NCBI RefSeq assembly: GCF_056746865.1 | Contig: NZ_CM163382.1 | Length of the DNA: 64,000 nt | Direction: 5' to 3' (one strand) | Notes under the pieces: generated by a model | Seen by the model: only the letters and a program-made list of their open reading frames with translations | Database searches by the model: none | What the model was told of the DNA's origin: nothing | In this document: positions 1-64,000 of the stretch, in pieces | How positions within the stretch are numbered: position 1 is the stretch's first letter | How the letters are laid out: the number at the start of each line of letters is the position of its first letter | Program-made: the position numbers and the translations under genes

Positions 1-315
1 CCTCACGCATTCGCGCTGGGCTTTGTTGAAGCGCCACGTGGTGAAGACGTGCACTGGAGCATGCTCGGTGATAACCAAAAATTGTTCCGCTGGCGCTGTC
101 GTGCCGCCACCTACGCCAACTGGCCAGTGCTACGTTACATGCTGCGCGGCAATACCGTTTCTGACGCACCGCTGATTATCGGTAGCCTTGATCCCTGCTA
201 CTCCTGTACCGACCGTGTGACGCTGGTTGATGTGCGCAAGCGCCAGTCAAAAACCGTGCCGTATAAAGAGATCGAACGCTACGGCATTGATCGTAACCGT
301 TCGCCGCTGAAGTAA
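1..315 (+). CDS. hyfG: hydrogenase-4 large subunit, C-terminal fragment (5' end lies outside the window)
   Basis: Reading frame open to the window edge with stop at 315; directly precedes hyfH-I-J-R-focB in the conserved E. coli hyf operon order. Confidence 0.65.
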   Translation, partial: PHAFALGFVEAPRGEDVHWSMLGDNQKLFRWRCRAATYANWPVLRYMLRGNTVSDAPLIIGSLDPCYSCTDRVTLVDVRKRQSKTVPYKEIERYGIDRNRSPLK

Positions 316-324
316 GGACAGAAG

Positions 325-870
325 ATGCTGAAGTTACTGAAAACTATTATGCGCGCCGGAACCGCGACGGTGAAATATCCCTTCGCGCCACTGGAGGTCA
401 GCCCAGGCTTTCGCGGGAAACCGGACCTGATGCCCAGCCAATGTATTGCCTGCGGTGCCTGCGCCTGTGCTTGTCCGGCAAATGCGCTGACTATCCAGAC
501 CGACGACCAGCAAAATACGCGCACCTGGCAGCTCTATCTGGGGCGTTGTATTTACTGCGGACGTTGTGAAGAAGTGTGCCCGACCAGAGCCATTCAGCTT
601 ACCAATAACTTTGAACTGACCGTCACCAATAAAGCCGATCTCTATACCCGCGCGACGTTCCATCTACAACGTTGCAGCCGTTGCGAACGCCCGTTTGCCC
701 CGCAAAAAACCGTCGCACTGGCTGCAGAACTGTTGGCACAGCAACAAAATGCACCACAAAACCGCGAAATGTTACGGGCGCAAGCGAGCGTCTGCCCGGA
801 ATGCAAACAGCGCGCGACGCTGATCAACGACGACACAGATGAACCGCTGGTGGCTAAGGAGCAGCTATGA
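325..870 (+). CDS. hyfH: hydrogenase-4 component H, 4Fe-4S ferredoxin-type subunit
   Basis: 181 aa; two 4Fe-4S cysteine motifs ([12 protein letters not shown] and [12 protein letters not shown]); overlaps hyfI start. Confidence 0.85.
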
Positions 871-1625
871 GTCCAGTGCTTACGCAACATGTCAGCCAGC
901 CCATCACGCTGGACGAGCAAACGCAAAAGATGAAGCAGCATTTGCTACAGGATATCCGTCGCTCGGCTTACGTTTATCGCGTCGATTGCGGCGGCTGCAA
1001 CGCCTGTGAAATCGAAATTTTTGCTGCCATCACACCCGTATTCGACGCAGAACGTTTTGGCATTAAGGTTGTTTCATCACCGCGTCACGCCGATATTTTG
1101 TTATTTACTGGCGCAGTCACCCGGGCGATGCGTATGCCTGCACTTCGGGCGTATGAGTCTGCCCCCGATCATAAAATTTGTGTTTCCTACGGCGCGTGCG
1201 GTGTCGGCGGCGGTATTTTCCACGATCTTTACAGCGTCTGGGGCGGCAGCGACACCATTGTCCCCATTGATGTTTGGATCCCCGGCTGCCCGCCAACACC
1301 GGCCGCCACCATTCACGGTTTCGCCGTGGCGCTCGGTTTGCTGCAACAGAAGATTCACGCGGTGGATTATCGCGATCCCACCGGGGAGACCATGCAACCG
1401 CTGTGGCCGCAGATCCCGCCATCACAGCGTATCGCCATTGAGCGAGAAGCGAGGCGGCTGGCGGGCTATCGTCAGGGGCGAGAAATTTGCGATCGGCTCC
1501 TGCGCCATTTAAGCGACGATCCTACAGGAAATCGGGTTAACACCTGGTTGCGCGATGCCGACGATCCGCGTCTCAATAGTATCGTTCAGCAACTCTTTCG
1601 CGTACTCCGGGGGTTACATGACTGA
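867..1625 (+). CDS. hyfI: hydrogenase-4 small subunit (NuoB-like)
   Basis: 252 aa; [10 protein letters not shown] and GCPP motifs typical of NuoB/HycG-type small subunits. Confidence 0.85.
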
Positions 1626-2031
1626 AGAGTGCAGGGAAATTGTTTTCTGGACGCTGCGAAAAAAGTTTGTCGCCAGTAGCGACGAGATGCCGGAACACAG
1701 CTCCCAGGTAATGTATTACTCGCTAGCTATCGGCCATCACGTTGGCGTGATTGATTGTCTGAATGTCGCCTTCCGCTGCCCACTGACGGAATACGAAGAT
1801 TGGCTTGCACTGGTCGAAGAGGAGCAAGCCCGACGTAAGATGCTGGGGGTGATGACCTTTGGTGAGATTGTTATTGACGCCAGCCACACCACCCTGTTGA
1901 CCCGGGCATTCGCGCCACTGGCAGATGACGCGACGTCTGTGTGGCAGGCGCGTAGCATTCAATTCATTCATCTGTTGGATGAAATTGTGCAGGAACCGGC
2001 CATCTATCTGATGGCCAGAAAAATTGCGTGA
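1618..2031 (+). CDS. hyfJ: hydrogenase-4 maturation/assembly component (HycH-like)
   Basis: 137 aa from the ATG at 1618, overlapping the hyfI stop; the ORF track starts further upstream at 1555. Confidence 0.75.
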
Positions 2032-2057
2032 GAAGGATTTCTCATTAATAAGGACTG

Positions 2058-4073
2058 TTGATGGCTATGTCAGACGAGGCGATGTTTGCCCCGCCGCAAG
2101 GAATAACAATTGAAGCGGTAAACGGAATGCTCGCGGAGCGGTTAGCGCAGAAACACGGCAAGGCGTCTTTATTACGCGCCTTCATCCCGCTGCCGCCGCC
2201 GTTCAGCCCGGTACAACTTATTGAACTGCACGTTCTCAAAAGCAACTTCTATTACCGCTACCATGATGATGGCAGCGATGTGACGGCAACAGCAGAGTAT
2301 CAGGGCGAGATGGTCGATTATTCGCGTCACGCCGTCCTTCTCGGCAGTAGTGGAATGGCGGAGCTACGCTTTATTCGCACCCACGGCAGTCGTTTTACTC
2401 CCCAGGATTGCACACTGTTTAACTGGCTGGCACACATAATCACTCCGGTTCTGCAATCATGGCTCAATGATGAAGAACAGCAGGTGGCGCTGCGTTTGCT
2501 GGAGAAAGATCGCGATCATCATCGGGTACTGGTGGATATCACTAATGCAGTGTTGTCACATCTTGATCTCGACGATCTGATCGCTGACGTCGCTCGTGAG
2601 ATCCATCATTTTTTCGGTCTGGCTTCAGTCAGTATGGTACTGGGCGATCATCGAAAGAACGAGAAGTTCAGCCTGTGGTGCAGCGATCTTTCTGCCTCAC
2701 ATTGTGCGTGTCTGCCACGCTGTATGCCTGGCGAAAGTGTATTGCTGACACAAACGCTACAAACCCGACAACCGACCTTGACGCACCGTGCAGACGATCT
2801 GTTTCTCTGGCAACGCGACCCGTTATTACACTTACTTGCATCTAACGGCTGCGAATCTGCGCTCCTTATACCGCTCACCTTTGGCAACCATACACCGGGC
2901 ACATTGTTGCTGGCGCATACCTCTTCCACTCTCTTTAGTGAGGAAAACTGCCAGCTACTACAACATATTGCCGATCGCATCGCTATTGCCGTTGGCAATG
3001 CCGATGCCTGGCGCAGCATGACCGATTTGCAGGAAAGCTTGCAGCAAGAAAACCACCAGCTTAGCGAGCAGCTCCTTTCGAATCTGGGCGTCGGTGACAT
3101 TATCTATCAAAGCCAGGCAATGGAAGATTTGCTCCAGCAGGTAGATATTGTGGCGAAGAGCGACAGTACGGTGTTGATTTGTGGTGAAACCGGAACCGGC
3201 AAAGAGGTGATCGCCAGAGCGATCCATCAACTTAGCCCACGACGCGACAAGCCACTGGTCAAAATCAACTGCGCTGCCATCCCCGCCAGTCTTCTGGAAA
3301 GTGAGTTATTCGGTCATGACAAAGGGGCATTTACTGGTGCGATTAATACCCATCGTGGTCGTTTTGAAATTGCCGATGGCGGCACGTTGTTTCTCGATGA
3401 AATTGGCGATCTGCCGTTAGAACTTCAGCCTAAACTGCTGCGCGTATTGCAGGAACGGGAGATTGAGCGTCTCGGCGGGAGTAGAACGATCCCGGTAAAT
3501 GTCAGAGTCATTGCCGCCACCAACCGTGATTTGTGGCAAATGGTTGAAGATCGCCAGTTTCGCAGCGATCTCTTTTATCGCCTGAATGTCTTCCCACTGG
3601 AATTGCCCCCGCTACGCGACCGTCCGGAAGATATCCCTCTTTTAGCAAAACATTTCACGCAAAAAATGGCGCGCCATATGAATCGCGCAATTGACGCCAT
3701 CCCGACCGAGGCGCTACGCCAGTTGATGTCGTGGGACTGGCCGGGCAACGTGCGCGAGCTGGAAAACGTGATTGAGCGGGCGGTACTACTGACTCGCGGT
3801 AACAGTCTGAATTTACATCTTAATGTCCGACAAAGCCGTTTACTGCCGACGCTAAATGAAGATTCAGCGCTTCGCAGTTCAATGGCACAGTTGCTGCACC
3901 CGACGACGCCAGAGAATGACGAAGAAGAACGTCAGCGCATTGTTCAGGTATTGCGAGAAACCAATGGCATTGTTGCCGGGCCCCGTGGCGCGGCGACACG
4001 ATTAGGGATGAAGCGCACCACGCTGCTGTCACGAATGCAGCGTCTGGGGATCTCGGTTCGCGAGGTGTTGTAA
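2058..4073 (+). CDS. hyfR: sigma-54-dependent transcriptional activator of the hyf operon (FhlA-like)
   Basis: 671 aa; GETGTGKE Walker A, GAFTGA sigma-54 contact motif, C-terminal HTH. Confidence 0.85.
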
Positions 4074-4094
4074 TCTGCTTTTGCAGGAGTATTC

Positions 4095-4943
4095 ATGAGA
4101 AACAAACTCTCTTTCGACTTGCAGTTGAGCGCCAGAAAAGCGGCAATCGCTGAACGGATTGCCGCCCATAAAATTGCCCGCAGCAAAGTGTCGGTCTTTT
4201 TAATGGCGATGTCCGCTGGCGTGTTTATGGCGATCGGATTTACTTTTTACCTTTCCGTTATCGCCGATGCCCCGTCTTCACAGGCATTAACCCATCTGGT
4301 GGGTGGCCTTTGCTTTACACTCGGCTTTATTTTGCTGGCGGTTTGCGGCACCAGCCTGTTCACCTCGTCGGTAATGACGGTGATGGCAAAAAGTCGGGGC
4401 GTTATTAGCTGGCGAACATGGCTGATTAATGCACTTCTGGTGGCCTGCGGTAATCTGGCAGGTATTGCCTGTTTCAGTTTGTTAATCTGGTTTTCCGGGC
4501 TGGTGATGAGTGAAAACGCGATGTGGGGAGTCGCGGTTTTACACTGCGCCGAGGGCAAAATGCATCATACATTTACTGAATCTGTCAGCCTCGGCATTAT
4601 GTGCAATCTGATGGTTTGCCTGGCGCTGTGGATGAGTTATTGCGGGCGTTCATTATGCGACAAAATCGTCGCCATGATTTTGCCCATCACCCTGTTTGTC
4701 GCCAGTGGCTTTGAGCACTGTATCGCCAATTTGTTTGTGATTCCGTTCGCCATTGCCATTCGCCATTTCGCCCCTCCCCCCTTCTGGCAACTGGCGCACA
4801 GTAGCGCAGACAATTTTCCGGCACTGACGGTCAGCCATTTTATTACCGCCAATCTGCTCCCGGTGATGCTGGGTAATATTATCGGCGGTGCAGTGCTGGT
4901 GAGTATTTGTTATCGGGCTATTTATTTACGTCAGGAACCCTAA
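4095..4943 (+). CDS. focB: formate channel, FNT family
   Basis: 282 aa polytopic membrane protein following hyfR, as in E. coli. Confidence 0.85.
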   Translation: MRNKLSFDLQLSARKAAIAERIAAHKIARSKVSVFLMAMSAGVFMAIGFTFYLSVIADAPSSQALTHLVGGLCFTLGFILLAVCGTSLFTSSVMTVMAKSRGVISWRTWLINALLVACGNLAGIACFSLLIWFSGLVMSENAMWGVAVLHCAEGKMHHTFTESVSLGIMCNLMVCLALWMSYCGRSLCDKIVAMILPITLFVASGFEHCIANLFVIPFAIAIRHFAPPPFWQLAHSSADNFPALTVSHFITANLLPVMLGNIIGGAVLVSICYRAIYLRQEP

Positions 4944-4979
4944 AAATCAGCCCGGCGAAACAGTTCGTCGGGCTGAAGA

Positions 4980-6041
4980 TTATTCTTGCGCGATTTGCCC
5001 ATCGGGCCAGGCGTGAATCACGGCTTTGATCAGCGTCGCCAATGGAATGGCGAAGAATACGCCCCAGAATCCCCACAAACCACCGAAGATCACTACTGAT
5101 AAAATAATGACCAGCGGATGCAGGTTAACCGCTTCGGAGAACAACACAGGTACTAACAGGTTGCCGTCCAGCGCCTGAATAATCAGATACACCGCGAAGC
5201 AGCTCCAGAATTCCGTGCCAGCACCAAACTGGAATAGCGCCACGCCAACCACCGGAATGGTCACCACAAATGCACCAATGTACGGAATAAGTACCGAGAA
5301 GCCGACCAGCACCGCCAGCAGCAGCGAATAGTTCAGCCCGAAGAGTAAGAATCCCAGCCAGGTGGCAATCCCCACCACGATCATCTCCAGCACTTTGCCG
5401 CGGATATAGTTGGTGATTTGTTGATTCATCTCCTTCCACACCTGTCCTGCCAGTCCACGGTTACGTGGCAGCACCCGGCGAACGGCGTTCAGCATCTGCT
5501 CTTTGTCTTTCAGCAGGAAGAAGACCATCAATGGTACCAGCACCAGATAGACGGCAATGGTCAGCAAACCGACCAGCGAGGCGAGGGAAATTTTCACCAC
5601 CGAATCGCCCATGGTCAGCATCCGACTGCGCATATTTTCGGCCATTGCATCAATAATGCCCGCGTCCATTAACGCCGGATAGCGGCGCGGCAACGTGGCG
5701 GCAAAGTCAGAAAGCTTATTGAGCATCCCCGGCATATCGCGGATTAAGTAGATGCCCTGTTGCCAGGCGATAGGCAGTACCACGAACGCCATCAGTAGCA
5801 ATATACCGACGAAAACCACCAATACAATCGACGTCGCCCAGCGGCGGGAGCAGCCAATAGATTGCAGGCGCACGGTTGGCCATTCCAGCAAATAGGCCAG
5901 CACAATAGCCACCAGCAACGGAGCAAGCAGGCCACTAAAGAAAAAGATAATGCCAAATCCGGCAACTAAAATAACCAGCAAGGCAATCGCTTCCGGGTCG
6001 CTAAAACGGCGGCGATACCATTGCATCAACATTTCGAGCAT
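4980..6041 (-). CDS. perM: AI-2E family transporter (YfgO/PerM)
   Basis: 353 aa multi-pass membrane protein in the conserved position opposite bepA. Confidence 0.8.
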   Translation of the reverse strand: MLEMLMQWYRRRFSDPEAIALLVILVAGFGIIFFFSGLLAPLLVAIVLAYLLEWPTVRLQSIGCSRRWATSIVLVVFVGILLLMAFVVLPIAWQQGIYLIRDMPGMLNKLSDFAATLPRRYPALMDAGIIDAMAENMRSRMLTMGDSVVKISLASLVGLLTIAVYLVLVPLMVFFLLKDKEQMLNAVRRVLPRNRGLAGQVWKEMNQQITNYIRGKVLEMIVVGIATWLGFLLFGLNYSLLLAVLVGFSVLIPYIGAFVVTIPVVGVALFQFGAGTEFWSCFAVYLIIQALDGNLLVPVLFSEAVNLHPLVIILSVVIFGGLWGFWGVFFAIPLATLIKAVIHAWPDGQIAQE

Positions 6042-6253
6042 AAAGACCTTCCCTGAACCTCAAGAGCGGGATTGCGATCCGCAATTGTATCGAAATGTCA
6101 CAAAAAAGACTTCGCTTTTTATGACGGATTCAGGAAACTGAAAAGTCATTTGAGTGGGCTAATCTTCGCCGTTACACTCAAAGGCGGCGCGGTGGGAACG
6201 ATATTTCACAGTATCGGTCAAATGACTATCTCCAGAAATACAGGATAGAGGTT

Positions 6254-7717
6254 ATGTTCAGGCAGTTGAAAAAAAACCTGGTTGCAACCCTCATTGCTGC
6301 CATGACCATTGGTCAGGTAGCCCCGGCGTTTGCCGACAGCGCAGACACCTTGCCGGATATGGGAACCTCCGCAGGAAGCACGCTTTCCATTGGTCAGGAA
6401 ATGCAGATGGGCGACTATTATGTCCGCCAGCTACGCGGCAGCGCGCCGTTAATTAATGACCCGCTGTTAACGCAATATATTAATTCGCTGGGGATGCGTC
6501 TGGTTTCGCATGCCAATTCGGTTAAGACACCGTTTCATTTTTTTCTGATCAACAACGACGAAATTAACGCCTTTGCTTTCTTTGGCGGCAACGTGGTGCT
6601 GCACTCTGCCCTGTTCCGTTATTCCGATAACGAAAGTCAACTGGCTTCAGTTATGGCGCACGAAATCTCCCACGTCACCCAACGTCACCTGGCGCGAGCG
6701 ATGGAAGATCAACAACGCAGCGCGCCGCTGACCTGGGTCGGCGCGTTAGGTTCTATTTTACTGGCGATGGCCAGTCCGCAGGCGGGGATGGCGGCGCTGA
6801 CCGGTACACTGGCGGGAACGCGCCAGGGGATGATCAGTTTCACCCAGCAAAATGAACAGGAAGCGGACCGCATTGGTATTCAGGTGCTGCAACGCTCGGG
6901 ATTCGATCCGCAGGCGATGCCGACCTTCCTCGAAAAATTGCTCGATCAGGCGCGTTACTCCTCGCGTCCGCCGGAAATTTTATTGACTCACCCGTTGCCG
7001 GAAAGTCGTCTGGCAGATGCCCGCAACCGTGCTAATCAGATGCGTCCGATGGTGGTGCAGTCGTCGGAGGATTTCTATCTGGCGAAAGCGCGCACACTGG
7101 GGATGTATAATTCCGGACGTAATCAGCTCACCAGTGATTTGCTGGATGAATGGGCGAAAGGAAACGTTCGTCAGCAACGAGCAGCACAATATGGTCGTGC
7201 TTTACAGGCGATGGAAGCCAATAAATACGACGAGGCGCGTAAAACGCTGCAACCGTTACTGGCGGCAGAACCTGGCAACGCATGGTATCTCGATCTGGCT
7301 ACCGATATCGATCTTGGGCAAAACAAAGCCAATGAGGCAATCAATCGCCTGAAAAATGCCCGTGATTTGCGCACCAATCCGGTGTTGCAGCTCAACCTGG
7401 CGAACGCTTATCTGCAAGGCGGTCAACCACAAGAAGCGGCCAATATTCTGAATCGCTACACTTTTAACAATAAAGATGACAGCAATGGCTGGGATTTACT
7501 GGCACAGGCGGAGGCGGCGCTAAATAACCGCGATCAGGAACTGGCTGCGCGAGCAGAAGGTTATGCGCTCGCCGGGCGACTCGATCAGGCCATTTCCTTG
7601 TTGAGTAGCGCCAGTTCGCAGGTGAAATTAGGCAGCCTGCAACAAGCGCGTTACGATGCGCGCATCGACCAATTGCGCCAGCTGCAGGAACGCTTTAAGC
7701 CTTATACCAAGATGTAA
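6254..7717 (+). CDS. bepA: periplasmic beta-barrel assembly-enhancing protease (M48 metalloprotease with TPR domain)
   Basis: 487 aa; signal peptide, HEISH zinc-binding motif, C-terminal TPR-like repeats. Confidence 0.85.
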
Positions 7718-7737
7718 TTCGCATTAAAGGAAGAACA

Positions 7738-8097
7738 ATGACCAAACAGGTAAAAATCTACCATAACCCACGCTGTTCAAAGAGCCGGGAAACGCTGAAC
7801 CTGCTGAAAGAAAACGGCGTGGAGCCAGAAGTGGTGCTCTACCTTGAGACACCCGCCGATGCGGCAACGCTGCGCGATTTGCTGAAAATGCTGGGGATGA
7901 ATAGCGCCCGTGAATTGATGCGCCAGAAAGAGGATCTTTATAAAGAACTGAACCTGGCTGACAGTTCACTTAGCGAAGAGGCGCTGATTCAGGCAATGGT
8001 GGATAATCCGAAGCTAATGGAGCGCCCGATTGTGGTCGCGAATGGCAAAGCGCGAATTGGTCGTCCACCGGAGCAGGTGCTGGAAATCGTGGGTTAA
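7738..8097 (+). CDS. yfgD: ArsC/Spx-family thioredoxin-fold protein
   Basis: 119 aa; N-terminal CxxS-type motif (HNPRCSKSR); conserved position after bepA. Confidence 0.8.
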   Translation: MTKQVKIYHNPRCSKSRETLNLLKENGVEPEVVLYLETPADAATLRDLLKMLGMNSARELMRQKEDLYKELNLADSSLSEEALIQAMVDNPKLMERPIVVANGKARIGRPPEQVLEIVG

Positions 8098-8202
8098 GAA
8101 GTGCTCCATCGCTAGTTGAAGCACATTGCCGGATGCGACGCTTGCCGCGTCTTATCCGGCCGACGAATACTATGGGTGCATTTCCGACAATAAACGTCTT
8201 GT

Positions 8203-8904
8203 CTACAGTTTCAGAATTTCTTTCACAAACGGAATGGTCAGCTTACGTTGCGCGGTAATCGACGCACGATCCAACTGATCCAACGTCATAAATAACGTGC
8301 GCATTTCTCTGTCGAGCCGCTTCAGCAAGAAACGCCCCACATCTTCCGGCAGTTCAAAACCACGCAAACGCGCGCGTAACTGTAGCGCCTGCAACTTATC
8401 TTCATCAGAAAGTGGCTGCAATTTGTAGATCTGCCCCCAGTCGAGACGCGACGCGAGATCCGGTAATCCAAGATTCAACTGCCGCGGTGGACGATCGCCG
8501 GTGATTAACAACCGTGTTTTGCCCGATTCCAGAATTCGATTGTAGAGATCGAAAATCGCCATCTCCCACAACTCATCGCCTGCAATACACTCAATGTTGT
8601 CGATACAGACCAGCGACAAATGCTCCATACCGTCGAGCACTTCCGGAACAAACCAGGTGCGTTTATCCAGCGGGACATAGCCCACCGCATCGCCACGCTG
8701 CGACAATTCCGCGCAAGCCGCGTGCAGCAGATGGCTGCGCCCCGCGCCTTCGCGTGCCCAGAGATAGATGTAACCGCTATGTTCCTGACGCAGCACGTTT
8801 TGCAGCGCGGCCAGTAAAGAGGAGTTATCCCCCGGCCAGAAACTTGCAAAGGTTTCGTCGTCAGGAAGATAAAGTGGCAAAGAGAGCTGTGCCGGTGTGT
8901 TCAG
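8203..8904 (-). CDS. hda: DnaA-inactivating AAA+ protein Hda
   Basis: DnaA-domain-III-like AAA+ sequence; start placed at the CTG codon (8902-8904) that gives the 233-aa form, and the longer ORF (to 8949) is also possible. Confidence 0.75.
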
Positions 8905-8998
8905 AGATACCTCAACCAGGATTTCACAAAATCGCGAGAAGTTTACCACAGAATCCCATGATGTTTGAACCGGGCAGCAACACTGCCCGGTCGGTACA

Positions 8999-10288
8999 TT
9001 ATTTGTCTGTTATATCCGCGTCTTCTGCGTCCAGCACCACTTCTTCAGGGCGCAGCACACTAATCATTTTGAAGATCAAACTTAAGCCGATACCGACGAT
9101 GGTCGCCAGCGCCATACCTTTCAGCTCCGCCGCGCCGATGTTTACCTTCGCGCCACTGACACCGATGATCAAAATCACGGAAGTCAGGATCAGGTTCTGT
9201 GCTTTGTTGTAATCCACTTTCGATTCGATCAAAACACGAATACCGGAAGCACCGATGACACCATAAAGCAGCAGCGAAACGCCGCCCATCACCGGCAATG
9301 GGATCATCTGGATAGCAGCAGCCAGTTTACCGACGCAGGAAAGCAGGATAGCGAAAATCGTCGCCCCGCCGATAACCCAGGTACTGTAAACACGGGTGAT
9401 CGCCATCACGCCAATGTTTTCCCCGTAGGTGGTGTTTGGCGTGGAGCCAAAGAAGCCGGAGATCACGGTCGACAAGCCGTTAGCAAACATCGAACGGTGC
9501 AGACCTGGATCGCGCAGCAGATCTTTTTTGACGATATTAGCCGTTACCACCAGGTGCCCTACGTGTTCGGCAATAACCACTAACGCCGCTGGCAGAATAG
9601 TCAGAATGGCAAACCACTCGAAGCGCGGCGTATAGAGGGTTGGCAGCGCAAACCAGTGAGCATTAATAATCGGCGTGGTATCGACAATTCCCATTGCGAA
9701 AGAGAGCGCGTAACCCACCAGCACGCCAATTAAAATCGGGATAATTGCCAGGAAACCACGAAACAGCACGGAACCTAAAACCGTGACTGCCAGGGTGGTA
9801 ATGGAGATGATGATGGTTTTGGAGTCTGGCGTTTGCCCTTCAGCCGGGAGTAAACCTGCCATACCGGCAGCTACGCCCGCCAGCTCCAGACCGATGACGG
9901 CAACGATTGCGCCCATTGCCGCAGGTGGAAACAGCACGTCCAGCCAGCCGGTCCCCGCTTTCTTCACGATAAAAGAAACCAGGCAGAACAGCACGCCGCA
10001 CATAATAAAGCCGCCCAGCGCGACTTCATACCCTAACGGCAACAGTAACAATACCGGTGAAATAAAGGCAAAGCTGGAACCAAGATAAGCCGGGATTTTC
10101 CCTTTACAGATGAAGAGATACAGCAGCGTTCCTATACCGTTAAATAACAGTACAGTCGCCGGGTTAATATGAAATAAGACGGGCACCAGGACGGTTGCAC
10201 CAAACATGGCGAACAAATGTTGCAAACTAAGCGGGATTGTCTGTAAAAGTGGCGGTCTTTCACTCACCCCGATAGCACGGCGCGTCAT
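8999..10288 (-). CDS. uraA: uracil:H+ symporter
   Basis: 429 aa from the ATG at 10288; NCS2-family polytopic membrane protein upstream of upp. Confidence 0.85.
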
Positions 10289-10373
10289 AGTATTATCCTC
10301 TGTATTATGTGTTATAGGCGCTTTACTCAAAAAAAAGCCGACTCTTAAAGTCGGCTTTAATTATTTTTATTCT

Positions 10374-11000
10374 TTATTTCGTACCAAAGATTTTGTCACC
10401 GGCATCGCCGAGGCCCGGAATAATGTATCCGTGCTCGTTCAGTCCCTGGTCAATTGATGCAGTATACAGTTCGACGTCCGGGTGCGCTTTTTCCAGCGCT
10501 GCGATACCTTCTGGTGCAGCTACCAGCACCAGAACTTTGATGCTGCTGCAGCCCGCTTTTTTCAGCAGGTCGATGGTCGCGATAACGGAACCACCGGTTG
10601 CCAGCATTGGGTCAACGATCAGCGCCATACGCTCATCGATGTTAGAAACCAGTTTCTGGAAGTACGGTACCGGCTCCAGCGTTTCTTCATTACGGTACAT
10701 ACCGACGACGCTGATGCGCGCGCTCGGAACGTTTTCCAGCACACCGTCCATCATCCCCAGACCCGCACGCAGAATTGGCACAACGGTAATTTTCTTACCT
10801 TTGATCTGGTCGATTTCTACCGGGCCGTTCCAGCCTTCGATAGTTACTTTTTCCGTTTCGAGGTCGGCGGTCGCTTCGTAAGTCAGCAGGCTACCCACTT
10901 CGGAAGCGAGTTCGCGAAAGCGCTTGGTGCTGATATCTTGCTCACGCATCAGTCCCAGCTTGTGTTTGACGAGTGGGTGTTTGACTTCCACGATCTTCAT
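10374..11000 (-). CDS. upp: uracil phosphoribosyltransferase
   Basis: 208 aa beginning [19 protein letters not shown]; PRPP-binding motif [12 protein letters not shown]. Confidence 0.9.
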
Positions 11001-11306
11001 ACTCTTTCTCCTTTGAGGGGCAGCCACAAAAAAAATCGACGGATTATACCTCCTTTCTTCAAGCCGGCAATATTATTTTCGTTGACTTTAGTCAAAATGA
11101 TAACGGTTTGAGATAAAGTTATTTTGTATTCAAATGGTTATGGAAGAAGATTATTCCATCCGAAAACGATCCTTTGCCCTGGTACAAGTATTCTTTCGCC
11201 GCGCGCCTGGGGAAAAGACGTGCAAAAAGGTTGTGTAAAGCAGTCTCGCAAACGTTTGCTTTCCCTGTTAGAATTGCGCCGAATTTTATTTTTCTACCGC
11301 AAGTAA

Positions 11307-12361
<1,055 letters not shown>

Positions 12362-12362
<1 letters not shown>

Positions 12363-13000
12363 TGAATATTGTGGTGCTTATTTCCGGCAACGGAAGTAAT
12401 TTGCAGGCAATTATTGACGCCTGCAAAACCAATAAAATTAAAGGCACCGTACGGGCAGTTTTCAGCAATAAGGCCGACGCGTTCGGCCTTGAACGCGCCC
12501 GCCAGGCGGGTATTGCAACGCATACGCTCATCGCCAGCGCGTTTGACAGTCGTGAAGCCTATGACCGGGAGTTGATTCATGAAATCGACATGTACGCACC
12601 CGATGTGGTCGTGCTGGCTGGTTTTATGCGCATTCTCAGCCCGGCGTTTGTCTCCCACTATGCCGGGCGTTTGCTGAACATTCACCCTTCTCTGCTGCCG
12701 AAATATCCCGGATTACACACCCATCGTCAGGCGCTGGAAAATGGCGATGAAGAGCACGGTACATCGGTGCATTTCGTCACCGATGAACTGGACGGTGGCC
12801 CGGTTATTTTACAGGCGAAAGTCCCGGTATTTGCTGGTGATACGGAAGATGATATCACCGCCCGCGTGCAAACCCAGGAACACGCTATTTATCCACTGGT
12901 GATTAGCTGGTTTGCCGATGGTCGTCTGAAAATGCACGAAAACGCCGCGTGGCTGGATGGTCAACGTCTGCCGCCGCAGGGCTACGCTGCCGACGAGTAA
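12362..13000 (+). CDS. purN: phosphoribosylglycinamide formyltransferase
   Basis: 212 aa; formyltransferase fold, start overlapping the purM stop (ATGA). Confidence 0.9.
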
Positions 13001-13165
13001 TGCCCCCGTAGTTAAAGCGCCAGCTCTGCCGCTGGCGTTTTTCAATTCACCTGTAAATCGCAAGCTCCAGCAGTTTTTTTCCCCCTTTTCTGGCATAGTT
13101 GGACATCTGCCAATATTGCTCGCCATAATATCCAGGCAGTGTCCCGTGAATAAAACGGAGTAAAA

Positions 13166-16784
<3,619 letters not shown>

Positions 16785-16822
16785 TGCTTTGCAGGCCGAC
16801 AAGAAATGTCGGCCTGCATTAT

Positions 16823-19066
16823 TCAGGCACTTTCGCGAATGGGTTCGATTTCATTCAGCGTATCAATTAACGGTTGCGGCTTACCAATAAGATAACCCTG
16901 CATATAATCGATCCCCAAAGAGAGCACCGCCTCGCGGATCTCTTCGTTTTCAACGTACTCTGCCACTACCCGCATTTTCTTCATTCGCGCCAGGTGGCAA
17001 ATCGACGCCACTATCTGATAATCCAGACTATTTGACACAATATTGCGGATAAAACTGCCGTCAATTTTAAGCAAATCGGCATTCACATTTTTAAGCCGCG
17101 CATAGCTGGCGTAGCCGGTGCCGAAATCATCAATCGCAATCTGGCAGCCTAATTCCTGAAGATGCTGCAAGGTGATTTGCGCCTGCTTAACATTGGTCAG
17201 AGCATTACTTTCGGTGACTTCAAAAATAAGTTGCCACGCTTCAATTTGATATTTAGCCAGCAGCTGACTGACTTCAACGGGAAAACGAGCCTGACATACC
17301 GAGGTTGGCGACAGATTAATCGCAAAACGGTGAGCGGGCATCTTCGCTCTGTTTTCAGCCATAAATTGCAGCGTATGCTCAATGACCCACATGTCGATAC
17401 TCGACGATAAACCAAATTCGTGCGCGACCGGCAAGAAGCTGTCGGGGCTGATCAGTTCATCATTCTCACCTTTCATGCGCAGAAGAATTTCATGGTAGAC
17501 ATCGCCACGCATACCGGTAATCAGCTGGGCCATCAGGAAAAAATGGTTGTGTTCCAGCGCCTGCTGTAGCCGATTCATCATCGCGACTTTATCTTTCAAT
17601 TCGCGTTGCAAATACATTGCCCCGCGACGCTGCATATTTTCCGGGGCGTTGGTCACGATGGAAAGCTCGGCGACCGTATTTAGCTCTCCCAGCAGCAGGT
17701 AGATATGATTCACTGGCGAGCGCACATAGCAGTAACTGACGCCAATCTGCGGTTGCATCGGCATTCCATCCCAAAAGAAACGAAATTGCTTGAGATGGCT
17801 ATCCAGTTCGGTAATGCGCTCCTGGTGCGATTCTGTATTCAGTCGCAGCGCGAGATCGTTACCCGAAAGCTGATAAACATCCTCACCCGGTTCCAGCAAG
17901 GGTGACAGCCAGTGAGAAAGTTTTTGCTTGTATTGAATCCGCAGCATGATGCCATAGTTCTTAACCAGCATTTCCATGCCAGGGATGCGTAAATAACAAA
18001 GCGCAGACCAGGGGGCATCACGCAACGCGCGATTCAGGGCGCGAACATTTGGCAGATGAACCACCGGGTCCACATACGCAAGCCGCTGAATGCGTCTGAC
18101 TACCGCTCTCTGACGGGTTGCCAGTACAGCCATATAATTGACAATAAAAGAGAATACCAGATAACTGGAGGAGGTTATGGTCAGCTGCGTGGTATAGCCA
18201 GGATAAATGGGAATGTAATTTTGATAGCTGTGGATGCTGATCATCAACACGACCGCCCAGAGCAGCGAAATCAGCTTATAACCATAGCGCATCGCTCCCC
18301 ACATCATCAGGGGCAGCAATAATGACAAGGTATAGTTGGTGCTAAAAATTGTGCTTTTTTCATTTAACGGCATGCATAACAGCAGCAGTAAAGCACCTAA
18401 TGCCAGTAGCCAGAGTGCGAACTCTTTTTTGGTGACTTTGACATCAACCTGCTGTTTTAATTGCGAATAATAACTACGTAAATAAAACGGATTTCGCACT
18501 ACACGAATGATGAAGTAGCACAGCGGGACACCAATCAGATTGCCCACCAGTAAGGCCTGATAATTGATTAAGGTCCCGAGGTTAAAAGGCATGACGCCGA
18601 CCAGATTTTCTCTGCTCGCCAGTAATCCTACAAACGCAGCAAACTGGAAAAGTATCAGAAACAGCGTTGCAGGAAACACAATCTGCCAGAATATACGCTG
18701 GGAAATTAAACGTGTATCACCATGTGAAACGTTGTTACGCCGGGGAGTAAAGACCCTGTAACCGCCCCAACAGAGAATGATAATGATAATAAAATTAGCC
18801 GTTAATGAGAGCGTTTCGTAAAAACCCAGCTCTGCATATTTGCGGACAAAAATCCCTAAGGCGATCCCTGGCAATGCCGCCCAGCTGAAAAACATCATCA
18901 TGCTGATCATCAGAGCCAGAGGCAGATAAAAGAGAAAAACCTCACCGGAAGAAATATGCGCGAAAGTATTAATGTGGGCGAAAATGGGCAAGATTAAAGA
19001 AGGCAGGAACAGCGGAAGCCCCCACCATTTATCACGTATTTTTATATAAGTTGCATTCAGTTTCAT
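16823..19066 (-). CDS. pdeF: cyclic-di-GMP phosphodiesterase with N-terminal membrane sensor domain (YfgF/PdeF)
   Basis: 747 aa; multi-TM N-terminus, degenerate GGDEF region and C-terminal EAL domain. Confidence 0.8.
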   Translation of the reverse strand: MKLNATYIKIRDKWWGLPLFLPSLILPIFAHINTFAHISSGEVFLFYLPLALMISMMMFFSWAALPGIALGIFVRKYAELGFYETLSLTANFIIIIILCWGGYRVFTPRRNNVSHGDTRLISQRIFWQIVFPATLFLILFQFAAFVGLLASRENLVGVMPFNLGTLINYQALLVGNLIGVPLCYFIIRVVRNPFYLRSYYSQLKQQVDVKVTKKEFALWLLALGALLLLLCMPLNEKSTIFSTNYTLSLLLPLMMWGAMRYGYKLISLLWAVVLMISIHSYQNYIPIYPGYTTQLTITSSSYLVFSFIVNYMAVLATRQRAVVRRIQRLAYVDPVVHLPNVRALNRALRDAPWSALCYLRIPGMEMLVKNYGIMLRIQYKQKLSHWLSPLLEPGEDVYQLSGNDLALRLNTESHQERITELDSHLKQFRFFWDGMPMQPQIGVSYCYVRSPVNHIYLLLGELNTVAELSIVTNAPENMQRRGAMYLQRELKDKVAMMNRLQQALEHNHFFLMAQLITGMRGDVYHEILLRMKGENDELISPDSFLPVAHEFGLSSSIDMWVIEHTLQFMAENRAKMPAHRFAINLSPTSVCQARFPVEVSQLLAKYQIEAWQLIFEVTESNALTNVKQAQITLQHLQELGCQIAIDDFGTGYASYARLKNVNADLLKIDGSFIRNIVSNSLDYQIVASICHLARMKKMRVVAEYVENEEIREAVLSLGIDYMQGYLIGKPQPLIDTLNEIEPIRESA

Positions 19067-19417
19067 AGATGCTCAGCAGAATCCCCCACATCCTGAAGGA
19101 GGTGTATTCAGACAGGCATCCCACCTGACTTCGAATGATGATTATTCATCACTATAGAGAGCATTGATTCTAAGTGTCATATGAAAGTTCCAATTGATAT
19201 ATATCAAACAAAATAACCCTGATTAATGAATTATTACGTTTATCATGTTAATTCATCATTATTACATCATCATTGTAAATAATTAAATTAACTTCCATAA
19301 CATTAAAATATGTATCCACTGACGCTTTTTTACATAACGAAGAATTGACCATTTTGTCCTGTTGTGCCTTAATGTAAGTACCGTCCACAGCGTGGGACAT
19401 ACTTCAAGGAACCTTTT

Positions 19418-19609
19418 GTGAGTCAGGCAACCAGTATGCGAAAACGACACCGATTTAACAGTCGCATGACCCGTATCGTACTGCTCATCAGCTTTATCTT
19501 CTTCTTTGGCCGTTTTATCTACTCGTCCGTCGGTGCATGGCAGCACCATCAGAGCAAAAAAGAAGCTCAGCAATCCACACTCTCCGTCGAATCACCGGTA
19601 CAACGTTAG
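19418..19609 (+). CDS. yfgG: small membrane protein YfgG
   Basis: 63 aa with one hydrophobic helix, in an AT-rich intergenic region between pdeF and yfgH. Confidence 0.55.
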   Translation: MSQATSMRKRHRFNSRMTRIVLLISFIFFFGRFIYSSVGAWQHHQSKKEAQQSTLSVESPVQR

Positions 19610-19919
19610 CGGTTACCTTCTCCACTTTCACAGAACATAACGGCACCTCGCTGTCGGATGCTTTTGCTCTTTGGGATTATCAAAGCGGCAGATATTCTTT
19701 CATCTTAAATTTTACGTCTTTGTCCTGACTGATGTTTTTCCTGTTTGGCTGCGAAATAAATATAAAATTAATACATATATTTTAATGATGTATTTTTATA
19801 AATTATTTCCCACATGAATTTTAATAAATTTAATCTATTCCTTTATACGCAATACATTTACTTTCCTCTTTTGATGATCTTAAATGTCTTATTTTTCGTA
19901 ATGTGTATAACAAGGAATA

Positions 19920-20438
19920 GTGATGAAATTTAAAAAATGTCTTCTGCCTGTGGCAACGTTAGCGTCATTCACTCTGGCAGGATGCCAGTCAAATGCTGAT
20001 GATCATGCCGCCGATGTTTATCAAACCGATCAACTGAATACCAAACAAGAAACTAAAACCGTTAATATTATTTCCATTCTTCCCGCAAAAGTTGCCGTAG
20101 ACAACTCCCAAAATAAACGAAACGCACAAGCCTTCGGCGCGCTTATTGGTGCAGTCGCTGGCGGTGTTATTGGCCACAACGTCGGGTCTGGCAGCAATTC
20201 CGGAACGACGGCAGGTGCAGTTGGCGGCGGAGCTGTTGGCGCGGCAGCGGGTTCTATGGTGAATGATAAAACCTTAGTGGAAGGTGTTTCTTTAACGTAT
20301 AAGGAAGGCACCAAAGTGTATACCTCCACCCAGGTGGGTAAAGAGTGCCAGTTTACGACAGGTTTAGCCGTTGTTATTACCACGACGTATAACGAAACGC
20401 GTATTCAGCCAAATACGAAATGTCCTGAAAAGAGCTAA
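19920..20438 (+). CDS. yfgH: outer-membrane lipoprotein with glycine-zipper region
   Basis: 172 aa; lipobox LAGC; Gly-rich GxxxG repeats. Confidence 0.75.
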   Translation: MMKFKKCLLPVATLASFTLAGCQSNADDHAADVYQTDQLNTKQETKTVNIISILPAKVAVDNSQNKRNAQAFGALIGAVAGGVIGHNVGSGSNSGTTAGAVGGGAVGAAAGSMVNDKTLVEGVSLTYKEGTKVYTSTQVGKECQFTTGLAVVITTTYNETRIQPNTKCPEKS

Positions 20439-20453
20439 TGATCAGGAGGAGTC

Positions 20454-20993
20454 ATGAAGAAAGTTTTTCTTTGCGCCATCTTAGCCTCCTTAAGCTATCC
20501 GGCTATCGCCTCATCATTGCAGGATCAACTCTCTGCTGTCGCAGAAGCGGAACAGCAAGGTAAAAATGAAGAGCAAAGGCAGCATGACGAATGGATCGCG
20601 GAGCGCAACAGGGAAATCCAGCAAGAGAAGCAACGTCGCGCAAACGCCCAGGCCGCCGCTAACAAAAGAGCGGCAACGGCAGCGGCAAATAAGAAAGCTC
20701 GTCAGGATAAACTGGATGCCGAAGCCACTGCGGACAAAAAACGCGATCAAAGTTATGAAGATGAGCTACGCAGCTTAGAGATTCAGAAACAAAAACTGGC
20801 GCTGGCGAAAGAAGAAGCCCGCGTTAAGCGCGAAAACGAATTTATCGATCAGGAACTGAAGCACAAAGCTGCGCAAACCGATGTGGTGCAATCTGAAGCT
20901 GACGCAAACAGGAATATGACTGAGGGCGGTCGCGATCTGATGAAAAGCGTGGGCAAAGCAGAAGAGAACAAATCGGACAGCTGGTTTAACTAA
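20454..20993 (+). CDS. yfgI: secreted coiled-coil protein YfgI
   Basis: 179 aa; signal peptide, charged coiled-coil body. Confidence 0.7.
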   Translation: MKKVFLCAILASLSYPAIASSLQDQLSAVAEAEQQGKNEEQRQHDEWIAERNREIQQEKQRRANAQAAANKRAATAAANKKARQDKLDAEATADKKRDQSYEDELRSLEIQKQKLALAKEEARVKRENEFIDQELKHKAAQTDVVQSEADANRNMTEGGRDLMKSVGKAEENKSDSWFN

Positions 20994-21040
20994 GCGATGT
21001 CAGTAACTTCAAGCCTATGATTCGTGAGTATAATAAATAT

Positions 21041-21065
21041 CCTCCGGCATAGCCGGAGGTTTTTC
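21041..21065 (+). terminator. rho-independent terminator downstream of yfgI
   Basis: CCTCCGGC-ata-GCCGGAGG hairpin followed by TTTTT. Confidence 0.7.
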
Positions 21066-21164
21066 AAATGCGCTAGACTGGCCCCCTGAATCTCCAGACA
21101 ACCAATATCACTTAAATAAGTGATAGTCTTAATACTAGTTTTTAGACTAGTCATTGGAGAGCAG

Positions 21165-21530
21165 ATGATTGATGTCTTAGGACCGGAGAAACGCAGACGG
21201 CGTACTACACAGGAAAAGATCGCTATTGTTCAGCAGAGTTTTGAACCGGGAATGACGGTCTCCCTTGTTGCCCGGCAACACGGTGTGGCAGCCAGCCAGT
21301 TATTTCTCTGGCGCAAGCAATACCAGGAGGGAAGTCTTACTGCTGTGGCCGCAGGAGAGCAGGTCGTTCCTGCCTCTGAACTTGCTGCTGCCATGAAGCA
21401 GATTAAAGAACTCCAGCGCCTGCTCGGCAAAAAAACGATGGAAAATGAACTCCTTAAAGAAGCCGTTGAATACGGGCGTGCAAAAAAGTGGATAGCGCAC
21501 GCGCCCTTATTGCCCGGGGATGGGGAGTAA
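21165..21530 (+). CDS. insC: IS2 transposase OrfA (InsC)
   Basis: 121 aa beginning [30 protein letters not shown]; HTH protein. Confidence 0.9.
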
Positions 21531-22393
21531 GCTTAGTCAGCCGTTGTCTCCGGGTGTCGCGTGCGCAGTTGCACGTCATTCTCAGACGAACCGATGACTG
21601 GAAAGATGGTCGCCGCAGCCGTCACTCAGATGATACGGATGTGCTTCTCCGTATACACCATGTTATCGGAGAGCTGCCCACGTATGGTTATCGTCGGGTA
21701 TGGGCGCTGCTTCGCAGACAGGCCGAACTTGATGGTATGCCTGCGATCAATGCCAAACGTGTTTACCGGATCATGCGCCAGAATGCGCTGTTGCTTGAGC
21801 GAAAAACCGCTGTACCGCCATCGAAACGGGCACATACTGGCAAAGTGGCCGTGAAAGAAAGCAATCAACGATGGTGCTCTGACGGGTTCGAGTTCCGCTG
21901 TGATAACGGAGAAAAACTGCGAGTCACGTTCGCGCTGGACTGCTGTGACCGTGAGGCACTGCACTGGGCAGTCACTACGGGCGGCTTCGACAGTGAAACA
22001 GTACAGGACGTAATGCTGGGAGCGGTGGAACGCCGCTTCGGCAACGAGCTTCCGGCGTCTCCAGTAGAGTGGCTGACGGATAATGGTTCATGCTACCGGG
22101 CTAATGAAACACGGCAGTTTGCCCGGATGTTGGGGCTTGAACCGAAGAACACGGCGGTGCGGAGTCCGGAGAGTAACGGCATAGCAGAGAGCTTCGTGAA
22201 AACGATAAAGCGTGACTACATCAGTATCATGCCTAAACCAGACGGGTTAACGGCAGCAAAGAACCTTGCAGAGGCGTTCGAGCATTATAACGAATGGCAT
22301 CCGCATAGTGCACTGGGTTATCGCTCGCCACGGGAATATCTACGGCAGCGGGCCAGTAATGGGTTAAGTGATAACAGGTGTCTGGAAATATAG
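21488..22393 (+). CDS. insD: IS2 transposase OrfB (InsD), DDE catalytic domain
   Basis: 301-aa ORF overlapping insC in another frame, as expected for IS3-family frameshifting. Confidence 0.9.
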
Positions 22394-22404
22394 GGGCAAA
22401 TCCA

Positions 22405-23112
22405 TGCGCCTATAAGGCTCTCTTACCAGCCGCGCCCTAACAGGCGCACACGATCTGACATTTGCATCCAACTTCGTTACTTACGGCCCGTAAACGGGCT
22501 GCCCGGATAGGGAATCGATAACTGCTCTCCCATTTTATCCTCTTCAAGCTGGTGCTTTATGTAATCCTGTATCTTCGCCGTGTTCTTACCCACTGTATCG
22601 ACGTAGTACCCTCTGCACCAGAACTCCCTGTTCCTGTATTTGAATTTCAAATCACCAAACTGCTCGTAAAGCATCAGACTGCTTTTCCCTTTCAGATATC
22701 CCATAAACCCGGATACGCTCATTTTAGGCGGGATCTCCACAAGCATATGGATATGATCTGCACAGCATTCAGCTTCCAGAATCCGTACGCTTTTCCACTC
22801 ACACAGCTTTCTCAAAATACTGCCTATTGCTCTACGCTTCTCTCTGTAGAACACCTGTCTTCGGTATTTTGGCGCAAAAACTATGTGATATTTACAGTTC
22901 CATCGGGTGTGCGCTAAGCTCTTTTCGTTCCCCATTGGGACCCCCTTTTGATTTCTTGTTTGACACTTGCAGTTGCCAGACCGCAAGGTGTTTTAACAAA
23001 TCAAAAGGGGTTTTAATAACTGGCTCAAAGCTGAAAGCTTTCCGGAACCCCCAGCCTAGCTGGGGGTTTTCTGTGCACAAAAAACCCTCTGTAGTAACAG
23101 AGGGTTTTGTTC
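22405..23112 (-). mobile_element. IS200-like element (IS200/IS605 family); boundaries approximate
   Basis: About 708 bp containing tnpA with an RBS-sequestering stem (22942-23013) and terminal hairpins near 23040-23108; it is unclear whether the outermost hairpin belongs to the IS or to the host. Confidence 0.55.
22477..22935 (-). CDS. tnpA: IS200/IS605-family transposase TnpA (HUH-type)
   Basis: 152 aa from MGNEKSLAHTRWNCKYHIVFAPKYRR with the HxH motif (DHIHMLVEIPP) and catalytic Tyr region; the ORF track begins at a longer upstream start. Confidence 0.85.
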   Translation of the reverse strand: MGNEKSLAHTRWNCKYHIVFAPKYRRQVFYREKRRAIGSILRKLCEWKSVRILEAECCADHIHMLVEIPPKMSVSGFMGYLKGKSSLMLYEQFGDLKFKYRNREFWCRGYYVDTVGKNTAKIQDYIKHQLEEDKMGEQLSIPYPGSPFTGRK

Positions 23113-23130
23113 ATTCATAGTGCAGGGTCA

Positions 23131-23147
23131 AATCATTCCCACTCAAT
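23131..23147. repeat. attL candidate: 17-bp direct repeat AATCATTCCCACTCAAT
   Basis: Identical to 62451-62467, which overlaps the guaA stop codon. Confidence 0.6.
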
Positions 23148-23234
23148 TGTTTACGACAATCATAACCAATTGAGTGATAACATTTTTCCAAAACTTAATT
23201 TTTCTAGTACCGTTTTATATACCGTCACCGGAAA

Positions 23235-23732
23235 TCAGTGCCACGATTTTTGCTTCTTCAGTGAATCGTATTGCTGTTCGCAGGATTCTCCTGCAATCCG
23301 ATACTTTTCAGCCTCAGCTGCTGTTGCGTTGTAAACTCGATTGCTTTCTTCAAGCATGTCGGCGAGCACACCGATGACCTTGCTGGCTGGCGTGCCAGTG
23401 GGGAAAGATCCGGTATAGTGTTCGGCGAGTCGCTTGGTTTTGTCAAGCTCGGCGCGCAGGCTGTCAGCAGCGGCATTAGCATGCTCAGCATCAACACGCG
23501 CCACATCGATACGGGATTGTGCTTCACGTTCAATTTGTGTTTTCTCCTGATCACGTTGTGACCTGGCCTTATCATCAGCCTGTTTCTGATCTTCCTGTGC
23601 CTGCGCATACCCGGCATCGTACTGGCGACTGCCGTGTATATTCCAGGCAACCACTCCGACGGTAAACAGAGCAGCAAGAATCACCACGATAAGCAGTTGT
23701 TTCCAATATGCTTTTACGAATGCCCAGATCAT
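23235..23732 (-). CDS. Rz-like inner-membrane spanin (i-spanin)
   Basis: 165 aa; N-terminal TM helix followed by a charged coiled coil; immediately downstream of the endolysin. Confidence 0.65.
23258..23506 (-). CDS. Rz1-like outer-membrane lipoprotein spanin (o-spanin), embedded in the +1 frame of Rz
   Basis: ORF wholly inside the Rz gene; lipobox LLTAC and a proline-rich mature region. Confidence 0.55.
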   Translation of the reverse strand: MWRVLMLSMLMPLLTACAPSLTKPSDSPNTIPDLSPLARQPARSSVCSPTCLKKAIEFTTQQQLRLKSIGLQENPANSNTIH

Positions 23733-24358
23733 ATAGCCAGCACCTTACTGGCAGTGACGTACCGCGCGCGCCGGTCGTCGATGCCGTTCCGGCCACCATT
23801 GATAATCAGAGTTACACGTGCAATATCACCGGTATACTTCATGCATCCTTTGCTGGCAAAGAACCACGCCGCGCTACGAGCCGCGTATTCGTCCTGCGCC
23901 AGCAGTTCAGGATTCTCCAGCAAGTCCACTTTCAAGCCGTTTCCGCAGTCACGATAGTTATTCAAACCGGTAATCTGGATAAGTCCGCGACCTCGGTAAT
24001 TCCAGCCATCGCCGGGGGCATTGTTCCCCATGCGTTTGCTGTACACCAGATTGGCAATCGCTCTCTGGCGCTCAGGTGGCAATGGTGGTTCACCAGCACG
24101 GCGCCCCAATGCGTTGGCCTGTCCCTGAGTGAGACGCCCAGCCCGAACGAAGTTAGCCAGTCCGCTGACGCTGTAGTTGAAATTTTCCTGCAACCGGGTG
24201 AAACCTCCAGACTCATGCCCGACCTGAGCAATAAACATTGCCTGATCTTCTGGTTTGCTGATACCAAACTCTTTCATCGCAGAAGTTATATGCGAGAACC
24301 AGCGTGCGGCAAGCGCCTCGCTAATACCAGCAGCTCGCTGGAATTGTTTAATCTCCAT
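23729..24358 (-). CDS. endolysin, glycoside hydrolase family 19 (chitinase-like lysozyme)
   Basis: 209 aa from [11 protein letters not shown]; GH19-type motifs ([21 protein letters not shown]). Confidence 0.8.
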
Positions 24359-24656
24359 GTTTAGACCTCGATACTTTGAAAATTTGAACGACGTTACCGC
24401 GCGTTTTAATAACCGCAGCGAGCATGACAGCGTTGATAATGACCTCAGATAAATCCACAGCCATTGGCGTGCGGAACCAGATTGCATAGGCAACACGAAC
24501 CGGAATACTGGCCGCAGCAACAATCAGGAAATAAGCAAGCCACCCCCCCCATCTTCGATGTTGAGATCCGTTACGCCGGAATGTGACAACACGAATTGCT
24601 ATGCCAGTACAAATAACTGCATTGGTGATAAGTAAAAACAGGTCATGCGTTACCAT
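24348..24656 (-). CDS. small membrane protein, putative holin or antiholin
   Basis: 102 aa with 2-3 predicted TM helices; overlaps the endolysin start. Confidence 0.5.
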
Positions 24657-25059
24657 CGTCTTTTCTCCCCGGAATTAACTCGCGTGGATTATCGGAACGG
24701 TGATAGAGCCAGATACCAATTCGCACTGCGACAATTGCTGATACGAATGCGCCAGCAGAGAAAACAATCCCTTTCTCGAACGAGTCCTGCGTGATGGTAG
24801 GGATCAGGCTGGCTATGCCGATAAGAATTGATGCTGCTGGTTTGTAAAAAAGAAGGCCGCAGAGAAAGCTAAGCATCGACAAAAGCACACGACGACGAAT
24901 GGGATACTCTACCGCAGAGGTAACAAAAATTACCGCTCCAGCCAAAGACCCCAAAGCAACCTCGGGAGGAACTCCTGCTATCACCGCCGCCAGAGAAGTC
25001 ATGCTAAGCCACTGATTCAAAGAATCACTGGTTGTCTGAATTGACATGATAAACACCAT
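24643..25059 (-). CDS. membrane protein, putative holin
   Basis: 138 aa with several hydrophobic helices; first gene of the lysis cassette. Confidence 0.5.
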   Translation of the reverse strand: MVFIMSIQTTSDSLNQWLSMTSLAAVIAGVPPEVALGSLAGAVIFVTSAVEYPIRRRVLLSMLSFLCGLLFYKPAASILIGIASLIPTITQDSFEKGIVFSAGAFVSAIVAVRIGIWLYHRSDNPRELIPGRKDDGNA

Positions 25060-25372
25060 TTATTTCACATAAACAACTCCATTAAATAAATGTTTATCAT
25101 ACACAATAAACCATTTATGGATAATTATTACTCGTGATTTTTATGATTATTCGCGCATTTTTCTATCATTTTTATCCAGTGTGCCGTAAAACCACGTCCT
25201 TAAGGGCGTGGATGATGTCAACTGATGATGTCAACTATTGGCTGGCTTTGACTGATATTGCAGGAGTTGTTGGATAAGATTTAAGTGACCGTCAAAGCGG
25301 TCACTTATGAGAAAAGGAAGTTAGACAAAGTGGCAAACAGGCTCATTGATGGCTACGTCAATGACCAAGGTT

Positions 25373-27775
25373 TCATTCAGACTCCAGCAACTCTATCCTG
25401 GCGAGAAGCGCTTCATATTTATCAAGTAATCGAGAGTAGTTCCTTCGTTGCATTGCAGCTTCCATTACCAACATTTCTTCATAACGAATGCCGTAACGGG
25501 AACCAGCTTCTATAGCAGGAGTGATTACCTCACCGGTTTCATCATCTATGACGGCAGGAGTGTCACCCCATTCATCATAACAGATGAAACCAAAGCGATG
25601 AGCATCAAGACCATGCCTTTCGAATGCCTCCACGTACCGTTGAGCAATGGCGCCGAAGTGCCAGCGGGCGCCATCAGCGCCTTTTTCTTTAATCCTATCC
25701 AGATACTTATACTGGACTAGCTGAACCTCTTCTGCGGCATCGAGAATGGCATCAGTCATTAGTAATGGGTCTGATTTGCAAATGGCATCTGACGTGATAG
25801 TGAACGCCGTTTGAGTGAATCCACCAGACCACGGAAACGAACTTGCCCCGCAAGGATAGGTATTTGCCGTGGCAGGACGTATTTGCTTCACAGCAAATAC
25901 GTGCGACGTCATTTCTGCTGTACCAGAACCCGTAACGCCGGGATCTCCACCAGAGACACGTAAAATCCCTGTAGGGACAGATGAGTCCGTCGATGAATAA
26001 AAGCGAATCTGCTGTGCTTCTGCAACACCAGGGTTACATAGCTTAATAGCTTTAGTTGTGAACGCATTAGTATCCGTATCAAATATCCAGTATCTGTTGT
26101 TTGAACCACCATCTATAATAACGTTCGCAAGAGATACACCAACTCGCTGTATATTAGAAATATTGTTAGCATTAGTACCAGCAGTTAACTGAATACCCCT
26201 TGTGCAATTATTTACACGCGAGTTACTAATAGTATTATTAGCAGCAAATCTAGTGCCAGCGGTATTTCCTGTCAGGAGAGTATGCGTAGTGTCCTTACTG
26301 AAGCCTGTCAATAACACCTCATTATTAGTGAACGTACCGTACTGAGCACATGATTTAAAACCGATATAAGGTGTGGTTAAATCCTCAGGAATACCATTCC
26401 ATACCATACAAAAGTTATCTGTAATTACACTATGGTTTCCTCCATTGTTAGACAAATCACCCAACTCTACAGCACTTATGGAAGTATTGAAGTGGTTATT
26501 TGTAACCTGGAACAGGTTACCAACATTGTTTTCAGAAACAACTCCGCGGCGACCAGCAATGATATGGTTACCGAAAACCACAACACCTTCGGTATCGTCA
26601 TGCGCGTACATGAAGGTGTCGAAGTTCTGATAAGAACCATTGACAATATTGATATTCTTTGTTGAGTACAGGTCGAATATTTTACCCATTCGATATGCTG
26701 GTACAGATGTTCCTCCACCAGTTACGTTAACGCCGTCAAATACACACTGACCAGCTCTGCTTAGCTTAAAGACAGTATCAAAAGAGGATTGAGTACCAGC
26801 ATCATTTGACACATCCAGGTCACGAACGATAAGTTGTCGGGCGTATTCGATTCCCCCTGTCCCTAAAAACGTAAGCGCAGTACCCTGAAGTTGCCCGGTA
26901 GCTTTTATCGTGAAATTACGTAAACCAACAGGTTTTCTTACTACAGTCGTACCCGAGTTATCAATGATAAGACCATATCCAGCAGCAAATTTTATTCCGC
27001 ATGTAGCCATGCTTACGCCAAAAACATCACTATAAAAATTAGTTACTGAGATGTCGCTTGAGCAGTTGTATATACGACGAAGCTTAATATCTAGACCAGT
27101 TTCCTTTGCTGCAGTAAAGGCATTGATCAGTGCCAAGGTATCATCAGCATCACCTCCAACAGCGCCAAAATCCTCAGGAGTGAGTGATTCCCTCATTTTA
27201 TCCTGGAACGTTCGGTATACTGCCCCATAACCATACTGAATAAACCAACCAAAACCACCAACAACCCCGGCGATTGCAGCATCGACATAATTACGCATTG
27301 AGCGATTATTTACAGCGTCCTGCTCAAGTGATGGATCTGCAAGGTTAGAAATTCTGTTTTGCTTTGCATCGTAATATTTTGCAAGCAAAGATGGTTTCAT
27401 CAATGCACGTCTGAACCACCCAAAACATTGCTGGATCAGCATCGTCAGGTAGTCAAAGGCATCTTCATGCACTTCGGGAAAAAACTTTCCCTGATTGCGA
27501 AGGTCTGTCTCCTGTACTACATCAAGCACACGATCTATCGTAATTCGCCATCCAGTAGCAAGCGGAGACGGAAGAACCACAGAACCGCCACTATAAGTGC
27601 CCGCCCCAGTTACCGTATAACCGGTATCCAGAACCAATTCTGTTACGTTCCCGTTCAGGTCAGACACCTGAACAACCAGGTCTGATTTTCTGAAAATTCG
27701 AAAAGTATACGGAAACGATGTCGTAACGCCGTTACCTGTGTATTCGTTGTGGTCAACTTCGGTTGAGACCGTCAT
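25373..27775 (-). CDS. tail fiber / tailspike with C-terminal intramolecular-chaperone (peptidase S74-like) domain
   Basis: 800 aa; central region rich in N/G/T/S repeats typical of beta-helix receptor-binding domains; C-terminal segment resembling the auto-cleaving chaperone of endosialidase-type fibers. Confidence 0.75.
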   Translation of the reverse strand: MTVSTEVDHNEYTGNGVTTSFPYTFRIFRKSDLVVQVSDLNGNVTELVLDTGYTVTGAGTYSGGSVVLPSPLATGWRITIDRVLDVVQETDLRNQGKFFPEVHEDAFDYLTMLIQQCFGWFRRALMKPSLLAKYYDAKQNRISNLADPSLEQDAVNNRSMRNYVDAAIAGVVGGFGWFIQYGYGAVYRTFQDKMRESLTPEDFGAVGGDADDTLALINAFTAAKETGLDIKLRRIYNCSSDISVTNFYSDVFGVSMATCGIKFAAGYGLIIDNSGTTVVRKPVGLRNFTIKATGQLQGTALTFLGTGGIEYARQLIVRDLDVSNDAGTQSSFDTVFKLSRAGQCVFDGVNVTGGGTSVPAYRMGKIFDLYSTKNINIVNGSYQNFDTFMYAHDDTEGVVVFGNHIIAGRRGVVSENNVGNLFQVTNNHFNTSISAVELGDLSNNGGNHSVITDNFCMVWNGIPEDLTTPYIGFKSCAQYGTFTNNEVLLTGFSKDTTHTLLTGNTAGTRFAANNTISNSRVNNCTRGIQLTAGTNANNISNIQRVGVSLANVIIDGGSNNRYWIFDTDTNAFTTKAIKLCNPGVAEAQQIRFYSSTDSSVPTGILRVSGGDPGVTGSGTAEMTSHVFAVKQIRPATANTYPCGASSFPWSGGFTQTAFTITSDAICKSDPLLMTDAILDAAEEVQLVQYKYLDRIKEKGADGARWHFGAIAQRYVEAFERHGLDAHRFGFICYDEWGDTPAVIDDETGEVITPAIEAGSRYGIRYEEMLVMEAAMQRRNYSRLLDKYEALLARIELLESE

Positions 27776-27879
27776 GTTAAATCTCCAGATAGTCGCAGCA
27801 CCCGTTGCGCCGCATATCTGGTTATTCTATTACCTGAAAAACCACATATGGATAGAAAGGCTGTAAATACGAATAGATA

Positions 27880-27894
27880 TTACCTTTCAGGTAA
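27880..27894. promoter_or_regulatory. operator-like inverted repeat TTACC-TTTCA-GGTAA upstream of the tail fiber gene
   Basis: Perfect 5-bp half-sites, 15-bp site identical to 44822-44836. Confidence 0.5.
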
Positions 27895-27956
27895 TTTGCA
27901 AAACGTGCTGGATAGCAAACAAATTATTTGCTACTGTATAAATATACAGTTATTGC

Positions 27957-28229
27957 ATGGAGAAGATTAAGATGCAGCAGTATCACTATCCACTGGAAGA
28001 CGGATTTACCGAAAGGATTCACACGCCGGGAGGCGTCAGGTCACTGGTGGAGGGATCGCACTTGATGAAATTACTCCGGGATCTCGATAAGGATGGATTT
28101 AATGTCGATGGCCCACTTGCCGAACTGACTGCACTGATTAACTACGTCACCAGCTCACAGATGTCTATGCGGGATCTGCAAACACATCTCGACTATTGTG
28201 CCGAACAATTACGAAAACAAACCCGGTAA
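27957..28229 (+). CDS. hypothetical small protein (moron candidate)
   Basis: 90 aa (85 aa from the second ATG at 27972, which has a GGAGAAG Shine-Dalgarno); opposite strand to all neighbouring late genes; followed by a hairpin at 28237-28252. Confidence 0.5.
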   Translation: MEKIKMQQYHYPLEDGFTERIHTPGGVRSLVEGSHLMKLLRDLDKDGFNVDGPLAELTALINYVTSSQMSMRDLQTHLDYCAEQLRKQTR

Positions 28230-28236
28230 ATTTAAA

Positions 28237-28252
28237 GGCCGCAAGAGCGGCC
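28237..28252. terminator. hairpin GGCCGC-aaga-GCGGCC between convergent genes, probably a bidirectional terminator
   Basis: Perfect 6-bp stem, then the GTGACATGTCAC palindrome and a T-run. Confidence 0.5.
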
Positions 28253-28261
28253 TGTGACATG

Positions 28262-28558
28262 TCACGCTCTTTTTCTGAATGATAGCCATTCGAAAAATGA
28301 TGACATTCCACCGCAGACAATAGCAAAGATGATCCCACCAAAGAAGAGAAGGCCAGCCTGCCACCACTCCCACCGCCATACATCCACAGCGCCAACCATA
28401 CCAACAATCGCTCCAACAAATGGAATATAGCTCACGATGAAAGCAATGGGGGCTGCAATTATCCAGTGCAATCCCCACCATGATTCAAGCCCAGCCATAA
28501 TTGCTGCCAACTGAAAAAGACCAACGACGATATAAACAATGAATCCTATAGCTTGCAT
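28262..28558 (-). CDS. small polytopic membrane protein, unknown function
   Basis: 98 aa with 3 hydrophobic helices and several Trp residues. Confidence 0.55.
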   Translation of the reverse strand: MQAIGFIVYIVVGLFQLAAIMAGLESWWGLHWIIAAPIAFIVSYIPFVGAIVGMVGAVDVWRWEWWQAGLLFFGGIIFAIVCGGMSSFFEWLSFRKRA

Positions 28559-28570
28559 GTAGTCACCTAT

Positions 28571-28744
28571 TTACCCAGTAAAAATCAGAGGCCTCCCCTC
28601 AATAAGGCTTGCAACAAGAACTATTCCCTGCACAACAAAGATGAACCAGCAAATAGCTTGAGTCTGAGGGTTAAGAAAATATTTGTAGCGGTCAATAAAT
28701 AACAACCCACCAGAAATTATCACACTCAAAATAATTAAAAACAC
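28571..28744 (-). CDS. small membrane protein, unknown function (below the ORF-track size cutoff)
   Basis: 57 aa from a GTG start preceded by AAGGAAG; two hydrophobic helices; lies between the 824-aa virion protein and the 98-aa membrane protein. Confidence 0.35.
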   Translation of the reverse strand: MFLIILSVIISGGLLFIDRYKYFLNPQTQAICWFIFVVQGIVLVASLIEGRPLIFTG

Positions 28745-28753
28745 AACACTTCC

Positions 28754-31228
28754 TTATTGCGGAGTGACATCCTGAGGTCGCCACCAGTATGTCTGGTTAA
28801 ACTCTTTCTTCGAACGTTGCTCCATTTTACGCAAATAGCCTGGTGAAAAATACTCCTGCATCTGGTTAAAGATCATATGATCGAGAGCCGCCTTTAAGTA
28901 CCAGAGATTCGCACCTGGCATCAAACCTTTCCCCAGCTTCACCAGATCACCACCAGTCTGCTCACTCTTCCCTTCCACAGCATTTAACGGTATGCCCTGA
29001 GCAATCTTCACTACGTCATCAACCAGACCAGCTACCGGGCCAAGCATCGACGCCAGCGCGCCGCTTCCGTACCTAGTGTGATCTGACAATAAAAAGTCAC
29101 CGTAAAGGCCAAGACCACCACCTTTCAGTAGAGCACCAAGCCAAAATTTAGCAGCATCTTCTCCTGTCATCTCGCGAGGATTACGACCAGACGCAAGGTC
29201 GTTAAGTTGCTGCGACAAAGCGCCAAGAATGGTCGTACTGGCAATAAACGTCGCAATATATGCCGCACGCCCACCAGCAGACGGCATACCCATAGCGCGT
29301 GACCAGTGACGCATAACCACCGAGATAGGGAACGATTTAAACAGGAAAACACTTCTCGTTAATTCACCTTTCCATGTTCCACGCTGAATACCAGAACCGG
29401 TTATCAGTTGCTCACGTGCTCCCGGTGTAATAACAGCCATATCAACTTCTTCAGTTACGGCACCGAGCAGTTTACGCATTGCCTCAAATTTCACGCGTTC
29501 AGGCTCACCAAGATGTTTAACTGCTGAATCAGGGATACGCATAATGCTTTCCGGTGTCAGCATCGTATTATTGCCGTTCCCCCAGTCCTCCTGTTGCGCC
29601 AGCTTCCATACGCTCCAGTCTGTGTCAGTAATCCCTTTGCTTTTCAGGATACGAAAATCAGAATCATCGAGGCTACGAAGGTCTGGTGTCCGTGACACTA
29701 CTTCTCCCAGGCTTCCCATCATGGTTACGCCATAGGCGCGCTTGTGCGCATCTGACCATGCTGTAAGCCCACTGGCACGCATTACCGCCGTTGCAGCCCA
29801 ACGAGACACAGACGGCCCCATATTATCCATCGCCCAGCGGTTAACGCTGCCAAGTAGAGATTCCATCGCCAGACCAGCGCGGCGCGCCCGCGCAAGTTCT
29901 GTACGGTTCGTTGGGTCCATAGCTTCAAGCTGGTTGCGGAATAACTGGTTCATTGGAAGGTTGGTAACCTTCGCAGACAGATACATGGTTCCAAGATCAG
30001 AGAACGATGACAGCAACGCGGATCCGAGTCTGCTGGCAACCAGCCAGTTGCGGATATTGTCAGACCATCGCGCGATGTGCGGATTCGCTACAGGCTGTGT
30101 CTTTCCGGAAATAAAATTGTACAGATTCTCTGTGTTGTTCGCCAGCCGCTCGACTTTACCGGTTTTACTCGGGTTAGCTGTTGCCGTTTCTGCCTTCACC
30201 TGATCAAGAAGAGAGCGGAAAACATGATCGGGGTTTGGGCCATATGTTTCCACCAGTGCAATATCTTTACTGATACCTTCAAGGTGACCGACCATGATTT
30301 CCCATAGAGAGCGATCGCCATAAAGTTGCTGATATTGCAGATAGGAATCTGCATCTTTGAAATGTATCTGTCGTGATGCATTACCACGGTTAGCACGTGC
30401 GCCGGAAATTCGCATTCCGGTATCAGTAAGCTTATTCAGCCCACCAGTAGCGATCGTGTTATAAGCCTCTCCAAGAAATGCAGACAACTCGGCATCGTTC
30501 ATCAGTTGTCCATCGGCTCGGGTATAATATTTGCGATCCAGCTTACCTATAACATCGCTAACCCATTTATCTTTTGATACCGCCCCAACCTTTTCCATAG
30601 AATGATGTTGAGGGATCCCCCAGTTTTCGAGATAGCCAATGTCCCCACCAGCATCATTAAACCGGCGGCGCAGCAGCTCTGTAACTTCTCTCCACGCCTT
30701 AGCACCTTTTCTTGCTTTAGCATTGCCAGTATTTTGCCCCCGCATTTCATATACCAGGTCACGTACGCCCGCTTCATCTTCAAACAGACCAAAAAAGCGA
30801 GGATCAACTGCTTCGAATGCCTCCTGCAATTGACTCAATGCATAATCACGGGTGGCTTTTGTTCTGGATTCAACAGAGAGGAAATTCGATTTACCGTCTG
30901 CATTAAAAGCAATAGTACGGTTAAGAGCGCCAAGTTTCCCATCAGCCCCTTGATAGCTATTGATAAATTTATCCAATCTCTGACGTGCGGCTATAGTGAG
31001 GGCCACACGACGTTTCTTTAATGCCGCTTCTCGCTGTAATTCTTCAGATGCCAATTGTGCTGCACGATACAACCGTTCTGATTCGGAAAGTTGTCGCCAC
31101 GACATCGGGTCATCACGAGCAATGGAGCGCATATTTCGATAAATGCGGTCTTCAATGTTCTGTATTTCTCGCGCCGTTAACGTGCGCTGCGCCGCCTGCT
31201 GGACCGCTTGTATACATTCCTGTCTCAT
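28754..31228 (-). CDS. large virion-associated protein (internal virion / ejection protein candidate)
   Basis: 824 aa; placement within the structural gene block. Confidence 0.5.
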   Translation of the reverse strand: MRQECIQAVQQAAQRTLTAREIQNIEDRIYRNMRSIARDDPMSWRQLSESERLYRAAQLASEELQREAALKKRRVALTIAARQRLDKFINSYQGADGKLGALNRTIAFNADGKSNFLSVESRTKATRDYALSQLQEAFEAVDPRFFGLFEDEAGVRDLVYEMRGQNTGNAKARKGAKAWREVTELLRRRFNDAGGDIGYLENWGIPQHHSMEKVGAVSKDKWVSDVIGKLDRKYYTRADGQLMNDAELSAFLGEAYNTIATGGLNKLTDTGMRISGARANRGNASRQIHFKDADSYLQYQQLYGDRSLWEIMVGHLEGISKDIALVETYGPNPDHVFRSLLDQVKAETATANPSKTGKVERLANNTENLYNFISGKTQPVANPHIARWSDNIRNWLVASRLGSALLSSFSDLGTMYLSAKVTNLPMNQLFRNQLEAMDPTNRTELARARRAGLAMESLLGSVNRWAMDNMGPSVSRWAATAVMRASGLTAWSDAHKRAYGVTMMGSLGEVVSRTPDLRSLDDSDFRILKSKGITDTDWSVWKLAQQEDWGNGNNTMLTPESIMRIPDSAVKHLGEPERVKFEAMRKLLGAVTEEVDMAVITPGAREQLITGSGIQRGTWKGELTRSVFLFKSFPISVVMRHWSRAMGMPSAGGRAAYIATFIASTTILGALSQQLNDLASGRNPREMTGEDAAKFWLGALLKGGGLGLYGDFLLSDHTRYGSGALASMLGPVAGLVDDVVKIAQGIPLNAVEGKSEQTGGDLVKLGKGLMPGANLWYLKAALDHMIFNQMQEYFSPGYLRKMEQRSKKEFNQTYWWRPQDVTPQ

Positions 31229-31233
31229 TTAAT

Positions 31234-33036
31234 TTAACCTCTCAAGAAACACGCCACAGCAACATCAAACAGGCTGGAATCCTGTATTGCCTGCTCACTT
31301 TCCCTGTTCGCTTCATCCAGTACTTCACGCGCACTGCGCGATTGTGGATTACCATCATCATCCAGCACGGTGATTATCATGTCAGGTGATTCAAGCAGCG
31401 AGTCTTCAGCTATGCGCAGATCAATATCTCCTGCCTGATCTGACATCATTTTTTGTTCTGCCTGTTGCAATATTTTATCAGGCTCAAAAGGAGCTACTTC
31501 GTCTGGCGTCCTGACCTCTGCTGTTTTATAGAATGAAACAGCCTGAGCATTAAGTTCACTTTCTGCCTGCTGTCTCCGAGCCAGTTCTGCTCGAGCTTCA
31601 AAAAACTGACCGCCAGGCTCGTGCGGTGCCAACGCGTTACGGGAAAATTCCAGGCGTTCTTGTGCCTGCCGGATTCGTTGATCAATATCGCGAAGTCTGG
31701 CCTGTTTATCTGATCGAGCACGAGACAAAGCTTTACCGCTACCGGTTGGCTCTTCTGCAAGAATTTGTGCACGCTGTTCAGTGAGATTTTCAATAATTCG
31801 TTGGCTATTAGCGATTTCAGACTGGTAAACCTGTCTATCTCCACGCGGCAAAAGCTGCGCGGCCTGTTCTTCAAGCAACCGATTTTCTATAGCGCGCGCC
31901 GTTACTCCATCATCTACAGATGACAGAGCCTCATTAACTGCCTGAGACAGCAGACTCTTGCGCCCAGGAATTTCACTGAAAGATGCAGACTCAACAATGC
32001 TGGCAACGTCTACAGGTCTCCCCTGGCTAACATCAGACATAGCTTTTCGCAGAGCCTGAATGTGAGAATTGCGCGAAAGCACGTTGATCGGCACGCCGGG
32101 CGCAATATCAATTTCAGCATGATGAGCGGCATTCGCCGCCAGTGCAGCATCGATATCAACTGGTGAAAAATTTGGTGCGTTTGTAGACTCGCCGCGAGAG
32201 TTAATAAATCTGCCGACACCACCAAACGCCACCCCAAGAACAGCATCAATAGCAATTGCCTGTCGATCCAACACATCATACTGGTTAGCCATTTCGCTAT
32301 AGCCACCATCACGAAGTGTTTTTGCAGTAAGCCCACGCTGTGCCATACCGAACGCAATATTTGTACCTGCGGCATAGGCAATATCTGGCGTTGCACGTAC
32401 TGCTGTTGCTGCGGCGCGTCGCACTGAACTCTCACCCGTCCGCGCAAGCTGAGCCGCCACACCTTCCGCCAGCGCACCACCAGCACGTAACCCGAGGCTC
32501 ATAGGGATCAGCGTTCCGGCACCAGCAGTAATGCCCTGCACTAATCCCGCTTCCTGCGCCGTCCTGAAATCAACACCCTGTGCTGTCAGCCGTTCAAACT
32601 CAGAAAAACCCTGTAGCGAAGTTACCGCCGCTGCACCTCCGACAGGACCACCGAGCGTTGTACCGACAACAGCCTGCCCGCCCATATCGAACAACCCATA
32701 AAGAACCTGCCCGGCGGTTCCAGTTGTCGCGGCATCAGGCGTCAGCCGCTTAACCTGCTGCTCTGCTAGTTTTCTCTGCTCGGCAATGTATGAAACTGAA
32801 GTATCATTGAGCGAGGTGTTTTCGTTAACAAACTGAGCAATCGGGGATACGATTTTATCCATCCCTGCCCATAGCAACTGATCTGGCTTTGCCACCAGCC
32901 CGGAGTACAAACCAGACAATGCCGCTCCTACAGCATTGTCGAAAAAACCAACATCGCTGTTAAAGCCAGCTGGATTTGATGCTGCTTCGTCAAGCTGCTG
33001 ATTCTGGTTTACTGGATTAAGGCCAAAGTAACTCAT
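31234..33036 (-). CDS. virion-associated protein (internal core / ejection protein candidate)
   Basis: 600 aa; Ala/Gly-rich central region; translationally coupled to its neighbours. Confidence 0.45.
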   Translation of the reverse strand: MSYFGLNPVNQNQQLDEAASNPAGFNSDVGFFDNAVGAALSGLYSGLVAKPDQLLWAGMDKIVSPIAQFVNENTSLNDTSVSYIAEQRKLAEQQVKRLTPDAATTGTAGQVLYGLFDMGGQAVVGTTLGGPVGGAAAVTSLQGFSEFERLTAQGVDFRTAQEAGLVQGITAGAGTLIPMSLGLRAGGALAEGVAAQLARTGESSVRRAAATAVRATPDIAYAAGTNIAFGMAQRGLTAKTLRDGGYSEMANQYDVLDRQAIAIDAVLGVAFGGVGRFINSRGESTNAPNFSPVDIDAALAANAAHHAEIDIAPGVPINVLSRNSHIQALRKAMSDVSQGRPVDVASIVESASFSEIPGRKSLLSQAVNEALSSVDDGVTARAIENRLLEEQAAQLLPRGDRQVYQSEIANSQRIIENLTEQRAQILAEEPTGSGKALSRARSDKQARLRDIDQRIRQAQERLEFSRNALAPHEPGGQFFEARAELARRQQAESELNAQAVSFYKTAEVRTPDEVAPFEPDKILQQAEQKMMSDQAGDIDLRIAEDSLLESPDMIITVLDDDGNPQSRSAREVLDEANRESEQAIQDSSLFDVAVACFLRG

Positions 33037-35546
33037 TGCGGAATATCTCCGGAGAATCTCTGACGCTTCTGTGTCAGATTAAGAACAACGGGAGAACCAT
33101 CATCTTTCAGCAGATAACCAGTACCAAGTTTCACCAGGTACTGACTATCGCCGTAACTTTGCAAACCATACTGACCAGGCGGTGTTTTTATCCCAGAGCC
33201 GACAACTTGTTCATTCCAAGCCTGATTAACCTGCTTATCGAATTGCTCTGCAGACATTCCCCACGGCAAAAGGACATTCCCCATTCCGTTATAGTCATGC
33301 ACGCCACCTGTAGCTACGTTAACAGCCTGTTTCCAGACATCATTGTCAATTTCGCCTGATACCACGCCTTTTTTCGCCATCACACCAGCGTAATAATCCT
33401 TTGCGATCTCGTATGCCATTGATGCCCCCTGAGCGTCACCAGCAAATGCATCCTTCACCATGTCAGAAAACTCAAGGCGAAGATCAGCATCTTTAGGCAT
33501 CGGAATACCTTTCGCATCATCAGTACCTTTACGAGCCGCCGCGCCAGCAAGAATTGTCTGCGCAGCGGTTTCAGGAGACACGGAAACATCCGGATTAAAC
33601 CAGTTTTTTTCTGCCAAAATACCACCTGGCTTATCCATCAGTATCCCGGCAACGGCAGCAGATGGAGCGTTGGCACTGATCTGCTGTAGTGCTGACATAT
33701 ACACCTGCCCACCACCAGTGCTCTGCCTGATGGTATCTAGATATGCTGCCTGTTGGGAAACGGGCGCATCACGAAAGAAAACACCGATCTGATTGGCCTC
33801 GTCTTTGGAAAAGAACGTCAGTGGAGTGCCATATGACTTAGCAAGGTCACTGACCTGAGCAGCACGCAAGGCAACGCTCTGTCCAAAGTTATCCTTATTG
33901 CTCATGTCGATAGGCTTTGTCTGTCCGGCGGCAAGAGAGAACTGTACAGGATCAGCCTGTCGCTGCTTTATCACCTGACTTGCAGCCGACACAACGTTGT
34001 CATAAAGAGCGGCTCGTGCCGCATAACCCTCCCCTGTCTCACCAGTATCCGGGCGTAATTGCTCAACATATGCTGTAATGCTGCTTGTCGGCATGTTGCG
34101 GAAAGAGCCTATATACTGTCCGGCGATTTGCGTATTTCTGAACTCGGTATATCGCAGGTTTCCTTCTCTTACTCCATAAGCTGCAATAAAATCAGCCTCA
34201 CCAGGTGGGTTAGGAAATTCAACGCCACGCATATACGCAGCTGTCGCATCGCGAACCTGGCTGTCAATCATCGTTTTATATTCAGCCTGCTGCTGCCGAC
34301 GCAGTTGATCCGCCTGTCGCATAAAACTTGCCTGCGCCTCAGGAGATGCCGCATCGAATGCTGCATTACCGGTATAGCGTTTGGTGTTGGTTGGAATTGT
34401 TGATAAACCAAGTGCTGCACTGACACCAGCAGTTAACTGCTGATCACTGTATGGCTGGCTACCGTTCTCATGATGGATAATGGCTGCACAAAGCGCCTTC
34501 AGGGTATCAGGATTAGATGCATCGAGAGGCTCATCAGCAGAAACGCCAAGTTGTTCGCACACTGCTTTGATATACGACATAGTGTCATTTTTATCAGCAG
34601 GCGGTGCCCAGCGATTAATTATCTCGCTGACGGTATCAATACCCTGCCTCTGATACGACATCAGGTTCCGCCCTAATGCACGAATCCCGTGTTCAGGTGT
34701 TTCGAATTTAGCAAATCGACCATCATCACCGGTCTGGCCTACCCACGGATTAGTTTTGCTGTATTCGAGATTTCCTGGGTTATTGTTGCGTATGCCACGG
34801 GCACGCTCGGAAGAGTCACTATCTGCTACAGCACGGCGAGCTCCAGCAGCAGTATCACTTAACTCGCCATTACTTTGGATGAATGCGGTCGCATTGTTTG
34901 CCGACCACTGGGACAATGCAGCATCAGCAACCTTCTCTTTAAACTCGATTTTCTTGGCCTGGATTTGCTCGTTGCTCCAGCCATGTGCAACACCGTACTC
35001 CTCAATTTGCTGGAAAGTTTGTTTGTTAGCCAATACGTATGCGGCGTTGTCGCCATACAATGCTGCGGCATTTTTACCATTGTTCAGCAGTGTCGCCTGA
35101 AACTGGCCTTCTTCGTAGGCATTAATTTGCCCTATCTCGTGTCGCCCGGCCTGCGTAGTGAACTGAATGCGCTGCTGCTGCGCCTGCTGCATGAAAGCAT
35201 TACGAGCCTGTTCATCCGGCAGCGACATAGCCAGTTGTTCGACCTGAGCATCAAACTGCTGCGTATACTCATGGCCTTTTCCAATAGCATTTTTCCCTTT
35301 CAGGTTAAGCAATCCTGTTTCAGGATTATTCAGCAGATCGCTGCTTATCTGACTGAGGTTAAGAGATGCCTCCTGAGCCAGAGCGATATTGGCACGCTGT
35401 TTTGCCTGCCCCAAAACATCAATTGCCTCTGTCCCTGCCCGAACAAAAGCATCACCAATACCTTGCTGAGAAAACGTCTGCAAGCCTGCTGACTGAACTC
35501 CACGACTCTCAACCTGACGTCCGGATACTGTTGGTACGACTGGCAT
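33033..35546 (-). CDS. large internal virion protein with a possible peptidoglycan-hydrolase-like segment
   Basis: About 837 aa from the ATG at 35546, which overlaps the upstream gene stop; segment GIRNNNPGNLEYS...FAKFETPEHGIRALGRNL resembles a phage virion-associated cell-wall hydrolase motif (recalled, not searched). Confidence 0.45.
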   Translation of the reverse strand: MPVVPTVSGRQVESRGVQSAGLQTFSQQGIGDAFVRAGTEAIDVLGQAKQRANIALAQEASLNLSQISSDLLNNPETGLLNLKGKNAIGKGHEYTQQFDAQVEQLAMSLPDEQARNAFMQQAQQQRIQFTTQAGRHEIGQINAYEEGQFQATLLNNGKNAAALYGDNAAYVLANKQTFQQIEEYGVAHGWSNEQIQAKKIEFKEKVADAALSQWSANNATAFIQSNGELSDTAAGARRAVADSDSSERARGIRNNNPGNLEYSKTNPWVGQTGDDGRFAKFETPEHGIRALGRNLMSYQRQGIDTVSEIINRWAPPADKNDTMSYIKAVCEQLGVSADEPLDASNPDTLKALCAAIIHHENGSQPYSDQQLTAGVSAALGLSTIPTNTKRYTGNAAFDAASPEAQASFMRQADQLRRQQQAEYKTMIDSQVRDATAAYMRGVEFPNPPGEADFIAAYGVREGNLRYTEFRNTQIAGQYIGSFRNMPTSSITAYVEQLRPDTGETGEGYAARAALYDNVVSAASQVIKQRQADPVQFSLAAGQTKPIDMSNKDNFGQSVALRAAQVSDLAKSYGTPLTFFSKDEANQIGVFFRDAPVSQQAAYLDTIRQSTGGGQVYMSALQQISANAPSAAVAGILMDKPGGILAEKNWFNPDVSVSPETAAQTILAGAAARKGTDDAKGIPMPKDADLRLEFSDMVKDAFAGDAQGASMAYEIAKDYYAGVMAKKGVVSGEIDNDVWKQAVNVATGGVHDYNGMGNVLLPWGMSAEQFDKQVNQAWNEQVVGSGIKTPPGQYGLQSYGDSQYLVKLGTGYLLKDDGSPVVLNLTQKRQRFSGDIPQ

Positions 35547-36091
35547 TATAATCCTCCGGGTAATCTGGTTCCTGCTGCTGCCCCGATTGGCGCAGGAGTG
35601 CTTTGAGTAAACGGACTCCACGTCCCACCAAACATCTGGTACGCACCGTATGCCTTCAGAGGCGCAGTGAGCAATGTTGTTGCTGCTCCCACATTCCCCT
35701 GTTTACGGGCTGAACTGGCTTCTGCTTTATAGTTGGCAGCCTGAACCTGATAACCGTAAGCCTCGCGTTGCGCGTTATTCACCGTCGTCAGCGAATCAAG
35801 AGCGCCAAACTGGGCAGTGTCGCCAAATATATCCAGCGCGTTACCTGTAGATAAATCAGCGCCGGTAGCCCCCATTGTCGCCGCCTGTGTACCAAGCCGC
35901 TGTCGGGTCTCTCTGCGTCGTTGCTCAGCTTCAGCGTTACCTCTGTTTATTGCATCATTTGCCTGAGATGTGGCTATATCTGCGTTCGCTTCTGCAACCT
36001 TCGAGGCATACTTTCCCTGTTGGTACTGGGTGTATGCCTGAATGCCACTCATGGCGAGCATTGCGCCACCAGCAATAACCGGATCGCACAT
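35546..36091 (-). CDS. internal virion protein (T7 gp14-like size and composition)
   Basis: 181 aa, Ala/Gln-rich. Confidence 0.4.
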   Translation of the reverse strand: MCDPVIAGGAMLAMSGIQAYTQYQQGKYASKVAEANADIATSQANDAINRGNAEAEQRRRETRQRLGTQAATMGATGADLSTGNALDIFGDTAQFGALDSLTTVNNAQREAYGYQVQAANYKAEASSARKQGNVGAATTLLTAPLKAYGAYQMFGGTWSPFTQSTPAPIGAAAGTRLPGGL

Positions 36092-36555
36092 TATTTTCTC
36101 TCCATGTGAAATCTGTGGAAATTAAGACCAAGAGCACCATAAGGCGCGGCTTCTTCAAGCCTGAATCCAAGCCAGTGCAGCCATGCTTTGGCAACATGGT
36201 TTCGCTCGTCGACGTAGTTTTCCAGGCGCGGATAAACTGCCAGCATCTGCTGCAATACAGGGCGGCAGTGGCGCAGAAATGTCTTCTGATATTTTTCAAT
36301 ACGGCTGGTTCCTACCAGCCAGGGCGTACCATTGCCACCGATCATTGACGCCGGAGATACACCAAACATGGTTACCAGTTCTCCGTTCGCGAACCCTGAC
36401 CAGGCCATAGTCGCAGTGCGAAGACCAACGCGCAGCGCATCTTCGGTAGTCATCAGCGATACCGCATACAGTTCGTCAATATCAGCCTGACGAACATCCG
36501 GCAAAATCATCTGAAGATGCTCTTCGGTAGCGGGAATAATTTGAACATCGATCAT
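36091..36555 (-). CDS. hypothetical virion-module protein
   Basis: 154 aa; start overlaps the upstream stop. Confidence 0.4.
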   Translation of the reverse strand: MIDVQIIPATEEHLQMILPDVRQADIDELYAVSLMTTEDALRVGLRTATMAWSGFANGELVTMFGVSPASMIGGNGTPWLVGTSRIEKYQKTFLRHCRPVLQQMLAVYPRLENYVDERNHVAKAWLHWLGFRLEEAAPYGALGLNFHRFHMERK

Positions 36556-39026
36556 CAGAATCCCCCAACAGTAAGGCGAGGAATAACGGCAAGAACAGAC
36601 AGCGGCAACGGGTCAAGCTGACGGATTTTTACACGCCCGTTTTTGCCCCAGTTACTGTCCAGTTTCACTTCTACTTTTCCGGTAGCATCATCAACAGGAT
36701 CATCGTAGAACTCGAATTCACGCTGTGGATATTCGTACCATTTACCGCCGGGCGTAGTCGCCCAGATGCCGCGACTGGCATTCACAACCAGAGTAACGGA
36801 CGGGATCACCTGTTTTTTGTCCAGCAGCGTTTCCTGTCCGTTAATGTTGATATCCAGTGTTTCGAATTCAGCAGTTATTGGCAGGCCGATGTGCACAACA
36901 GCCCCCGGTGATTCCAGCGTGACGGCACCTCCGGAAACCACTTTTTGTGGTTCCACGTTCGCATCAGAGAGGATGTTTACGGTCTGGCCTTCAAGATGAG
37001 ACAAGCCGCCAAATGTCCGGCGCGCCATCTGCCAGTTCGTGGTGGCCACATTCCTGAGGGATGGCGGGACGTTCCTGTTAGCACGAACCACTACTGCGGT
37101 ATTGCTGGTTACAGAAATAATGTCGCAACGTAATTCTTTTGACACTTCATAGCCAGTATCAGGACCAGCTCCGGTATAAGGGAACTGTAGTTGCGCACCA
37201 ACATCACTACTGGTGAAGTACGCACCACCAGAAACACTGATTGTATATTCCGCGCGGTAATCCCATTCGCCAGAACCACCAGTGATGGTCATCGTTCTGT
37301 CAGACGTGTTTCTTCCATCATAGCTAAGGCCAGAATCAACAAAGAAAGCATCTTCATCGCTGGTAAATAAACGGCTGGACAGTCGCTCGATGTATCTCAC
37401 TGTTTGCCCGTTAACGGTTCGGTTAACGACGAAATACACCGCATCTTCATTTCCTTCGCTGATACTGCATGTGCTTTCATATTTTCCGGTACTGGACTGT
37501 GGTGCCCATGCAAAAACCTGCTGATCACGCAAATAGGTCATCACCAGTAATTTACCGTCATCACGAATGCAGAAGGCGCTGGAGTAAGGGACAATAGAGA
37601 AGCACCAGTCAACAATGCTGTGCTTCTGAAAAAGATGATTGGCAAGGATGGTCAGGTCGTTCCCCTGATAGCCGTCAACATCGAATGAGTAGGCCAGATC
37701 ACGGACAACACTGCCTTTCTCCTGGACGAACAGAGCAATATTCGCCACGGCAATTGGTGGGACGTTGCTTGAGCCATTTGATCCCTGAGAGCTGAATGCA
37801 AATGATGATGGGGTTAACACTTTATTCTGGTCGCCGGTGATGACGTACTCACCTCCGGAAGTCAGTGCCACCAGCGAACCGACATCAATCAGGTGGCGGA
37901 TCTCATTAACCTGACGCCCGGCATAGGTGTAGATAATTCTGTCGTCATCCTGCGTAGGATTGCTTTTGCCAAAATCCTTATAATCCCCGGTACGGCTGGC
38001 CCAGATAGTCTGAGGGAACGCTGTCGATGCGGCGAAGTAAAGACGTTGTTGATAATAAACAACCGTGCCAGGATAACCGTTAACACTGTTCCAGGCATAT
38101 TTAGCCCATTTATAGCTGGCATTATCCTCGCCAACGACCTGCGAAGGGATATAGGAAATCACCTCAGCAGTTGCAGTAGTTCCATTTGCAGCAGTGATAC
38201 GGGCAATGCCAAAACCACTGTGCAGATATTCCCACTCAATGCCAGTATCATCATCACCGGATCCGCCCCAGCCATCCCATGATGTGCCTTCTGTATGCGA
38301 AGGGCGCAAAGTGCCTGTTTTGCCTGCTGTAACGGCGCGATAGTAGTTACTGTCTGCACGGCGAATATCGCCAATCGACGTACTCTTACTGGTTTCCCAT
38401 ACCGGCACTGAATCCACTGCAGGCTGTTCCAGATAGAACAATTTGCCTACCTGCTCCGCGCCAAAAATAGAGGCGCTTGCCGTTAACGTAATTGTCCCGG
38501 TGCTGGCGCTGGCATAAACCGTCACTGACTCGTCAATATTGATATCTTCAAATGGCCCGTTCTTCGTTACCACATCAACCAGTTGCCAGTTGTCATGCGC
38601 ATAGCGGCGCAACTCTTTCGGTGGGTATGCCGGGTGAACCAGCGTAAGCACGTCGGCGCTTTGCGTGAATTTAATTCGGAACAAATCGGCTTCAGTATAT
38701 GGCGTGGCAATTTCATAAATAACATTGCTGCTGTTCAGCACCAACGCACCATCTTTGATAACGCGCATGTACTGGTGTCCGAACTCCAGAGCATAGGTCT
38801 GAACCGTCGAGAACTGGAACGGGATAAGACGGCATTTCCGATTTGGGTATTTGGCGGCACCAACAAAACGCGTACCAGGTCGATTCTCAACGCCGCCATA
38901 CTGCCGCACGATAAAGTTATCGCACTTGCGCAATGCCACCTGGTACTTCGCCATGTCGATACGTCCGTACAACGACGGTCCAATCTCACCACCAGCAAAG
39001 CTGGGCTGGATCCAACTGATAGCCAT
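36555..39026 (-). CDS. tail tubular protein B-like (nozzle) protein
   Basis: 823 aa directly downstream of a 201-aa tubular/adaptor-like gene, matching the gp11/gp12 arrangement of T7-like tails. Confidence 0.5.
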   Translation of the reverse strand: MAISWIQPSFAGGEIGPSLYGRIDMAKYQVALRKCDNFIVRQYGGVENRPGTRFVGAAKYPNRKCRLIPFQFSTVQTYALEFGHQYMRVIKDGALVLNSSNVIYEIATPYTEADLFRIKFTQSADVLTLVHPAYPPKELRRYAHDNWQLVDVVTKNGPFEDINIDESVTVYASASTGTITLTASASIFGAEQVGKLFYLEQPAVDSVPVWETSKSTSIGDIRRADSNYYRAVTAGKTGTLRPSHTEGTSWDGWGGSGDDDTGIEWEYLHSGFGIARITAANGTTATAEVISYIPSQVVGEDNASYKWAKYAWNSVNGYPGTVVYYQQRLYFAASTAFPQTIWASRTGDYKDFGKSNPTQDDDRIIYTYAGRQVNEIRHLIDVGSLVALTSGGEYVITGDQNKVLTPSSFAFSSQGSNGSSNVPPIAVANIALFVQEKGSVVRDLAYSFDVDGYQGNDLTILANHLFQKHSIVDWCFSIVPYSSAFCIRDDGKLLVMTYLRDQQVFAWAPQSSTGKYESTCSISEGNEDAVYFVVNRTVNGQTVRYIERLSSRLFTSDEDAFFVDSGLSYDGRNTSDRTMTITGGSGEWDYRAEYTISVSGGAYFTSSDVGAQLQFPYTGAGPDTGYEVSKELRCDIISVTSNTAVVVRANRNVPPSLRNVATTNWQMARRTFGGLSHLEGQTVNILSDANVEPQKVVSGGAVTLESPGAVVHIGLPITAEFETLDININGQETLLDKKQVIPSVTLVVNASRGIWATTPGGKWYEYPQREFEFYDDPVDDATGKVEVKLDSNWGKNGRVKIRQLDPLPLSVLAVIPRLTVGGF

Positions 39027-39631
39027 CAGGACAACCTCGCAATGGTAAACTCGTCAACCGGTGGCTGTGGTTCCTGTGATTCATTCTGGCTATGCGAGCC
39101 AGCACTAAGAATCACGCGATTGTACATATTGAGAGCAAATGTACCGAGATCCGCATTCCCAGTCAGCGCCATGTTAATGGCTGCCGCAAGACGCCAGGCC
39201 AGCGCCTCCATAAAAATGGCATCAAACATGTTTACATCTGAAACGCGAGAGACATACTTGAGCCATGCCTGCGGCTGGTCTGTGTAGATCAATTTTCCTG
39301 TTCCGTTGGTGTCTGCACCAACTTCGTACTGAACGCGCATTGCTGCTGTTGGATTGCGTACACCAGGAAGCATAATTTCAGTAATGCGCAGACAATCGGA
39401 CGGGTACTGGTACGCATATTCCCAGTCAGGCGGTGGATTGTTCGTATCTGCAAGCGCCACGCGTTTGGTAGCAAAGTTCCAGTCAAAATCAGAAAGCACA
39501 GCATCACGGCAGGCATCAAAGTGCAGCGAACATTCCCCCGCTTCCTTGCTGGCTTCCGTCAGGCTGTTAATGCTGCGGCTATTGCCAATATTGGACAGCG
39601 CACGATTGCAGATCTCTACTACAGAGGCCAT
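39026..39631 (-). CDS. tail tubular protein A-like / head-tail adaptor
   Basis: 201 aa; position between the capsid module and the large tubular protein. Confidence 0.45.
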   Translation of the reverse strand: MASVVEICNRALSNIGNSRSINSLTEASKEAGECSLHFDACRDAVLSDFDWNFATKRVALADTNNPPPDWEYAYQYPSDCLRITEIMLPGVRNPTAAMRVQYEVGADTNGTGKLIYTDQPQAWLKYVSRVSDVNMFDAIFMEALAWRLAAAINMALTGNADLGTFALNMYNRVILSAGSHSQNESQEPQPPVDEFTIARLS

Positions 39632-39960
39632 TACTCACCCCCATTGCCGTACAGAGTTTCAGCCGCTGATTTTTCTACATCCCCGGAAACAGGAGCGATC
39701 GCCATATCAGTGATCTGCAGATCGGCGCTGCGATTAACACCATCGTCAGTTTCTCTGGCAGACAGGCCTCGAATAACAGCCTTTGCAGTTATCATCACTT
39801 CTGTTCCGACGCCCTGAGGTTGCGCCTTCAGCTTATTCAATGTGTCGTTATTCAGCGTGATGCACAGCCCCCACGGGTATTCATCGCGAGTTCTGGTTTC
39901 TCCGCTCTCATCCTGGTAGCTGTCAGTGCCGGTTTTGAGGTTTACGAGTTCCATATACAC
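39631..39960 (-). CDS. hypothetical structural protein
   Basis: 109 aa. Confidence 0.4.
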   Translation of the reverse strand: MYMELVNLKTGTDSYQDESGETRTRDEYPWGLCITLNNDTLNKLKAQPQGVGTEVMITAKAVIRGLSARETDDGVNRSADLQITDMAIAPVSGDVEKSAAETLYGNGGE

Positions 39961-40004
39961 TCCTGCAATAAAGGGGCCGAAGCCCCTTGTCTGATCCGCG
40001 AGGC

Positions 40005-40349
40005 TTACACGCCCAGTTCTTTACGCTTATCTGCGATCTTCTCGCGGAGCGTTTCGGCTTTGGCGTTATGGTGTGGCTTCTCGTTAAAGAGCAATTCGTA
40101 CTCTTCACGGAGCTTATCCAGTTCACCATCATCTGACACATCGTTGATGATTTTGGTGCTGGTTGCTGCCATTGACACCTTTCCTGCAACTTTTGCTTTT
40201 GCCTGTCTGGCTGCATCGTTAACAGGTTCCAGTGCGCTACCAGGCTCACCTTCGTATTCGATTTCTGCCCCCTCCTGCCACAGAGTGTTATGGATATGAG
40301 AGAGGCGCAGAACGCGGTATCTTGGTTTCTCACCTGACATCGATATCAC
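40005..40349 (-). CDS. hypothetical protein in the head module
   Basis: 114 aa, charged. Confidence 0.4.
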   Translation of the reverse strand: MISMSGEKPRYRVLRLSHIHNTLWQEGAEIEYEGEPGSALEPVNDAARQAKAKVAGKVSMAATSTKIINDVSDDGELDKLREEYELLFNEKPHHNAKAETLREKIADKRKELGV

Positions 40350-40350
40350 C

Positions 40351-40788
40351 TTAACCAGTTACTTTTGAGCGGATCGGATACGGCGTATTGGCATCAACAT
40401 CAAGACTGATACCAGCAGTGAATTCGCCAGCCGTTAGTGGGCCAGTTGCGACGGAGTAGTTAACACGCAGATATCGCTGAACACCGGCAGGCACCTTTGC
40501 AGAAACGACTCGTTTACCTGCTGTCAGGGTGGTCTTTGCCAGTGCACCACTATCATAAATAGTGGTCCATGAGCTGTTATCCTCACTCGTCTGCAACTGG
40601 ATGTTTACAGTTGCATCACCGCTTGCTGCGGCGGCTGTGTTAACCAGCGCCCAAAACTCAAGCGGGTAACCCACGCCGATATCACGACGTTTTCCGTCAA
40701 TTGGACCGAGATCGATTACGTCAGTAGAAGCCGCGGTATCAGTTACCGCCTGTGCTTCGGAGAACATCAACAGTTTGTCGGTGATCAT
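40351..40788 (-). CDS. capsid decoration / cement protein candidate
   Basis: 145 aa immediately downstream of the major capsid gene. Confidence 0.4.
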   Translation of the reverse strand: MITDKLLMFSEAQAVTDTAASTDVIDLGPIDGKRRDIGVGYPLEFWALVNTAAAASGDATVNIQLQTSEDNSSWTTIYDSGALAKTTLTAGKRVVSAKVPAGVQRYLRVNYSVATGPLTAGEFTAGISLDVDANTPYPIRSKVTG

Positions 40789-40839
40789 CTTCTTTCTCCA
40801 TTAGTGGGTCTGTTACGACCCACAGGTTAATAACAGGCG

Positions 40840-41832
40840 TTACACCACGCTGGCTTCTGTTTCCAGAAGCGCATCAGTTTCACGGATTGGTACACCACGG
40901 AATGACGTCCACCACTCGCCTTCAGTCTCTTTTACGCTGATCGCCAGAGATGTTTTCTCCAGAGACTGCAAATCAAGAGCCTGGCCTACAGTGCGGTTCA
41001 TGTAGAACACCGGGCGCCCCATGCCACGGTTCGGAATGCGATGCAGTGCTTTAACCATCAACTTCGCAATATTTGCGGCAGAGGAAGGTTCTGAAAGATT
41101 GCTGACATCGATGTTTGCAATGCGAACAACATAACGCCAGTCACGCAGAGCAAGTCCGTTATCCCATTTGTAATGGGTGCGATAGCCTTCGTACTTGCCG
41201 CCATTAGCATCTTCCAGTGTCACCTGGCCTTTATCTTCCATCTGGATGCCAGCCTTCTGCCCTTTCGGGAAGATGCCATGCACGGTGTTTTCGCCCCACA
41301 CCACTAACCAGATTGAGGTGTTATCTGTACCCGTGCCACCAGCATCAATGATGTTCTGAGCATTACCCGCAGACAGGCTGGAATAGCGGGAGGACAGTCC
41401 CATAAACTGCTGAGGGTTAACGCTGGAATCACCATAAAACAGCGTCTGCGCCATCTGCTGATTCATCGCTTCAATAAATGCGCGGTCTTCAGACAGGCGG
41501 AATTCGGCGGTATTGCCGTTCAGATCAGCCAGTGACTTATCGACTTCAGCATAGGTTTCCAGCATGCCAACGGAATCGGTGACCTGCACCGTGGTTGATT
41601 TGCTTGGCTGTACGCCATAGTTCAGCAAACGCCAGGTAGCTGAAGGTAAACCAGAACGAATGGTGGTTCGGTGTCCGGTAGGAAGGTTCCCTTCGACAAA
41701 AGGCATATCCTGAAGGATCGGGTTAGTTTGACCGAGAAGCTCGATAATCTTATCGACTTTCCCGTTTGGATCGACGCGCTTACCCCAGTCAGCCAGCGTT
41801 AGCGCAGTTAAGCCTTTAACAGCCATTGTCAT
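40840..41832 (-). CDS. major capsid protein
   Basis: 330 aa following the scaffold-like gene. Confidence 0.65.
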   Translation of the reverse strand: MTMAVKGLTALTLADWGKRVDPNGKVDKIIELLGQTNPILQDMPFVEGNLPTGHRTTIRSGLPSATWRLLNYGVQPSKSTTVQVTDSVGMLETYAEVDKSLADLNGNTAEFRLSEDRAFIEAMNQQMAQTLFYGDSSVNPQQFMGLSSRYSSLSAGNAQNIIDAGGTGTDNTSIWLVVWGENTVHGIFPKGQKAGIQMEDKGQVTLEDANGGKYEGYRTHYKWDNGLALRDWRYVVRIANIDVSNLSEPSSAANIAKLMVKALHRIPNRGMGRPVFYMNRTVGQALDLQSLEKTSLAISVKETEGEWWTSFRGVPIRETDALLETEASVV

Positions 41833-41840
41833 TTCCTCTC

Positions 41841-42542
41841 TTATTTGCCATAGAGCACTTCGGCCGCACTACGCTGGCCTTCATTACCACCGGTGACCAT
41901 GCCATCTTCAGACATCGCCTTTCCGATTTTCACGAACGTTTTAACCAGATCAGGGTGATTACCCAGCCCGGTGGTGTTCAGATATTCTTTGAGTTCAGGT
42001 GTCCCGAACTGGTCAAGCGCACGCTGTGCGGCGCTAAGGTTAGAAATCAACTTGTCGCCACCGATTTCTTTGTCAGCTTTTACATCCGCAGCCCACTGCT
42101 CGGTTGTTTTCTGCCAGGCTTCTGCCTGGCGCTGCTGAACACCTGCCAGAATCTTCGGATAAGCATCAACCAGCTTTTGCGCTTGCTCGTTGGTCAGGTT
42201 AAGTTCTCGCGCCACCGGCTCGAATTCCTTCAACGCTTCTGTATCCAGCTCTACGCCTTCGGCAGCCTGAAACTCGTACTTTTCAGGCGCACCCTCAGGT
42301 TTATCGCCGTCCTTTTTTTCATCCTGCTTATCGTTTTCAGGCTTTTTGTCATCAGCAGGTTTATCGCCATCAGCAACAGGTTGTGGCTTATCACCTTCCT
42401 GTTGTGATGGATCACCAACTGGAGCAGGGGTATCACCTGCAGGCGCTGACGGTTCTGACGCAGCCGGAGCTGCTCCACCATCGACTGGTTGCTCATTGCA
42501 AAGACGGCGATACAGCAAACGCTCAAATAAATTCATGATCAC
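41841..42542 (-). CDS. scaffolding protein
   Basis: 233 aa; acidic, Pro/Asp/Lys-rich low-complexity N-terminus and helical C-terminus, between portal and capsid genes. Confidence 0.55.
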   Translation of the reverse strand: MIMNLFERLLYRRLCNEQPVDGGAAPAASEPSAPAGDTPAPVGDPSQQEGDKPQPVADGDKPADDKKPENDKQDEKKDGDKPEGAPEKYEFQAAEGVELDTEALKEFEPVARELNLTNEQAQKLVDAYPKILAGVQQRQAEAWQKTTEQWAADVKADKEIGGDKLISNLSAAQRALDQFGTPELKEYLNTTGLGNHPDLVKTFVKIGKAMSEDGMVTGGNEGQRSAAEVLYGK

Positions 42543-42835
42543 TCCTGTTCACTGGCCTCTTTGGCCATCTTCAAATACTGTTCAGGGCAATGCGCCATAA
42601 CGCGCTGAAACAGTTCCAGCGCCAGATTGCGTTGCCCCTCATTAAATGCCATTGCCATAGCGTCCATCGGCGAGATAGCGGAAAACACACGACCTTTCTC
42701 CAGCACCGACCAGACAACGCGACGCCCCTGTTCACTGCTCATGACAAAGCGAATGTCATCAATTTCACGCTGTGCCATGTCACGTTGCTTACGGGCGTTT
42801 TCTTCTTTCAGTTGATCATCTTCGTAATCTGTCAT
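42539..42835 (-). CDS. hypothetical head-module protein
   Basis: 98 aa overlapping both neighbours. Confidence 0.4.
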   Translation of the reverse strand: MTDYEDDQLKEENARKQRDMAQREIDDIRFVMSSEQGRRVVWSVLEKGRVFSAISPMDAMAMAFNEGQRNLALELFQRVMAHCPEQYLKMAKEASEQE

Positions 42836-44511
42836 TGTGATTGCCCACCCTGACCACTAACTGCATTCGCCATAGCTGACAAAACACTCGGATCAGAAGT
42901 TTTAGCTTCGCTTAGCGTCTTGGCACCCTGTGCCGCCGCCATCCCCATCGCCATCATTTGTTGCTGCTGTTGCTGCTGTGCCCGTTGCTGGCGAGTCTGC
43001 TCAACCTGTTCCTGCGGAACAATGACGGTTGGAGACACTCCGGACATATCAGCGAATGCATCGATCGCCTGATCAACGTTGAGTTTGTCGAGAGCTTCTG
43101 GTTTCGCTTGCGCAAGTTGACCAATGAAGTTGACCGTGGATGCCAGACTGGACAGGCCGATAGACTTCTGCGCCTGAGCCATGACGGAAATGTATTCGAC
43201 CTTCAGGGGCATACCTTCCATCGCGTCAGGCGGTGGCGGCAGCATGTTTTTACGCACCATCATCGAGAAAGCGCGGTCAATGAGAGGATTAAGACATTCG
43301 TCGTTCAGACGCTCCAGAACCGGCCCCAACATCAGAAGTTTTTCTTCTTTCATTTCGATCACCGCTTCAACAGGCATCGAGCGGGTATTGATGTTCTGCA
43401 ACATCATGAACAGATCGACAAAGTAGGCGCTGTTAATGATTTGCCGAGTGTCCTGAATGTCTGCTACCAGATCTGCTGTACTGGGGTTAACCAGATAAGC
43501 AGGCCTGAAACCATCCTGACCAGTAATCTGATCGATATACGTGATGTCGCCAGGAAGAAGGGAGGCGCGCTGATTCTTGAGGGAAGTCGGAGCAACCATC
43601 GGCGGATTGGTGGCTTTATCAATCAACTGCGACTTGCGCTTCTGGAGAAGCTGCAATGCCTTAACAGGTCCAAGCGCCAGCATACCCGGGCATGATGATC
43701 CATAAACATCTTCGCCGTTAACTTCCCAGCGCGGAGCCATAATTGGAAACTCATCGAATCCGGACTCACGCAACAACTTGTCGTTATCGCCACCAACCTC
43801 GTAATAAACCGATTTGAATGGCTTGTTCTTGCTATCCAGCTTCGATGTATCGCGGTCAATGTTCGGGTAAACCGAATGCATCACTTCAATCCACTTCTCG
43901 TAGGTTCCGCTTTCCCACATGCTTTTTACGGATTCGCTGACGTTATTTAGCCCGAACTCCTGAACAAGCTGACGAACAGTCATAGAGAACTTGCGAAAAC
44001 AGGTGTCCACACTGCCACGAGGTGAGTTAGCCAGGTAGTAACTGCCTATCGGGAATGGCATTGTGCGAATGATGTCCTCGTCATCCTCCAGCACTGCCAT
44101 TGCACCAGTGCTGTATGTGCCGAGGCTTCCGTATAACTGCGGCAGCGACTGATAGAGATTCGACTTATTGAACATATCGTTCATGCGGTTCTGCACCGCC
44201 TCAAGCCACAACTTAACAGGGCCATAATCCATCATTTCAGGATCTGGCGTAGCCAGGCGAAACCACGGACGCGCGGGGCTTGTGATGCCTGACATCATGC
44301 CGCTGGCGAGAGTGCGCGCCGCCATAGTCCCGGTCGAATCAATAATGCGTGTATTGCGTCGATCGTTACGGTTAACCTCAGAAGTCAGAAAGCGGGAACC
44401 ACGCGGGTTGATGTAATCACTCAACTCGCGCCAGTGCGGCTCGAACGACTGACGCTCGCTTTCAAGTTGTGCGAACTGTTTGTTCAATCGCTCTTTAGTT
44501 GTTTCCGCCAT
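42832..44511 (-). CDS. portal (head-to-tail connector) protein, T7 gp8-like
   Basis: 559 aa; Gln/Ala/Met-rich C-terminal tail (QQRAQQQQQQQMMAMGMAAAQG) reminiscent of T7-type portals. Confidence 0.65.
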   Translation of the reverse strand: MAETTKERLNKQFAQLESERQSFEPHWRELSDYINPRGSRFLTSEVNRNDRRNTRIIDSTGTMAARTLASGMMSGITSPARPWFRLATPDPEMMDYGPVKLWLEAVQNRMNDMFNKSNLYQSLPQLYGSLGTYSTGAMAVLEDDEDIIRTMPFPIGSYYLANSPRGSVDTCFRKFSMTVRQLVQEFGLNNVSESVKSMWESGTYEKWIEVMHSVYPNIDRDTSKLDSKNKPFKSVYYEVGGDNDKLLRESGFDEFPIMAPRWEVNGEDVYGSSCPGMLALGPVKALQLLQKRKSQLIDKATNPPMVAPTSLKNQRASLLPGDITYIDQITGQDGFRPAYLVNPSTADLVADIQDTRQIINSAYFVDLFMMLQNINTRSMPVEAVIEMKEEKLLMLGPVLERLNDECLNPLIDRAFSMMVRKNMLPPPPDAMEGMPLKVEYISVMAQAQKSIGLSSLASTVNFIGQLAQAKPEALDKLNVDQAIDAFADMSGVSPTVIVPQEQVEQTRQQRAQQQQQQQMMAMGMAAAQGAKTLSEAKTSDPSVLSAMANAVSGQGGQSQ

Positions 44512-44525
44512 TTCAATGACTCCGG

Positions 44526-44732
44526 TTACTGACCAAGCAGCGTTTTACCGCTGGTATTAGCGGTTGATGTGTCGCCCTGAGAACCGGTAAGCAGCGTAGA
44601 ACTACGACCAGCAGCAGCGCGACGGCGACGAGTTTCTTCGTCGCGGGCATCAACAACGGCGGCATCCTGCTCCTGTGGTGCTGCCTGAACTTCTGGTGTT
44701 GCAGGCACTGATGGTGAGCTACCCATGCACAT
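44526..44732 (-). CDS. small hydrophilic protein upstream of the portal gene (frame choice uncertain)
   Basis: 68 aa; an alternative overlapping frame (44513-44752) also exists. Confidence 0.25.
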   Translation of the reverse strand: MCMGSSPSVPATPEVQAAPQEQDAAVVDARDEETRRRRAAAGRSSTLLTGSQGDTSTANTSGKTLLGQ

Positions 44733-44821
44733 ATCAATGACTCCGTACGCAATTAAATTATTACCAATTTAACCACATATGATTTATTTATCGTAGGTAG
44801 TTGACATTTAACGCACAAATT

Positions 44822-44836
44822 ATTACCTTTCAGGTA
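44822..44836. promoter_or_regulatory. operator-like inverted repeat TTACC-TTTCA-GGTAA upstream of the portal/head gene block
   Basis: Identical to the site at 27880; preceded by the shared TTACC-N5-AACCACATATG module. Confidence 0.5.
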
Positions 44837-45159
44837 ACCAAAGAGTTCATTCCGGTTACTAACCTGACTGGCTTGTCGTTAAATTGAACAGGTGGAGTGA
44901 GCTTTTATTTTGAGCAGTACGGCGTATGGCACATGCGCCGATAGCGGTCTGGATACGTTTAAGGGGCACCCTCCCTTGCTCGGGCAAACGAACCAGGTAG
45001 CCGGAATGTGCAAGTCGAGCGGTTTTATTCCGCGCACGGGGATTCACCATCCCGGCGATTCGGTGTGACGCCTCGGAAGAGACGAGGGTACAACGATGAG
45101 AGCATTTATGGAGCCGCGACAAAGTGTGGCGCCTTAACAGGCTAAGTGCTCTCAGCGTT

Positions 45160-45236
45160 GTGGCATTAGCTCAGCTGGACAGAGCAACCGCCTTCTAAGC
45201 GGTTGGTCGCAGGTTCGAATCCTGCATGCCACGCCA
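45160..45236 (+). tRNA. tRNA-Arg, anticodon UCU (reads AGA), prophage-encoded
   Basis: Manual cloverleaf: acceptor GTGGCAT/ATGCCAC, D-stem GCTC/GAGC, anticodon stem ACCGC/GCGGT with loop CTTCTAA, T-arm GCAGG-TTCGAAT-CCTGC, discriminator G and CCA end. Confidence 0.85.
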
Positions 45237-45279
45237 GAATCACGCCTAAGGACCGTGATGCCAGAAGTTCCATGGGCTT

Positions 45280-45321
45280 GGCGGTGATGGTTTCCCTTGA
45301 AGGACTATCACCGCCCTTTTT
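45280..45321 (+). terminator. rho-independent terminator downstream of the tRNA
   Basis: GGCGGTGAT...ATCACCGCC stem followed by CTTTTT. Confidence 0.55.
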
Positions 45322-45399
45322 ACAGCAGGACGCCATTGCGATGGCTTCATGCTGTAAACCAGTACAGCCACGGAAGGCATAACTCATTGCTTCCAGTTC

Positions 45400-45423
45400 G
45401 CCCGGTTCGCCGGGCATTTTTTT
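45400..45423 (+). terminator. rho-independent terminator
   Basis: GCCCGG-ttc-GCCGGGC followed by ATTTTTTT. Confidence 0.6.
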
Positions 45424-45431
45424 AAGGTGAG

Positions 45432-45808
45432 ATGATGAACGACCAGCAAATCGAAAAAGAAATCGTTGAGAAAGGTAAAACGGCACCTCGTGTAACTCCT
45501 GAGAAAATTGAAGGTCTCATTTGCAGTGAGCATTTTTTACTGCTGCGCAGGGGGATCATCAGGCTAAAGAAGATGACCTTATTTATAATCCAGAGCCTTA
45601 TGTCGAAGCCACCCCTGATGCTCTGCACCTTCTCACTTTCTGCGTCCTGGTGCTGCGCAACGACTTCACCGTCACCGGAGAGAGCGCCTGTGCAAGCCCG
45701 GAAAACTTTGATGCAGAAATTGGTCGGAAGATTGCCCGGCAGAATGCTGTAAACAAAATCTGGATGCTTGAAGGTTACTTGCTGAAGCAGAAGTTAAGCG
45801 GGCAATAA
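45432..45808 (+). pseudogene. conserved small phage protein gene interrupted by a frameshift at a T6 homopolymer
   Basis: N-terminal 35 codons in one frame (MMNDQQIEKEIVEKGKTAPRVTPEKIEGLICSEHF) continue after the T6 run at 45533-45538 in another frame (...TFCVLVLRNDFTVTGESACASPENFDAEIGRKIARQNAVNKIWMLEGYLLKQKLSGQ, stop at 45806-45808). Confidence 0.5.
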
Positions 45809-45898
45809 CACCGTGACATGTCACAAACAGCCAGCCTATGAGCTGGCTTTGTTTTATCCTCACCAGAGGATATCAACGACATTATCCCCACCAGCGGA

Positions 45899-47374
45899 TT
45901 AAGCATAGGGATCGTAATCTGTAATGGCCTTGCCTTGCTGGTTCTGCTGACCTGGAATTCGCAGACGCTTCGACACAGGGAAAGCAAACGTCAGCAATAG
46001 CGCATCGCCTTTACCCGGCGAACGCCCAAGACGCTCTTTGATATCTTCCTTCGGTTCGATAACGATTTTACCGTCCACGCGAACTTTGTACTCTGCCGCC
46101 GACAGGTCGTCCGCTGTTTCCTGGTCATCCAGCATGCCGCCCAGCCTCAGCCATGTCTTACATGAGTTGAACATCTCCCCACGCTTGTTAAGCATCTGCG
46201 GGTCAGTGGACGCACCGCCGAACGGAACAAGTTGCCATGTACGCCCCCAGCCATCACCGATTGACTTCAAACCGGTTCCGTAACCGAAGTCGATGAACAC
46301 TGCGTCAGCCTGGTACTGGTCTTCAAAGTCAGCGATACGCTTCGCCATAATCAGATCGTCAGTGGTCTTGTTGCCAGTCCACAGCACCTTACTGTGCAGC
46401 CCCTGCCGCAGGTATATCACAGCGTCATCAACGCCGGAGTATGCCGGGTCAACGCCGATTATCACCGGAGCATGTGCAACCTGCGCAGCGGTTACCACCC
46501 GTTTCATTGCCTCGTCAGTAAGACCGGTAGGGATAAACTGCAATTCAGATGCATCAGGGAATATGCCACGCACACGGATTTTAACGAAGTCGCTGTCTTC
46601 CCCGTAGTCATCAACCCATTTCTGCAACTGCTGTTTGTTAGTGCCTTCCACCGTCCGGCTGTCAATCTGCGCAGTTTTCCAGCGGTGTTTATATTTGCGG
46701 AAACATTCGCGAAAACGCCCGGTGTTACGTGTAGGGTTTCCGAACGCCACCCAAATAATCTCAGTGTCTTCGTCCGTAAGCGCACCCTCGGCAACTTCCC
46801 ACACCAGATCCGCAATGTTCGACGCTTCATCAAACACCACGATGATGCGTTTGCGCTCGTTGTGTAGTCCGGCGAATGCCTCAGTGTTGTGCTCAGACCA
46901 GGGTATTGCGTCAGCCCGCCACCGCTTGTCGTGCCCAGGGTCATTGCTGTACATCGCGGTAGCGGTACAGGTAAACCAGTCTTTCGTGATAGCAAGGTTC
47001 GACCACTTGATAATTTCCGGCCAGGTCTTCGTTCGTAGCTGGTTGTCGGTGTTGGCGGTCACCACGACCTTACAATCCTCGCAAGTGGACATGCCCCAGT
47101 TGATGAGCATTGAGATGAATGCGGATTTACCAATACCGTGACCAGAAGCACGTGCCAGCATAAGCGGCTGATAACGCGTCTCTGGATTCTGCAGGTGATC
47201 ACGTATCTCTCGGAACGCATCGGCCTGCCACTGACGTGGACCGGTAGCATGTGCCAGTTCAGTCCCCTCTTCCCCCCAAGGGAACGCATAGAGGGCATAG
47301 CCAAGCGGATCGTGAGTGAACCCTGCAATATCTTCGATTAACTGCTCTTCAGGAGATAACGCTGCATCTGTCAC
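45899..47374 (-). CDS. terminase large subunit
   Basis: 491 aa; Walker A-like motif (ASGHGIGKS), ATPase and nuclease acidic motifs; overlaps the small-subunit gene. Confidence 0.8.
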   Translation of the reverse strand: MTDAALSPEEQLIEDIAGFTHDPLGYALYAFPWGEEGTELAHATGPRQWQADAFREIRDHLQNPETRYQPLMLARASGHGIGKSAFISMLINWGMSTCEDCKVVVTANTDNQLRTKTWPEIIKWSNLAITKDWFTCTATAMYSNDPGHDKRWRADAIPWSEHNTEAFAGLHNERKRIIVVFDEASNIADLVWEVAEGALTDEDTEIIWVAFGNPTRNTGRFRECFRKYKHRWKTAQIDSRTVEGTNKQQLQKWVDDYGEDSDFVKIRVRGIFPDASELQFIPTGLTDEAMKRVVTAAQVAHAPVIIGVDPAYSGVDDAVIYLRQGLHSKVLWTGNKTTDDLIMAKRIADFEDQYQADAVFIDFGYGTGLKSIGDGWGRTWQLVPFGGASTDPQMLNKRGEMFNSCKTWLRLGGMLDDQETADDLSAAEYKVRVDGKIVIEPKEDIKERLGRSPGKGDALLLTFAFPVSKRLRIPGQQNQQGKAITDYDPYA

Positions 47375-47967
47375 TGATTACCATCCTGACGTTCTTTGAG
47401 TCGCTTCCTGGCTGCCGCTATGCGATCAGCAATTGTCACATTCACATTAACATCCAGTCGTTCTTTGAATGCGTTGACGTCGACGTGCTTACCAATCAGT
47501 TCGAGGTTCTTCACCTTGTCAGGCCATTTAATTTTTTTGAGGATTGTCTCTATCGAATCCTCGTTCATGTTCATGATGGTCGATGACAGATCAAAGCCGC
47601 TAAGCGTAGTGCGCCAGATTTTCGGCCACTCGCGGATTGGCTTAAGGCTCCCATCGTCGTTGAGGATATCAATCACGTCCATCTGGTCGATCTCCACCAG
47701 GCGCATGAGAACGTAATCAGCACTGACGCGCATTCGTTTGTTGCGCTCCTCCATCAACTCGGCAATCCGTTTCTGAATGCGTTCATCGCGCATCATGACA
47801 CTGGCTTTAACTGCCGCTGTATTTGGGGAGAATCCTGCATTAATCGCAGCCTGAGTCTGGTTTTCAGGCGTTTTGATGTATGACTGGCAATAAGCCTCCT
47901 GCATTGCTGTTAGTGGCTTAAATTGCGTTGATTTGCGTTTATAGGCTTTAGGTTCAGCAGGCATCAT
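47371..47967 (-). CDS. terminase small subunit
   Basis: About 198 aa from the ATG at 47967 (the ORF track extends to 48045 through a repeat-encoded TITTTVTITT segment); basic N-terminal DNA-binding region. Confidence 0.65.
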   Translation of the reverse strand: MMPAEPKAYKRKSTQFKPLTAMQEAYCQSYIKTPENQTQAAINAGFSPNTAAVKASVMMRDERIQKRIAELMEERNKRMRVSADYVLMRLVEIDQMDVIDILNDDGSLKPIREWPKIWRTTLSGFDLSSTIMNMNEDSIETILKKIKWPDKVKNLELIGKHVDVNAFKERLDVNVNVTIADRIAAARKRLKERQDGNQ

Positions 47968-48041
47968 AACCACCGTGGTAATAGTTACCGTTGTGGTAAT
48001 AGTAACATGCAAAATAAAGCCGCCATAGTTGGCGGCAGTAT

Positions 48042-48254
48042 TCAAAGTCCATCAAATTCATCGTAAAAACTCTCGTCAAGATACCCTTCCCATTTACCGC
48101 GAATGAAAATTACATCCTCGCCGCAAGGGTGCTGACTGTCGATAACTATATCCCTCCTGGCGCAACCATACTTATGCATGAGAAATTTAACCTCTTTCGG
48201 AAAATTTGCTGAGTTATCTCTCATATCTTCAAGGTCGTAGCGTATTTTTGGCAT
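48042..48254 (-). CDS. hypothetical small protein
   Basis: 70 aa from MPKIRYDLEDM, with AAGGTG 5 nt upstream. Confidence 0.45.
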   Translation of the reverse strand: MPKIRYDLEDMRDNSANFPKEVKFLMHKYGCARRDIVIDSQHPCGEDVIFIRGKWEGYLDESFYDEFDGL

Positions 48255-48271
48255 AACACCTTCGTGACATG

Positions 48272-48613
48272 TCACACTATTAATTTCGTTTCATGCCAGC
48301 CTTTAGTCACCCAGCATTGTGAGTCACCATTACACGGACATGAATTAACTGGAACTCTCTCGCCGCACTTACCGCAACGTTTTCTACTGATCGATTTTAT
48401 ACGCCCGCGCACGCGTGCATCATCCTGGCGGATCAGTAACGCTATATACTCACCAAATTCGTAAGGCGCACGCCCGGGGCGACGCGCGGCACAGTTACGC
48501 TCAAGCATTTCAATTTCCTGAGCATCAAGCACAATCTCCAGCTTACGTACACCGGATGCAGCTTGTCTGGCTCTCTGAGCGGCTTTGCGCTCTGCTGCTG
48601 ATTTAGCCATCAA
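48272..48613 (-). CDS. hypothetical protein with C-terminal Cys-rich zinc-ribbon-like motif
   Basis: 113 aa; basic N-terminus and CGKCGERVPVNSCPCNGDSQC. Confidence 0.45.
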   Translation of the reverse strand: MMAKSAAERKAAQRARQAASGVRKLEIVLDAQEIEMLERNCAARRPGRAPYEFGEYIALLIRQDDARVRGRIKSISRKRCGKCGERVPVNSCPCNGDSQCWVTKGWHETKLIV

Positions 48614-48884
48614 TATTCACCTTTATCGCGTAAACCTTTACCGGTTTATCTCCGAAGTGCGGATGTGTGATTGTCTTGATTTCATATCCGTCATACGGGA
48701 CGTCAATTCTACGACTGGAGTCGTCGCGCTTCGGATATCCCTTTGTGATAATCAGTCGGTCATAATCCCTGAACATAATTCGCTTATTCCAGTAGTCATT
48801 ACACAGGCGATACTCTTCCGTTTTCTCTCCGCGAATCATGGCATCGAAGTATTCACCTTTGACGGCAAGTTGCAGGTTAGCCAC
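48603..48884 (-). CDS. ASCH/PUA-like small protein
   Basis: 93 aa; LAVKGEYFDAMIRGEKTEEYRL matches the N-terminal signature of ASCH-domain proteins. Confidence 0.5.
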   Translation of the reverse strand: MANLQLAVKGEYFDAMIRGEKTEEYRLCNDYWNKRIMFRDYDRLIITKGYPKRDDSSRRIDVPYDGYEIKTITHPHFGDKPVKVYAIKVNIDG

Positions 48885-49767
48885 GGTTAACCTCCTTCGG
48901 CGGTTCTGGTAGAGGCATCCAGTACAAGGCGTTCCCTAACCACGATAAAGTGCCGTCGCTCAACTCCACGTATTCCCCTTGTACCTGTCCTGCCATATAC
49001 TCGCCGTGCTTTGAATAAATTAAAATCCAATCATCTTGAGCGGGCATTCGCTCACTACAGCTTATCCAACTATCCGGAGTTACCGGATAGTTGCCAGCCA
49101 GTCTACGCAAAACAGCCTTAACAGCCTCAATACGGTCATCATCGCAATTTTCCAGCGTATCTATGCGGTCGAGCATGATGATGGCGTTATCAATATCAGG
49201 ATTGCCAGTCCACTCATTATCGCGATTGGATTCGGCAGCCTGGTTGCCAGATGCTGGCTGATTGTCGGCTTGGCTATAGCTAACAGCACGGCAGGCATCC
49301 TCTACGCCTTTAACTGCATCTGCACAGTAGTTATAGCGATTGCATTCCACTAACTTCTGCTTGAGATTTTCAATTGCTTGCGCGACATCAGCCTGTATTG
49401 GCGGAACGGCTGTTTGCTCTCGAACGTCATTAGTCGCTATCGGTTCTGCTGCCAACTGACTGGCATATTTGTTAATGGTAACGATAAGCTCTTGCTCGGC
49501 CTCATCCAGACAATCACCGATACCTCGCCTGTCACCGTCAAAATCATCGAAATCGGCACGAATCCTGGCAACCTCCCGGATTGCGGACAACACTTCACCA
49601 GGAATAAGCGGAGAGTTGCCCGATAGTACATTCTGCTCCAGCGATGCCAGAGCAATTCGTGCCAGTTCTTCCGCTTCTTCTGCTGGCAGTACAACGTTGC
49701 TACCAGGTCCGTATGTTTCGCGCCACTGCTTGATTGTCAGTAGTCGCTCTTTGGTAATAGTGATCAT
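48877..49767 (-). CDS. hypothetical phage protein with DUF551-like C-terminus
   Basis: 296 aa; C-terminal W..SERMP...YWMPLPEPP pattern. Confidence 0.45.
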   Translation of the reverse strand: MITITKERLLTIKQWRETYGPGSNVVLPAEEAEELARIALASLEQNVLSGNSPLIPGEVLSAIREVARIRADFDDFDGDRRGIGDCLDEAEQELIVTINKYASQLAAEPIATNDVREQTAVPPIQADVAQAIENLKQKLVECNRYNYCADAVKGVEDACRAVSYSQADNQPASGNQAAESNRDNEWTGNPDIDNAIIMLDRIDTLENCDDDRIEAVKAVLRRLAGNYPVTPDSWISCSERMPAQDDWILIYSKHGEYMAGQVQGEYVELSDGTLSWLGNALYWMPLPEPPKEVNRG

Positions 49768-50279
49768 GCCGCGTTTCCTTCTTTCTTATTAACAATTACA
49801 CCGTCATATATTTCATTAAGGTGCCCTCTTAACTCCATGCGCCTTAATGCAGATAACATGTAATCGCATTCAACCTGCTTATTTCCAGTAAATGGCTTAT
49901 CGTCAGGATTACCCCAACAGCAATTACCCTTGGGCCACCCATGTACTTTCCGTACTCTTCCGTTAACAACGTGAAGTAATCCCCAGCCAGGTGGTAAATC
50001 CTCAATTGAAATAATTCCCGGCTCACTAATAAAGAATCGCCAGTCGCCCATTCCAAGAGACGGATTTTTACGAAAACGCTTTTTTCTATCTGCCAACAAG
50101 TCAGCACGAGAACATTTCGCCTCTATCAGGCATGATGCTGAATTTCTGAATCCCATAGCATCTGGCTGTTCTCCGGTACTGGTTACAGCTATAAAGCGGT
50201 CATGAAAACAAACCTTGAACCCGTTGCGCTTAAGGAACTTGTACGCAATCTGACAGAGTTCGCGGTGTGTTAACGCCAT
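49764..50279 (-). CDS. PD-(D/E)xK nuclease-like protein
   Basis: 171 aa from MALTHRELCQ (AAGGAGAG Shine-Dalgarno); PD...EAK motif (EQPDAMGF ... LIEAKCS). Confidence 0.5.
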   Translation of the reverse strand: MALTHRELCQIAYKFLKRNGFKVCFHDRFIAVTSTGEQPDAMGFRNSASCLIEAKCSRADLLADRKKRFRKNPSLGMGDWRFFISEPGIISIEDLPPGWGLLHVVNGRVRKVHGWPKGNCCWGNPDDKPFTGNKQVECDYMLSALRRMELRGHLNEIYDGVIVNKKEGNAA

Positions 50280-50280
50280 A

Positions 50281-50469
50281 TCACTCTCCTTTAGTGCGCA
50301 AGTGGTTTTTCCAGCGGTTTTGCGCCGCGCTGGGCTTTTTGCAAAAACCACAATCCATCATCCCGTAATGTTTCATTAACCCCATCCGTCGGTTGCTGAG
50401 TCTCACCCACTGCCAGACGCCAGGAGCGTTTCTACGAACTAACAGAATCTTTGCTTTACGGTTTTTCAT
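50281..50469 (-). CDS. small basic protein, translationally coupled to the downstream gene
   Basis: 62 aa; AGGAGAG Shine-Dalgarno; stop overlaps the next start. Confidence 0.3.
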   Translation of the reverse strand: MKNRKAKILLVRRNAPGVWQWVRLSNRRMGLMKHYGMMDCGFCKKPSAAQNRWKNHLRTKGE

Positions 50470-50641
50470 CGCTTTGCTCTCCTGCGTCTCTTTGCTGCTC
50501 GTCGTGCCGCTGCAATACCGGTATGGCGGCGCTTTGGTGCCGGGATGATGTTGTCAGCCATCAGGACATACGGCTTTGCAATTAGCGCAGAAGCCCAAAA
50601 ACGAGTCGGGTACGGTAACAAGCCAATACATGCCACACGCA

Positions 50642-51130
50642 CTACTCACCTCCGTTGATGCGAATGCCTGTTGCAATGCTGTTTATGATGCTGTCAGTGC
50701 ATGGGGTAGAAAGCTGGGCATCTCCAGCAATTTTCATGACATCAACATCTGCATATCGAATACCGAGGTGTATCAGACCGGCTATACCTGACTTAAGCCG
50801 AGCATTTTCCATAAACAGATCCTTTGCCCGCTGTTTTTCTGCCTCAAGCTCAACGCGCAACTTCCCTACCGTTAGCGCAATATCCTCGTTCTCCTGGTCG
50901 CGTGATTTGATGTATTGCTGGTTCCTTTCCCGTTCATCCAGTAGTGCCAGCACGGTTTCTGGTCCGGCCAGAAATTTGAAGGCGTTGAGCGCATCAATAT
51001 CCACACCGTAATCTTTAAGTTCCTGTTCACTTAACAAATCATCATCAGCTGGCAACATTAACAGGCGTTCCATTGCTGGAATTGCACGTTCCGCCGCCTC
51101 ACGCAGTGCCTGGTAATTAATTTCGCTCAC
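50642..51130 (-). CDS. Ead/Ea22-like phage protein
   Basis: 162 aa; N-terminus MSEINYQALREAAE typical of the Ead/Ea22 family of lambdoid early regions. Confidence 0.55.
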   Translation of the reverse strand: MSEINYQALREAAERAIPAMERLLMLPADDDLLSEQELKDYGVDIDALNAFKFLAGPETVLALLDERERNQQYIKSRDQENEDIALTVGKLRVELEAEKQRAKDLFMENARLKSGIAGLIHLGIRYADVDVMKIAGDAQLSTPCTDSIINSIATGIRINGGE

Positions 51131-51645
51131 TGGTTGCCTCCTTTGCGAAGCTGGGCAGCAAAGTCAACTAACCACTCAGTCATTTCAACCTTCCCTACCA
51201 GGTCTGAACCAGGGTGCATACAGCAATCACTCTGCGCCGCTTTGAAATCCTTATACTCATATTCTTGGGCCACCAGATTTTTTGCAGCTTCTATAGCAGC
51301 ATCCACCCCCTGCGCCCGGACTTCAGCCAAGAAAGCGTCGGTGGCTGACATATTTCCTGTTGCCTTCATGGCCTTCAAAATAACCAGAACGCCATCTCGC
51401 CCAACCACCTCAGCGATAACCTCGGTGTTGTCGCCAACAACATCGCAGAATGCCTGAACTGCCTTACGAGCCAGCTCATTCTCCACAGCCAGCGCATTAG
51501 CACGCACCAGTTGCACTTCCAGTTGCGTTGCCAAATCGCTGAGCAGCTTTGCCACACTGCGCATATCAACGGCACCACATTCTGCTTTCAGTTCCGAAGC
51601 CATCTCATGCCCGTCGGCAACTAACCCTTTGATATTACTTTCCAT
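51127..51645 (-). CDS. hypothetical early protein
   Basis: 172 aa, overlapping the downstream start. Confidence 0.4.
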   Translation of the reverse strand: MESNIKGLVADGHEMASELKAECGAVDMRSVAKLLSDLATQLEVQLVRANALAVENELARKAVQAFCDVVGDNTEVIAEVVGRDGVLVILKAMKATGNMSATDAFLAEVRAQGVDAAIEAAKNLVAQEYEYKDFKAAQSDCCMHPGSDLVGKVEMTEWLVDFAAQLRKGGNQ

Positions 51646-51706
51646 CTTTACCCTCGCTTATCCACATAACTTATTGATTACATTGATAACTAAAAAGATC
51701 GTCGAT

Positions 51707-52054
51707 TCAGAACTCTTCGATGTTCCAGCCACCACCTGCTTTCTTTGGTTTAACCGTTACCCCGATGATTCGGAACGGATACTGATCTGCGGCGACTTTG
51801 GTTTTCACCCTGGCGTCGTCGGTCCAGAATCCCCCTTTCACTTCGTGCAGCTCCATCTCGCCGGTGGCGAGCATCACAGCAAAATCGGGCGTATAGAACG
51901 TGTTGTCAGCTAACCGCAGCTTGATACCCTCAAATCGATACCAGACGATTTCTCCTGCACGTTTACGCATCTCAAGGTGCTGGCAATACGCAGATTCTGT
52001 TTTGTTCATCTGGCCTGTTTTGAGTCGACCAAGAGCCTGTATCTGTTTTCTCAT
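51707..52054 (-). CDS. small PD-(D/E)xK-like protein (DUF1064-like)
   Basis: 115 aa; D...ELHEVKG motif. Confidence 0.45.
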   Translation of the reverse strand: MRKQIQALGRLKTGQMNKTESAYCQHLEMRKRAGEIVWYRFEGIKLRLADNTFYTPDFAVMLATGEMELHEVKGGFWTDDARVKTKVAADQYPFRIIGVTVKPKKAGGGWNIEEF

Positions 52055-52057
52055 GAT

Positions 52058-52072
52058 TTACCTCTGAGGTAA
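52058..52072. promoter_or_regulatory. operator-like inverted repeat TTACC-TCTGA-GGTAA
   Basis: Intergenic, between the P-like gene and the downstream early genes. Confidence 0.45.
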
Positions 52073-52119
52073 TTAAAAACCACATAAGACACGAAATCAA
52101 TAGAGTTTAGAATATTTTG

Positions 52120-52134
52120 TTACCCAACAGGTAA
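52120..52134. promoter_or_regulatory. operator-like inverted repeat TTACC-CAACA-GGTAA
   Basis: Second site in the same intergenic region. Confidence 0.45.
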
Positions 52135-52171
52135 CTATCAAGACATAAAAAAATGCGCTATCGCGCTGGTA

Positions 52172-52948
52172 TTACTTGATAAATCCTGCCGCCTTTCCCC
52201 GCCTGTATTCCTCCATCAGCCACTGCGCCGGTGTTATTCCCCCCAGGGTGGCGGCGTTAGGCATGCACCCGAAACTTCGCCCTGGTGGGTGGTAAACGTC
52301 TCTCCCTGTGTCCGGAGGCGTACTCATGGGTTCTGGCTTTGCCTGTATGCTGATCACCGGATCGGGTATCTGCTGTCCGGAAGCCACCTTTTTCGCCCAA
52401 TCATCGAGCAGCCTGCGCGCGTGTTTCTCAACCTCAATCTCGCTAAGCTGGCGCTGATACATTGCACGGCGGGTATCACATACGACCCAGTACATAACCG
52501 GATGCCGCCACGGGAATCTTTCGGGACCACCAGGATATAAACTTTTTTCCTTGCTGTACCGGTGAAACTCCGCCATCACATCGTCAATGGTGACGCCAAG
52601 AACCATCTTGCTGTCTTTACACCACTTGATGAATTGCCCTGGCGACGGCCAGAACGGAGACTCACTGGCGCGGGCGTGGCGCATACCAGCGTTAACCTGT
52701 TCCATTGTAGTGATCCCATTCTCCAGAAACGCAAGCATCCATTGCTTACGGAATTCATTAAGTTTGTTCTGCTCCCTTATGGTCGAAACGCTTGCAGGAA
52801 ATGCAGCCTGTAACTGGACAAATAGTTCATTGAAAATTCTAGCGACCTGCTCCTTTTTGCCATTGCTGTCACGCCGCTCTTCATGCACAGCAACACCATA
52901 CTCACGTAAGCGATCGTACTCATTGAGAAGTTCTGGAGTTGATTTCAT
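52172..52948 (-). CDS. replication protein P-like (DnaB helicase loader)
   Basis: 258 aa; block QLQAAFPAS...FRKQWMLAFLENGITTMEQVNAGMRHA...PSPGQFIKWC closely resembles lambda P as recalled. Confidence 0.7.
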   Translation of the reverse strand: MKSTPELLNEYDRLREYGVAVHEERRDSNGKKEQVARIFNELFVQLQAAFPASVSTIREQNKLNEFRKQWMLAFLENGITTMEQVNAGMRHARASESPFWPSPGQFIKWCKDSKMVLGVTIDDVMAEFHRYSKEKSLYPGGPERFPWRHPVMYWVVCDTRRAMYQRQLSEIEVEKHARRLLDDWAKKVASGQQIPDPVISIQAKPEPMSTPPDTGRDVYHPPGRSFGCMPNAATLGGITPAQWLMEEYRRGKAAGFIK

Positions 52949-53750
52949 CCCACACCCCTTCTATCCAGTCAGTGTTATTCCAGTCAAGCTCATCGCTTTT
53001 CCCGACGTTTTTTGATTTTCCCCTGATATGATTTACGTGCCTGGCGAATTTTTGTTCCCACTGAACCTGCGTGAACACTTTGCCCTCAGCCATCCAGTAA
53101 TCCCGGAATGCAGCAAGTTCAGCAGGTGTAAATTCCGGTTCCGGCAGGGCCGTTCCCCACAGCGCAGCACGCCGTCGAAAATCCGGCGACGGATGCCAGC
53201 CATCGGTCATCGGAAATTTCCCAATAGGTTCACTCAGGCCATCCAGAAATGCAGGTTCTGCCACCTGCAACGGCGTACCGTTCGCTTCACTGGTCGGAGC
53301 ACCCTCGCGCACGTGCGCTATGTGTGGGGTTTTATATATATCTTCCTCTTCCTCTTCCTCTGGTAACTCCTTTTGTAACGCTGTTGGCGTTACTTTTTGC
53401 GTTACTCGTTTTCGATGCTCTGCCACTCTTCTATTCGTAAGTGCACGTTTTTTCGATGATTCTCCATTATGTCGCTCAAAGTTTGGAAGAATTAGTTTGC
53501 CGTCATGATAAGCAAGCCATCCGACGCTAATGAGGGCGTCAGCAAATCCTGTAATAAAAGCGAGTCTATCAAGTACTCCTTTTGTAACGCTGCCAGCGTT
53601 ACCGTCTATTGTTTGCTGGTCAGCCCATGCCCATATACGAACCAGCTTTCCAAGAACAGCATCTGGATCAATACCCAGAATTTCTGCTATCTGAAAAATT
53701 TCAGGTTTATCAGGAGTGATAACTTCAACCTTAATCCAGCTGCTTGCCAT
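52920..53750 (-). CDS. replisome organizer / replication initiator (O-like)
   Basis: About 276 aa from MASSWIKVE; acidic EEEEEED linker; sits upstream of the P-like gene. Confidence 0.55.
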   Translation of the reverse strand: MASSWIKVEVITPDKPEIFQIAEILGIDPDAVLGKLVRIWAWADQQTIDGNAGSVTKGVLDRLAFITGFADALISVGWLAYHDGKLILPNFERHNGESSKKRALTNRRVAEHRKRVTQKVTPTALQKELPEEEEEEDIYKTPHIAHVREGAPTSEANGTPLQVAEPAFLDGLSEPIGKFPMTDGWHPSPDFRRRAALWGTALPEPEFTPAELAAFRDYWMAEGKVFTQVQWEQKFARHVNHIRGKSKNVGKSDELDWNNTDWIEGVWDEINSRTSQ

Positions 53751-53943
53751 AGGTTTCCCCTCTTGCACTCTTTAGTGCACAAGCAAATTCATTACGATGG
53801 CGGTTGGCGCTATTCATTGCACATTCAACACATGTTCCGTTCAGAACATACCTTTCAGAGAGATGGCCGTGACGGCACCGCTTTCCTGTGAAATAGCGAT
53901 TTAACCCGGCTTTTGCGGCCTCCATTCTGGTTACTATCTTCAA
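53731..53943 (-). CDS. small zinc-ribbon-like protein
   Basis: 70 aa with CRHGH...CVEC. Confidence 0.4.
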   Translation of the reverse strand: MKIVTRMEAAKAGLNRYFTGKRCRHGHLSERYVLNGTCVECAMNSANRHRNEFACALKSARGETYGKQLD

Positions 53944-54021
53944 TTTTTCCGCCCCTTTTTGTTATTGATATTGGCTATTTTGCACAATTGGAAAATTTGA
54001 TCAACCAGATTTGGTTTTTTA

Positions 54022-54036
54022 TTACCTTTGAGGTAC
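54022..54036. promoter_or_regulatory. operator-like repeat TTACC-TTTGA-GGTAC (one mismatch)
   Basis: Downstream of the cro-like gene. Confidence 0.35.
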
Positions 54037-54091
54037 GAATAGATATGAAAAGACCGCCGGGTGGCGGTCTACAGAGGGTTGTAGCTGGATA

Positions 54092-54322
54092 TCATGAGTA
54101 GAAGAAGTATGCCAGTTCTGCTTTTGAGCGCAGCCATTGTCTTGTTTTACAGGCTTTAAAAAGCCCATTCATCAATACCTTACCTGGCATTTTGCGCTTG
54201 CCTGTTAAGTGAGTCTGGATATAGTGACTCGTCGTTCCGGCTTCCTGTGCGAAGGCTTCACGCTCATCCGGAGTAAGTGCAAGCCAGTGCTTTTTGAAAT
54301 CGAAATGTCCGTTATCGCTCAT
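54092..54322 (-). CDS. Cro-like HTH regulator
   Basis: 76 aa, divergent from the cI-like gene, with operator-like repeats in the shared intergenic region. Confidence 0.55.
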   Translation of the reverse strand: MSDNGHFDFKKHWLALTPDEREAFAQEAGTTSHYIQTHLTGKRKMPGKVLMNGLFKACKTRQWLRSKAELAYFFYS

Positions 54323-54357
54323 AGCTATTGCCTGATATTTATTTCAGATAATAAATA

Positions 54358-54372
54358 TTCACCCATAAGGTA
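54358..54372. promoter_or_regulatory. operator-like repeat TCACC-CATAA-GGTAA in the cI/cro intergenic region
   Basis: One of three adjacent sites between the divergent regulators. Confidence 0.5.
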
Positions 54373-54388
54373 ACAAAAATCAAGGATG

Positions 54389-54403
54389 GTTACCTATGAG
54401 GTG
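54389..54403. promoter_or_regulatory. operator-like repeat TTACC-TATGA-GGTGC in the cI/cro intergenic region
   Basis: Abuts the next site. Confidence 0.45.
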
Positions 54404-54405
54404 CA

Positions 54406-54420
54406 TTTACCTGTTGGGTA
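54406..54420. promoter_or_regulatory. operator-like inverted repeat TTACC-TGTTG-GGTAA in the cI/cro intergenic region
   Basis: Perfect half-sites. Confidence 0.5.
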
Positions 54421-54476
54421 ATATTGCTTTAAATTGAATCATCTACTGATTCATATATGAGGCGATTTTCCAGAAA

Positions 54477-55061
54477 ATGAAAAGTATCCAGGACGTCCGC
54501 AGGCAAAATCTCAACGACTTGATCGACCGTGAATTCAATGGTGTTCAGACGCGGATGGCAGAAAAACTTGGAACTCAGGCAAATCTGGTAAACCGCTGGG
54601 CTCTTGGCAAGAAGGTTATCGGCGACCAGGTTGCGCGAAAAATTGAAGCTGCCGCCAATAAACCCCGTAACTGGCTTGATATCGATCGCTCGCTTTCTCA
54701 GGAAGGTTTTCAGCCTGTCGGCCCAAGCGACATTGGTCAGCTGGCGGCTCACAACCTGGAACGCTGGATGAGCGAAAGCCGCGACCTTTCAACACAGGGA
54801 AAACTTCACCGCGCATCCGGCGTCGCCCAGGTGACAATCAGCCGCCTGTTAAACAATGAGGTCAGCGTTTCCATTTCCACCCTGGAGAATGTTGCATCCG
54901 CATTCGGGCGTCACGGATATGAACTACTGATTCACCCGCACGACCCTGCGACTATCAACTATGACCGCTCACGCTACGCATTGTTACCCGAAACCGAGAA
55001 AGCAAAGATCGAAAGTTACATTGAATTTGTCATCAACCAGAACGAAAAAAGCAAACAATAA
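54477..55061 (+). CDS. CI-like repressor with two XRE-type HTH domains
   Basis: 194 aa; two HTH-like segments (QTRMAEKLGTQANLVNRWALGKK and RASGVAQVTISRLLNNE); divergent from the cro-like gene. Confidence 0.6.
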   Translation: MKSIQDVRRQNLNDLIDREFNGVQTRMAEKLGTQANLVNRWALGKKVIGDQVARKIEAAANKPRNWLDIDRSLSQEGFQPVGPSDIGQLAAHNLERWMSESRDLSTQGKLHRASGVAQVTISRLLNNEVSVSISTLENVASAFGRHGYELLIHPHDPATINYDRSRYALLPETEKAKIESYIEFVINQNEKSKQ

Positions 55062-55108
55062 AACTATATTTTTCAGTAAGTAAGCCGCCTCATGGCGGCT
55101 TTTTTATT

Positions 55109-55123
55109 GCCTATACTATTACC
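55109..55123. promoter_or_regulatory. operator-like inverted repeat TTACC-TAATG-GGTAA
   Basis: Between the cI-like gene and the recombination operon. Confidence 0.45.
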
Positions 55124-55180
55124 TAATGGGTAATTTTTTTAACTCATATCTATTGACATCAAACCAAATACGCATAATTA

Positions 55181-55195
55181 TTACCTAAACGGTAA
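55181..55195. promoter_or_regulatory. operator-like inverted repeat TTACC-TAAAC-GGTAA overlapping a promoter-like region
   Basis: TTGACA at 55153-55158 lies 22 bp upstream; the site precedes the 55373 operon. Confidence 0.45.
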
Positions 55196-55372
55196 CAGAC
55201 CGAGGTAACAAGTTATGCAGTGGAAAATCATCAACGGTTGGTACTGCGTTACTGCATGCGGATTCATGAGCTGGAAGTTCCGCACCTTACAGGAAGGCAT
55301 TAAGTGGGCTTTCGTCAGCAAAGAAGCTCGCGATGTGGCCAACGATAACGAGATATGGGAGTAGGTTAGCAA

Positions 55373-56407
55373 ATGAGTGAATTATCAATCATCGAAATCA
55401 CACCAGACATGGCACCAAGAATTTACGTTGAAAAAGGGCTGGAAAAGTTTCTCGAGCAGATCCGTGAAGGTGTTAATGAAGTGCCTGACATTAGCACAGA
55501 CAAAGGCAGAAAGCGCATTGCATCTCTGGCTGCGAAGGTTTCAAGAAGTAAAACAGCGGTAGAAAAACCAGGACGTGATTATCTGAAACGCCTGAAAGAA
55601 CAGCCGAAAGTAGTTGAAGCAGAGTTACGACGCTTCGTAACCGAATGCGATCGGCTTCGTGATGAAGTACGCCGCCCACTCACCGAGTGGGAAAATGCTG
55701 AGAAATTACGCACTGAAGCACTGCAACAACGCCTGACAAATTTGCGAGCACTAGCTGACGTGATCGATCTCTCCGGAAACTACTTGCCATCATCTGATAT
55801 TCAGGAACGAATTCAAGAGGCTAAATCAGTAGCACTTGATGAAAGTTGGCAGGAGTACGCAGCAGAAGCTGGAGTAGCCAAGGATTCAACCATCAAGAAA
55901 CTGGAAGAATCACTCGCAGTAGCTCAAAAACGCGAGCATGAAGCCGCTGAGCTGGAGCGACTTCGCAAAGAAGCGGAGGAAAAAGCGCGCATTGAGCGAG
56001 AAGAGAATATCCGACGGGAAGCTGCTGAACAGGCCAGGCTCGAAGCTGAACAAAAAGCGAAAGCTGAAATTGAGGCTGCGGCACGCCTGGCGGCGGAAGA
56101 AAAAGCACGTGCTGAAGTAGCAGAACGTCAGCGAATTGAAGCAGAGCAGCGTGCACGACGCGAAAAAGAAGAAGCCGTTGCCGAGGAACGCCGACGCCAA
56201 GAGGCGGCAGAAAAAGCCCGCCTTGACGAACAGAAGCGTATCGCCGACGAAGAAGCGCGCCGAGCTGCAGATAAAGAGCATCGCCGTACCGTTAACCGCA
56301 GAGTAATCGCAGATCTGATAGCCCAAGGCATTCACGAAGAATTCGCGCAGAAAGCAATGTTGGCTATCGCTGGCGGCAAAGTGCAGGACGCGTATATCAA
56401 ATATTGA
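55373..56407 (+). CDS. coiled-coil protein with TolA-like Glu/Ala/Lys/Arg-rich repeats
   Basis: 344 aa; long low-complexity helical region (EAEQKAKAEIEAAARLAAEEKARAE...); first gene of the recombination operon. Confidence 0.5.
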   Translation: MSELSIIEITPDMAPRIYVEKGLEKFLEQIREGVNEVPDISTDKGRKRIASLAAKVSRSKTAVEKPGRDYLKRLKEQPKVVEAELRRFVTECDRLRDEVRRPLTEWENAEKLRTEALQQRLTNLRALADVIDLSGNYLPSSDIQERIQEAKSVALDESWQEYAAEAGVAKDSTIKKLEESLAVAQKREHEAAELERLRKEAEEKARIEREENIRREAAEQARLEAEQKAKAEIEAAARLAAEEKARAEVAERQRIEAEQRARREKEEAVAEERRRQEAAEKARLDEQKRIADEEARRAADKEHRRTVNRRVIADLIAQGIHEEFAQKAMLAIAGGKVQDAYIKY

Positions 56408-56408
56408 G

Positions 56409-56714
56409 GTGGGTATGAACGTTAATCAGCAGAAAAATCTTCAAAAAATCATGCTGGCATTCGACAAGGACTACCGCCTGTCAGAACAGCTATATGACCG
56501 ACAAGTTGAACTGATCGATAGCATCCGGCTTCATCAACTGGCCTCAACTTTTGACGCTGTAACAGGCAAAGGAGTTCGCCAGGAAGTACTGGAGGCTGCT
56601 AAAGACAGCCCTGAGTTCGAAGAACTGATGGATGCCTACCGGCGAGAGGCAATGGCAATTATCGCCCGCTGGGATCTGGCGGATCGGATTGATGGGCAGA
56701 GGGAAGCGGCATGA
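56409..56714 (+). CDS. hypothetical protein
   Basis: 101 aa, between the coiled-coil gene and the exonuclease gene. Confidence 0.45.
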   Translation: MGMNVNQQKNLQKIMLAFDKDYRLSEQLYDRQVELIDSIRLHQLASTFDAVTGKGVRQEVLEAAKDSPEFEELMDAYRREAMAIIARWDLADRIDGQREAA

Positions 56715-57532
56715 AACCGGGAATTTATTTCGACATCAGCAATGAGGACTACCACGCCGGTGACGGCGTGAGTAAGTCGCAACTGGACATGGTTGCCAAG
56801 AATCCGGCGCTTCTTAAATGGGTTCAGGCAGCACCAGAAGACGAAGAGAAAAAGTCTGCACTGGATATGGGAACCGCATTGCACTGCCTGCTTCTGGAGC
56901 CTGGAGAGTTCGACAAACGCTTCATTGTTTCACCGAAATTCGATCGTCGGACGAAACAAGGTAAAGCTGACGAAGAAGCATTTCTTCGTGATGTAGCGGA
57001 TATGGGGATTACGGTACTTGATGCCGAGCAGTGGCGGAAACTGGAGCTGATGCGTGATAGCGCAATGGCTCACCCGGCGGCACGCTGGATGCTGGAAGCA
57101 CCTGGTTACTGCGAAGCATCAATGTACTGGAATGATGAAGAGACTGGTGAGTTGTGCCGCATTCGTCCAGACAAATGGCTGAACGAGCACAACGTGATCG
57201 TCGACGTGAAAAAGGTTGCAGATATGGACCGTTTTGCACGCCACATCGAGGAATTCCGCTACCACGTGCAGGACGCAATGTACCGCGAAGGCGCAATGAG
57301 GGTTACTGGTCAGCCGCATGGTTTTTTCTTTCTTGCCGTGAGCGAAAGCATTGATTGTGGTCGGTATCCGGTACGCGTGTTCGAGCTGGATGCGCCGGAT
57401 GTCGATGCCGGGCACGCTCTGTTCCGCCGGGATCTGAATACCTATCACGAATGCCGCATCAACGATGAGTGGGGCGGAGTGGAAATTATTAAACGCCCTG
57501 ACTGGGCACGTAAACAGGATATGTACGTATGA
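56711..57532 (+). CDS. RecE-like exodeoxyribonuclease VIII (PD-(D/E)xK exonuclease)
   Basis: 273 aa; N-terminus MKPGIYFDISNEDYHAGDGVSKSQL and an internal D...E.K motif (VIVDVKKV); upstream of RecT. Confidence 0.65.
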   Translation: MKPGIYFDISNEDYHAGDGVSKSQLDMVAKNPALLKWVQAAPEDEEKKSALDMGTALHCLLLEPGEFDKRFIVSPKFDRRTKQGKADEEAFLRDVADMGITVLDAEQWRKLELMRDSAMAHPAARWMLEAPGYCEASMYWNDEETGELCRIRPDKWLNEHNVIVDVKKVADMDRFARHIEEFRYHVQDAMYREGAMRVTGQPHGFFFLAVSESIDCGRYPVRVFELDAPDVDAGHALFRRDLNTYHECRINDEWGGVEIIKRPDWARKQDMYV

Positions 57533-58410
57533 GCAATGATATCGCAATCACATCACAACCAGGCGCAACTGTAGGTACTGCTGCGGCAATCTTCAGCCCG
57601 GAGGGCATGAATCAACTGGTGCGTTTCGCGGAGTTGATGTCACAAAGCAAAGCGACTGTACCGAAACATCTTGAAGGCAAACCTGCCGATTGTCTGGCGG
57701 TGACCATGCAGGCGGCACAGTGGGGAATGAACCCTTTCGCCGTGGCGCAGAAAACGCATGTGGTAAACGGAACGTTAGGCTACGAAGCACAGTTGGTAAA
57801 CGCGGTCGTATCCTCTTCCAGCCTGCTAGCGACACGCCTGAATTATCGCTGGAGCGGTGACTGGTCGAATGTTAACGGCAAAACAGATAAATCACCGAAT
57901 CTGACGGTAACTGTGTCAGCAGTTCTTAAAGGAGAAGCAGAACCCCGTGAGCTTACCATCAGTATGGCGCAAGCCGGAGTGCGTAACTCTCCATTGTGGG
58001 AACAGGATCCGCGCCAGCAGCTTGCCTATCTTTGCACGAAACGATGGGCTCGCCTGCACGCTCCTGATGTGCTTCTCGGTGTTTACACCCCTGACGAATT
58101 ACAGGAAACGGCACCGCGCGTTGAGCGAGACATTACTCCGCAAACGACTACTGCTGCGGGAATGAACAGTCTGATCAACGCTAAACCAGTGAAAAAGCAT
58201 GATGAGCAAACGCGTAAAGCGGATAGCCGTGATCCAGAAGAAATGCTGATGGCCTTTACCAGCGCAGCGATGAATTACAGCACTGTCTCCGAACTGGATA
58301 AGGCTTACAAATACATTGCACAAAAACTTTCAGATGATGACGAACTGCTGGCAAAAGCCACCGACGTTTACAGCGTTCGTCGGGAAGAATTAAACGAAAC
58401 ATCTATGTAA
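57529..58410 (+). CDS. RecT-family single-strand annealing recombinase
   Basis: 293 aa; paired with the upstream exonuclease. Confidence 0.65.
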   Translation: MSNDIAITSQPGATVGTAAAIFSPEGMNQLVRFAELMSQSKATVPKHLEGKPADCLAVTMQAAQWGMNPFAVAQKTHVVNGTLGYEAQLVNAVVSSSSLLATRLNYRWSGDWSNVNGKTDKSPNLTVTVSAVLKGEAEPRELTISMAQAGVRNSPLWEQDPRQQLAYLCTKRWARLHAPDVLLGVYTPDELQETAPRVERDITPQTTTAAGMNSLINAKPVKKHDEQTRKADSRDPEEMLMAFTSAAMNYSTVSELDKAYKYIAQKLSDDDELLAKATDVYSVRREELNETSM

Positions 58411-58459
58411 CCACCACCGCGGCGCCACACGCGCCGCACTGCAACCAAGAGAGGTATTT

Positions 58460-58708
58460 ATGAAAGGTGCATTAGGTAAGAAGGAACTCCTGGCGGTGGT
58501 GCCACTGTCATGGAGCACTATCGACCGTATGGAGCGCGCAGGGGAATTTCCTAAACGCTGGTATATCACTGACAAACGCTGCGCATGGAACCGTGACGAA
58601 GTTGAGCGTTGGCTTGATGAACGTCAGGCAGCAAGCCCGGCAGAGTTCCAGGGTAAAAAACCTCCTGTTCAGCAACGTGTATATCGTCCCGTGAGCAACG
58701 CTGCATGA
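58460..58708 (+). CDS. AlpA/Xis-like small DNA-binding protein (excisionase candidate)
   Basis: 82 aa; AlpA-like HTH region (LAVVPLSWSTIDRMERAGEFPKRWYI). Confidence 0.55.
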   Translation: MKGALGKKELLAVVPLSWSTIDRMERAGEFPKRWYITDKRCAWNRDEVERWLDERQAASPAEFQGKKPPVQQRVYRPVSNAA

Positions 58709-58817
58709 GTGCGCTGCTAAGGCACTGGATCAAATGGTCAGGATGGTACTTATTCCTGGCCTCTGTTTCAGCATGGCTTTATCTGCTGGCATTAATTTTC
58801 AGAGAGGGTTGGATTAA

Positions 58818-59117
58818 GTGAGAAAGTTAAGCCGACTTGAAAAATATCACATGAATAAGGTTTCAATGCGCAGTCCGTCAAAGATTGTCGCCGTTACTCC
58901 TGCGGCGATAGAGATCGAAAAACGCGCGATTGAAAGAGAGAAAAAAGGGCAGTTCCGCATTGCCGCTCACCTTTGGCTTCAGTGTATGGATGTTGCTTCT
59001 GGTGATGTTGAGCGTGCAAGGATCGCGGTTCGCAGGGACCAATGTATCACAAAAGGTAACGGCCTTCGCCGTGGAGACTATAGCGGTATAGGATGTTGCG
59101 GGGTGGTTTATGACTAA
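58818..59117 (+). CDS. hypothetical protein, translationally coupled to the methyltransferase
   Basis: 99 aa; its stop overlaps the methyltransferase start. Confidence 0.4.
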   Translation: MRKLSRLEKYHMNKVSMRSPSKIVAVTPAAIEIEKRAIEREKKGQFRIAAHLWLQCMDVASGDVERARIAVRRDQCITKGNGLRRGDYSGIGCCGVVYD

Positions 59118-59760
59118 GAAATACACACTAATCTATGCAGATCCACCCTGGGTATACCGGGACAAAGCCGCAGATGGTAATCGCGGTGCCGGTTTTAAAT
59201 ATCCGGTTATGAGTGTGATGGATATCTGCCGCCTTCCTGTGTGGGATTTGGCCGATGAAAACTGTCTGTTGGCCATGTGGTGGGTGCCAACACAACCACT
59301 CGAAGCACTAAAAGTTGTTGAAGCCTGGGGGTTCCGTCTGATGACCATGAAGGGCTTCACGTGGATAAAATGTGGTAGTCGACAACCAGATAAACTGGTT
59401 ATGGGTATGGGACACATGACTCGCGCCAATAGTGAAGATTGCCTGTTTGCAGTTAAGGGAAAACTACCTCCGCGCATTAATGCAGGGATCGTTCAGTCAT
59501 TTACCGCACCGCGGCTTGAGCATTCAAGAAAACCAGATGTCGTTCGTGAAAAACTTGTGCAATTGTTAGGCGATGTTTCTCGCATTGAACTGTTCGCCCG
59601 CCAGACGTCTCATGGCTTCGATGTTTGGGGTAATCAGTGCGAAGACCCGGCAGTGCAACTACACCCCGGATACGCGTTGGATATTGGCGGATTAACAAAT
59701 GCATTCAGCAATGCTCCGCTGTCACCAACAGACAACCAGGGACGGGAGCGTGCAGCATGA
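59110..59760 (+). CDS. MT-A70 family N6-adenine DNA methyltransferase (orphan)
   Basis: 216 aa; catalytic DPPW motif (LIYADPPWVY); no adjacent restriction endonuclease gene recognised. Confidence 0.75.
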   Translation: MTKKYTLIYADPPWVYRDKAADGNRGAGFKYPVMSVMDICRLPVWDLADENCLLAMWWVPTQPLEALKVVEAWGFRLMTMKGFTWIKCGSRQPDKLVMGMGHMTRANSEDCLFAVKGKLPPRINAGIVQSFTAPRLEHSRKPDVVREKLVQLLGDVSRIELFARQTSHGFDVWGNQCEDPAVQLHPGYALDIGGLTNAFSNAPLSPTDNQGRERAA

Positions 59761-60005
59761 AGCAGATTATGGTTGCACACAACGGCGTCAGGTTTGAAGT
59801 CGTCATGGTTTTGACTAAGTTCCACAATGATGAGGTATTGCACAGAAAAGAAACTGTAACTTACCGTTATAAACACCGCAGTTCAGCTGTTAGAAAATTA
59901 CGGAAGATTGCGGAAGAACTAAAAAATGATCCTCATCGTGTTATTGAGGTAAAAGGCAACCCATATAAAATCAAAACTTCAGTGGAGCTAAGACATATGC
60001 AATAA
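59757..60005 (+). CDS. hypothetical small protein
   Basis: 82 aa from the ATG at 59757, overlapping the methyltransferase stop (ATGA). Confidence 0.4.
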   Translation: MKQIMVAHNGVRFEVVMVLTKFHNDEVLHRKETVTYRYKHRSSAVRKLRKIAEELKNDPHRVIEVKGNPYKIKTSVELRHMQ

Positions 60006-60329
60006 AATCACGCCTGACGAATCGCGATTATCTCGCTATTGGTATTGCAGAGATTGCTGGACTCAATGGCGCATGATTTGACAATGCCGCCAGAGCTATC
60101 GCATACTGACCGCACTAGAAAACAAACAGCGGTCATCCGCACCCGATAGCTTTGCGGCTTTTTTATGCCTGCAATCTGGCATAGTCACATCCGTACAAAG
60201 GTCGGGTGGAGAGGCGTAATACAACACCCGAAAGGGGAATATGCCCGGAGCTACTGTTTGTGCTCTAGTTGACACCCGATCACCAGCTACTAACTGGTTT
60301 TCGTAACTAAAAACAAACAGGAGGTCATC

Positions 60330-60980
60330 ATGACCAGTCAACTCATCCCCGTATTCAACGGCACTATATCCAACGAAACCGCTCTTCTCGTTAATGCCCG
60401 TGATTTACACACTTTCCTCGATGTGGGTAAGCGATTTGCTTCGTGGATTGTCGAACGAATTGCTGAATATGGTTTCGTTGAAAATCAAGACTTTATGATT
60501 ATTTCCCAAGTTCGGGAAAAAATAGGCAGAGGCCGTCCTGCAAAAGACTACCACCTCACCCTCGATACAGCCAAAGAGCTGGCGATGGTCGAGCGTAATG
60601 AAAAAGGTCGTCAGGTACGACGCTACTTCATTGAATGCGAGAAACGTTTAAGACAACAAGAAACAAAAGTGGAGAAGGTCTTGTCAGGCTTCATGCCCGC
60701 CATTATGGAGGCGATCAAGCTGGAAGACAAAAAAGAATACAGTGCCCCACTGAAGCCCGGCTACCGCAGCCTGATTCACTCGCCGTCTGGTGTTCTCGGC
60801 CTGACGGAGCACTCACTGCTGATGAATCTGCTGAACCAGTTACAGGACGACGGGCACGACGTATCGGGCGCGGCGGCGGAGCTGACCACCATGTTCTGCT
60901 ACATCGTCGGTGTGAGCAAATGCCTGCGTGATATCCAGACTCACGCGGAGTACATCAACGACAAGGCAGGATTCTTCTGA
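60330..60980 (+). CDS. antirepressor-like protein (Ant/Bro-N-type N-terminal domain), function uncertain
   Basis: 216 aa; strong Shine-Dalgarno (AGGAGG) and TTGACA at 60259-60264; N-terminal region resembles phage antirepressor families. Confidence 0.4.
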   Translation: MTSQLIPVFNGTISNETALLVNARDLHTFLDVGKRFASWIVERIAEYGFVENQDFMIISQVREKIGRGRPAKDYHLTLDTAKELAMVERNEKGRQVRRYFIECEKRLRQQETKVEKVLSGFMPAIMEAIKLEDKKEYSAPLKPGYRSLIHSPSGVLGLTEHSLLMNLLNQLQDDGHDVSGAAAELTTMFCYIVGVSKCLRDIQTHAEYINDKAGFF

Positions 60981-61011
60981 CGGCGGCGGCACAGGGATGT
61001 GCCGGGCAAAA

Positions 61012-62262
61012 TTATTCCCCCGCCATCCACTTCTCAAACTTCGACGGGGAGAACGGAATCAGATCCGTATGCTCCCCGTTAATCCAGGAATCAATCATAT
61101 CGGACCACTGCTGCAACATGTAGGCGCGCTGTCTGGCGTATTCCGCTTTGTTATATACGGCGCGCACACCTTTCTGCTCATGTGCCAGAGCCTTTTCAAT
61201 CCAGTCTGAAGGATAACCAGCCTCATGCAACAACGTACTGGCTGTACGGCGCATATCGTGTACGGTGAAGTCCTGAATATGCTCACCATCTTCATTTATT
61301 ATTTTCACCGTTCTGTCGATCAGAGAGTTCAGCGCGGCATTAGATAATGGCTTCCGGAAGTTGTAACGACCAGGAACCAGATATTCACTTCCACCAGCGC
61401 ACATCTGCAACCCAACCAATATATCCTGAGCCTGTTTAGGCAGGTAAATAACGTGCGCCCGGCTTCCCTTCATGCGGTCTGAAGGAATTGTCCATGTCCA
61501 TTTTTTAAAATCTATTTCGTCCCACGTTGCATTAGTGAATTCGCCTTTACGAACCATAGTGATAAGCACCAGCTTTAAAGCCATTTTCATAGTGCCCATA
61601 GCACCAATGGCATCCAGCGTGCGGAAGAACAGGCCAATTTCTTCTGGTGTCAGTGTTCGCTCTCGTGGTTTAAATATGGCGATAGACGAAGGTTTAATGT
61701 CAGCCGCAGGATTAAACAAACCATGACCACGGTCATTGGCGTGACGGTATACGCTACTGATGATCTCCCTGGCCTGCACTGCTGTTGCCCGGCCACCGCG
61801 TTCGACAATCCGGTCACACAAATCACGAACCATCGATGTGGTAATTTCAGCCATCATTTTATTGCCAAGAACCGGAAGTATGTCACGGTCGATCACCGCC
61901 TGTTTCATTGCGCGGGTACTGTCAGCCAGGATGACGTGTTTCATATAACTGTCGGTATGTACCGCAAACGTCTCGGCACCACGAATCTTTTTGATACCGT
62001 CACGTTTAGCCGCAGCCGGTGACTGGCCTGCTTTAAGCAGCTTCTTTGCAGCAATCAGTTCTTCTCGCGCTTCTGCCAGGCTGATACCGTCACGCCCATA
62101 CTGCCCGATTACCAGTGTTTCGCGGCGACCGTTGATACGGTAGTCATAGCGAAACGAGACCGTGCCTGACGTAAGCACAGCTACATACAGCCCGTCACGA
62201 TCGGAGACCTTGTACAGTTTGTCCTGCGGCTTGAGGTTTTTTAATTTTGTATCGGTAAGCAC
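61012..62262 (-). CDS. int: tyrosine integrase (P4-like, with N-terminal arm-binding domain)
   Basis: 416 aa; N-terminus MLTDTKLKNLKPQDKLYKVSDRDGLYVAV typical of arm-type DNA-binding domains; C-terminal catalytic region (HDMRRT...AHEQKGVRAVY); adjacent to the att repeat. Confidence 0.85.
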   Translation of the reverse strand: MLTDTKLKNLKPQDKLYKVSDRDGLYVAVLTSGTVSFRYDYRINGRRETLVIGQYGRDGISLAEAREELIAAKKLLKAGQSPAAAKRDGIKKIRGAETFAVHTDSYMKHVILADSTRAMKQAVIDRDILPVLGNKMMAEITTSMVRDLCDRIVERGGRATAVQAREIISSVYRHANDRGHGLFNPAADIKPSSIAIFKPRERTLTPEEIGLFFRTLDAIGAMGTMKMALKLVLITMVRKGEFTNATWDEIDFKKWTWTIPSDRMKGSRAHVIYLPKQAQDILVGLQMCAGGSEYLVPGRYNFRKPLSNAALNSLIDRTVKIINEDGEHIQDFTVHDMRRTASTLLHEAGYPSDWIEKALAHEQKGVRAVYNKAEYARQRAYMLQQWSDMIDSWINGEHTDLIPFSPSKFEKWMAGE

Positions 62263-62303
62263 AATTCACCCGTATAGAAACCATTTTCATGACGGTATGA
62301 GAG

Positions 62304-62318
62304 TATACCTTTAAGGTA
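62304..62318. promoter_or_regulatory. operator-like repeat ATACC-TTTAA-GGTAA upstream of the integrase gene
   Basis: About 42 bp upstream of the int start, between int and guaA. Confidence 0.4.
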
Positions 62319-62387
62319 ATACCGTCACCTGTACCGACGAAAAATATGGTGTAGAGTGAATAGAAATGAATACATAAAAACAAAAAC

Positions 62388-62412
62388 CCTCTGTAAAAAC
62401 AGAGGGTTGAGT
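62388..62412 (-). terminator. hairpin AACCCTCTGT-N5-ACAGAGGGTT downstream of guaA, probably the guaA terminator supplied by the prophage arm
   Basis: Perfect 10-bp stem followed by a T-run on the guaA-coding strand; a near-identical hairpin lies at 23080-23108 at the other prophage end. Confidence 0.5.
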
Positions 62413-62450
62413 TAGTATCTGAATAGGAATGATTTGCTATGAGTTAGCTG

Positions 62451-62467
62451 TTAATCATTCCCACTCA
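62451..62467. repeat. attR candidate: 17-bp direct repeat AATCATTCCCACTCAAT overlapping the guaA stop codon
   Basis: Identical to 23131-23147; encodes the last guaA codons (..IEWE-stop) on the minus strand. Confidence 0.6.
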
Positions 62468-64000
62468 ATAGTCGCTGGTGGCTTGCCGCTGATGTCATAC
62501 ACCACGCGGGAAATACCGTTCACTTCATTGATAATGCGGTTGGAAACGCGACCGAGGAAGTCATACGGCAGGTGCGCCCAGTGTGCGGTCATAAAGTCGA
62601 TGGTTTCGACAGCACGCAGAGAAACAACCCAGTCATACTTACGACCATCGCCCATTACACCAACGGAACGTACCGGCAGGAAGACGGTGAACGCCTGGCT
62701 GACTTTGTCGTACAGGTCCGCTTTACGCAGTTCTTCAATAAAGATGGCGTCAGCACGGCGCAGCAGGTCGCAGTACTCTTTCTTCACTTCGCCCAGTACA
62801 CGAACGCCGAGGCCTGGTCCCGGGAACGGGTGACGGTACAGCATGTCGTACGGCAGGCCCAGCTCCAGACCAATCTTACGCACTTCGTCTTTGAACAGCT
62901 CTTTCAGCGGTTCAACCAGCCCCATCTTCATCTCTTTCGGCAGGCCGCCCACGTTGTGGTGAGATTTGATGACGTGTGCTTTACCGGTTGCAGATGCGGC
63001 AGATTCAATAACGTCAGGGTAGATAGTGCCCTGCGCCAGCCACTTCACGTCTTCCAGTTTCAGTGCTTCTTCATCGAATACTTCAACGAAAACGCGCCCG
63101 ATGATTTTACGTTTTGCTTCCGGATCGTTTTCGCCGGCCAACGCTGACAGGAAGCGAGCTTCTGCCGGAACGTGAACAATGTTCAGACCAAAGTGATCGC
63201 CAAACATATCCAGAACCTGCTCTGCTTCGTTGAGACGCAGCAGGCCGTTGTCGACGAATACGCAAGTCAGGTTTTTACCGATAGCGCGGTGCAGCAGCAT
63301 TGCGGTTACGGAGGAATCCACACCACCAGAGAGGCCGAGGATGACTTTATCGTCGCCTACCTGCTCGCGGATGCGAGCTACGGCGTCGTCGATAATTTTC
63401 GCTGGCGTCCACAGGGCTTCACACTGGCAGATATCACGCACAAAACGCTCCAGCATGCGCATACCCTGGCGGGTGTGAGTCACTTCCGGGTGGAACTGTA
63501 CGCCATAGAAGCGTTTTTCTTCGTTAGCCATAATGGCAAACGGGCAGCTTTCGGTGCTGGCTACGGTGACGAAGTCGGACGGGATAGCGGTAACTTTATC
63601 GCCGTGGCTCATCCAGACATCGAGCAGCGGTTTACCGTCTGCGGTCAGCGCATCTTCGATACCGCGAACCAGTGCGCTGTCGTTTACGACTTCAACCTGC
63701 GCGTAGCCAAATTCACGTTCGTTAGAGGCTTCAACGTGACCGCCCAACTGCATTGCCATGGTCTGCATGCCATAGCAAACGCCGAATACCGGTACGCCTG
63801 CTTCAAAGACATACTGCGGCGCGCGCGGGCTGTTTTCTTCGGTGGTGCTTTCCGGGCCGCCGGAAAGAATAATGCCGCTTGGGTTGAAGTCACGAATTTG
63901 TGCTTCTGTCACATCCCACGCCCACAGTTCGCAGTAAACACCCAGTTCACGCACGCGGCGCGCAACCAGTTGAGTGTACTGAGAACCGAAGTCCAGAATG
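62455..64000 (-). CDS. guaA: GMP synthase (glutamine-hydrolysing), 3' portion; N-terminus lies beyond the window
   Basis: C-terminal ATP-pyrophosphatase domain (SGGVDSSV P-loop) and part of the glutamine amidotransferase domain; reading frame runs off the right window edge. Confidence 0.9.

Follow-up and report, generated by a model that had tools for sequence, protein, structure and literature searches.

The block at positions 48042-52054 (minus strand) of the window, a 64,000-nucleotide stretch of contig NZ_CM163382.1 (assembly GCF_056746865.1), is an ordinary, hypervariable mosaic accessory region at the distal end of a phage early operon. It is probably (about 0.68) best read as the accessory section in the distal part of the early-right operon, an exchangeable ea/exo-xis-type cassette held between two frame genes, and not as a defence or anti-defence locus.

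Gene content and setting of the block

Ten minus-strand ORFs were found in the block, listed here with two associated elements.

48019..48036, minus: intrinsic-terminator-like hairpin and T-run (GCCGCC-AACT-ATGGCGGC then TTTATTTT; 7 pairs, 6 of them G-C)
48042..48254, minus: 70-aa protein (phrog_1541, E 2.9e-39)
48272..48610, minus: 112-aa regulator-like protein (phrog_536 'transcriptional regulator', E 6.7e-55)
48603..48884, minus: ASCH-like protein, 93 aa (phrog_625, E 1.2e-50)
48877..49767, minus: EaA-like protein, 296 aa (C-terminal Pfam DUF551, E 2.2e-10, residues 233-291)
49764..50279, minus: 171-aa PD-(D/E)xK nuclease (family without a Pfam model)
50277..50291, minus: gene-boundary sequence AAGGAGAGTGATATG (Shine-Dalgarno, upstream gene's stop, next gene's start)
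50281..50469, minus: 62-aa basic ORF (phrog_1380, E 4.5e-40)
50466..50642, minus: 58-aa ORF with arginine-rich C-terminus (phrog_13831, E 1.1e-41)
50642..51130, minus: Ead/Ea22-like protein, 162 aa (Pfam Ead_Ea22, E 7.6e-33, 114.5 bits)
51127..51645, minus: Eae-like protein, 172 aa (phrog_492, E 4.5e-54)
51707..52054, minus: DUF1064 PD-(D/E)xK protein, 115 aa (Pfam DUF1064, 26.1 bits; cut-off 24.7)

The nine genes of the first-pass annotation are real, but the 58-aa ORF had been missed. This ORF has a GGAGGTG Shine-Dalgarno sequence just upstream of its GTG start and overlaps its neighbours at TAGTG and ATGA. Every ORF described in the block matched a PHROG family (E <= 1e-38). The genes are tightly packed, with junctions of GTGA, TAGTG, ATGA, TGAnATG and ATGA, two 8-nt overlaps and a single gap of 61 nt. 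That the ORFs are coding is supported by purifying selection, with pN/pS of 0.06-0.13 in the larger genes and 0.37-0.48 in the three tiny ones. The likely start of the 70-aa gene is ATG 48254, as in the RefSeq annotation of a homologue, and that of the Cys-rich protein is ATG 48610, giving 112 aa.

The proposed location between terminase and replication genes was confirmed by Pfam matches to Terminase_2 (E 1.4e-29), lambda P (E 1.7e-55) and the DnaT domain (E 1.1e-18). Together with these flanks, the megablast matches, which include phiV10 and TL-2011b among related records, and the annotation of those records identify the host element as a Uetakevirus (phiV10/epsilon15-type) prophage. The same prophage also encodes a PDDEXK-like exonuclease and RecT. 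The terminator-like hairpin lies just ahead of the gene for the small terminase subunit and appears to end the early operon there; a terminator was likewise placed by the phiV10 annotators at the end of the matching gene block. Because the hairpin falls within the TTG-extended TerS ORF, the true start of TerS is probably an ATG near 47965.

The early-right region of Uetakevirus (phiV10 p45-p55, epsilon15 p49, TL-2011b) occupies the same genome position with the same anchors, and pieces of it match the block at 93-97% DNA identity. phiV10 shares the ASCH, Ead/Ea22-like and eae-like genes, along with small ORFs like VT2-Sa p07/p08, but it has neither the 171-aa nuclease nor the EaA/DUF551 gene. 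The correspondence to the lambdoid nin region suggested earlier was right as to position and variable, non-core cargo. As in the lambda nin region, tightly overlapping, dispensable small genes including putative structure-specific nucleases lie between replication and late genes. Homology, however, is to the lambdoid ea/exo-xis genes (Ead/Ea22, Eae, EaA) and not to nin genes, and none of the ten proteins matched the NinB, NinG or RusA Pfam families. Unlike in lambda, the block is followed by a terminator and the terminase genes, with no Q antiterminator or lysis cassette. Homologous Ead/Ea22, Eae and EaA/DUF551 genes occur in the lambda/Stx exo-xis region, the P22 ea region and the P7 hea operon. 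In lambda and P22, xis and exo/erf flank the ea genes within the leftward PL operon, whereas here they lie in a rightward operon after the replication genes.

Frame genes and exchangeable cargo

The DUF1064 protein directly follows the replication P gene and forms the proximal anchor of the slot. It was present in 61/62 related loci with 95-100% identity, apart from two loci at 74%, and it matched phrog_190 'Holliday junction resolvase' (E 5e-43). Its assignment to DUF1064 held, and so did the PD-(D/E)xK nature claimed for both this and the 171-aa protein, whose motifs are invariant within their families. The motif here is P56-D57...E71-V-K73, with E20, D57, E71 and K73 invariant. A total of 6138 relatives were found, and among the matches listed nearly all were already assigned to PF06356. 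A fold search with a poor structure model (pLDDT 64) gave no match. DUF1064 had earlier been placed in PD-(D/E)xK with templates from TnsA and T7 endonuclease I (PMC1189080).

The distal anchor is the 112-aa protein, which was itself the search query and was present in 62/62 related loci, with 554 confirmed loci in IMG/VR and a pN/pS of 0.06. It has a putative ribbon-helix-helix (RHH) N-terminus, with a weak match to a LexA-regulated RHH protein (E 0.046), and a Cys/His-rich C-terminus. Across 115 sequences, made up of the window copy and 114 homologues, C79, C82, C91, C93, C99 and H106 were each kept in 114-115.

Between these anchors the slot measured 1.6-4.8 kb, and the proteins encoded there in 59 loci fell into at least 52 clusters, each cargo gene of the block being present in 8-54 of the 62 related loci. 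Pieces of the block were found in 3,558 of 5,426 E. coli genomes, and no record among these genomes or among 50,697 phage records contained at least 80% of it contiguously. NinX was also found in the slot of relatives.

The Eae-like protein (54/62 relatives, 37-94% identity) belongs to the ea family and is itself mosaic. Parts of it are common to phrog_368 and phrog_250, both of which also cover the adjoining Ead/Ea22-like gene, and its phiV10 counterpart at the same position, p46, is named 'eae-like protein'. The Ea22-like and DUF551-like assignments were both supported by Pfam. The Ead_Ea22 match spans residues 2-128 only, and the C-terminal domain is unlike the studied lambda domain. The EaA-like protein (9/62 relatives) is a patchwork of PHROG matches along its length, and annotations of its DNA matches include 'EaA protein' in P1-like records. 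The ASCH claim fell short of the Pfam cut-off (14.3 against 21.2 bits), but GEKTEEYR fits GxKxxExR, which we take to be the ASCH signature, and RefSeq gives the name ASCH to the phiV10 counterpart p54, the phiV10 locus having a 98%-identical match. This gene was present in 41/62 relatives (pN/pS 0.13). The 58-aa ORF was found in 8/62 relatives (pN/pS 0.43, few substitutions) and the 62-aa ORF in 13/62, mostly without the 171-aa gene (pN/pS 0.37). The 70-aa gene is an optional last gene of the operon (21/62 relatives), seen as a 186-bp presence/absence difference.

The boundary sequence AAGGAGAGTGATATG has one exact copy in the window and a diverged copy at the 3' end of the Ead/Ea22-like gene. 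It was found in 46/80 related loci, mostly as one copy each, and its 49 copies in related loci and the window precede more than 20 different genes. An extended 40-mer matched 433 phage records, including the 3' end of lambda ea22. Comparing the window with one related locus (L038), the 58-aa and 62-aa ORFs are inserted between two boundary copies. Short conserved boundary sequences are regarded as module-exchange sites in mosaic phages in a model given in the background of PMC3233612. The present element resembles that model in that about 16-35 conserved nt lie exactly at gene junctions, before many unrelated genes and flanking an insertion. It differs in being also a coding and translation signal (...GIRIKGE and the stop of Ea22-type genes, Shine-Dalgarno, next start), so that selection for translation, and not for recombination, could account for its conservation. 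We infer that recombination at this boundary is the mechanism of cargo exchange.

The 171-aa nuclease

The ATG start at 50279 given for this protein was correct. A longer 195-aa GTG ORF was rejected as an out-of-frame read-through of the 3' end of the 62-aa gene. The protein carries the motif P39-D40...E53-A-K55, with D40, E53 and K55 invariant in the family, and matched no Pfam model at all. It is a true PD-(D/E)xK protein, homologous to the MmcB-like DNA-repair nucleases (PF06319; SPO1766, PDB 3DNX; Caulobacter MmcB) and related to archaeal Hjc. Its closest relatives are DNA-repair and junction-resolving enzymes, and the Holliday junction resolvase Hjc (PF01870) is among the closest known systems. 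No family member tested reached the gathering score of PF06319, and the family differs from MmcB-like proteins by an additional C-terminal portion with conserved W122, KPF, NKQxE and ALRR. Members of the family are found in early regions of phages, whereas MmcB is an SOS-regulated chromosomal gene encoding a PD-(D/E)XK endonuclease for crosslink tolerance (PMC9578287).

Clustered at 50% identity, the family comprises 3,304 groups; 641 phage records contain it, and both temperate and virulent phages are represented. In virulent Ackermannviridae it is located in the replication module, with a DNA primase two genes away, which argues for a role in DNA metabolism and not in lysogen defence. Serratia and Providencia prophages also carry it within true nin regions; since it adjoins RusA in a Providencia prophage, it is not simply a RusA substitute. 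In phage P7 the C1-controlled hea operon is arranged as upf88.3 (Ead-like), upf89.0 (the nuclease, 100% identical protein) and upf89.5. A counter-point to the reading preferred here is the redundancy that two branch-processing nucleases would bring to a single operon.

Defence, development and DNA processing

The statement that no known complete defence system is present stood: no block gene matched the PADLOC (2023) defence models, the sole match (14.8 bits) being at chance level. The idea of defence or anti-defence cargo was not borne out, as neither a recognisable system nor defence domains (Pfam, PADLOC) were found. Computationally, all genes come out as routine lambdoid accessory homologues. 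Anti-defence genes are known to concentrate in the variable early regions of phages (bioRxiv 10.1101/2023.04.06.535777), and the MmcB-related nuclease, ASCH, EaA/DUF551 or tiny basic proteins might neutralise host immunity early in infection, possibly by degrading a nucleic-acid signal or structure that the defence produces or by binding a restriction complex. Such a function would suit the early expression position and the hypervariability typical of accessory regions (bioRxiv 10.1101/2023.04.06.535777), and the nuclease family, as many counter-defence genes, is found in temperate and virulent phages. Lar-like (E 7.8e-9) and Mom-like (E 1.1e-4) genes occasionally occupy the same slot in relatives, which agrees with the earlier anti-restriction suggestion for the region; no block gene, however, belongs to a described anti-defence family (Pfam, PHROGs). 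The nuclease is nearest to repair and junction-resolving enzymes, lying within the replication module in Ackermannviridae, and the strong purifying selection (pN/pS 0.08) is unlike an arms-race signature. We therefore regard anti-defence as rather improbable. Even harder to credit is a toxin or abortive-infection effector restrained by the translationally coupled 62-aa protein and guarding the lysogen against superinfection. The small ORF is immediately upstream of the nuclease gene with a TGAnATG junction, and a single profile, phrog_9263 (230 positions), covers both proteins, which implies that they are annotated as a fusion somewhere. This 'fusion' is explained by the out-of-frame extension of the 195-aa ORF. 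Of the related loci that carry the nuclease most have no 62-aa gene, and of those that carry the 62-aa gene most have no nuclease; in several loci the Ea22-like gene directly abuts the nuclease gene, so the 62-aa protein described as coupled is no obligate partner (62 related loci). The genes also belong to a repressed lytic operon and not behind a lysogenic promoter, the nuclease family occurs in virulent phages, and the PADLOC search was negative.

A developmental role is unlikely as the main function of the block, though it has a precedent. By analogy with the reported role of the lambda/Stx exo-xis region, the Ea22-like, Eae-like, EaA and small ORFs might mainly tune lysis-lysogeny and host physiology, with the nuclease as a passenger. 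Lambda Ea22 is pro-lysogenic, ea22 genes are mosaic and exo-xis genes modulate development (PMC10834534); the Ead/Ea22 homology (E 7.6e-33) and the same cassette in the C1-controlled P7 operon are consistent with this. The genes here, however, are in the rightward replication operon and not at the PL exo-xis position, and the C-terminal domain of the Ea22-like protein differs from the lambda domain.

In the preferred reading, that of an exchangeable cassette in the early-right operon, the frame genes are the DUF1064 nuclease beside the replication genes and, immediately ahead of the terminator that precedes terminase, the RHH/Cys-rich regulator. The cassette between them comprises the Eae-like and Ead/Ea22-like genes, two tiny basic ORFs, the MmcB-related nuclease, EaA/DUF551 and the ASCH-like gene, and would be exchanged with Stx phages and P1/P7 phage-plasmids through recombination, in part at the boundary sequence. 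Both nucleases are predicted to be Mg2+-dependent, structure-specific DNA endonucleases, with substrates presumably being branched replication or recombination intermediates from the phage RecT/exonuclease module, processed prior to packaging. The Ea22-type protein would act on the lysis-lysogeny decision like its lambda counterpart, and the 112-aa protein may regulate transcription at the early/late border.

Gene content of the block and its prophage setting

The run of small genes at 48042-52054 described in the first-pass annotation was confirmed, with the count corrected from nine to ten and with starts for the last two genes at ATG 48610 and ATG 48254. The ten minus-strand ORFs form an unbroken series across this interval, and all of their products matched a PHROG family (E <= 1e-38). 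To place them, 80 related loci were gathered via the 112-aa protein and the window genes were located in each by tblastn; the presence counts cover the 62 loci having both borders.

Genes of the block, family matches and presence in the 62 related loci
51707-52054, minus: DUF1064 protein, 115 aa; PHROG and Pfam match; 61/62 loci, 95-100% identical (74% in two loci)
51127-51645, minus: Eae-like protein, 172 aa; PHROG match; 54/62 loci, 37-94% identity
50642-51130, minus: Ead/Ea22-like protein, 162 aa; PHROG and Pfam match; 37/62 loci
50466-50642, minus: 58-aa ORF; PHROG match; 8/62 loci
50281-50469, minus: 62-aa basic ORF; PHROG match; 13/62 loci
49764-50279, minus: 171-aa nuclease-like protein; PHROG match; 8/62 loci
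48877-49767, minus: EaA-like protein with DUF551, 296 aa; PHROG and Pfam match; 9/62 loci
48603-48884, minus: ASCH-like protein, 93 aa; PHROG match; 41/62 loci
from ATG 48610, minus: Cys-rich protein, 112 aa; PHROG match; 62/62 loci (search query)
from ATG 48254, minus: last protein of the block, 70 aa (77 aa from GTG); PHROG match; 21/62 loci

The junctions between the block genes were GTGA, TAGTG, ATGA, TGAnATG, ATGA and two 8-nt overlaps, with a single 61-nt gap. Compared with related copies, the larger genes had pN/pS values of 0.06-0.13 and the three smallest ones values of 0.37-0.48. The Ead/Ea22-like protein scored above the threshold of Pfam PF13935 (114.5 bits vs 27, E 7.6e-33, residues 2-128), as did the 296-aa protein for DUF551 (PF04448; 41.7 bits vs 22, E 2.2e-10, residues 233-291). 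The ASCH-like protein stayed below the cut-off of Pfam ASCH (PF04266; 14.3 bits vs 21.2, 23 residues covered). It contains the ASCH signature GxKxxExR, its phiV10 counterpart p54 carries the RefSeq name ASCH, and a 98%-identical match was located in phiV10. In single-sequence searches of the PDB, no useful match was obtained with the 171-aa, DUF1064, ASCH-like, 112-aa or 296-aa protein, and NCBIfam gave no usable matches. The block contained no structured repeat, and Rfam detected one tRNA and nothing else over 44-56 kb. The block genes go unmentioned in the vB_EcoP_ZX5 paper, and the accessory-gene screen preprint mentions neither Ea22 nor Uetakevirus.

The terminase and replication genes named as flanks were borne out by Pfam matches to a terminase small subunit (E 1.4e-29), a lambda-P-like protein (E 1.7e-55) and a DnaT-domain initiator (E 1.1e-18). 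The window DNA matched phiV10, TL-2011b, the O157 typing phages 9 and 10 and many E. coli prophages piecewise at 93-98% identity. The annotated gene order was common to phiV10 and the best chromosomal match: repressor, cro-like gene, DnaT-type initiator, P and DUF1064, followed by variable genes, a 'transcriptional regulator' and terminase. Because of these piecewise matches and the same layout, the window is concluded to carry a prophage of Uetakevirus (epsilon15/phiV10) type. On the leftward arm of this prophage are genes for a PDDEXK-like exonuclease, RecT, an MT-A70 methylase, an AntA antirepressor and an integrase.

Directly after the last early gene lies a strong terminator-like hairpin (48036-48019, minus). 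It falls within the TTG-extended ORF of the terminase small subunit, whose true start is probably the ATG near 47965. Downstream of the hairpin, a direct repeat, GTGGTAATAGT(T/A)AC, occurs twice at 47975-48006, and a late promoter or regulator site may lie within 47960-48045 (minus). The sequence GGTAACTAT had just two occurrences in the window (64 kb), at 52130-52138 (plus) and 47981-47989 (minus), in the intergenic regions on either side of the block; 2 of 100 shuffles also gave two matches. As a shared regulatory site it was too weak to interpret, and could be either a shared site or chance.

The tRNA gene (45160-45233, plus; Rfam 71.7 bits) sits within the late region, with the terminase large-subunit gene on one side and the portal genes on the other; a related prophage has tRNA-Arg annotated at the corresponding place. 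The GC content, about 0.50 elsewhere, dips at 19000-20000 (0.37) and 25000-28000 (0.41-0.44). The latter dip overlaps an 800-aa ORF (25373-27775) close to the end of the prophage, which may encode a tailspike or have been acquired horizontally.

Anchor genes and exchangeable cargo

Between the DUF1064 gene and the 112-aa gene lies an accessory slot of the classical hypervariable kind. The anchor-to-anchor interval ranged from 1.6 to 4.8 kb and contained at least 52 protein clusters (59 loci). Pieces of the block were present in 3,558 of 5,426 complete E. coli genomes, and at least 80% of it in one contiguous piece was found in none of these genomes and in none of 50,697 phage genomes. The central cassette occurred in P1-like phage-plasmids and Stx phages at 96-99% identity. 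The cargo is 'ea'-type rather than nin-type: Pfam places two of its proteins in Ead/Ea22 and DUF551, and the names 'eae-like', 'EaA' and 'ead/Ea22-like' are annotations on matching DNA of other phages. In the slots of relatives, Pfam identified a Lar-like protein (E 7.8e-9) and a Mom-like one (E 1.1e-4), together with NinX, HNH and several DUFs.

Both anchors were conserved among relatives. The DUF1064 protein scored slightly above the gathering score of PF06356 (26.1 bits vs 24.7) and contains an E...PD...ExK motif, with E20, D57, E71 and K73 invariant in the family, which upholds its earlier description as a PD-(D/E)xK protein. DUF1064 has been placed in this superfamily using TnsA and T7 endonuclease I as templates (PMC1189080). 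The matching PHROG is named 'Holliday junction resolvase'; the structure model was poor and a fold search with it uninformative. DUF1064 is nearly universal beside the replication genes and is therefore a core function of this phage type; the predicted nuclease would resolve branches before packaging.

The 112-aa protein had no PDB or Pfam match, and its N-terminus matched a LexA-regulated RHH protein weakly (E 0.046). The set C79-x2-C82-x8-C91-x-C93-x5-C99-x6-H106 was invariant in 114-115 of 115 sequences, which points to a putative zinc-ribbon or metal-binding regulator with Cys/His ligands. All of the relatives found in a homologue search were at least 78% identical and without names, so that the search showed conservation and gave no pointer to function. 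The gene is the last conserved one ahead of the terminator-like hairpin and the terminase genes, and its product may plausibly act at the early/late border.

The 15-mer AAGGAGAGTGAnATG was found in 46 of the 80 related loci, mostly once per locus and without exception inside the slot; the 49 copies in these loci and the window precede more than 20 different genes. Upstream of it there is usually ...GGCATTCGCATCA, the code for the ...GIRIKGE C-terminus of Ea22-type genes, so that the boundary sequence ...GGCATTCGCATCAAAGGAGAGTGAnATG joins the end of an Ea22-type gene, a Shine-Dalgarno sequence and the next start. The extended 40-mer matched 433 phage records, among them Stx phages, P7 and lambda, in the last at the 3' end of ea22. 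The window has one exact copy (50277-50291, minus) and one diverged copy at the junction of the Ea22-like gene and the 58-aa ORF (about 50640-50670, minus). In comparison with L038, a relative lacking them, the 58-aa and 62-aa ORFs constitute an insertion of about 350 nt between the two copies.

In an old model, short conserved sequences at gene boundaries serve as sites of module exchange (background of PMC3233612), and the position of this insertion agrees with such exchange. The element doubles as a stop/Shine-Dalgarno/start signal, however, and its conservation could thus stem from selection for translation. The Ea22-type boundary illustrates concretely how cargo may pass between Uetakevirus, Stx, lambda-like and P1/P7-like elements.

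The 62-aa protein had been regarded as coupled to the 171-aa nuclease; it is not its partner, the two being mostly found apart in related loci. Among nuclease-bearing loci only two (L024 and L082) also had the 62-aa gene, at least 10 loci had the 62-aa gene without the nuclease, and in L038 and similar loci the Ea22-like gene was directly joined to the nuclease gene. An obligate toxin-antitoxin pair was rejected because this co-occurrence fails. A single frameshifted gene, raised by phrog_9263 spanning both proteins, was likewise rejected on the basis of the clear Shine-Dalgarno/stop/start junction and the co-occurrence; phrog_9263 spans both because an out-of-frame 195-aa ORF extension crosses the junction AAGGAGAGTGATATG.

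The family of the 171-aa nuclease-like protein

The 171-aa protein had no Pfam or NCBIfam match, and all of its database names were 'hypothetical protein'. In 28 close relatives E37, D40, E53 and K55 were invariant, as were R58, D60, D64, K67 and a GDWRF stretch; in 40 diverse relatives D40 was invariant and E53 and K55 were retained in at least 90%. These residues correspond to a predicted catalytic D...(D/E)xK motif of the PD-(D/E)xK superfamily. The AlphaFold model (pLDDT 74) displayed a restriction-endonuclease-like core, consistent with the alpha-beta-beta-beta-alpha-beta fold of such enzymes. The nuclease-like character proposed for this protein in the first pass is therefore retained.

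A profile of the 40 diverse members matched 3dnx_A (E 2.1e-5, 106 positions aligned), Hjc followed at E ~0.3, and the 3dnx fragment aligned to the family scored 39.7 bits on Pfam MmcB-like (PF06319, gathering threshold 22 bits). The window protein itself did not match PF06319; 12 of the 40 diverse relatives did so weakly (best E 2.9e-4), and an Ackermannviridae homologue reached 12.1 bits, below 22. Foldseek against viral models returned matches named 'MmcB family DNA repair protein' (E ~1e-5). Weak matches to Hjc (PF01870), below the Pfam threshold, were obtained for 15 of 28 close and 25 of 40 diverse relatives (best E 1.3e-4). Together, these independent comparisons show the family to be homologous to MmcB-like nucleases, a bona fide member included. 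As the scores stay under the Pfam gathering threshold, the family was treated as a sister of MmcB-like and not as a member. In Caulobacter, MmcB is an SOS-regulated PD-(D/E)XK endonuclease giving protection against mitomycin C and cisplatin (PMC9578287).

When 1.84 billion representatives were searched with a profile, 3,304 clusters of the family emerged at E <= 1e-3, counted at 50% identity. The family, without a Pfam model and with at least 3,300 such clusters, occurs in temperate and virulent phages and in phage-plasmids. It was detected by tblastn in 641 phage records, including virulent Ackermannviridae and Vibrio phages, and in 930 of 5,426 complete E. coli genomes. In Ackermannviridae it is located near the DNA primase, with a homing endonuclease gene in between. 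The only new knowledge gained here is that this widespread phage protein, so far named hypothetical, belongs to a family of MmcB-related nucleases; P7 Upf89.0 can be described as a putative MmcB-related PD-(D/E)xK nuclease with a testable activity.

Distant members were observed right after a DUF3850 (ASCH/PUA-like) gene on a metagenomic contig (L091, 46-1043) and between a Lar-like gene and RusA in a Providencia prophage (L003, 4831-5868); the recurrence of these neighbours is only loose. In two otherwise close E. coli records (L001, 7858-8498; L089, 3058-3893) the gene is annotated as frameshifted or partial pseudogene pieces, which could be sequencing error or real decay.

Known systems and the question of defence

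The C1-controlled hea operon of phage P7 contains an Ead-like gene, next to it upf89.0 and then upf89.5 (function not known), and the upf89.0 product is 100% identical to the window 171-aa protein. The lambda nin region encodes NinB, NinG/Rap and RusA and is followed by Q and lysis genes, whereas none of the ten block proteins has such Pfam matches and the block is followed by the terminator and terminase. The analogy is therefore positional. The equivalence with the nin region drawn earlier holds by position and fails by gene content, but the 171-aa family does occur within true nin regions (replication genes to Q) of Serratia and Providencia prophages, and NinX and a Lar-like gene are found in the slot of relatives.

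A search of PADLOC-DB 2.0 agreed with the first pass that no known complete defence system is present: nine of the ten proteins had no match, and the tenth scored 14.8 bits on PD-Lambda-4_A (E 0.001), whose partner was absent. In the slot cargo of 59 related loci PADLOC gave generic HNH matches only. The Lar and Mom-like proteins of relatives indicate that the slot is able to carry anti-restriction-type genes, and a recognizable gene of this type was not found in the window's own copy. Variable early phage regions are known hotspots of counter-defence genes (bioRxiv 10.1101/2023.04.06.535777), so that an undescribed counter-defence function of one or more block genes has some, though low, probability. 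For the 171-aa protein in particular, the reading as a DNA-repair-type counter-defence enzyme acting against host-inflicted DNA damage or DNA-targeting or DNA-modifying defence, and not as a routine junction resolvase, was given a probability of about 12%. Such a nuclease would excise lesions or crosslinks or cut defence-induced structures. A DNA-metabolism enzyme is more likely than a lysogen-protecting effector, because virulent phages keep the family in replication modules and the gene is under strong purifying selection, with a pN/pS of 0.08.

Overall, the original observation stands with minor corrections, and its interpretation finds partial support. The block is one of the ordinary mosaic regions of accessory genes in a common prophage type, and its gene families are known from thousands of genomes. 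The outcome is chiefly a clean negative, as a seeming defence or anti-defence candidate block is a standard variable accessory slot.

Outside the block, the prophage carries a PDDEXK-like exonuclease (DUF3799), its third PD-(D/E)xK protein, with RecT, and an MT-A70 DNA methyltransferase, at 56711-58410 (plus) and 59110-59760 (plus); the methyltransferase looks a likelier anti-restriction candidate than any gene of the block. Immediately left of the repressor, a 344-aa ORF (55373-56407, plus) without a Pfam match is apparently missing from the best-matching E. coli prophage, as judged by coordinate offsets relative to L001, and may be another accessory insertion.

Follow-up and report, generated by a model that had tools for sequence, protein, structure and literature searches.

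A helical-rod protein family almost always encoded at the head of phage homologous-recombination modules

Recombineering is built on phage exonuclease and annealase modules (Red, RecET and related systems), and whether these modules work in a given host depends largely on accessory genes such as those for Gam, Abc and SSB. In Firmicutes phages, the slot upstream of erf or sak4 is filled by genes for Mu-Gam-like, Gp157, DUF1351 or DUF2483 proteins (PMC8093625). In Burkholderia RecET-like operons, most of the extra "hypothetical" (h/e) genes raise recombination in the native host and not in E. coli, while h2YI23, a hypothetical at the end of an operon, had no effect on recombineering (PMC8313284). 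Here we analyzed a 344-aa protein encoded beside a RecE-type exonuclease and RecT in a 64,000-nucleotide stretch of DNA (the window). The protein belongs to phrog_1376, a very large family of temperate-phage proteins (about 4,900 clusters) that is tightly and directionally tied to four unrelated annealase superfamilies and is often mislabelled "TolA". The family has been omitted from at least one published recombineering operon, that of Ab31 (BAS).

The early-left operon in the window

The genes and signals around the 344-aa gene are as follows.
54477..55061, + strand: CI-like HTH repressor gene (HTH_3, phrog_8), upstream of the operon and on the same strand
55082..55101, + strand: terminator-like hairpin and T-run, after the CI-like repressor gene
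55153..55181, + strand: promoter-like site TTGACA-17-AATTAT, a consensus match alone (10/12)
55215..55364, + strand: conserved 49-aa ORF (phrog_898, E = 5e-38), with which the early-left operon actually begins
55373..56407, + strand: uncharacterised phage-family gene (phrog_1376) with an ATG start, 344 aa
56409..56714, + strand: gene for a 101-aa protein (phrog_856), for which RefSeq gives the start as 56415
56711..57532, + strand: RecE-C-terminal-type PD-(D/E)XK exonuclease (DUF3799, E = 4e-22; phrog_412)
57529..58410, + strand: RecT annealase (PF03837, E = 8e-32; phrog_561)
58460..58708, + strand: AlpA/excisionase-type HTH protein (Phage_AlpA, phrog_66), the next gene of the same operon

We are highly confident that this is a repressor-controlled early-left operon that runs in the order 49-aa ORF, 344-aa gene, gene for a probable Gam-like protein, RecE-type exonuclease and RecT. 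The promoter-like site is a candidate pL-type early-left promoter. The first-pass annotation was right to place the 344-aa gene with the recombination genes, upstream of the exonuclease and RecT, but it also made this gene the first of the operon. That position belongs to the conserved 49-aa ORF, which sits between the promoter-like site and the 344-aa gene and has tblastn matches directly upstream of the family gene in 25 related loci. The 101-aa gene starts 1-7 nt past the stop codon of the 344-aa gene, the exonuclease start overlaps the stop of the 101-aa gene as ATGA, and the recT start overlaps the exonuclease stop in the same way. The exonuclease aligns to positions 606-873 of ExoVIII (NF007259).

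The ATG-initiated ORF has exactly the coordinates first assigned to it, 55373..56407 (+). Residues 2-344 align to positions 5-362 of the 362-position phrog_1376 profile (E = 1.8e-121), and this full-length match, together with thousands of homologues, indicates that the ORF is real and not a chance ORF. The antisense and alternative-frame ORFs over 55890..56335 are by-products of low-complexity codons. As the first reading had it, the protein has no recognisable catalytic domain, with no Pfam domain of any kind matched, and is neither Gam nor Kil. Profile and structure searches found no Pfam, NCBIfam, PADLOC or PDB relative, with the PADLOC defence models searched at E ≤ 0.1. The protein was also correctly described as uncharacterised: phrog_1376 is labelled "unknown function", its PHROGs v4 entry carries no function, structure or literature, and the literature searched contains no experimental test of any family member.

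The N-terminal domain alone matches 4,938 cluster representatives (50% identity; E ≤ 1e-3), which are phage and prophage proteins. The domain is deeply conserved, with invariant residues, across phages of Enterobacteria, Pseudomonas, Vibrio, Shewanella and beta- and alphaproteobacterial hosts. Lambda and P22 recombine efficiently without the gene, which is present in only 163 of 50,697 phage records, and we therefore consider it accessory rather than essential.

Anatomy of the 344-aa protein

With high confidence, the protein consists of a conserved N-terminal helical domain, an Ala/Glu/Arg/Lys helical rod and a small C-terminal unit.
55373..55924, + strand: N-terminal conserved helical domain, aa 1-184 (from alignments and a conservation table)
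55925..56281, + strand: Ala/Glu/Arg/Lys helical rod, aa about 185-303 (from composition and a length lattice)
56282..56404, + strand: C-terminal unit of about 41 aa (from the alignment, HRR.VN....L...G..E..A.....AIA.GK.....I.Y)
We are equally confident that it is cytoplasmic and non-enzymatic-looking. It has no membrane segment, with a maximum Kyte-Doolittle 19-residue mean of 0.70, and its pI is 5.9. An AF2 monomer model (mean pLDDT 88) consists of very long helices, and in this model the rod is not a single continuous helix but doubles back at aa 244-252.

The N-terminal domain carries the motifs VPD39..T42.KGR46..IAS51LA.KV.RSK60T, G67, K75, D93, R100-x-P102-L-T-x-W-E107 and R113, and in the alignment conserved motifs are common to the 344-aa protein and 86 diverse family members. 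The helix at residues 43-126 is basic (net +9) and amphipathic, whereas the domain as a whole has a net charge of -3 and is not basic; its conserved charges might have a structural role. Around aa 114-160 the domain contains a variable insert. The domain has no sequence relative in Pfam or the PDB, none of the 86 members has a Pfam match, and no Pfam domains are fused to the unusually long members of the family (up to 519 aa).

The Glu/Ala/Lys/Arg-rich helical region that was first described is present, and residues 185-303 are 85% E/K/R/A/Q and 10% hydrophobic. However, this region makes up ~119 of the 344 residues and does not dominate the protein, of which the most conserved and family-defining part is the 184-aa N-terminal domain. 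Across the family the rod varies in length over a 2.5-fold range, in steps of whole alpha-helical turns only. The phase concentration of the spacer lengths is R = 0.874 at a period of 3.60-3.64 residues, which is the global maximum in a scan of periods 2-25 (null mean 0.10, null maximum 0.32). DNA tandem repeats were not found in the gene and are thus ruled out, for this gene, as the cause of the quantised length. The rod contains i to i+4 pairs of opposite charge, with lag 4 the most enriched, and shows no heptad periodicity. Its alanines form a straight stripe with a period of 3.6 (power 4.65), which suggests helix-helix packing. A rod that changes length by whole helical turns is an unusually clean natural example of a phase-constrained helical spacer.

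The charged composition of this region is the source of the TolA-like signal. The first-pass annotation called the protein "TolA-like" and offered a cell-envelope effector as one possible role, and several public records give homologues the name "TolA protein" or "cell envelope biogenesis protein TolA". The NCBIfam TolA model (NF007065/PRK09510) does match the protein at E = 0.0023. However, this match scores 17 bits against a cut-off of 213, covers only aa 155-301, and has as its sole source the Ala/Lys/Glu-rich helix at aa 185-303, the feature shared with TolA domain II. The protein has neither the membrane anchor nor a signal peptide, the globular C-terminal domain III of TolA is absent (no Pfam domain at E ≤ 0.1), and the family-defining N-terminal domain is unrelated to TolA. 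The resemblance is therefore one of amino-acid composition within a low-complexity rod, homology with TolA is rejected, and the proposed role as a cell-envelope effector is effectively refuted already; we give it almost no credence.

The last residue of the C-terminal unit is a near-invariant aromatic, Tyr in 90% of the 86 diverse members and Phe in the member from locus L086. The unit is mosaic relative to the N-terminal domain. Its profile has weak matches to the UBA domains of LATS2 (E = 0.022) and HUWE1 (E = 0.52) and to RuvA_C (E = 0.064), and UBA_7 is matched by the unit in 5 of 35 members (best E = 0.025), with all of these UBA-like and RuvA_C scores below curated thresholds. A reading of the unit as SAP or HhH is unsupported. 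The unit also matches the C-terminus of phrog_21365, and in about 100 loci examined it was found on no protein outside the phrog_1376 family.

Synteny and candidate functions

The neighbourhood of the family gene was surveyed in 35 non-redundant IMG/VR loci, with the four same-strand ORFs downstream and the four ORFs upstream considered. An annealase lies within four genes downstream in 34 of these loci, and its class is RecT-family in 24, Erf in 5, Rad52-like in 3 and Sak4-like in 2. The downstream Pfam matches are RecT (24), YqaJ (12), DUF3799 (12), SSB (7), ERF (5), Rad52_Rad22 (3) and AAA_24 (2), and none of these recombination domains occurs in the four ORFs upstream. The same arrangement is found in D3, JBD44, Ab31 and HK544 and in the metagenome loci L004 and L009. 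Among all the loci considered, there is one in which the family gene follows an Erf-YqaJ pair instead of preceding it. The family gene almost always stands at the head of a phage homologous-recombination module, whatever type of recombinase follows.

Synteny of this kind can reflect shared early-left regulation rather than shared function. The 344-aa protein might then be a positional passenger, co-transcribed early, with a host-takeover or regulatory role such as interference with the nucleoid, replication or division (compare Kil). Early-left operons hold many unrelated small functions, lambda and P22 manage without the gene, and the Burkholderia hypothetical that had no recombineering effect would fit as well if it belongs to the family (PMC8313284). 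Against this explanation stand the 34 of 35 loci with an annealase within four genes downstream, and none upstream, and an adjacency that persists whichever of four annealase superfamilies and several types of exonuclease is present, in distant hosts, and also in the locus where the family gene comes after Erf-YqaJ. We regard a passenger role as unlikely.

Sequence types of the family are not partitioned by module. Clusters of the N-terminal domain and of the C-terminal unit are mixed with respect to annealase and exonuclease class: a single N-terminal cluster (≥ 65% identity) occurs with Erf/Rad52 and SSB in 5 loci, with RecT-family annealase and YqaJ in 4, and with RecE and RecT in 2, and a single cluster of the C-terminal unit (≥ 75% identity) covers all three module classes. 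Because sequence type is independent of annealase class, the target of the protein is probably common to all modules, either DNA or a conserved host factor.

A host target of this kind is compatible with the suggestion, made in the first-pass annotation, that the protein is a host-nuclease inhibitor. It would then do the work of lambda Gam, P22 Abc or Mu Gam, inhibiting host nucleases or protecting DNA ends; with RecBCD or a different end-degrading complex such as SbcCD blocked, the phage exonuclease and annealase would be free to act. In D3 (orf53), JBD44 and Ab31 (ORF39) the family gene occupies the position of lambda gam, directly upstream of the annealase-exonuclease pair, and the analogous slot in Firmicutes phages holds Mu-Gam-like or Gp157 genes (PMC8093625). 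As cloned, with ORF39 left out, the BAS operon of Ab31 "lacks a RecBCD inhibitor", and lambda or Plu Gam improved it (PMC6438905). However, in at least 12 of the 35 loci a Gam-like gene separates the family gene from the annealase module, and HK544 has Abc2 alongside the family gene.

The window itself appears to provide a further example, with the 101-aa protein (56409..56714) probably a divergent Gam-like host-nuclease inhibitor. Its gene has the slot and size of bona fide Gam homologues in loci L069, L071 and L084. The Gam of L084 matches phrog_856 at E = 2.5e-4, and hhalign aligns the 101-aa protein to it over 73 collinear columns (probability 54%, E = 1.2e-4). In a Foldseek search of 350,542 PDB chains, the best match of the 101-aa protein was lambda GamS (5mbv_A; 97 columns, TM 0.44, E = 0.57). 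It had no PDB profile match, hhalign against a mixed Gam alignment gave 0.3%, and a reading of it as RacC-like found no similarity. An inhibitor role for the 344-aa family may still apply in Pseudomonas-type modules, in which its gene directly adjoins the annealase and Gam-like genes were not seen.

Since the family gene co-occurs with Gam-like genes, and the next gene in the window is probably a divergent Gam, the idea that the 344-aa protein substitutes for Gam is weakened. The protein also lacks the strong acidity of DNA mimics, is three times as large as the inhibitors known, and shows no homology to Gam, to Gp157 or to the N-terminus of RecE. Specifically, it has no sequence match to the Gam profile (PF06064/phrog_259) or to GamS structures. 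Its N-terminal domain profile gave an hhalign probability of 0.15% against Sfi21 orf157 (Sipho_Gp157, PF05565), a single-sequence target with limited sensitivity. The 86-sequence family alignment gave 0.06% against K-12 RecE, for the hypothesis that it corresponds to residues 1-600, and an origin of either the 344-aa or the 101-aa protein by gene fission from the long N-terminus of Rac RecE found no similarity. On balance, inhibition of a host nuclease by the 344-aa protein seems quite unlikely.

The Pfam model for DUF1351 (PF07083) matched none of the 86 family members at E ≤ 0.01. Listeria A118 gp47, considered as an example of DUF1351, is a YqaJ exonuclease, and the upstream genes in Lc-Nu and Javan483 are of the Gp157 type, not DUF1351.

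A host-facing role could take another form, in which the 344-aa protein acts as an anti-defence factor or decoy against host immunity that senses recombination proteins, RecBCD inhibition or phage DNA ends, encoded beside the very genes that trigger such systems. Triggers of some retrons and other systems include Gam-type inhibitors and the annealases and SSBs of phages. The gene lies in the early-left operon among host-takeover genes, with N, Ral, Kil and cIII upstream or adjacent in relatives; the mosaic C-terminal unit suggests exchange of a host-facing module; and the distribution of the family is accessory, not universal. However, conservation of the N-terminal domain across distant hosts would be unusual for an arms-race protein directed at sporadically distributed defence systems, the PADLOC search was negative, and the positional linkage to recombination genes is very strict. 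An anti-defence role is, in our estimate, improbable.

Beyond anatomy and synteny, every step of what we infer about function is held with low to moderate confidence. Our tentative reading, which may well be wrong, is that the 344-aa protein is an accessory, non-catalytic, rigid adaptor or bridging factor of phage recombination, and the tight coupling of its gene to the next gene and of the genes that follow counts in its favour, as do the Burkholderia and Firmicutes precedents. The fold-back of the rod in the AF2 model, the net negative charge of the N-terminal domain, the efficient recombination of lambda and P22 and, should h2YI23 belong to the family, its lack of effect count against this reading. 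In such a mechanism, the protein would make no contact with a particular annealase or exonuclease. Its target, common to all modules, would be either the substrate DNA, at ends or forks, or a conserved host protein of DNA metabolism. The straight helical rod would set the distance and a fixed angular register between the two end domains, perhaps with two rods paired along the alanine stripe in a dimer. By positioning or bridging its partners, the protein would favour the phage's own route of end protection, resection and annealing. A bolder and rather doubtful version is that this family represents a component of Red/RecET-type modules that had gone unrecognised, a phase-locked helical "strut" that bridges DNA ends or couples recombination intermediates to a conserved host factor, possibly as an antiparallel dimer whose two ends each carry a composite N/C head. 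If so, leaving the gene out of cloned operons, as with the Ab31 BAS operon without ORF39, would partly explain why recombineering transfers poorly between hosts. Should the family contribute to recombination, it would add a new part to a textbook pathway and offer a practical means of improving genome engineering in Pseudomonas, Vibrio, Klebsiella and others.

Comparison with known systems

Lambda Gam/GamS (PF06064, phrog_259; PDB 2uuz, 5mbv) is likewise a module accessory encoded just upstream of an exonuclease and annealase, and both it and the 344-aa protein are helical, non-enzymatic and independent of annealase type. In contrast, the two share no sequence or fold similarity, and the 344-aa protein is 3.5 times larger. 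The Sipho_Gp157, "Mu Gam-like end protection", DUF1351 and DUF2483 genes resemble the family in that their products are largely helical, are encoded directly upstream of diverse annealases (erf, sak4, recT) and have a proposed accessory role (PMC8093625). Gp157, however, is about 160 aa, lacks the rod and the C-terminal unit, occurs in other host phyla and is not detectably homologous to the 344-aa protein. The rod has the same highly charged Ala/Glu/Lys/Arg helical composition, with i to i+4 ion pairs, as TolA domain II and ER/K single alpha-helix (SAH) domains, but a pure ER/K single helix is expected to have no apolar seam, whereas the rod of the phrog_1376 family has its period-3.6 alanine stripe. 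The Burkholderia h/e proteins are uncharacterised products of genes co-encoded with RecE/RecT homologues and, whether or not they belong to this family, they offer a functional precedent for extra components of a recombination module (PMC8313284).

The second gene of a prophage recombination operon

The 344-aa ORF at 55373..56407 (+) begins with ATG and lies in a lambdoid prophage inserted beside guaA. It belongs to a single operon with its neighbours, because the junctions between the genes are gaps of 1-7 nt or ATGA overlaps. The ORF listing of the window bears out the coordinates, length and composition in the first-pass annotation, which had also called the gene the first of its operon and the protein dominated by a charged repeat. 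The gene is instead the second, preceded by a 49-aa ORF, and the charged low-complexity region makes up about one third of the protein rather than most of it.

Features of the prophage around the 344-aa gene (window coordinates, strand, feature)
left of operon, -, O-like and P-like replication genes and a Cro-like gene
54477..55061, +, CI-like HTH repressor
55082..55101, +, terminator-like hairpin
55153..55181, +, promoter-like site
55215..55364, +, conserved 49-aa ORF (phrog_898)
55373..56407, +, 344-aa gene, after the 49-aa ORF
56409..56714, +, 101-aa ORF (phrog_856; RefSeq 'hypothetical')
56711..57532, +, RecE-C-terminal-type exonuclease (DUF3799), aligned to ExoVIII residues 606-873
57529..58410, +, RecT
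downstream of RecT, +, AlpA/Xis-type gene
61012..62262, -, integrase
62455..63954, -, guaA

In 25 related loci, mostly of the RecE+RecT type, the 49-aa ORF is conserved just ahead of the family gene. In the prophage of Escherichia coli strain E22 (L096), where the 344-aa gene has 99.6% identity to that of the window, the RefSeq version of the 49-aa ORF is four codons longer and overlaps the start of the family gene. The E22 prophage also lacks, at the same position, the ~1-kb segment (60006..61011) that separates a DUF1382-like gene from the integrase in the window and includes an Ant-type anti-repressor gene (60330..60980, phrog_377). The early-left operon continues at 58818..59760 (+) with a PerC-type transcriptional activator gene (phrog_868) and, overlapping it by 8 nt, a gene for an MT-A70-family DNA methyltransferase (phrog_359), a possible anti-restriction or epigenetic function expressed alongside the recombination genes. 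Antisense and alternative-frame ORFs cover the rod-coding region at 55890..56335 (55910..56335 -, 141 aa; 55893..56156 -; 56128..56331 -; 55938..56120 +), and AT skew is +0.22 to +0.27 at 55-57 kb of the window. These overlapping ORFs are by-products of purine-rich low-complexity codons, not genes.

Family identity and a phase-locked helical rod

The 344-aa protein matches phrog_1376 over its full length (E = 1.8e-121), an entry of 'unknown function', and RefSeq names it 'hypothetical' or 'coiled-coil domain-containing protein'. The gene is therefore already catalogued and is not new as a sequence. No Pfam match was found at E <= 0.1, consistent with the earlier statement that there is no recognisable catalytic domain; Pfam gave only scattered single-member low-complexity matches over 86 diverse relatives and none over eight unusually long ones, and a PDB sequence search gave a low-complexity match only. 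PADLOC returned no match to the protein, for which an anti-defence role is unlikely. The description 'TolA-like' does not hold, as the protein reaches 17 bits with the NCBIfam TolA model, whose cut-off is 213, and the match is confined to aa 155-301. Depositors have named homologues TolA ('TolA protein', 'cell envelope biogenesis protein TolA'), septal ring factor EnvC, ribosome recycling factor or IF3-like; the misnamed entries include JBD44 gp65, vB_EcoP-683R2, plasmids NZ_CP063485 and NZ_CP081778, Lbo240-yong2, PS15B.3 and JGI P0007. These names are composition artefacts driven by the charged helical rod, and an envelope role is highly improbable for this cytoplasmic protein. The protein is not a detached N-terminal portion of the long Rac RecE, and no homology to Sfi21 orf157 (Sipho_Gp157) was found.

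When the N-terminal 185 aa alone were used as a phmmer query against 1.84 billion cluster representatives, 4,938 proteins were recovered at E <= 1e-3, of which 2,698 reached E <= 1e-10, with the domain always N-terminal in proteins mostly of 280-390 aa. By tblastn, the family occurs in 163 phage records, for the most part from temperate phages (infecting Pseudomonas, Vibrio, Escherichia, Klebsiella, Erwinia, Yersinia, Shewanella and Acinetobacter) and on 27 small 'plasmids', almost all non-mobilizable and including beta- and alphaproteobacterial ones. A near-identical gene is present in 34 of 5,426 complete E. coli genomes.

Alignments and an AF2 model (mean pLDDT 88) divide the protein into three parts. 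The N-domain (aa 1-184) comprises a small head followed by a long, amphipathic, basic helix (aa 43-126, net +9). Among the 86 diverse members, K60 and P102 are present in 100%, and D39, T42, G45, R46, S51, A53, G67, K75, D93, R100, L103, T104, E107 and R113 are near-invariant; an insert at ~aa 114-160 is variable and is missing in HK544 gp37. The rod (~aa 185-303) is 85% E/K/R/A/Q and 10% hydrophobic, and no heptad periodicity was found in it. The C-unit, of ~41 aa, ends in a near-invariant Tyr (90% of the 86 members; Phe in one locus) and has sub-threshold similarity to UBA-like/RuvA_C three-helix domains.

The distance from N-domain to C-unit, with boundaries set by HMMs, ranges from ~62 to 156 residues across the family and falls on a lattice (87, 91, 94, 98, 105, 109, 116, 123, 127, 134, 138, 145, 152) whose steps are 4, 7 and 11. 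For 90 representatives, each from a different 50%-identity cluster, the phase concentration R peaks at 0.874 for a period of 3.60-3.64 residues, its highest value anywhere between periods 2 and 25; it is 0.49 at 3.5 residues and <= 0.18 at 7, 11 and 18. Jittering each length by up to 9 residues in 2,000 trials gave a mean R of 0.10 and a maximum of 0.32. Within the rod, alanines recur every 3.6 residues (mean normalised power 4.65), and i to i+4 is the spacing at which opposite charges are most enriched; Tandem Repeats Finder detected in this gene no DNA repeats able to produce the length steps. The rod therefore acts like a straight alpha-helical element that is unbroken and has an alanine seam; it is free in length but conserved in helical phase and hence in the angular relation of its end domains. 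It is neither a flexible linker nor a heptad coiled coil of the canonical kind. In the AF2 monomer model the rod folds back at a low-confidence turn (aa 244-252), and it may be either continuous, perhaps as a dimer along the alanine seam, or a hairpin.

Association with annealases, exonucleases and Gam-type inhibitors

Family genes lie immediately upstream of Erf and a YqaJ exonuclease in phages D3 (orf53) and JBD44 (gp65), of Bet-exo-SSB in Ab31 (ORF39) and of cIII-kil-Arf-Erf-Abc2 in HK544 (gp37), and they adjoin Erf-YqaJ or YqaJ-SSB on metagenome contigs. To avoid a biased sample, we reduced 80 IMG/VR loci to 35 at <85% identity and scanned four same-strand ORFs on each side of the family gene with Pfam. 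Downstream matches were RecT (24), YqaJ (12), DUF3799 (12), SSB (7), ERF (5), Arf (4), Rad52_Rad22 (3) and AAA_24 (2), while upstream the matches were limited to HTH proteins of repressor type, N, Kil and various DUFs. In all complete loci, an annealase is encoded 1-4 ORFs downstream together with an exonuclease or SSB. The link to recombination genes is therefore strong, directional and independent of which of the four annealase superfamilies (RecT-family, Erf, Rad52-like or Sak4-like) is present. An unrelated early function for the 344-aa protein is unlikely. Three metagenome contigs with the divergent member P0225 (L006, L007 and L008) have no Pfam-recognisable annealase after the family gene; a string of small unknown genes comes first, then genes for an RNase_T-type exonuclease and for a nuclease of the PDDEXK_1/Cas4-like kind, which may form a recombination module whose annealase goes unrecognised.

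The sequence types of the N-domain and the C-unit do not track annealase/exonuclease class. One N-domain cluster (>= 65% identity) occurs with Erf/Rad52+SSB in five loci, RecT-family+YqaJ in four and RecE+RecT in two. The window's C-unit type (>= 75% identity) is found with all three classes and is also joined to divergent N-domains: the C-terminal 54 aa, C-unit included (window 56282..56404), are 91-93% identical to those of L031, L041, L045, L050 and L057, phages with different annealases and with N-domains that share just 42-57% identity with that of the window. This contrast implies recombination breakpoints within the gene, at or close to its low-complexity rod, and again immediately beyond the gene. 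The lack of tracking with annealase/exonuclease class speaks against a dedicated physical partner among particular annealases or exonucleases and favours a target common to all modules, either DNA or a conserved host protein.

A role as the nuclease inhibitor of these modules, in effect their Gam, is the reading that first suggests itself and would apply mainly to Pseudomonas-type modules. In Pseudomonas phages the family gene sits exactly in the lambda gam position, and the Ab31 'BAS' recombineering operon, cloned without ORF39, was said to lack a RecBCD inhibitor and was improved by added lambda or Plu Gam (PMC6438905). However, lambda Gam homologues lie between the family gene and the annealase in L069, L071 and L084, a GamS-seeded iterative search recruits 93-128-aa proteins of the same slot in ten further loci, and HK544 carries Abc2 besides the family gene. 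The family is thus found together with Gam-type inhibitors and does not take their place, and we consider this role distinctly unlikely. The recruited proteins carry the GamS N-terminal signature MNAY..YDR[IL]E...W, and a profile built without lambda Gam or its close homologue still has GamS as its best PDB sequence match (2uuz, 5mbv; E = 0.0015) and gives an hhalign probability of 83%.

These GamS-like proteins (L026, L030, L031, L048, L057, L058, L061, L068, L085 and L088) are encoded directly downstream of the family gene, as at L057:4968-5249. They share only the N-terminal helix signature with GamS and then diverge, many ending in a conserved ...CPF; the Pfam Gam model picks up none of them at E < 1e-3. 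They may represent a form of Gam whose C-terminal half differs. In the window, the 101-aa neighbour, which is not RacC, has the same slot and size as the true Gam homologues of related loci. With hhalign it aligns collinearly to the L084 Gam (probability 54%, E = 1.2e-4), phmmer gives a 14-bit edge, and the L084 Gam itself matches phrog_856 (E = 2.5e-4). Foldseek against 350,542 PDB chains placed RecBCD-bound lambda GamS first, over the full length, at a non-significant E of 0.57, and two other tests were negative. On these four weak but convergent signals, the neighbour is probably a highly divergent lambda-Gam-type host-nuclease inhibitor.

A tentative role and comparison with known systems

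Our preferred, still tentative reading is that the 344-aa protein works in recombination as a non-catalytic adaptor or bridging factor. Its target would be DNA, at ends or forks, or else a conserved host protein, and its two end domains would of necessity be held in a fixed geometry. The family merits attention for its large size, the strength and breadth of its synteny and its practical link to recombineering, and the unusual helical-phase constraint of the rod makes a clean experiment possible.

We found no test of the phrog_1376 family in the literature searched. In a survey of Firmicutes annealases, Mu-Gam-like, Gp157, DUF1351 or DUF2483 genes precede erf and sak4, and analogous functions were proposed for them (PMC8093625); the DUF1351 Pfam model matches none of the 86 diverse family members at E <= 0.01. 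In Burkholderia RecET-like operons, co-encoded hypothetical proteins raise recombination in the native host and not in E. coli, with the exception of h2YI23, which has no effect (PMC8313284). These Burkholderia proteins resemble the 344-aa family in operon setting. The family is an extra component, very widespread and consistent in its position, that has gone unstudied in an otherwise well-known kind of system.

Follow-up and report, generated by a model that had tools for sequence, protein, structure and literature searches.

Among small MT-A70 adenine methyltransferases (MTases), M.EcoPA8orf6770P of the Stx2a phage PA8 forms a 1:1 complex with PNB-2, encoded by the overlapping gene upstream, and losing the PA8 MTase homologue gives a phenotype (PMC10810198). 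Together with PNB-2, the enzyme prefers 16S rRNA in 30S subunits (Gong, Chakraborty and Koudelka, NAR 2023, PMC10810198), and the purified enzyme alone displays no significant activity on DNA, dam- DNA included (Gong et al., PMC10810198). The MT-A70 protein of E. coli O104:H4, 99% identical to M.EcoPA8orf6770P, was equated with M.EcoGV by the same authors (PMC10810198). As reported in PMC10810198 and PMC6602927, overproduced M.EcoGV methylates GATC in vivo, and relatives are entered as GATC enzymes in REBASE. PMC4764244 and PMC6265319 present PerC and Pch as activators which, at horizontally acquired genes, remodel the nucleoid-protein complexes, and Pch proteins of groups 2 and 3 differ in activating LEE1/ler or other target promoters (PMC6265319).

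A PerC-family gene and an MT-A70 gene lie side by side in phiV10 (NC_007804), a Uetakevirus in which alpA and a 38-aa membrane ORF are followed by a PerC-family activator (PhiV10p34), an adenine methylase (PhiV10p33) and a DUF1382 protein (PhiV10p32). The locus analysed here occupies 58818-60005 of the window, a stretch of 64,000 nt, and forms the last stretch of the early-left operon in a Uetakevirus prophage (phiV10/epsilon15-like) that is integrated next to guaA (Table 1). The alpA-perC-MTase stretch shares 98.6% nucleotide identity and the same gene order with phiV10, and the integrase gene and guaA adjoin the prophage genes. The early-left gene order, the high nucleotide identity and a P4-type integrase beside guaA are the features of Uetakevirus membership found here. 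Two near-identical prophages carry structural genes. The order alpA, 38-aa ORF, PerC, further genes, MT-A70, variable gene and int is common to epsilon15, SPN9TCW and Tyrion (Uetakevirus), and the alpA-to-int order is also kept in an unclassified Klebsiella phage, there too next to the GMP synthase gene. A 2-kb query matched, at least in part, 939 of the 5426 complete E. coli genomes, yet 80% or more of it was present in only 22.

Table 1. Genes of the putative early-left operon end in the window, with the matches that identify them.
Feature	Coordinates	Strand	Evidence
recE-like PD-(D/E)XK exonuclease, same early-left operon, upstream	56711..57532	+	Pfam DUF3799 4.2e-22; NCBIfam exonuclease VIII C-terminal region 9e-93; PHROG 412
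RecT recombinase, 4-nt overlap with recE	57529..58410	+	Pfam RecT 8.3e-32
AlpA-family regulator/excisionase-like protein	58460..58708	+	Pfam Phage_AlpA 3.1e-5, 24.2 bits against a cut-off of 21; PHROG 66; phiV10p36 orthologue
38-aa single-TM peptide, MSALLRHWIKWSGWYLFLASVSAWLYLLALIFREGWIK	58705..58821	+	annotated as membrane protein in phiV10p35, epsilon15 gp32 and Tyrion gp33
PerC-family small regulator, 99 aa, GTG start	58818..59117	+	Pfam PerC 6e-7; PHROG 868 5.7e-62
MT-A70 (class beta) N6-adenine methyltransferase, 216 aa	59110..59760	+	Pfam MT-A70 3e-22; PADLOC MTase_II 5.6e-77
82-aa near-ORFan, slot after the MTase	59757..60005	+	PHROG 9805 only

The three ORFs of the locus, the DPPW motif in the 216-aa MTase and the start/stop overlaps are all present as the first-pass annotation had described them. 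The PerC-like and MTase genes overlap by 8 nt, ATGACTAA, and the MTase and 82-aa ORFs overlap by 4 nt, ATGA. Since all three match PHROG profiles (8e-120 for the MTase and 2.3e-56 for the 82-aa ORF, besides the 99-aa value in Table 1), and the MTase also matches Pfam MT-A70, they are regarded as genuine genes and not chance ORFs. The MTase does sit within a translationally coupled gene string, but the self-contained three-gene operon that had been proposed does not hold. The 38-aa ORF overlaps the alpA stop by ATGA at its start and the GTG of the 99-aa gene by GTGA at its stop, so the chain begins upstream at alpA and there is no discrete three-gene operon; the recE-like and recT genes overlap as well. 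A promoter and terminator scan of 58300-61100 gave counts not above those of shuffles, with no + strand site between alpA and the PerC gene. The sole notable promoter-like site (TTGACA-18-CATACT, 60078-60107) lies upstream of a C4-like RNA and antA, and folding of 60100-60175 gave no convincing intrinsic terminator (z = -2.25).

Compared with phiV10, the locus has the identical 8-nt PerC/MTase overlap and an adjoining P4-type integrase, but the slot 3' of the MTase holds the 82-aa ORFan instead of DUF1382 (64 aa), and a C4-like RNA and an AntA antirepressor are additionally present before int. Furthermore, recE and recT are annotated as a single fused gene in the phiV10 record, whereas two overlapping genes exist here.

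The 216-aa protein is predicted to be an MT-A70 class-beta N6-adenine methyltransferase, as first proposed, on the strength of Pfam, PADLOC MTase_II and solved-structure matches. Residues 5-176 align with profile positions 1-172 of 172 in PF05063 (79.8 bits, cut-off 23.9). Motif IV (YADPPWVY) is situated near the N-terminus, with DPPW at residues 11-14 in a permuted motif order, and D11, P12, P13 and W14 are invariant or nearly so in 16 homologues. Matches to a solved Tetrahymena MT-A70 protein and to METTL3 chains range from 3e-13 to 3e-6, with the DPPW aligned to that of the Tetrahymena protein. From about residue 188, the C-terminal tail is variable and probably disordered. M.EcoGIX, a plasmid-borne single-strand-specific enzyme of another family, was ruled out as a relative. 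The 216-aa MT-A70 core carries no obvious target-recognition domain, an observation that counts against the favoured reading given below.

Over residues 1-187, the MTase shares 155/187 identities (83%, E 1e-123) with M.EcoPA8orf6770P and 82% identity with the O104:H4 protein. Like the PA8 and O104:H4 enzymes, it is an orphan with a DPPW core near the int end of a temperate phage; its start likewise overlaps the upstream stop, and in those loci the downstream slot is often DUF1382. The PA8 backbone is a lambdoid Sepvirinae and not a Uetakevirus, and its upstream gene encodes PNB-2 (143 aa, wHTH-like) in place of the PerC-like protein; no PNB-2 gene lies next to the MTase here. The C-terminal 27 residues of the PA8 type, proposed to be required for holoenzyme formation, have no counterpart: similarity stops at residue 187, and the two tails bear no relation to each other. 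BLASTP between the PerC-like protein and PNB-2 gave no alignment and hhalign (9-sequence against 17-sequence alignments) a probability of 0.6%, and the two are treated as unrelated. 'Partial' PNB-2 matches with other Pfam domains proved to be deletion or frameshift chimeras with the N-terminal part alone in common. The activities on 16S rRNA (with PNB-2) and on GATC DNA (overproduced) were measured on the PA8/M.EcoGV enzymes and not on the window MTase.

The MTase is an orphan. In agreement with the first annotation, no restriction endonuclease was found nearby: none is annotated in the two near-identical prophages, none was detected by Pfam in the window-specific stretches, and PADLOC gave no defence-system match besides MTase_II. 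Two ORFs of the window, of 195 and 172 aa, lack any Pfam match. The neighbours are the PerC-like protein, the ORFan, AntA and the integrase, so that the adjacent cognate endonuclease of a Type II restriction-modification system is missing. An anti-restriction methylase, as had been suggested, is still a live reading, by which the MTase may confer some anti-restriction benefit; the other suggestion, an uncharacterised modification-dependent module, is without support.

Neither flanking gene had been credited with a recognisable function, but the 99-aa protein is a PerC-family member. It matches PF06069 above the cut-off (30.1 bits against 22.6, residues 35-80), PHROG 868 'transcriptional activator' spans its residues 1-99, and the gene is annotated as PerC in RefSeq and in the phiV10 record. 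The ANR (AraC negative regulator) family NF033650 was rejected at 23.6 bits, below the cut-off of 32. The RefSeq and phiV10 records start the gene at internal ATGs, giving 83 or 88 aa (the RefSeq 83-aa form from 58866). The 99-aa GTG-start form is better supported, because its N-terminal residues are kept in epsilon15 gp31, where the internal Met residues are Leu and Gln, and because the PHROG profile covers residues 1-99. Structure prediction, proposed earlier for both small proteins, succeeded for one of them. The AlphaFold2 model of the PerC-like protein (mean pLDDT 72) contains a confident three-helix core at residues 28-79 (pLDDT 84-92), for which Foldseek against the PDB found nothing significant (best E 0.26, with a weak MIT/TPR-like resemblance). 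The single-sequence model of the 82-aa ORF (mean pLDDT 48, pTM 0.36) is too poor for a fold search.

Compared with EPEC PerC and EHEC Pch, the PerC-like protein has the same PF06069 motif region and is likewise the small product of a prophage-borne, horizontally transferred gene. Unlike these regulators, it belongs to a distinct narrow subfamily, for which a search of 1.84 billion proteins at E<=1e-3 found just 35 representatives, and it possesses its own conserved N-terminal extension and a Gly/Cys-rich tail.

A PerC-family gene recurs ahead of adenine-MTase genes that belong to three Pfam families and occur in two phage backbones. In SfV-like lambdoid phages, the place flanked by a wHTH-PerC gene and by rusA is taken by differing MTases. 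SfV, mEp460 and Lys8385Vzw have a PF05869 Dam there, ST64B a larger protein that includes a PF05869 domain, L112 and L115 a PF02086 D12 Dam, and Buttiauxella L102 an MT-A70 protein. In L113 and L114, the D12 MTase lies one gene further, past a 433-451-aa protein with no Pfam match. In SfV orf40-dam and the K-12 CPS-53 yfdN-yfdM type, as here, the PerC-family gene is directly upstream of and overlaps the phage adenine MTase, and the ST64B record ties sb43/sb44 to b2357/b2356. These pairs differ from the present one in that the PerC protein bears a wHTH at its N-terminus (about 140-162 aa), the MTase belongs to PF05869 or PF02086, and the pair lies in the early-right replication/nin region by rusA.

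In other Uetakeviruses, one to three genes, including DUF1317, a wHTH protein or a DndB-like gene, lie between PerC and the MTase. The ATGACTAA junction is also the PerC/DUF1317 junction of epsilon15, which argues that the PerC/MTase overlap is secondary; the direct overlap is a derived feature that belongs to the phiV10 lineage. Across 21 species, the gene directly upstream of MT-A70 is heterogeneous (NinB, DndB-like, DUF1317, TraR-like by eye with no Pfam match, and others), yet it overlaps the MT-A70 start in most loci, mostly by 4 nt; overlap alone is therefore no evidence of partnership. In-frame PerC-MTase fusions produced by a 1-nt deletion occur on at least two contigs.

The slot 3' of the MTase is a site of cassette swapping. 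In 80 loci with MTases 98-100% identical, it holds DUF1382, a Ser/Thr phosphatase or the 82-aa ORF, all from the same ATGA. Since three alternative cassettes share one junction, the 82-aa ORF is no dedicated partner of the MTase, contrary to the partnership implied by the first-pass annotation. It is also nearly unique in public data, with one 90%-identity cluster among 5.8 billion proteins, one phage record and 18 of 5426 E. coli genomes, and its G+C content is low (37-41%). Evidence of selection on it is weak: the only two alleles are set apart by 2 synonymous and 6 non-synonymous changes.

It is on balance probable that this phiV10-type operon end encodes an orphan MTase that methylates DNA in a Dam-like manner, a PerC-like protein that is a separate regulator and an 82-aa ORF that is a moron-type passenger. 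Once the prophage is derepressed, recE-recT, alpA, the 38-aa membrane peptide gene, the PerC-family gene, MT-A70 and the accessory ORF would be read together as a single leftward early transcript, and the successive stop/start overlaps would couple their translation. The MTase, of the M.EcoGV/M.EcoPA8orf6770P family, would, with the N-terminal DPPW motif as its active site, use SAM to add Dam-like adenine methylation to phage and host DNA in lytic growth or after induction, thereby protecting or marking the phage genome. The PerC-like protein would most likely be a small regulator that merely abuts the MTase and no obligatory subunit, and the 82-aa ORF would ride along as the passenger. The substrate is presumably DNA, a reading favoured by the PerC/rusA slot, which holds Dam-type MTases interchangeably with MT-A70, and by the reported GATC methylation by M.EcoGV; the specificity would be GATC-like. 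The inactivity of purified M.EcoPA8orf6770P on DNA (PMC10810198) suggests that DNA is perhaps not the physiological substrate of this subfamily. GATC occurs 142 times in the prophage against 161 expected, with no special signal. For a Dam-like enzyme to be more than redundant in a dam+ E. coli host, it would need a different specificity or timing, a further point against this reading. The relatives METTL3/14 and MTA1c require partners, which weighs on the same side.

That the MTase is instead half of a two-subunit RNA MTase, its core inactive alone and the PerC-like product replacing PNB-2 to steer m6A to 16S rRNA or other RNA and so tune translation and spontaneous induction, is considered unlikely. 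The 83% identity of the core to an enzyme bound 1:1 by its upstream-gene product (PMC10810198) is consistent with it, as are the overlap of the upstream gene with the MTase start, the in-frame fusions on at least two contigs, the predicted three-helix fold of the PerC-like protein, which is weakly MIT/TPR peptide-binding-like in the model and not HTH, and the variable, probably disordered MTase tail as a possible docking site. However, the PerC-like protein and PNB-2 have no detectable relation, the tail proposed to bind PNB-2 differs here, and the rRNA claim for PA8 comes from SAM-consumption assays with the modified base unmapped (PMC10810198). The intervening genes of the other Uetakeviruses and the heterogeneous upstream genes with their widespread overlaps also stand against such a holoenzyme. 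PerC-type genes furthermore precede Dam-type MTases of other Pfam families. Such Dam-type MTases are not known to require an accessory subunit.

PerC precedes the MTase both in the early-left operon of Uetakeviruses and in the replication/nin region of SfV-like phages, and in the latter slot the MTase has been swapped among PF05869, PF02086 and PF05063. On this ground a wider idea may be entertained, doubtful as it is: PerC-family proteins and phage adenine MTases would constitute a general two-gene functional unit. The PerC-like protein would be the counterpart of PNB-2, serving as a small helical adaptor or as a controller to direct adenine methylation or set its timing, and the virulence regulators PerC/Pch of EPEC/EHEC would descend from a phage module associated with methylation.

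A regulator and a methylase acting as an epigenetic pair with no holoenzyme, in which the PerC-like protein controls MTase expression like a C protein or its promoters are methylation-sensitive, so that the two together switch phage or host genes, is quite improbable. PerC/Pch are known activators at horizontally acquired genes (PMC4764244, PMC6265319), which would suit such a pair. The recurrence of PerC genes directly upstream of adenine MTases in two backbones and three Pfam families points the same way, as does the SfV record, which puts dam -35/-10 signals within the PerC-like ORF; but the sample amounts to two independent backbones, no binding sites or methylation-sensitive motifs were identified, and the synteny could be mere module inheritance. 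To our knowledge, moreover, the canonical perC (pEAF perABC) and EHEC pch genes have not been described as MTase-linked.

A vestigial MTase, silent or non-functional in the lysogen and contributing, like the 82-aa ORF, nothing measurable, is very unlikely. In its favour, methylome studies show no motif that can be assigned to several prophage MTases or cannot tell Dam homologues apart from Dam itself (PMC6602927), the locus commonly occurs with frameshifts, deletions or insertions (P0001, P0003; a copy 81 bp longer in strain A357) and the 82-aa ORF bears no sign of purifying selection in its two alleles. Against it stand the strong conservation of the MTase core throughout Enterobacterales, where many positions, among them those of the catalytic motif, are invariant, the retention of the MTase in every Uetakevirus examined, and the phenotype that follows loss of the PA8 homologue (PMC10810198).

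The locus itself is a common prophage module and largely ordinary, with genes already annotated in public records. Its MTase provides a natural comparison on whether small phage MT-A70 enzymes methylate DNA (GATC) or 16S rRNA, offering the same catalytic core without PNB-2 and with a different tail and a PerC-type neighbour. Meanwhile, the PerC-to-adenine-MTase order, if functional, would tie a virulence-regulator family to phage methylation.

A Uetakevirus (phiV10/epsilon15-like) prophage sits at its guaA attachment site, and the region is its early-left operon. Its genes run in the order repressor, recE, recT, alpA, a 38-aa ORF, a PerC-family gene, the MT-A70 methyltransferase (MTase) gene and a variable gene, past which lie the integrase and then guaA. 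Across alpA to the MTase gene, the 2-kb stretch shares 98.6% identity with phage phiV10; over its full length, a few E. coli prophages and phage HEMP4 match it at 96.6–99.7%. The three ORFs of the first-pass annotation are all present with the lengths and start/stop overlaps it gave, the PerC-like and MTase ORFs sharing 8 nt (ATGACTAA) and the MTase and 82-aa ORFs sharing 4 nt (ATGA). They do not form a discrete three-gene unit, since the coupling starts upstream of 58818: alpA overlaps the 38-aa ORF by ATGA, the stop of the latter and the GTG start at 58818 share GTGA, and the recE-like and recT genes directly upstream also overlap each other. Among phage protein profiles, the three products match PHROG 868 (5.7e-62), PHROG 359 (8e-120) and PHROG 9805 (2.3e-56), respectively. 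The PerC-like gene starts at 58866 in RefSeq (83 aa) and at 58851 in the phiV10 record; the epsilon15 orthologue conserves residues 1–16 and has both internal Met positions substituted, hence the 99-aa form is the better call.

Coordinates of features in the window and in comparison loci
Sequence	Feature	Position	Strand	Remarks
Window	IS3-family transposase	21488-22393		rve domains
Window	IS200 transposase	22477-22986	-	
Window	STnc490 RNA of IS200 transposase	22945-23068	-	146 bits
Window	tRNA-Arg	45160-45236	+	anticodon TCT
Window	344-aa charged protein	55373-56407	+	PHROG 1376
Window	alpA	58460-58708		
Window	38-aa ORF	58705-58821		single TM
Window	PerC-like ORF	58818-59117	+	99 aa, GTG start
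Window	MTase ORF	59110-59760	+	216 aa, YADPPW; DPPW = residues 11-14
Window	82-aa ORF	59757-60005	+	82 aa
Window	Promoter-like site	60078-60107		upstream of sRNA-Xcc1 match
Window	sRNA-Xcc1 (RF02221) match	60200-60289	+	Rfam 64.8 bits, gathering score 53
Window	antA (AntA antirepressor)	60330-60980		
Window	Integrase	61012-62262	opposite to operon	
Window	guaA	62455-63954		
L042 (also L045, L073, L078)	DndB-like insertion	1898-3001		
L085	DndB-like insertion	1937-3004		
L098	DndB-like insertion			
L125	PerC-MTase fusion	1501-2394		297 aa, P0003, single-T deletion
L087 (E. coli A357)	MT-A70 gene	20711-21442		732 nt
L116 (SfV)	PerC-family gene and slot MTase (PF05869 Dam)	2001-3142		
L102 (Buttiauxella prophage)	PerC-family gene and slot MTase (PF05063 MT-A70)	2543-3570		
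L111 (O104:H4 Stx2a prophage)	sRNA-Xcc1 before Ant	3628-3717		
L003 (PA8)	isrK and C4 antisense RNA	2605-2787		
L003 (PA8)	gp7 (PNB-1)	2840-3517		ORF6N domain

Neither of two near-identical prophages has a restriction endonuclease in its annotation, which bears out the orphan status of the MTase. When the window was mapped against these two and the window-specific segments were scanned with Pfam, the scan returned IS3-family and IS200 transposases, tail fibre, Ea22, DUF551, DUF1064, replication protein P, a DnaT-like protein and two ORFs without a hit. Both transposases lie at the far prophage end, in a stretch (21120-23068) missing from both comparison prophages. Elsewhere, the tRNA-Arg gene lies inside the prophage, as it does in related prophages, and a highly charged Ala/Glu/Arg/Lys-rich protein with a weak TolA-like match, encoded between the repressor region and recE, is present in strain A357; GF43 and phiV10 have a 153-nt ORF instead.

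The 99-aa protein scores 30.1 bits against PF06069 (cut-off 22.6) and by this profile is a PerC-family member; its score against the NCBIfam ANR model is under the model cut-off. The claim that neither small flanking gene has a recognisable function thus falls for this gene, the 82-aa gene being an interchangeable near-ORFan. The PerC-like subfamily is narrow: a search of 1.84 billion proteins yields 35 representatives at E<=1e-3. AlphaFold2, with a 9-sequence alignment, predicts a confident helical core (residues 28–79, pLDDT 84–92) and a disordered Gly/Cys-rich tail, and a Foldseek search with the model gave no significant match, with a weak MIT/TPR-like resemblance only.

The PerC-like protein is probably not a dedicated MTase subunit. 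Across 21 species, the gene directly upstream of MT-A70 is heterogeneous, including PerC-like, PNB-2, DndB-like, DUF1317, NinB, a TraR-like protein (so assigned by eye, without a Pfam hit), a PD-(D/E)XK match that is weak and below threshold, and unknowns. In most of these loci it overlaps the MT-A70 start, mostly by 4 nt; overlap is therefore the normal state of the cassette and no sign of partnership. In four of 80 close loci, a 367-aa DndB-like gene lies between PerC and MTase, coupled on both sides. Such DndB-like/DGQHR proteins of 355–367 aa (PADLOC DndB 1.5e-37; Pfam DndB 2.4e-47) occupy this position in some phiV10-like and SPN9TCW-like prophages, and a ParB-fold DNA-binding DndB-like protein adjoining MT-A70 recalls ParB-MTase fusions. 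The backbone order described above recurs in three Uetakevirus phages (epsilon15, SPN9TCW and Tyrion) and in an unclassified Klebsiella phage that likewise sits beside GMP synthase. One to three genes separate PerC from MTase in these four, namely DUF1317 alone, DUF1317 with a 75-aa wHTH protein, or a small DUF1317-like ORF with a 355-aa DndB-like protein. At the PerC gene end, the ATGACTAA junction forms the DUF1317 start in epsilon15 and the MTase start in phiV10 and the window, so that the direct overlap looks like a deletion product of the phiV10 lineage rather than ancestral coupling. On the other side, at least two contigs have the PerC and MTase reading frames joined by a 1-nt deletion in the TTT run of the GGTTTATG junction; P0001, a further variant, is a deletion fusion. 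The in-frame fusion is weak Rosetta-stone evidence for partnership, and the variants could also be real mutation/decay or assembly error.

Downstream, the position is a swappable accessory slot. Among 80 IMG/VR loci with an MTase 98–100% identical, the gene starting at the same ATGA encodes DUF1382 (64 aa) in about 50, a Ser/Thr phosphatase (219 aa) in about 24 and the 82-aa ORF of the window in about six. With three cassette classes at one ATGA, the downstream gene is not an MTase partner, and the 82-aa gene loses that role. Judged by its distribution, the latter is a near-ORFan, forming one 90%-identity cluster among 5.8 billion proteins, with a single GenBank phage record; of 5426 complete E. 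coli genomes, 18 carry it. Its G+C is low, its structure prediction is unusable, and 2 synonymous against 6 non-synonymous codon changes separate its two alleles.

The 216-aa protein is an MT-A70 enzyme as first assigned, with a full-length domain and DPPW present; among solved structures, it lies closest to Tetrahymena MT-A70 proteins (3e-13) and METTL3 (3e-6). The core is highly conserved across Enterobacterales, and the tail past WGNQC is variable. A357, the closest genome match, has an MT-A70 gene of 732 nt against 651 nt in the window, 81 bp more, through an in-frame insertion or duplication at which the BLAST match breaks in two. Overlooked by the first-pass annotation, a relative from Stx2a phage PA8, 83% identical to the window MTase over residues 1–187, was studied by Gong, Chakraborty and Koudelka (PMC10810198). 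In phage PA2, spontaneous induction and amoeba killing fell when IS629 interrupted the gene, and a plasmid copy complemented the defect but a DPPW-to-APPA mutant did not (PMC10810198). Purified by itself, the PA8 enzyme was not significantly active on either DNA or RNA; it co-purified 1:1 with PNB-2, encoded by the overlapping upstream gene gp6, and 16S rRNA in 30S subunits was the substrate with which the complex preferentially consumed SAM, with no modified base mapped (PMC10810198). One rival reading is an RNA/rRNA methyltransferase needing an adaptor, for which the PerC-like protein would be the candidate. Neither BLASTP nor profile-profile comparison relates the PerC-like protein to PNB-2, and the window MTase tail is unlike the 27 residues of PA8 proposed as needed for PNB-2 binding (PMC10810198). 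M.EcoGV of E. coli O104:H4, 'highly similar' to the PA8 enzyme (PMC10810198), on overproduction methylates GATC in vivo (Fang et al. 2012, as cited in PMC10810198) and is listed as a GATC 'Dam homolog' in PMC6602927; relatives are entered in REBASE as GATC enzymes. The O104:H4 MT-A70 shares 99% identity with the PA8 enzyme and 82% with the window MTase, and lies downstream of a PNB-2 identical to that of PA8.

In SfV-like lambdoid phages, distant PerC-family proteins of the YfdN type (N-terminal wHTH, ~140–162 aa) are encoded immediately upstream of adenine MTases, between the replication gene and rusA. The slot holds PF05869 Dam in SfV, mEp460 and Lys8385Vzw, a longer protein with the PF05869 domain in ST64B, PF02086 D12 Dam in two metagenomic contigs (L112 and L115) and PF05063 MT-A70 in a Buttiauxella prophage, whose PerC-like and replication proteins are homologous to their counterparts in other backbones. 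In L113 and L114, the D12 MTase is one gene further, past a 433–451-aa protein without a Pfam hit. The ST64B record links E. coli K-12 b2357/b2356 (yfdN/yfdM) to the same pair. MT-A70 can thus take the place of bona fide DNA Dam-type enzymes in one slot, an analogy in favour of DNA adenine methylation being at least among its functions. In the loci sampled, a PerC-type gene accompanies an adenine MTase in two distinct phage backbones; the association may be functional (regulatory or adaptor) or inherited synteny. A regulator-plus-methylase epigenetic pair is a second rival reading, and the MTase as a silent passenger is a third.

Beside the operon, the sRNA-Xcc1 match lies ~40 nt upstream of antA, whose ~260-bp leader occurs in ~380 E. 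coli genomes. The O104:H4 Stx2a prophage also has sRNA-Xcc1 before Ant, whereas PA8 has isrK and a C4 antisense RNA at the equivalent position. The arrangement resembles an immunity module of the P1 c4/ant type, distinct from the MTase operon. PA8 gp7 ('PNB-1' of PMC10810198), with an antirepressor-type domain and preceded by these RNAs, corresponds to the O104:H4 'phage antirepressor Ant' gene; PNB-1 is probably the antirepressor of an immunity module and not MTase-related.

Beyond the observed gene identities, order, overlaps, orphan status, cassette behaviour and homology to studied enzymes, derepression would let the early-left promoter express the genes together; in a scan of 58300-61100, no promoter or terminator inside the operon stood out. 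The MTase would then move a methyl group from SAM to adenine N6 in DNA, probably with Dam-like specificity, and this methylation would protect or mark phage DNA. The locus is otherwise of known type; mildly new are the PNB-2-less, PerC-adjacent arrangement of a contested enzyme family and the recurrent PerC-to-adenine-MTase gene order.

Follow-up and report, generated by a model that had tools for sequence, protein, structure and literature searches.

What kind of gene does a prophage keep between its recombination operon and its integrase gene, and how is that gene held in check? The question arises at 60006-60980 of the window, the whole 64,000-nucleotide stretch of DNA analysed here, where an initial annotation had described a 216-aa antirepressor-like protein of weak family assignment. 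Its gene was thought to be separately promoted from a 324-bp non-coding gap, at a site commonly used for accessory or defence cargo. For the gene itself the answer is clear: it encodes an ordinary, well-assigned and common phage antirepressor paralogue. The main feature of the region, which the initial annotation had missed, is a c4-like antisense RNA with duplicated, co-varying target boxes. We consider it probable that 60072-60990 is a self-contained, horizontally mobile cassette, inserted in the cargo slot of a phiV10-like prophage, in which an antisense RNA gates the antirepressor.

The antirepressor gene and its product

The ant gene (60330..60980, plus strand) begins with ATG and encodes 216 aa, as described initially, and the strong Shine-Dalgarno sequence seen before is AGGAGG at 60319-60324, 5 nt before the ATG. 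The antirepressor-like N-terminal domain is likewise borne out: residues 21-90 match Pfam AntA/AntB (PF08346) over profile positions 1-68 of 68 with 97.3 bits against a cut-off of 27 (E=8.2e-28), a domain with a KilA-N/APSES-like winged-helix fold. It is followed by a long helix (91-131), a disordered linker and a C-terminal helical hairpin (152-213). PHROG 377 matches the protein over its full length (E=4e-66), and the Rep-binding antirepressor of phage SPC32H (PDB 5D50) is a homologue of residues 135-211 (E=2e-13); by both sequence and fold, this helical domain of about 80 residues belongs with the SPC32H-type Ant proteins (PDB 5D50 chain E; PHROG 450). With strong matches to AntA, PHROG 377 and SPC32H Ant, the earlier judgement of a weak family assignment was mistaken. 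The domain and structure searches that had been suggested for this protein returned homology of its C-terminal domain to a structurally characterised antirepressor, SPC32H Ant, but in a protein that also carries a second domain, AntA. In a Pfam search at E<=1, AntA was the sole match, with no P22_AR_N, P22_AR_C or KilAC 'ANT' domain. The C-terminal domain is only 38-43% identical to the characterised SPC32H Ant or to the resident Ant of the same prophage (43% to the latter), and Rep binding is therefore not assured.

An assignment to defence or toxin functions was considered and rejected. Searched against PADLOC-DB 2.0, Ant, the resident Ant and the neighbouring 82-aa product matched no family at E<=0.01, NCBIfam gave no match bearing on such an assignment, and the ant cassette contains neither a toxin domain nor a small hydrophobic peptide.

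Prophage setting, Rep and the resident antirepressor

The window holds a phiV10/epsilon15-like prophage at guaA. In agreement with the initial description, the site lies between the early-left operon (exo/RecT/AlpA/PerC/MT-A70) and int, where a variable cargo slot (59762..61011) encloses an 82-aa ORF together with the ant cassette. Homology to phiV10 ends at 59761 and restarts at 61012, the stop codon of int; the phiV10 equivalent of the slot is only a 193-bp DUF1382 gene that abuts int, and relatives carry there a Ser/Thr phosphatase, a DGQHR/Dnd-like protein (SPC32H, SPNIS2) or serotype-conversion genes. The slot is thus cargo-like in this phage family, as had been supposed, but a defence function is unsupported, PADLOC having returned no match. 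On its far side stands a P4-type tyrosine integrase gene (61012..62262, minus strand; taken from the ORF list and from the way RefSeq annotates this prophage in E. coli GF43), which is 98.6% identical to phiV10 int and adjoins guaA (62455-63954, minus strand).

The prophage repressor Rep (54477..55061, plus strand) is the presumed target of two antirepressors. It is 99.5% identical to phiV10 Rep and matches SPC32H Rep with E=3.5e-42 (5D50_A). The resident short antirepressor (27932..28229, plus strand) has 90 aa (ORF 27957-28229) and a perfect LexA box, TACTGTATAAATATACAGTT, at 27932-51. The type of Ant does not follow the type of Rep: at 87% identity the resident Ant stays close to SPC32H Ant (E=1.6e-46), whereas Rep is far more diverged from SPC32H Rep. 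In favour of Rep as the target of the cargo Ant, phiV10, with its 99.5% identical Rep, bears the C-terminal domain of the cargo Ant at its own ant locus; the gene is, however, frameshifted there. No LexA box or other obvious operator was found at the cassette promoter (60000-60330). Judging from these sequences, the prophage appears to have two differently wired antirepressors, the resident one under LexA (SOS) and the cargo one under RNA.

A structured RNA in the leader

The gap in front of ant measures 324 bp as reported, running from the stop of the 82-aa ORF (59757-60005) to the ATG (60006-60329). It is non-coding with respect to protein, having no plus-strand ORF of at least 40 aa, but it includes an RNA gene that passes the Rfam gathering threshold. 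The family is sRNA-Xcc1 (RF02221), which matches at 60200-60289 over model positions 1-87 of 87 with 64.8 bits against a gathering score of 53 (E=4.8e-11 locally, 2e-9 for the whole window). We place the RNA at 60200..60285 (plus strand, 86 nt), with an outer stem formed by 60200-08 and 60273-81, a first hairpin with a GAAA loop, a second hairpin (stem 60247-51/60262-66) with a specificity loop at 60252-61, a linker at 60267-72 and a 3' tail, ACCA, at 60282-85. Folded alone, 60200-60285 adopts the Rfam structure as its minimum free energy fold (-33.5 kcal/mol, z=-3.2), that is, the sRNA-Xcc1 consensus of a closing stem around two hairpins, the first with a ACCCGNAAGGGG apex. A tiny ORF at 60241-60306 (MPGATVCALV...) lies wholly within the RNA, is otherwise unsupported and was rejected.

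Comparative data come from 84 distinct cassettes collected from viral contigs (IMG/VR). Each pair of hairpin 2 shows 21-38 double compensatory changes among 74 sequences. With RNAalifold on MAFFT alignments of these 74 RNAs, hairpin 2 and the apex of hairpin 1 emerged, whereas the outer stem was lost to the misalignment of two length classes. For that stem a direct script run with a shuffle control was used instead; it found 56 distinct versions in the 84 cassettes, with compensatory changes. RCC directly follows the RNA in 73 of the 84, and most of the RNAs begin with G. The window RNA itself combines a 5' GGU, the closing stem and a 3' RCC(A), features of a processing type that match those of c4, whose cleavage by RNase P is described, with reference to Hartmann 1995, in PMC5320573. 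The tail also forms the 5' arm of a small conserved hairpin (60282..60298, plus strand; ACCAG/CTGGT), which is seen in the folds and whose arms co-vary by eye (GCCAG/CTGGC in 933W, CACCAG/CTGGTG in F039, CACCACA/TGTGGTG in Lyz-b and GCCACC/GGTGGC in VHML).

Promoter and terminator-like element

That ant has a promoter of its own, as first proposed, is very probable, but the TTGACA on which the proposal rested was wrong. It had been placed at 60259-60264, where no such hexamer occurs; the real copies lie at 60078-60083 and, 10 nt from the reported position, at 60269-60274. The latter was rejected as a promoter, as there is no acceptable -10 hexamer at 16-18 nt and it is absent from the promoter scan list. 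It sits within the structured RNA, in the linker and the 3' closing stem, where other cassettes show TTTCGAACC and similar sequences. The likely promoter is a candidate sigma-70 site at 60078..60107 (plus strand; TTGACA, 18 nt, CATACT), the best promoter-like site in the region with 10/12 consensus matches, from which transcription is predicted to start near 60114. This site is invariant in HEMP4, 933W, F039 and E. coli 2015C-3101. By eye, a promoter-like -10 occupies the same relative place in the divergent cassettes of Rac-SA53, Lyz12581Vzw and VHML; of these, only the first Lyz cassette and VHML also show a -35. The candidate promoter travels with the cassette into unrelated phage backgrounds.

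Between promoter and RNA lies a terminator-like element (60086..60164, plus strand), consisting of either a short stem (60137-41/60153-57) or a long one (60086-101/60144-58) followed by a T-run at 60159-64. It is visible in the sequence, as an inverted repeat (I3) and in the fold of the whole leader, and a hairpin with a T-run stands between the upstream boxes and the RNA in 7/7 cassettes and in P1. A consensus terminator scan did not list it, and its short stem is weak in the fold of an RNA starting at 60114, which makes a discrete short decoy RNA uncertain. We also considered whether the terminator loop (CACCCGA, 60140-46) could pair with the RNA's 5' arm, but this fails by eye in Rac-SA53 and P1.

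Duplicated target boxes and their co-variation

Two same-strand sites complementary to the RNA flank it. The upstream copy (a1/b1-like; 60114..60129, plus strand) comprises an a-box, ACTAGA, at 60114-19 and a b-box, ACAAACAG, at 60122-29; it is complementary to RNA positions 60254-60269 (88% over 16 nt) and is a direct repeat of 60306-60329. The downstream copy (a2/b2-like; 60306..60324, plus strand), complementary to RNA positions 60248-61, comprises ACTA at 60306-09 and the same b-box at 60313-20. The RNA loop, CUGUUUGU, can therefore pair with ACAAACAG twice, and the second occurrence overlaps the Shine-Dalgarno sequence of ant (60319-24).

These sites change in step with the RNA. In seven cassettes from named phages and in P1, a change in the loop goes with changes in both b-boxes, and the a-boxes likewise vary in step. 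Within a 290-nt leader that is 93% identical in five elements, the changes concentrate in b1, the loop and b2, and the patches stay matched. HEMP4, for example, has the same Ant with a different RNA specificity, the specificity triplets of HEMP4 and F039 being CTTTGAAG and CTTCAAAG, respectively. A gap that is near-invariant save for three co-varying patches points to selection as an RNA element.

The larger collection agrees. The 84 IMG/VR cassettes contain 69 distinct loops, and cognate duplexes are more stable than non-cognate ones both at the upstream site (-16.4 vs -11.1 kcal/mol) and at the downstream site (-14.6 vs -9.7 kcal/mol). For 56/84 cassettes the cognate pairing is among the top 5% at both sites, a figure inflated by kinship among the cassettes. 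In 67/76 cassettes, 0-15 nt (mode 9 nt) separate the end of the b-box from the start codon, and the genes that follow are almost always of Ant/Bro/KilA-N/Rha type; 49 Pfam matches to Ant-type N-terminal domains (Bro-N, KilA-N, ORF6N, P22_AR_N, Rha, AntA) were obtained for 60 downstream proteins. The 264-bp leader is present in 381/5426 complete E. coli genomes; among the E. coli records shown, none has an RNA feature under the match.

Comparison with known systems

The layout of the cassette, considered by analogy, matches those of P1 immI (a1b1-c4-a2b2-ant) and Gifsy-1 isrK-STnc1160-anrP. The c4 antisense RNA of P1 and P7, with its a1b1 and a2b2 sites and the icd-ant genes (Rfam RF01695, RF03163), was reportedly described by Citron and Schuster in 1990. 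As in immI, a promoter, target boxes, a hairpin with T-run, a structured RNA of about 80 nt, boxes at the ribosome-binding site and an antirepressor gene follow one another, and the structured RNA lies between two complementary boxes on the same strand, the downstream one at the ribosome-binding site of ant. The RNAs, too, are built alike: a long closing stem, a tetraloop hairpin 1, a hairpin 2 with a long specificity loop (b'), a single-stranded linker (a'), and then RCC on the 3' side. The differences are nevertheless considerable. The window RNA belongs to sRNA-Xcc1, and C4 (RF01695), c4-a1b1 (RF03163) and isrK (RF01394) gave no match at E<=5 in 59600-61100, while the same models applied to P1 scored 68.8 bits for c4 and, in the a1b1 region, 51 bits for c4-a1b1 and a sub-threshold 35 bits for isrK. 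Accordingly, what the window RNA shares with c4 is the architecture only. There is no P1-type leader ORF (icd or orf45) between the window RNA and ant, where the box overlaps the Shine-Dalgarno sequence of ant; only 2 nt separate the contiguous a and b boxes, compared with 22 nt in P1/P7; the window Ant is unrelated to P1 Ant1/2 in domain content; and no C1-type operator was seen at the window promoter. P1 and P7 are heteroimmune through c4 (PMC12197685).

In Gifsy-1, the isrK-STnc1160-orf45-anrP locus has been shown experimentally to produce a short terminated RNA that activates translation of its own read-through, ant-like mRNA (PMC4825925). There a promoter is followed by a short RNA that stops at a leaky Rho-independent terminator, and read-through yields a processed stable RNA and a translationally silent antirepressor-like mRNA (Hershko-Shalev et al. 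2016, PMC4825925); the predicted arrangement of the window corresponds to this. The Gifsy-1 short RNA is complementary to the downstream RNA and turns translation on, and the locus controls prophage induction (PMC4825925). Unlike Gifsy-1, the window has no Rfam isrK match, its discrete short RNA is putative, and ant has its own Shine-Dalgarno sequence under the box, whereas Gifsy-1 couples translation through orf45.

As to the protein, SPC32H Ant is said to bind Rep and to dissociate the Rep tetramer from its operator (attributed to Kim and Ryu 2013 and Kim et al. 2016; PDB 5D50/5D4Z). SPC32H is of the same epsilon15-like family, its Rep is homologous, and its Ant resembles the window's short, LexA-boxed Ant at 87% identity. 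The cargo Ant differs in its extra 130-residue N-terminal part (AntA domain plus long helix), in its locus and in standing behind an antisense RNA rather than LexA.

Related cassettes occur in Stx phages (933W ST933Wp80, VT2-Sakai H0160, P13374 antB1, F039), which share its promoter, boxes, terminator, RNA and AntA at 82-84% DNA identity. They differ from it in specificity loops, boxes and genomic position, the 933W cassette lying next to attR, and in the C-terminal domain of the protein, which is unrelated in 933W and distantly Ant-like in F039 and Lyz. More remote parallels are P22 immI sar, P4 CI RNA and N15 CA RNA/antC, in each of which a small RNA holds antirepressor or lytic functions off in the lysogen. 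The P22 sar RNA covers the ant ribosome-binding site (PMC12197685, PMC10732415), but unlike the window RNA it is truly cis-antisense, being transcribed from the opposite strand; the P4 and N15 RNAs act on transcription termination, and none of the three has a sequence or Rfam relation to the window RNA. A microRNA-size RNA of Phi24B, 24B_1, which is said to regulate d_ant, was considered as a homologue and rejected: its locus (lom to vb_24B_43) is not beside ant, and it gave no sRNA-Xcc1 or C4 match, only a sub-threshold sok match.

Proposed mechanism and alternatives

The small antisense RNA most likely keeps ant silent in the lysogen. Transcription from the constitutive-looking promoter at 60078-60107 would yield, in order, the target boxes, the leaky terminator, the 86-nt tRNA-like RNA and the ant mRNA, whose leader repeats the target boxes directly over the Shine-Dalgarno sequence. 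The loop and 3' side of hairpin 2 are predicted to pair with ACTA..ACAAACAG at the ribosome-binding site and would block Ant translation in cis; after excision, probably by RNase P as for P1 c4, the RNA could also repress in trans. With the ribosome-binding site so blocked, Ant would be off in the lysogen. The upstream copy, whose predicted binding to the RNA is no weaker than that of the downstream copy, might stay on the same precursor or be released as a short terminated RNA of ~50 nt, and in either form could serve as a competitor or decoy that frees the ribosome-binding site, a role that has been shown for IsrK in Gifsy-1. Ant, once made, would bind Rep through its C-terminal helical hairpin, as SPC32H Ant does, and so lift repression, and the N-terminal AntA (KilA-N-like) domain may add DNA binding or oligomerisation. 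The hypervariable loop of the RNA would determine immunity specificity in the way that c4 sets P1 apart from P7.

Other readings of the locus place the control, or the function, elsewhere. The RNA may act on transcription elongation or termination, like P4 CI RNA or N15 CA RNA, and not on translation, with a premature stop before ant. In P1, blocked icd translation leads to polarity on ant. Such an action would also fit the T-run at 60159-64, which follows the first site, and the small hairpin followed by UUUUCG that lies 3' of the RNA (60282-60302), and P4 CI RNA, as summarised in PMC4825925, causes termination by pairing with seqA upstream and seqC downstream of it. However, the downstream box overlaps ant's own Shine-Dalgarno sequence with no leader ORF in between, no good terminator separates the RNA from ant, and 933W and F039 do not preserve the UUUU that follows the 60282-98 hairpin, so that we regard this as quite unlikely. 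An even less probable view is that the RNA works mainly in trans, on host or other phage genes, and stands beside ant by coincidence. 24B_1 has been proposed as a regulator of this kind, sRNA-Xcc1 was first described as trans-acting and HrpG/HrpX-controlled, to go by a title cited in PMC12189769, its Xylella homologues are abundant in vesicles (PMC12189769), and A. baumannii has many c4-like RNAs without obvious ant genes (PMC5320573). Against this, the 69 loop variants each match the two flanking sites of their own cassette, which fits a private, cis-linked target and not a conserved host target, and the downstream site keeps a fixed distance from the start codon.

A toxin-antitoxin-like or kill module, in which Ant is harmful, the RNA is its antitoxin and the pair stabilises the prophage or aborts infection rather than controlling Rep, is unlikely in our view, though it has its precedents. 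Harmful-protein parallels are P1 KilA/Icd, Gifsy-1 AnrP leading to AntQ, and SymE; IsrK-driven expression is toxic (PMC4825925). In Xanthomonas, where sRNA-Xcc1 was described as trans-acting, it lies upstream of the symE toxin gene in integron cassettes (bioRxiv 10.1101/2025.06.18.660453); the protein under its control may be something other than an antirepressor, a caveat for the main reading as well. Many KilA-N, Bro-N and ORF6N proteins that are only putatively antirepressors also follow this RNA scaffold, and a stable RNA that blocks its neighbour's translation formally resembles a type I system. Yet the C-terminal domain of Ant is homologous to a crystallised Rep-binding antirepressor whose matching Rep is present, the cassette shows no toxin domain, small hydrophobic peptide or PADLOC match, and it is found in viable phages such as HEMP4 and 933W. 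The reading closest to the initial annotation, a stand-alone accessory or defence gene with a weak antirepressor likeness, driven by a TTGACA just upstream and preceded by a mere spacer, we judge highly improbable. It draws on the variability of the slot, where some relatives carry defence-like genes (DGQHR/Dnd-like in SPC32H and SPNIS2), and on the terminator-like element and strong Shine-Dalgarno sequence that precede ant; it is opposed by the cited TTGACA lying inside the structured RNA without a -10 partner, by the strong family matches, by the empty PADLOC and NCBIfam searches and by the selection of the gap as an RNA element.

Significance

The antisense-gated antirepressor remains our preferred reading. 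This type of control is itself known from P1 c4 and Gifsy-1 IsrK; for the sRNA-Xcc1 family, antisense gating of an antirepressor seems to be undescribed. A widely auto-annotated RNA, known from Xanthomonas as an HrpG/HrpX-controlled 'virulence' sRNA, would thereby gain a testable job, c4-like gating of antirepressors. It precedes antirepressor-type genes in many temperate phages, including the Shiga-toxin phages 933W and VT2-Sakai, in which the control of antirepressors bears on the induction of toxin phages.

We further put forward, tentatively and as a possibility that we hold to be rather less than even, that sRNA-Xcc1 RNAs are not 'virulence sRNAs' but provide the specificity in a phage immunity system that is very large and diversifies fast. 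The private match between loop, decoy box and ribosome-binding-site box of each cassette would be a bar-code for mutual silencing of Ant, and the cargo cassette would provide both an SOS-independent derepression of phiV10-type Rep and an inter-phage weapon. If so, a superinfecting relative with another loop, such as HEMP4, would escape the resident RNA, make Ant and induce the resident prophage, and the switch would be timed by a built-in anti-sRNA, the short upstream RNA. The co-variation of the three patches supplies natural compensatory mutants ready for experiments.

For the window, the practical result is more modest, in that the flagged gene is an ordinary antirepressor paralogue. Among the related cassettes, the GenBank record of F039 (LC710660) already carries the annotation 'sRNA-Xcc1' beside an antirepressor.

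Results

The 324-bp gap (60006-60329) and the 216-aa open reading frame (ORF) behind it (60330-60980, + strand) are present as described in the initial annotation, with an ATG start and a strong Shine-Dalgarno sequence (AGGAGG, 60319-24). The antirepressor-like N-terminal domain suggested there was borne out by a Pfam AntA match to residues 21-90 (E=8.2e-28; 97 bits, cut-off 27), and the family assignment proved far from weak: PHROG 377 'anti-repressor Ant' spans residues 1-210 (E=3.9e-66), and residues 135-211 match chain E (E=1.8e-13) of PDB 5D50, a co-crystal of the Salmonella phage SPC32H repressor and antirepressor in which chain E is the antirepressor. The identical protein is encoded on hundreds of E. 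coli contigs, in every case under the name AntA/AntB or phage antirepressor Ant. In the AlphaFold2 model (mean pLDDT 83.9), residues 8-87 are predicted to form an N-domain of mixed strands and helices, followed by a long helix (91-131); a disordered linker then leads to a helical hairpin (152-213). Of the domain and structure searches recommended at the outset, Pfam, PHROG and PDB thus returned matches, while Foldseek with this model gave no significant match and PADLOC and NCBIfam gave none for the protein. From its sequence this protein, here cargo Ant, is clearly a member of the antirepressor family, and the flagged gene is in itself ordinary.

The prophage is phiV10/epsilon15-like (Uetakevirus) and integrated beside guaA. 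Since homology to phiV10 extends to 59761 and begins again only at 61012, where int ends, 59762-61011 represents a replaceable slot, which holds a DUF1382 gene in phiV10 and a Ser/Thr phosphatase, a DGQHR/Dnd-like protein or serotype-conversion genes in other relatives. The idea that accessory or defence cargo settles before int therefore holds for the variability of the content, but not for defence as scored by PADLOC. The isolated phage HEMP4 has the same arrangement as the window, and 22 of 5426 complete E. coli genomes match at least 80% of a 3.4-kb query (window 59000-62400). In the slot, an 82-aa ORF (59757-60005; PHROG 9805, unknown function) stands in place of the DUF1382 gene and had no match in PADLOC or NCBIfam. 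The ant gene is a mosaic: 60078-60643, from the leader through the AntA domain into the long helix, shares 84% identity with Stx phages such as 933W, and 60705-60990 shares 87% with the C-terminal end of the phiV10 'anti-immunity' gene p23/p22 (1078-1757 of the phiV10 stretch). The latter combines a Bro-N N-domain with an Ant-like C-domain and is split by a frameshift in the deposited genome; p22, the fragment downstream of the split, is a 100% match to the 29 C-terminal residues of cargo Ant.

Although the gap has no plus-strand ORF of at least 40 aa, in line with its description as non-coding, it contains a full-length match to the Rfam family sRNA-Xcc1 (RF02221; 60200-60289, 64.8 bits, gathering score 53) and is probably an RNA control region. 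TTGACA, previously placed at 60259-64, is absent there; direct search located copies at 60078-83 and 60269-74. The promoter scan accepted only the former, as TTGACA-18-CATACT at 60078-60107 (10/12 matches), and left out the latter, which consists of the RNA linker and the first bases of the closing stem. Folded on its own, the 86-nt RNA adopts the structure of the family (-33.5 kcal/mol, z=-3.2): its closing stem (60200-08/60273-81) encloses hairpin 1, which has a GAAA apex, hairpin 2 (stem 60247-51/60262-66, loop 60252-61) and a linker (60267-72), and its 3' tail is ACCA. A repeat search showed that hairpin 2, along its loop and 3' side (CUGUUUGUGCUCUAGU), is complementary to two same-strand target copies, each with an a-box and a b-box as named in P1 immI: one upstream (a1/b1; 60114-29, +, ACTAGA-AA-ACAAACAG) and one downstream (a2/b2; 60306-20, +, ACTA-AAA-ACAAACAG), which extends into the Shine-Dalgarno sequence. 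The upstream copy is separated from the RNA by a hairpin with a TTTTTT run (60159-64) behind it. This terminator-like hairpin is short if the transcript starts at 60114, and long and stable (60086-101/60144-58) if it comes from upstream, so that transcription arriving from the early-left operon would be kept out of the cassette, while transcription from the promoter of the cassette itself would presumably leak through.

Immediately 3' of the RNA, the RCCA tail forms one strand of a further, small hairpin (60282-60298). By eye, the two arms co-vary among 933W, F039, Lyz-b and VHML; a processing site, or the 3' end, may be marked by this hairpin. The terminator loop sequence CACCCGATAG (60140-60149) resembles the RNA 3' closing arm CACCCGATC (60273-60281); its pairing with the RNA 5' arm was rejected, as it fails by eye in Rac-SA53 and P1.

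All seven named-phage cassettes compared (933W, F039, Rac-SA53, two of Lyz12581Vzw, VHML and the window) have an sRNA-Xcc1 match just upstream of an antirepressor-type gene, and the loop and both b-boxes, like the a-boxes, are distinct between cassettes and matched within each. In a 290-nt leader alignment (window, HEMP4, an O-antigen-unrelated E. coli strain, 933W and F039; mean column identity 93%), changes cluster in three short patches, b1, loop and b2, that are altered together. HEMP4 encodes the same Ant as the window, but with the F039-type triplet CTTTGAAG/CTTCAAAG in place of CTGTTTGT/ACAAACAG.

Scanning IMG/VR with the invariant hairpin-1 core yielded at least 120 stretches and from them 84 distinct cassettes with 69 distinct loops. 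Predicted duplex energies between the loop-to-linker segment and its own or non-cognate sites averaged -16.4 vs -11.1 (sd 2.9) kcal/mol upstream and -14.6 vs -9.7 kcal/mol downstream. At each side, 56 of 84 cassettes had their cognate site among the best-ranking 5%, a figure that gives no clean probability because the cassette sequences are related. The upstream site was the stronger binder in 59/84. In 67 of 76 cassettes the downstream box ended 0-15 nt ahead of the start codon, most commonly 9 nt. Hairpin 2 showed 21-38 double compensatory changes per pair; the outer stem occurred in 56 variants, and RCC followed it in 73/84. Ant-type N-domains dominate the Pfam matches of 60 downstream proteins (Bro-N 11, KilA-N 11, ORF6N 8, P22_AR_N 7, Rha 7, AntA 5).

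Multiple copies also occur. Lyz12581Vzw (356-1650 of its stretch) has two consecutive RNA and AntA cassettes with differing loops, the first with a truncated AntA (95 aa), and one IMG/VR contig (L033, 7027-7350) has two RNAs 240 nt apart; in Xylella, five sRNA-Xcc1-type RNAs lie in a row (PMC12189769).

The prophage repressor, Rep (54477-55061), shares 99.5% identity with its phiV10 counterpart and is a homologue of SPC32H Rep (E=3.5e-42). The window also encodes a short resident Ant of 90 aa (27957-28229), which shares 87% identity with SPC32H Ant and 43% with the C-domain of cargo Ant. Directly upstream of it is a perfect LexA box, TACTGTATAAATATACAGTT (27932-51); a search near cargo ant found none. 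The prophage therefore has two Ant-domain genes under different control.

Elsewhere in the prophage, a highly charged, Glu/Ala/Arg/Lys-rich 344-aa ORF (55373-56407, +) lies between Rep and the exonuclease gene, another variable spot, as GF43 and phiV10 have just small ORFs there. A tRNA gene (45160-45233, +) between the portal and terminase regions is annotated as tRNA-Arg in the near-identical GF43 prophage. The Rfam family STnc490, an Hfq-binding RNA, is matched at 22945-23068 (-; 146 bits, gathering score 56), left of a tail-fibre/tailspike-type gene (25373-27775), and may lie at or beyond the left end of the prophage.

Discussion

We consider it probable that ant is gated by the RNA encoded in its own leader. 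Complementarity and co-variation are observed; the steps that follow are inferred. Transcription from 60078-60107 would give a precursor whose RNA could pair with either box copy; on the downstream copy it would hide the ant Shine-Dalgarno sequence. RNase P probably cuts the RNA out, by analogy with c4, which is excised by this enzyme (PMC5320573), so that it would accumulate and repress ant in trans, including that of an incoming phage with an identical loop. The upstream copy, whether still part of the precursor or made as a short terminated RNA, would compete for the RNA, a role like that of IsrK in Gifsy-1. Ant, once made, would bind Rep via its C-domain.

Other readings have to be weighed against the same data. 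A toxin-antitoxin-like module is unlikely, even though symE follows sRNA-Xcc1 in Xanthomonas integrons (bioRxiv 10.1101/2025.06.18.660453), and termination control of the P4/N15 type appears quite unlikely. That the RNA acts in trans on the host is very unlikely, and a plain cargo or defence gene is highly improbable. All four sit less well with private targets that co-vary at a fixed start-codon distance, combined with Rep/Ant homology, than does gating of ant by the RNA, which fits these features better than any of them.

RNA-gated antirepressors are classical, as in P1/P7 c4, P22 sar, N15 CA and Gifsy-1 IsrK. P1 immI has the same order as the window: promoters, a1 b1, hairpin and T-run, c4 RNA, a2 b2 and the icd-ant ribosome-binding site. 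In Rfam, the P1 RNA scores 68.8 bits against C4, and the part upstream of it matches c4-a1b1 and, below threshold, isrK, whereas the window RNA region has no Rfam match to C4, c4-a1b1 or isrK; the window RNA would thus work in a c4-like manner but belongs to another family, sRNA-Xcc1. In Gifsy-1 (isrK-STnc1160-orf45-anrP), short terminated IsrK was shown experimentally to activate translation of its own read-through mRNA, which encodes an antirepressor-like protein, and IsrK promotes prophage induction (PMC4825925).

sRNA-Xcc1 is already an Rfam family, and its annotation next to an antirepressor exists in one GenBank record; among the matches listed to the leader, E. coli RefSeq records annotate no RNA feature there. 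A 2025 review of phage sRNAs covers c4, sar, IsrK and 24B_1, and its passages on antirepressor, c4 RNA and IsrK do not mention a role of sRNA-Xcc1. The locus of the published '24B_1 microRNA-size RNA', the lom to vb_24B_43 intergenic region of Phi24B (1137-1298 of its stretch), has a sub-threshold match to the Rfam sok antitoxin RNA (38.4 bits, gathering score 59, E=1.7e-5), a hint that it may come from a hok/sok-type element.
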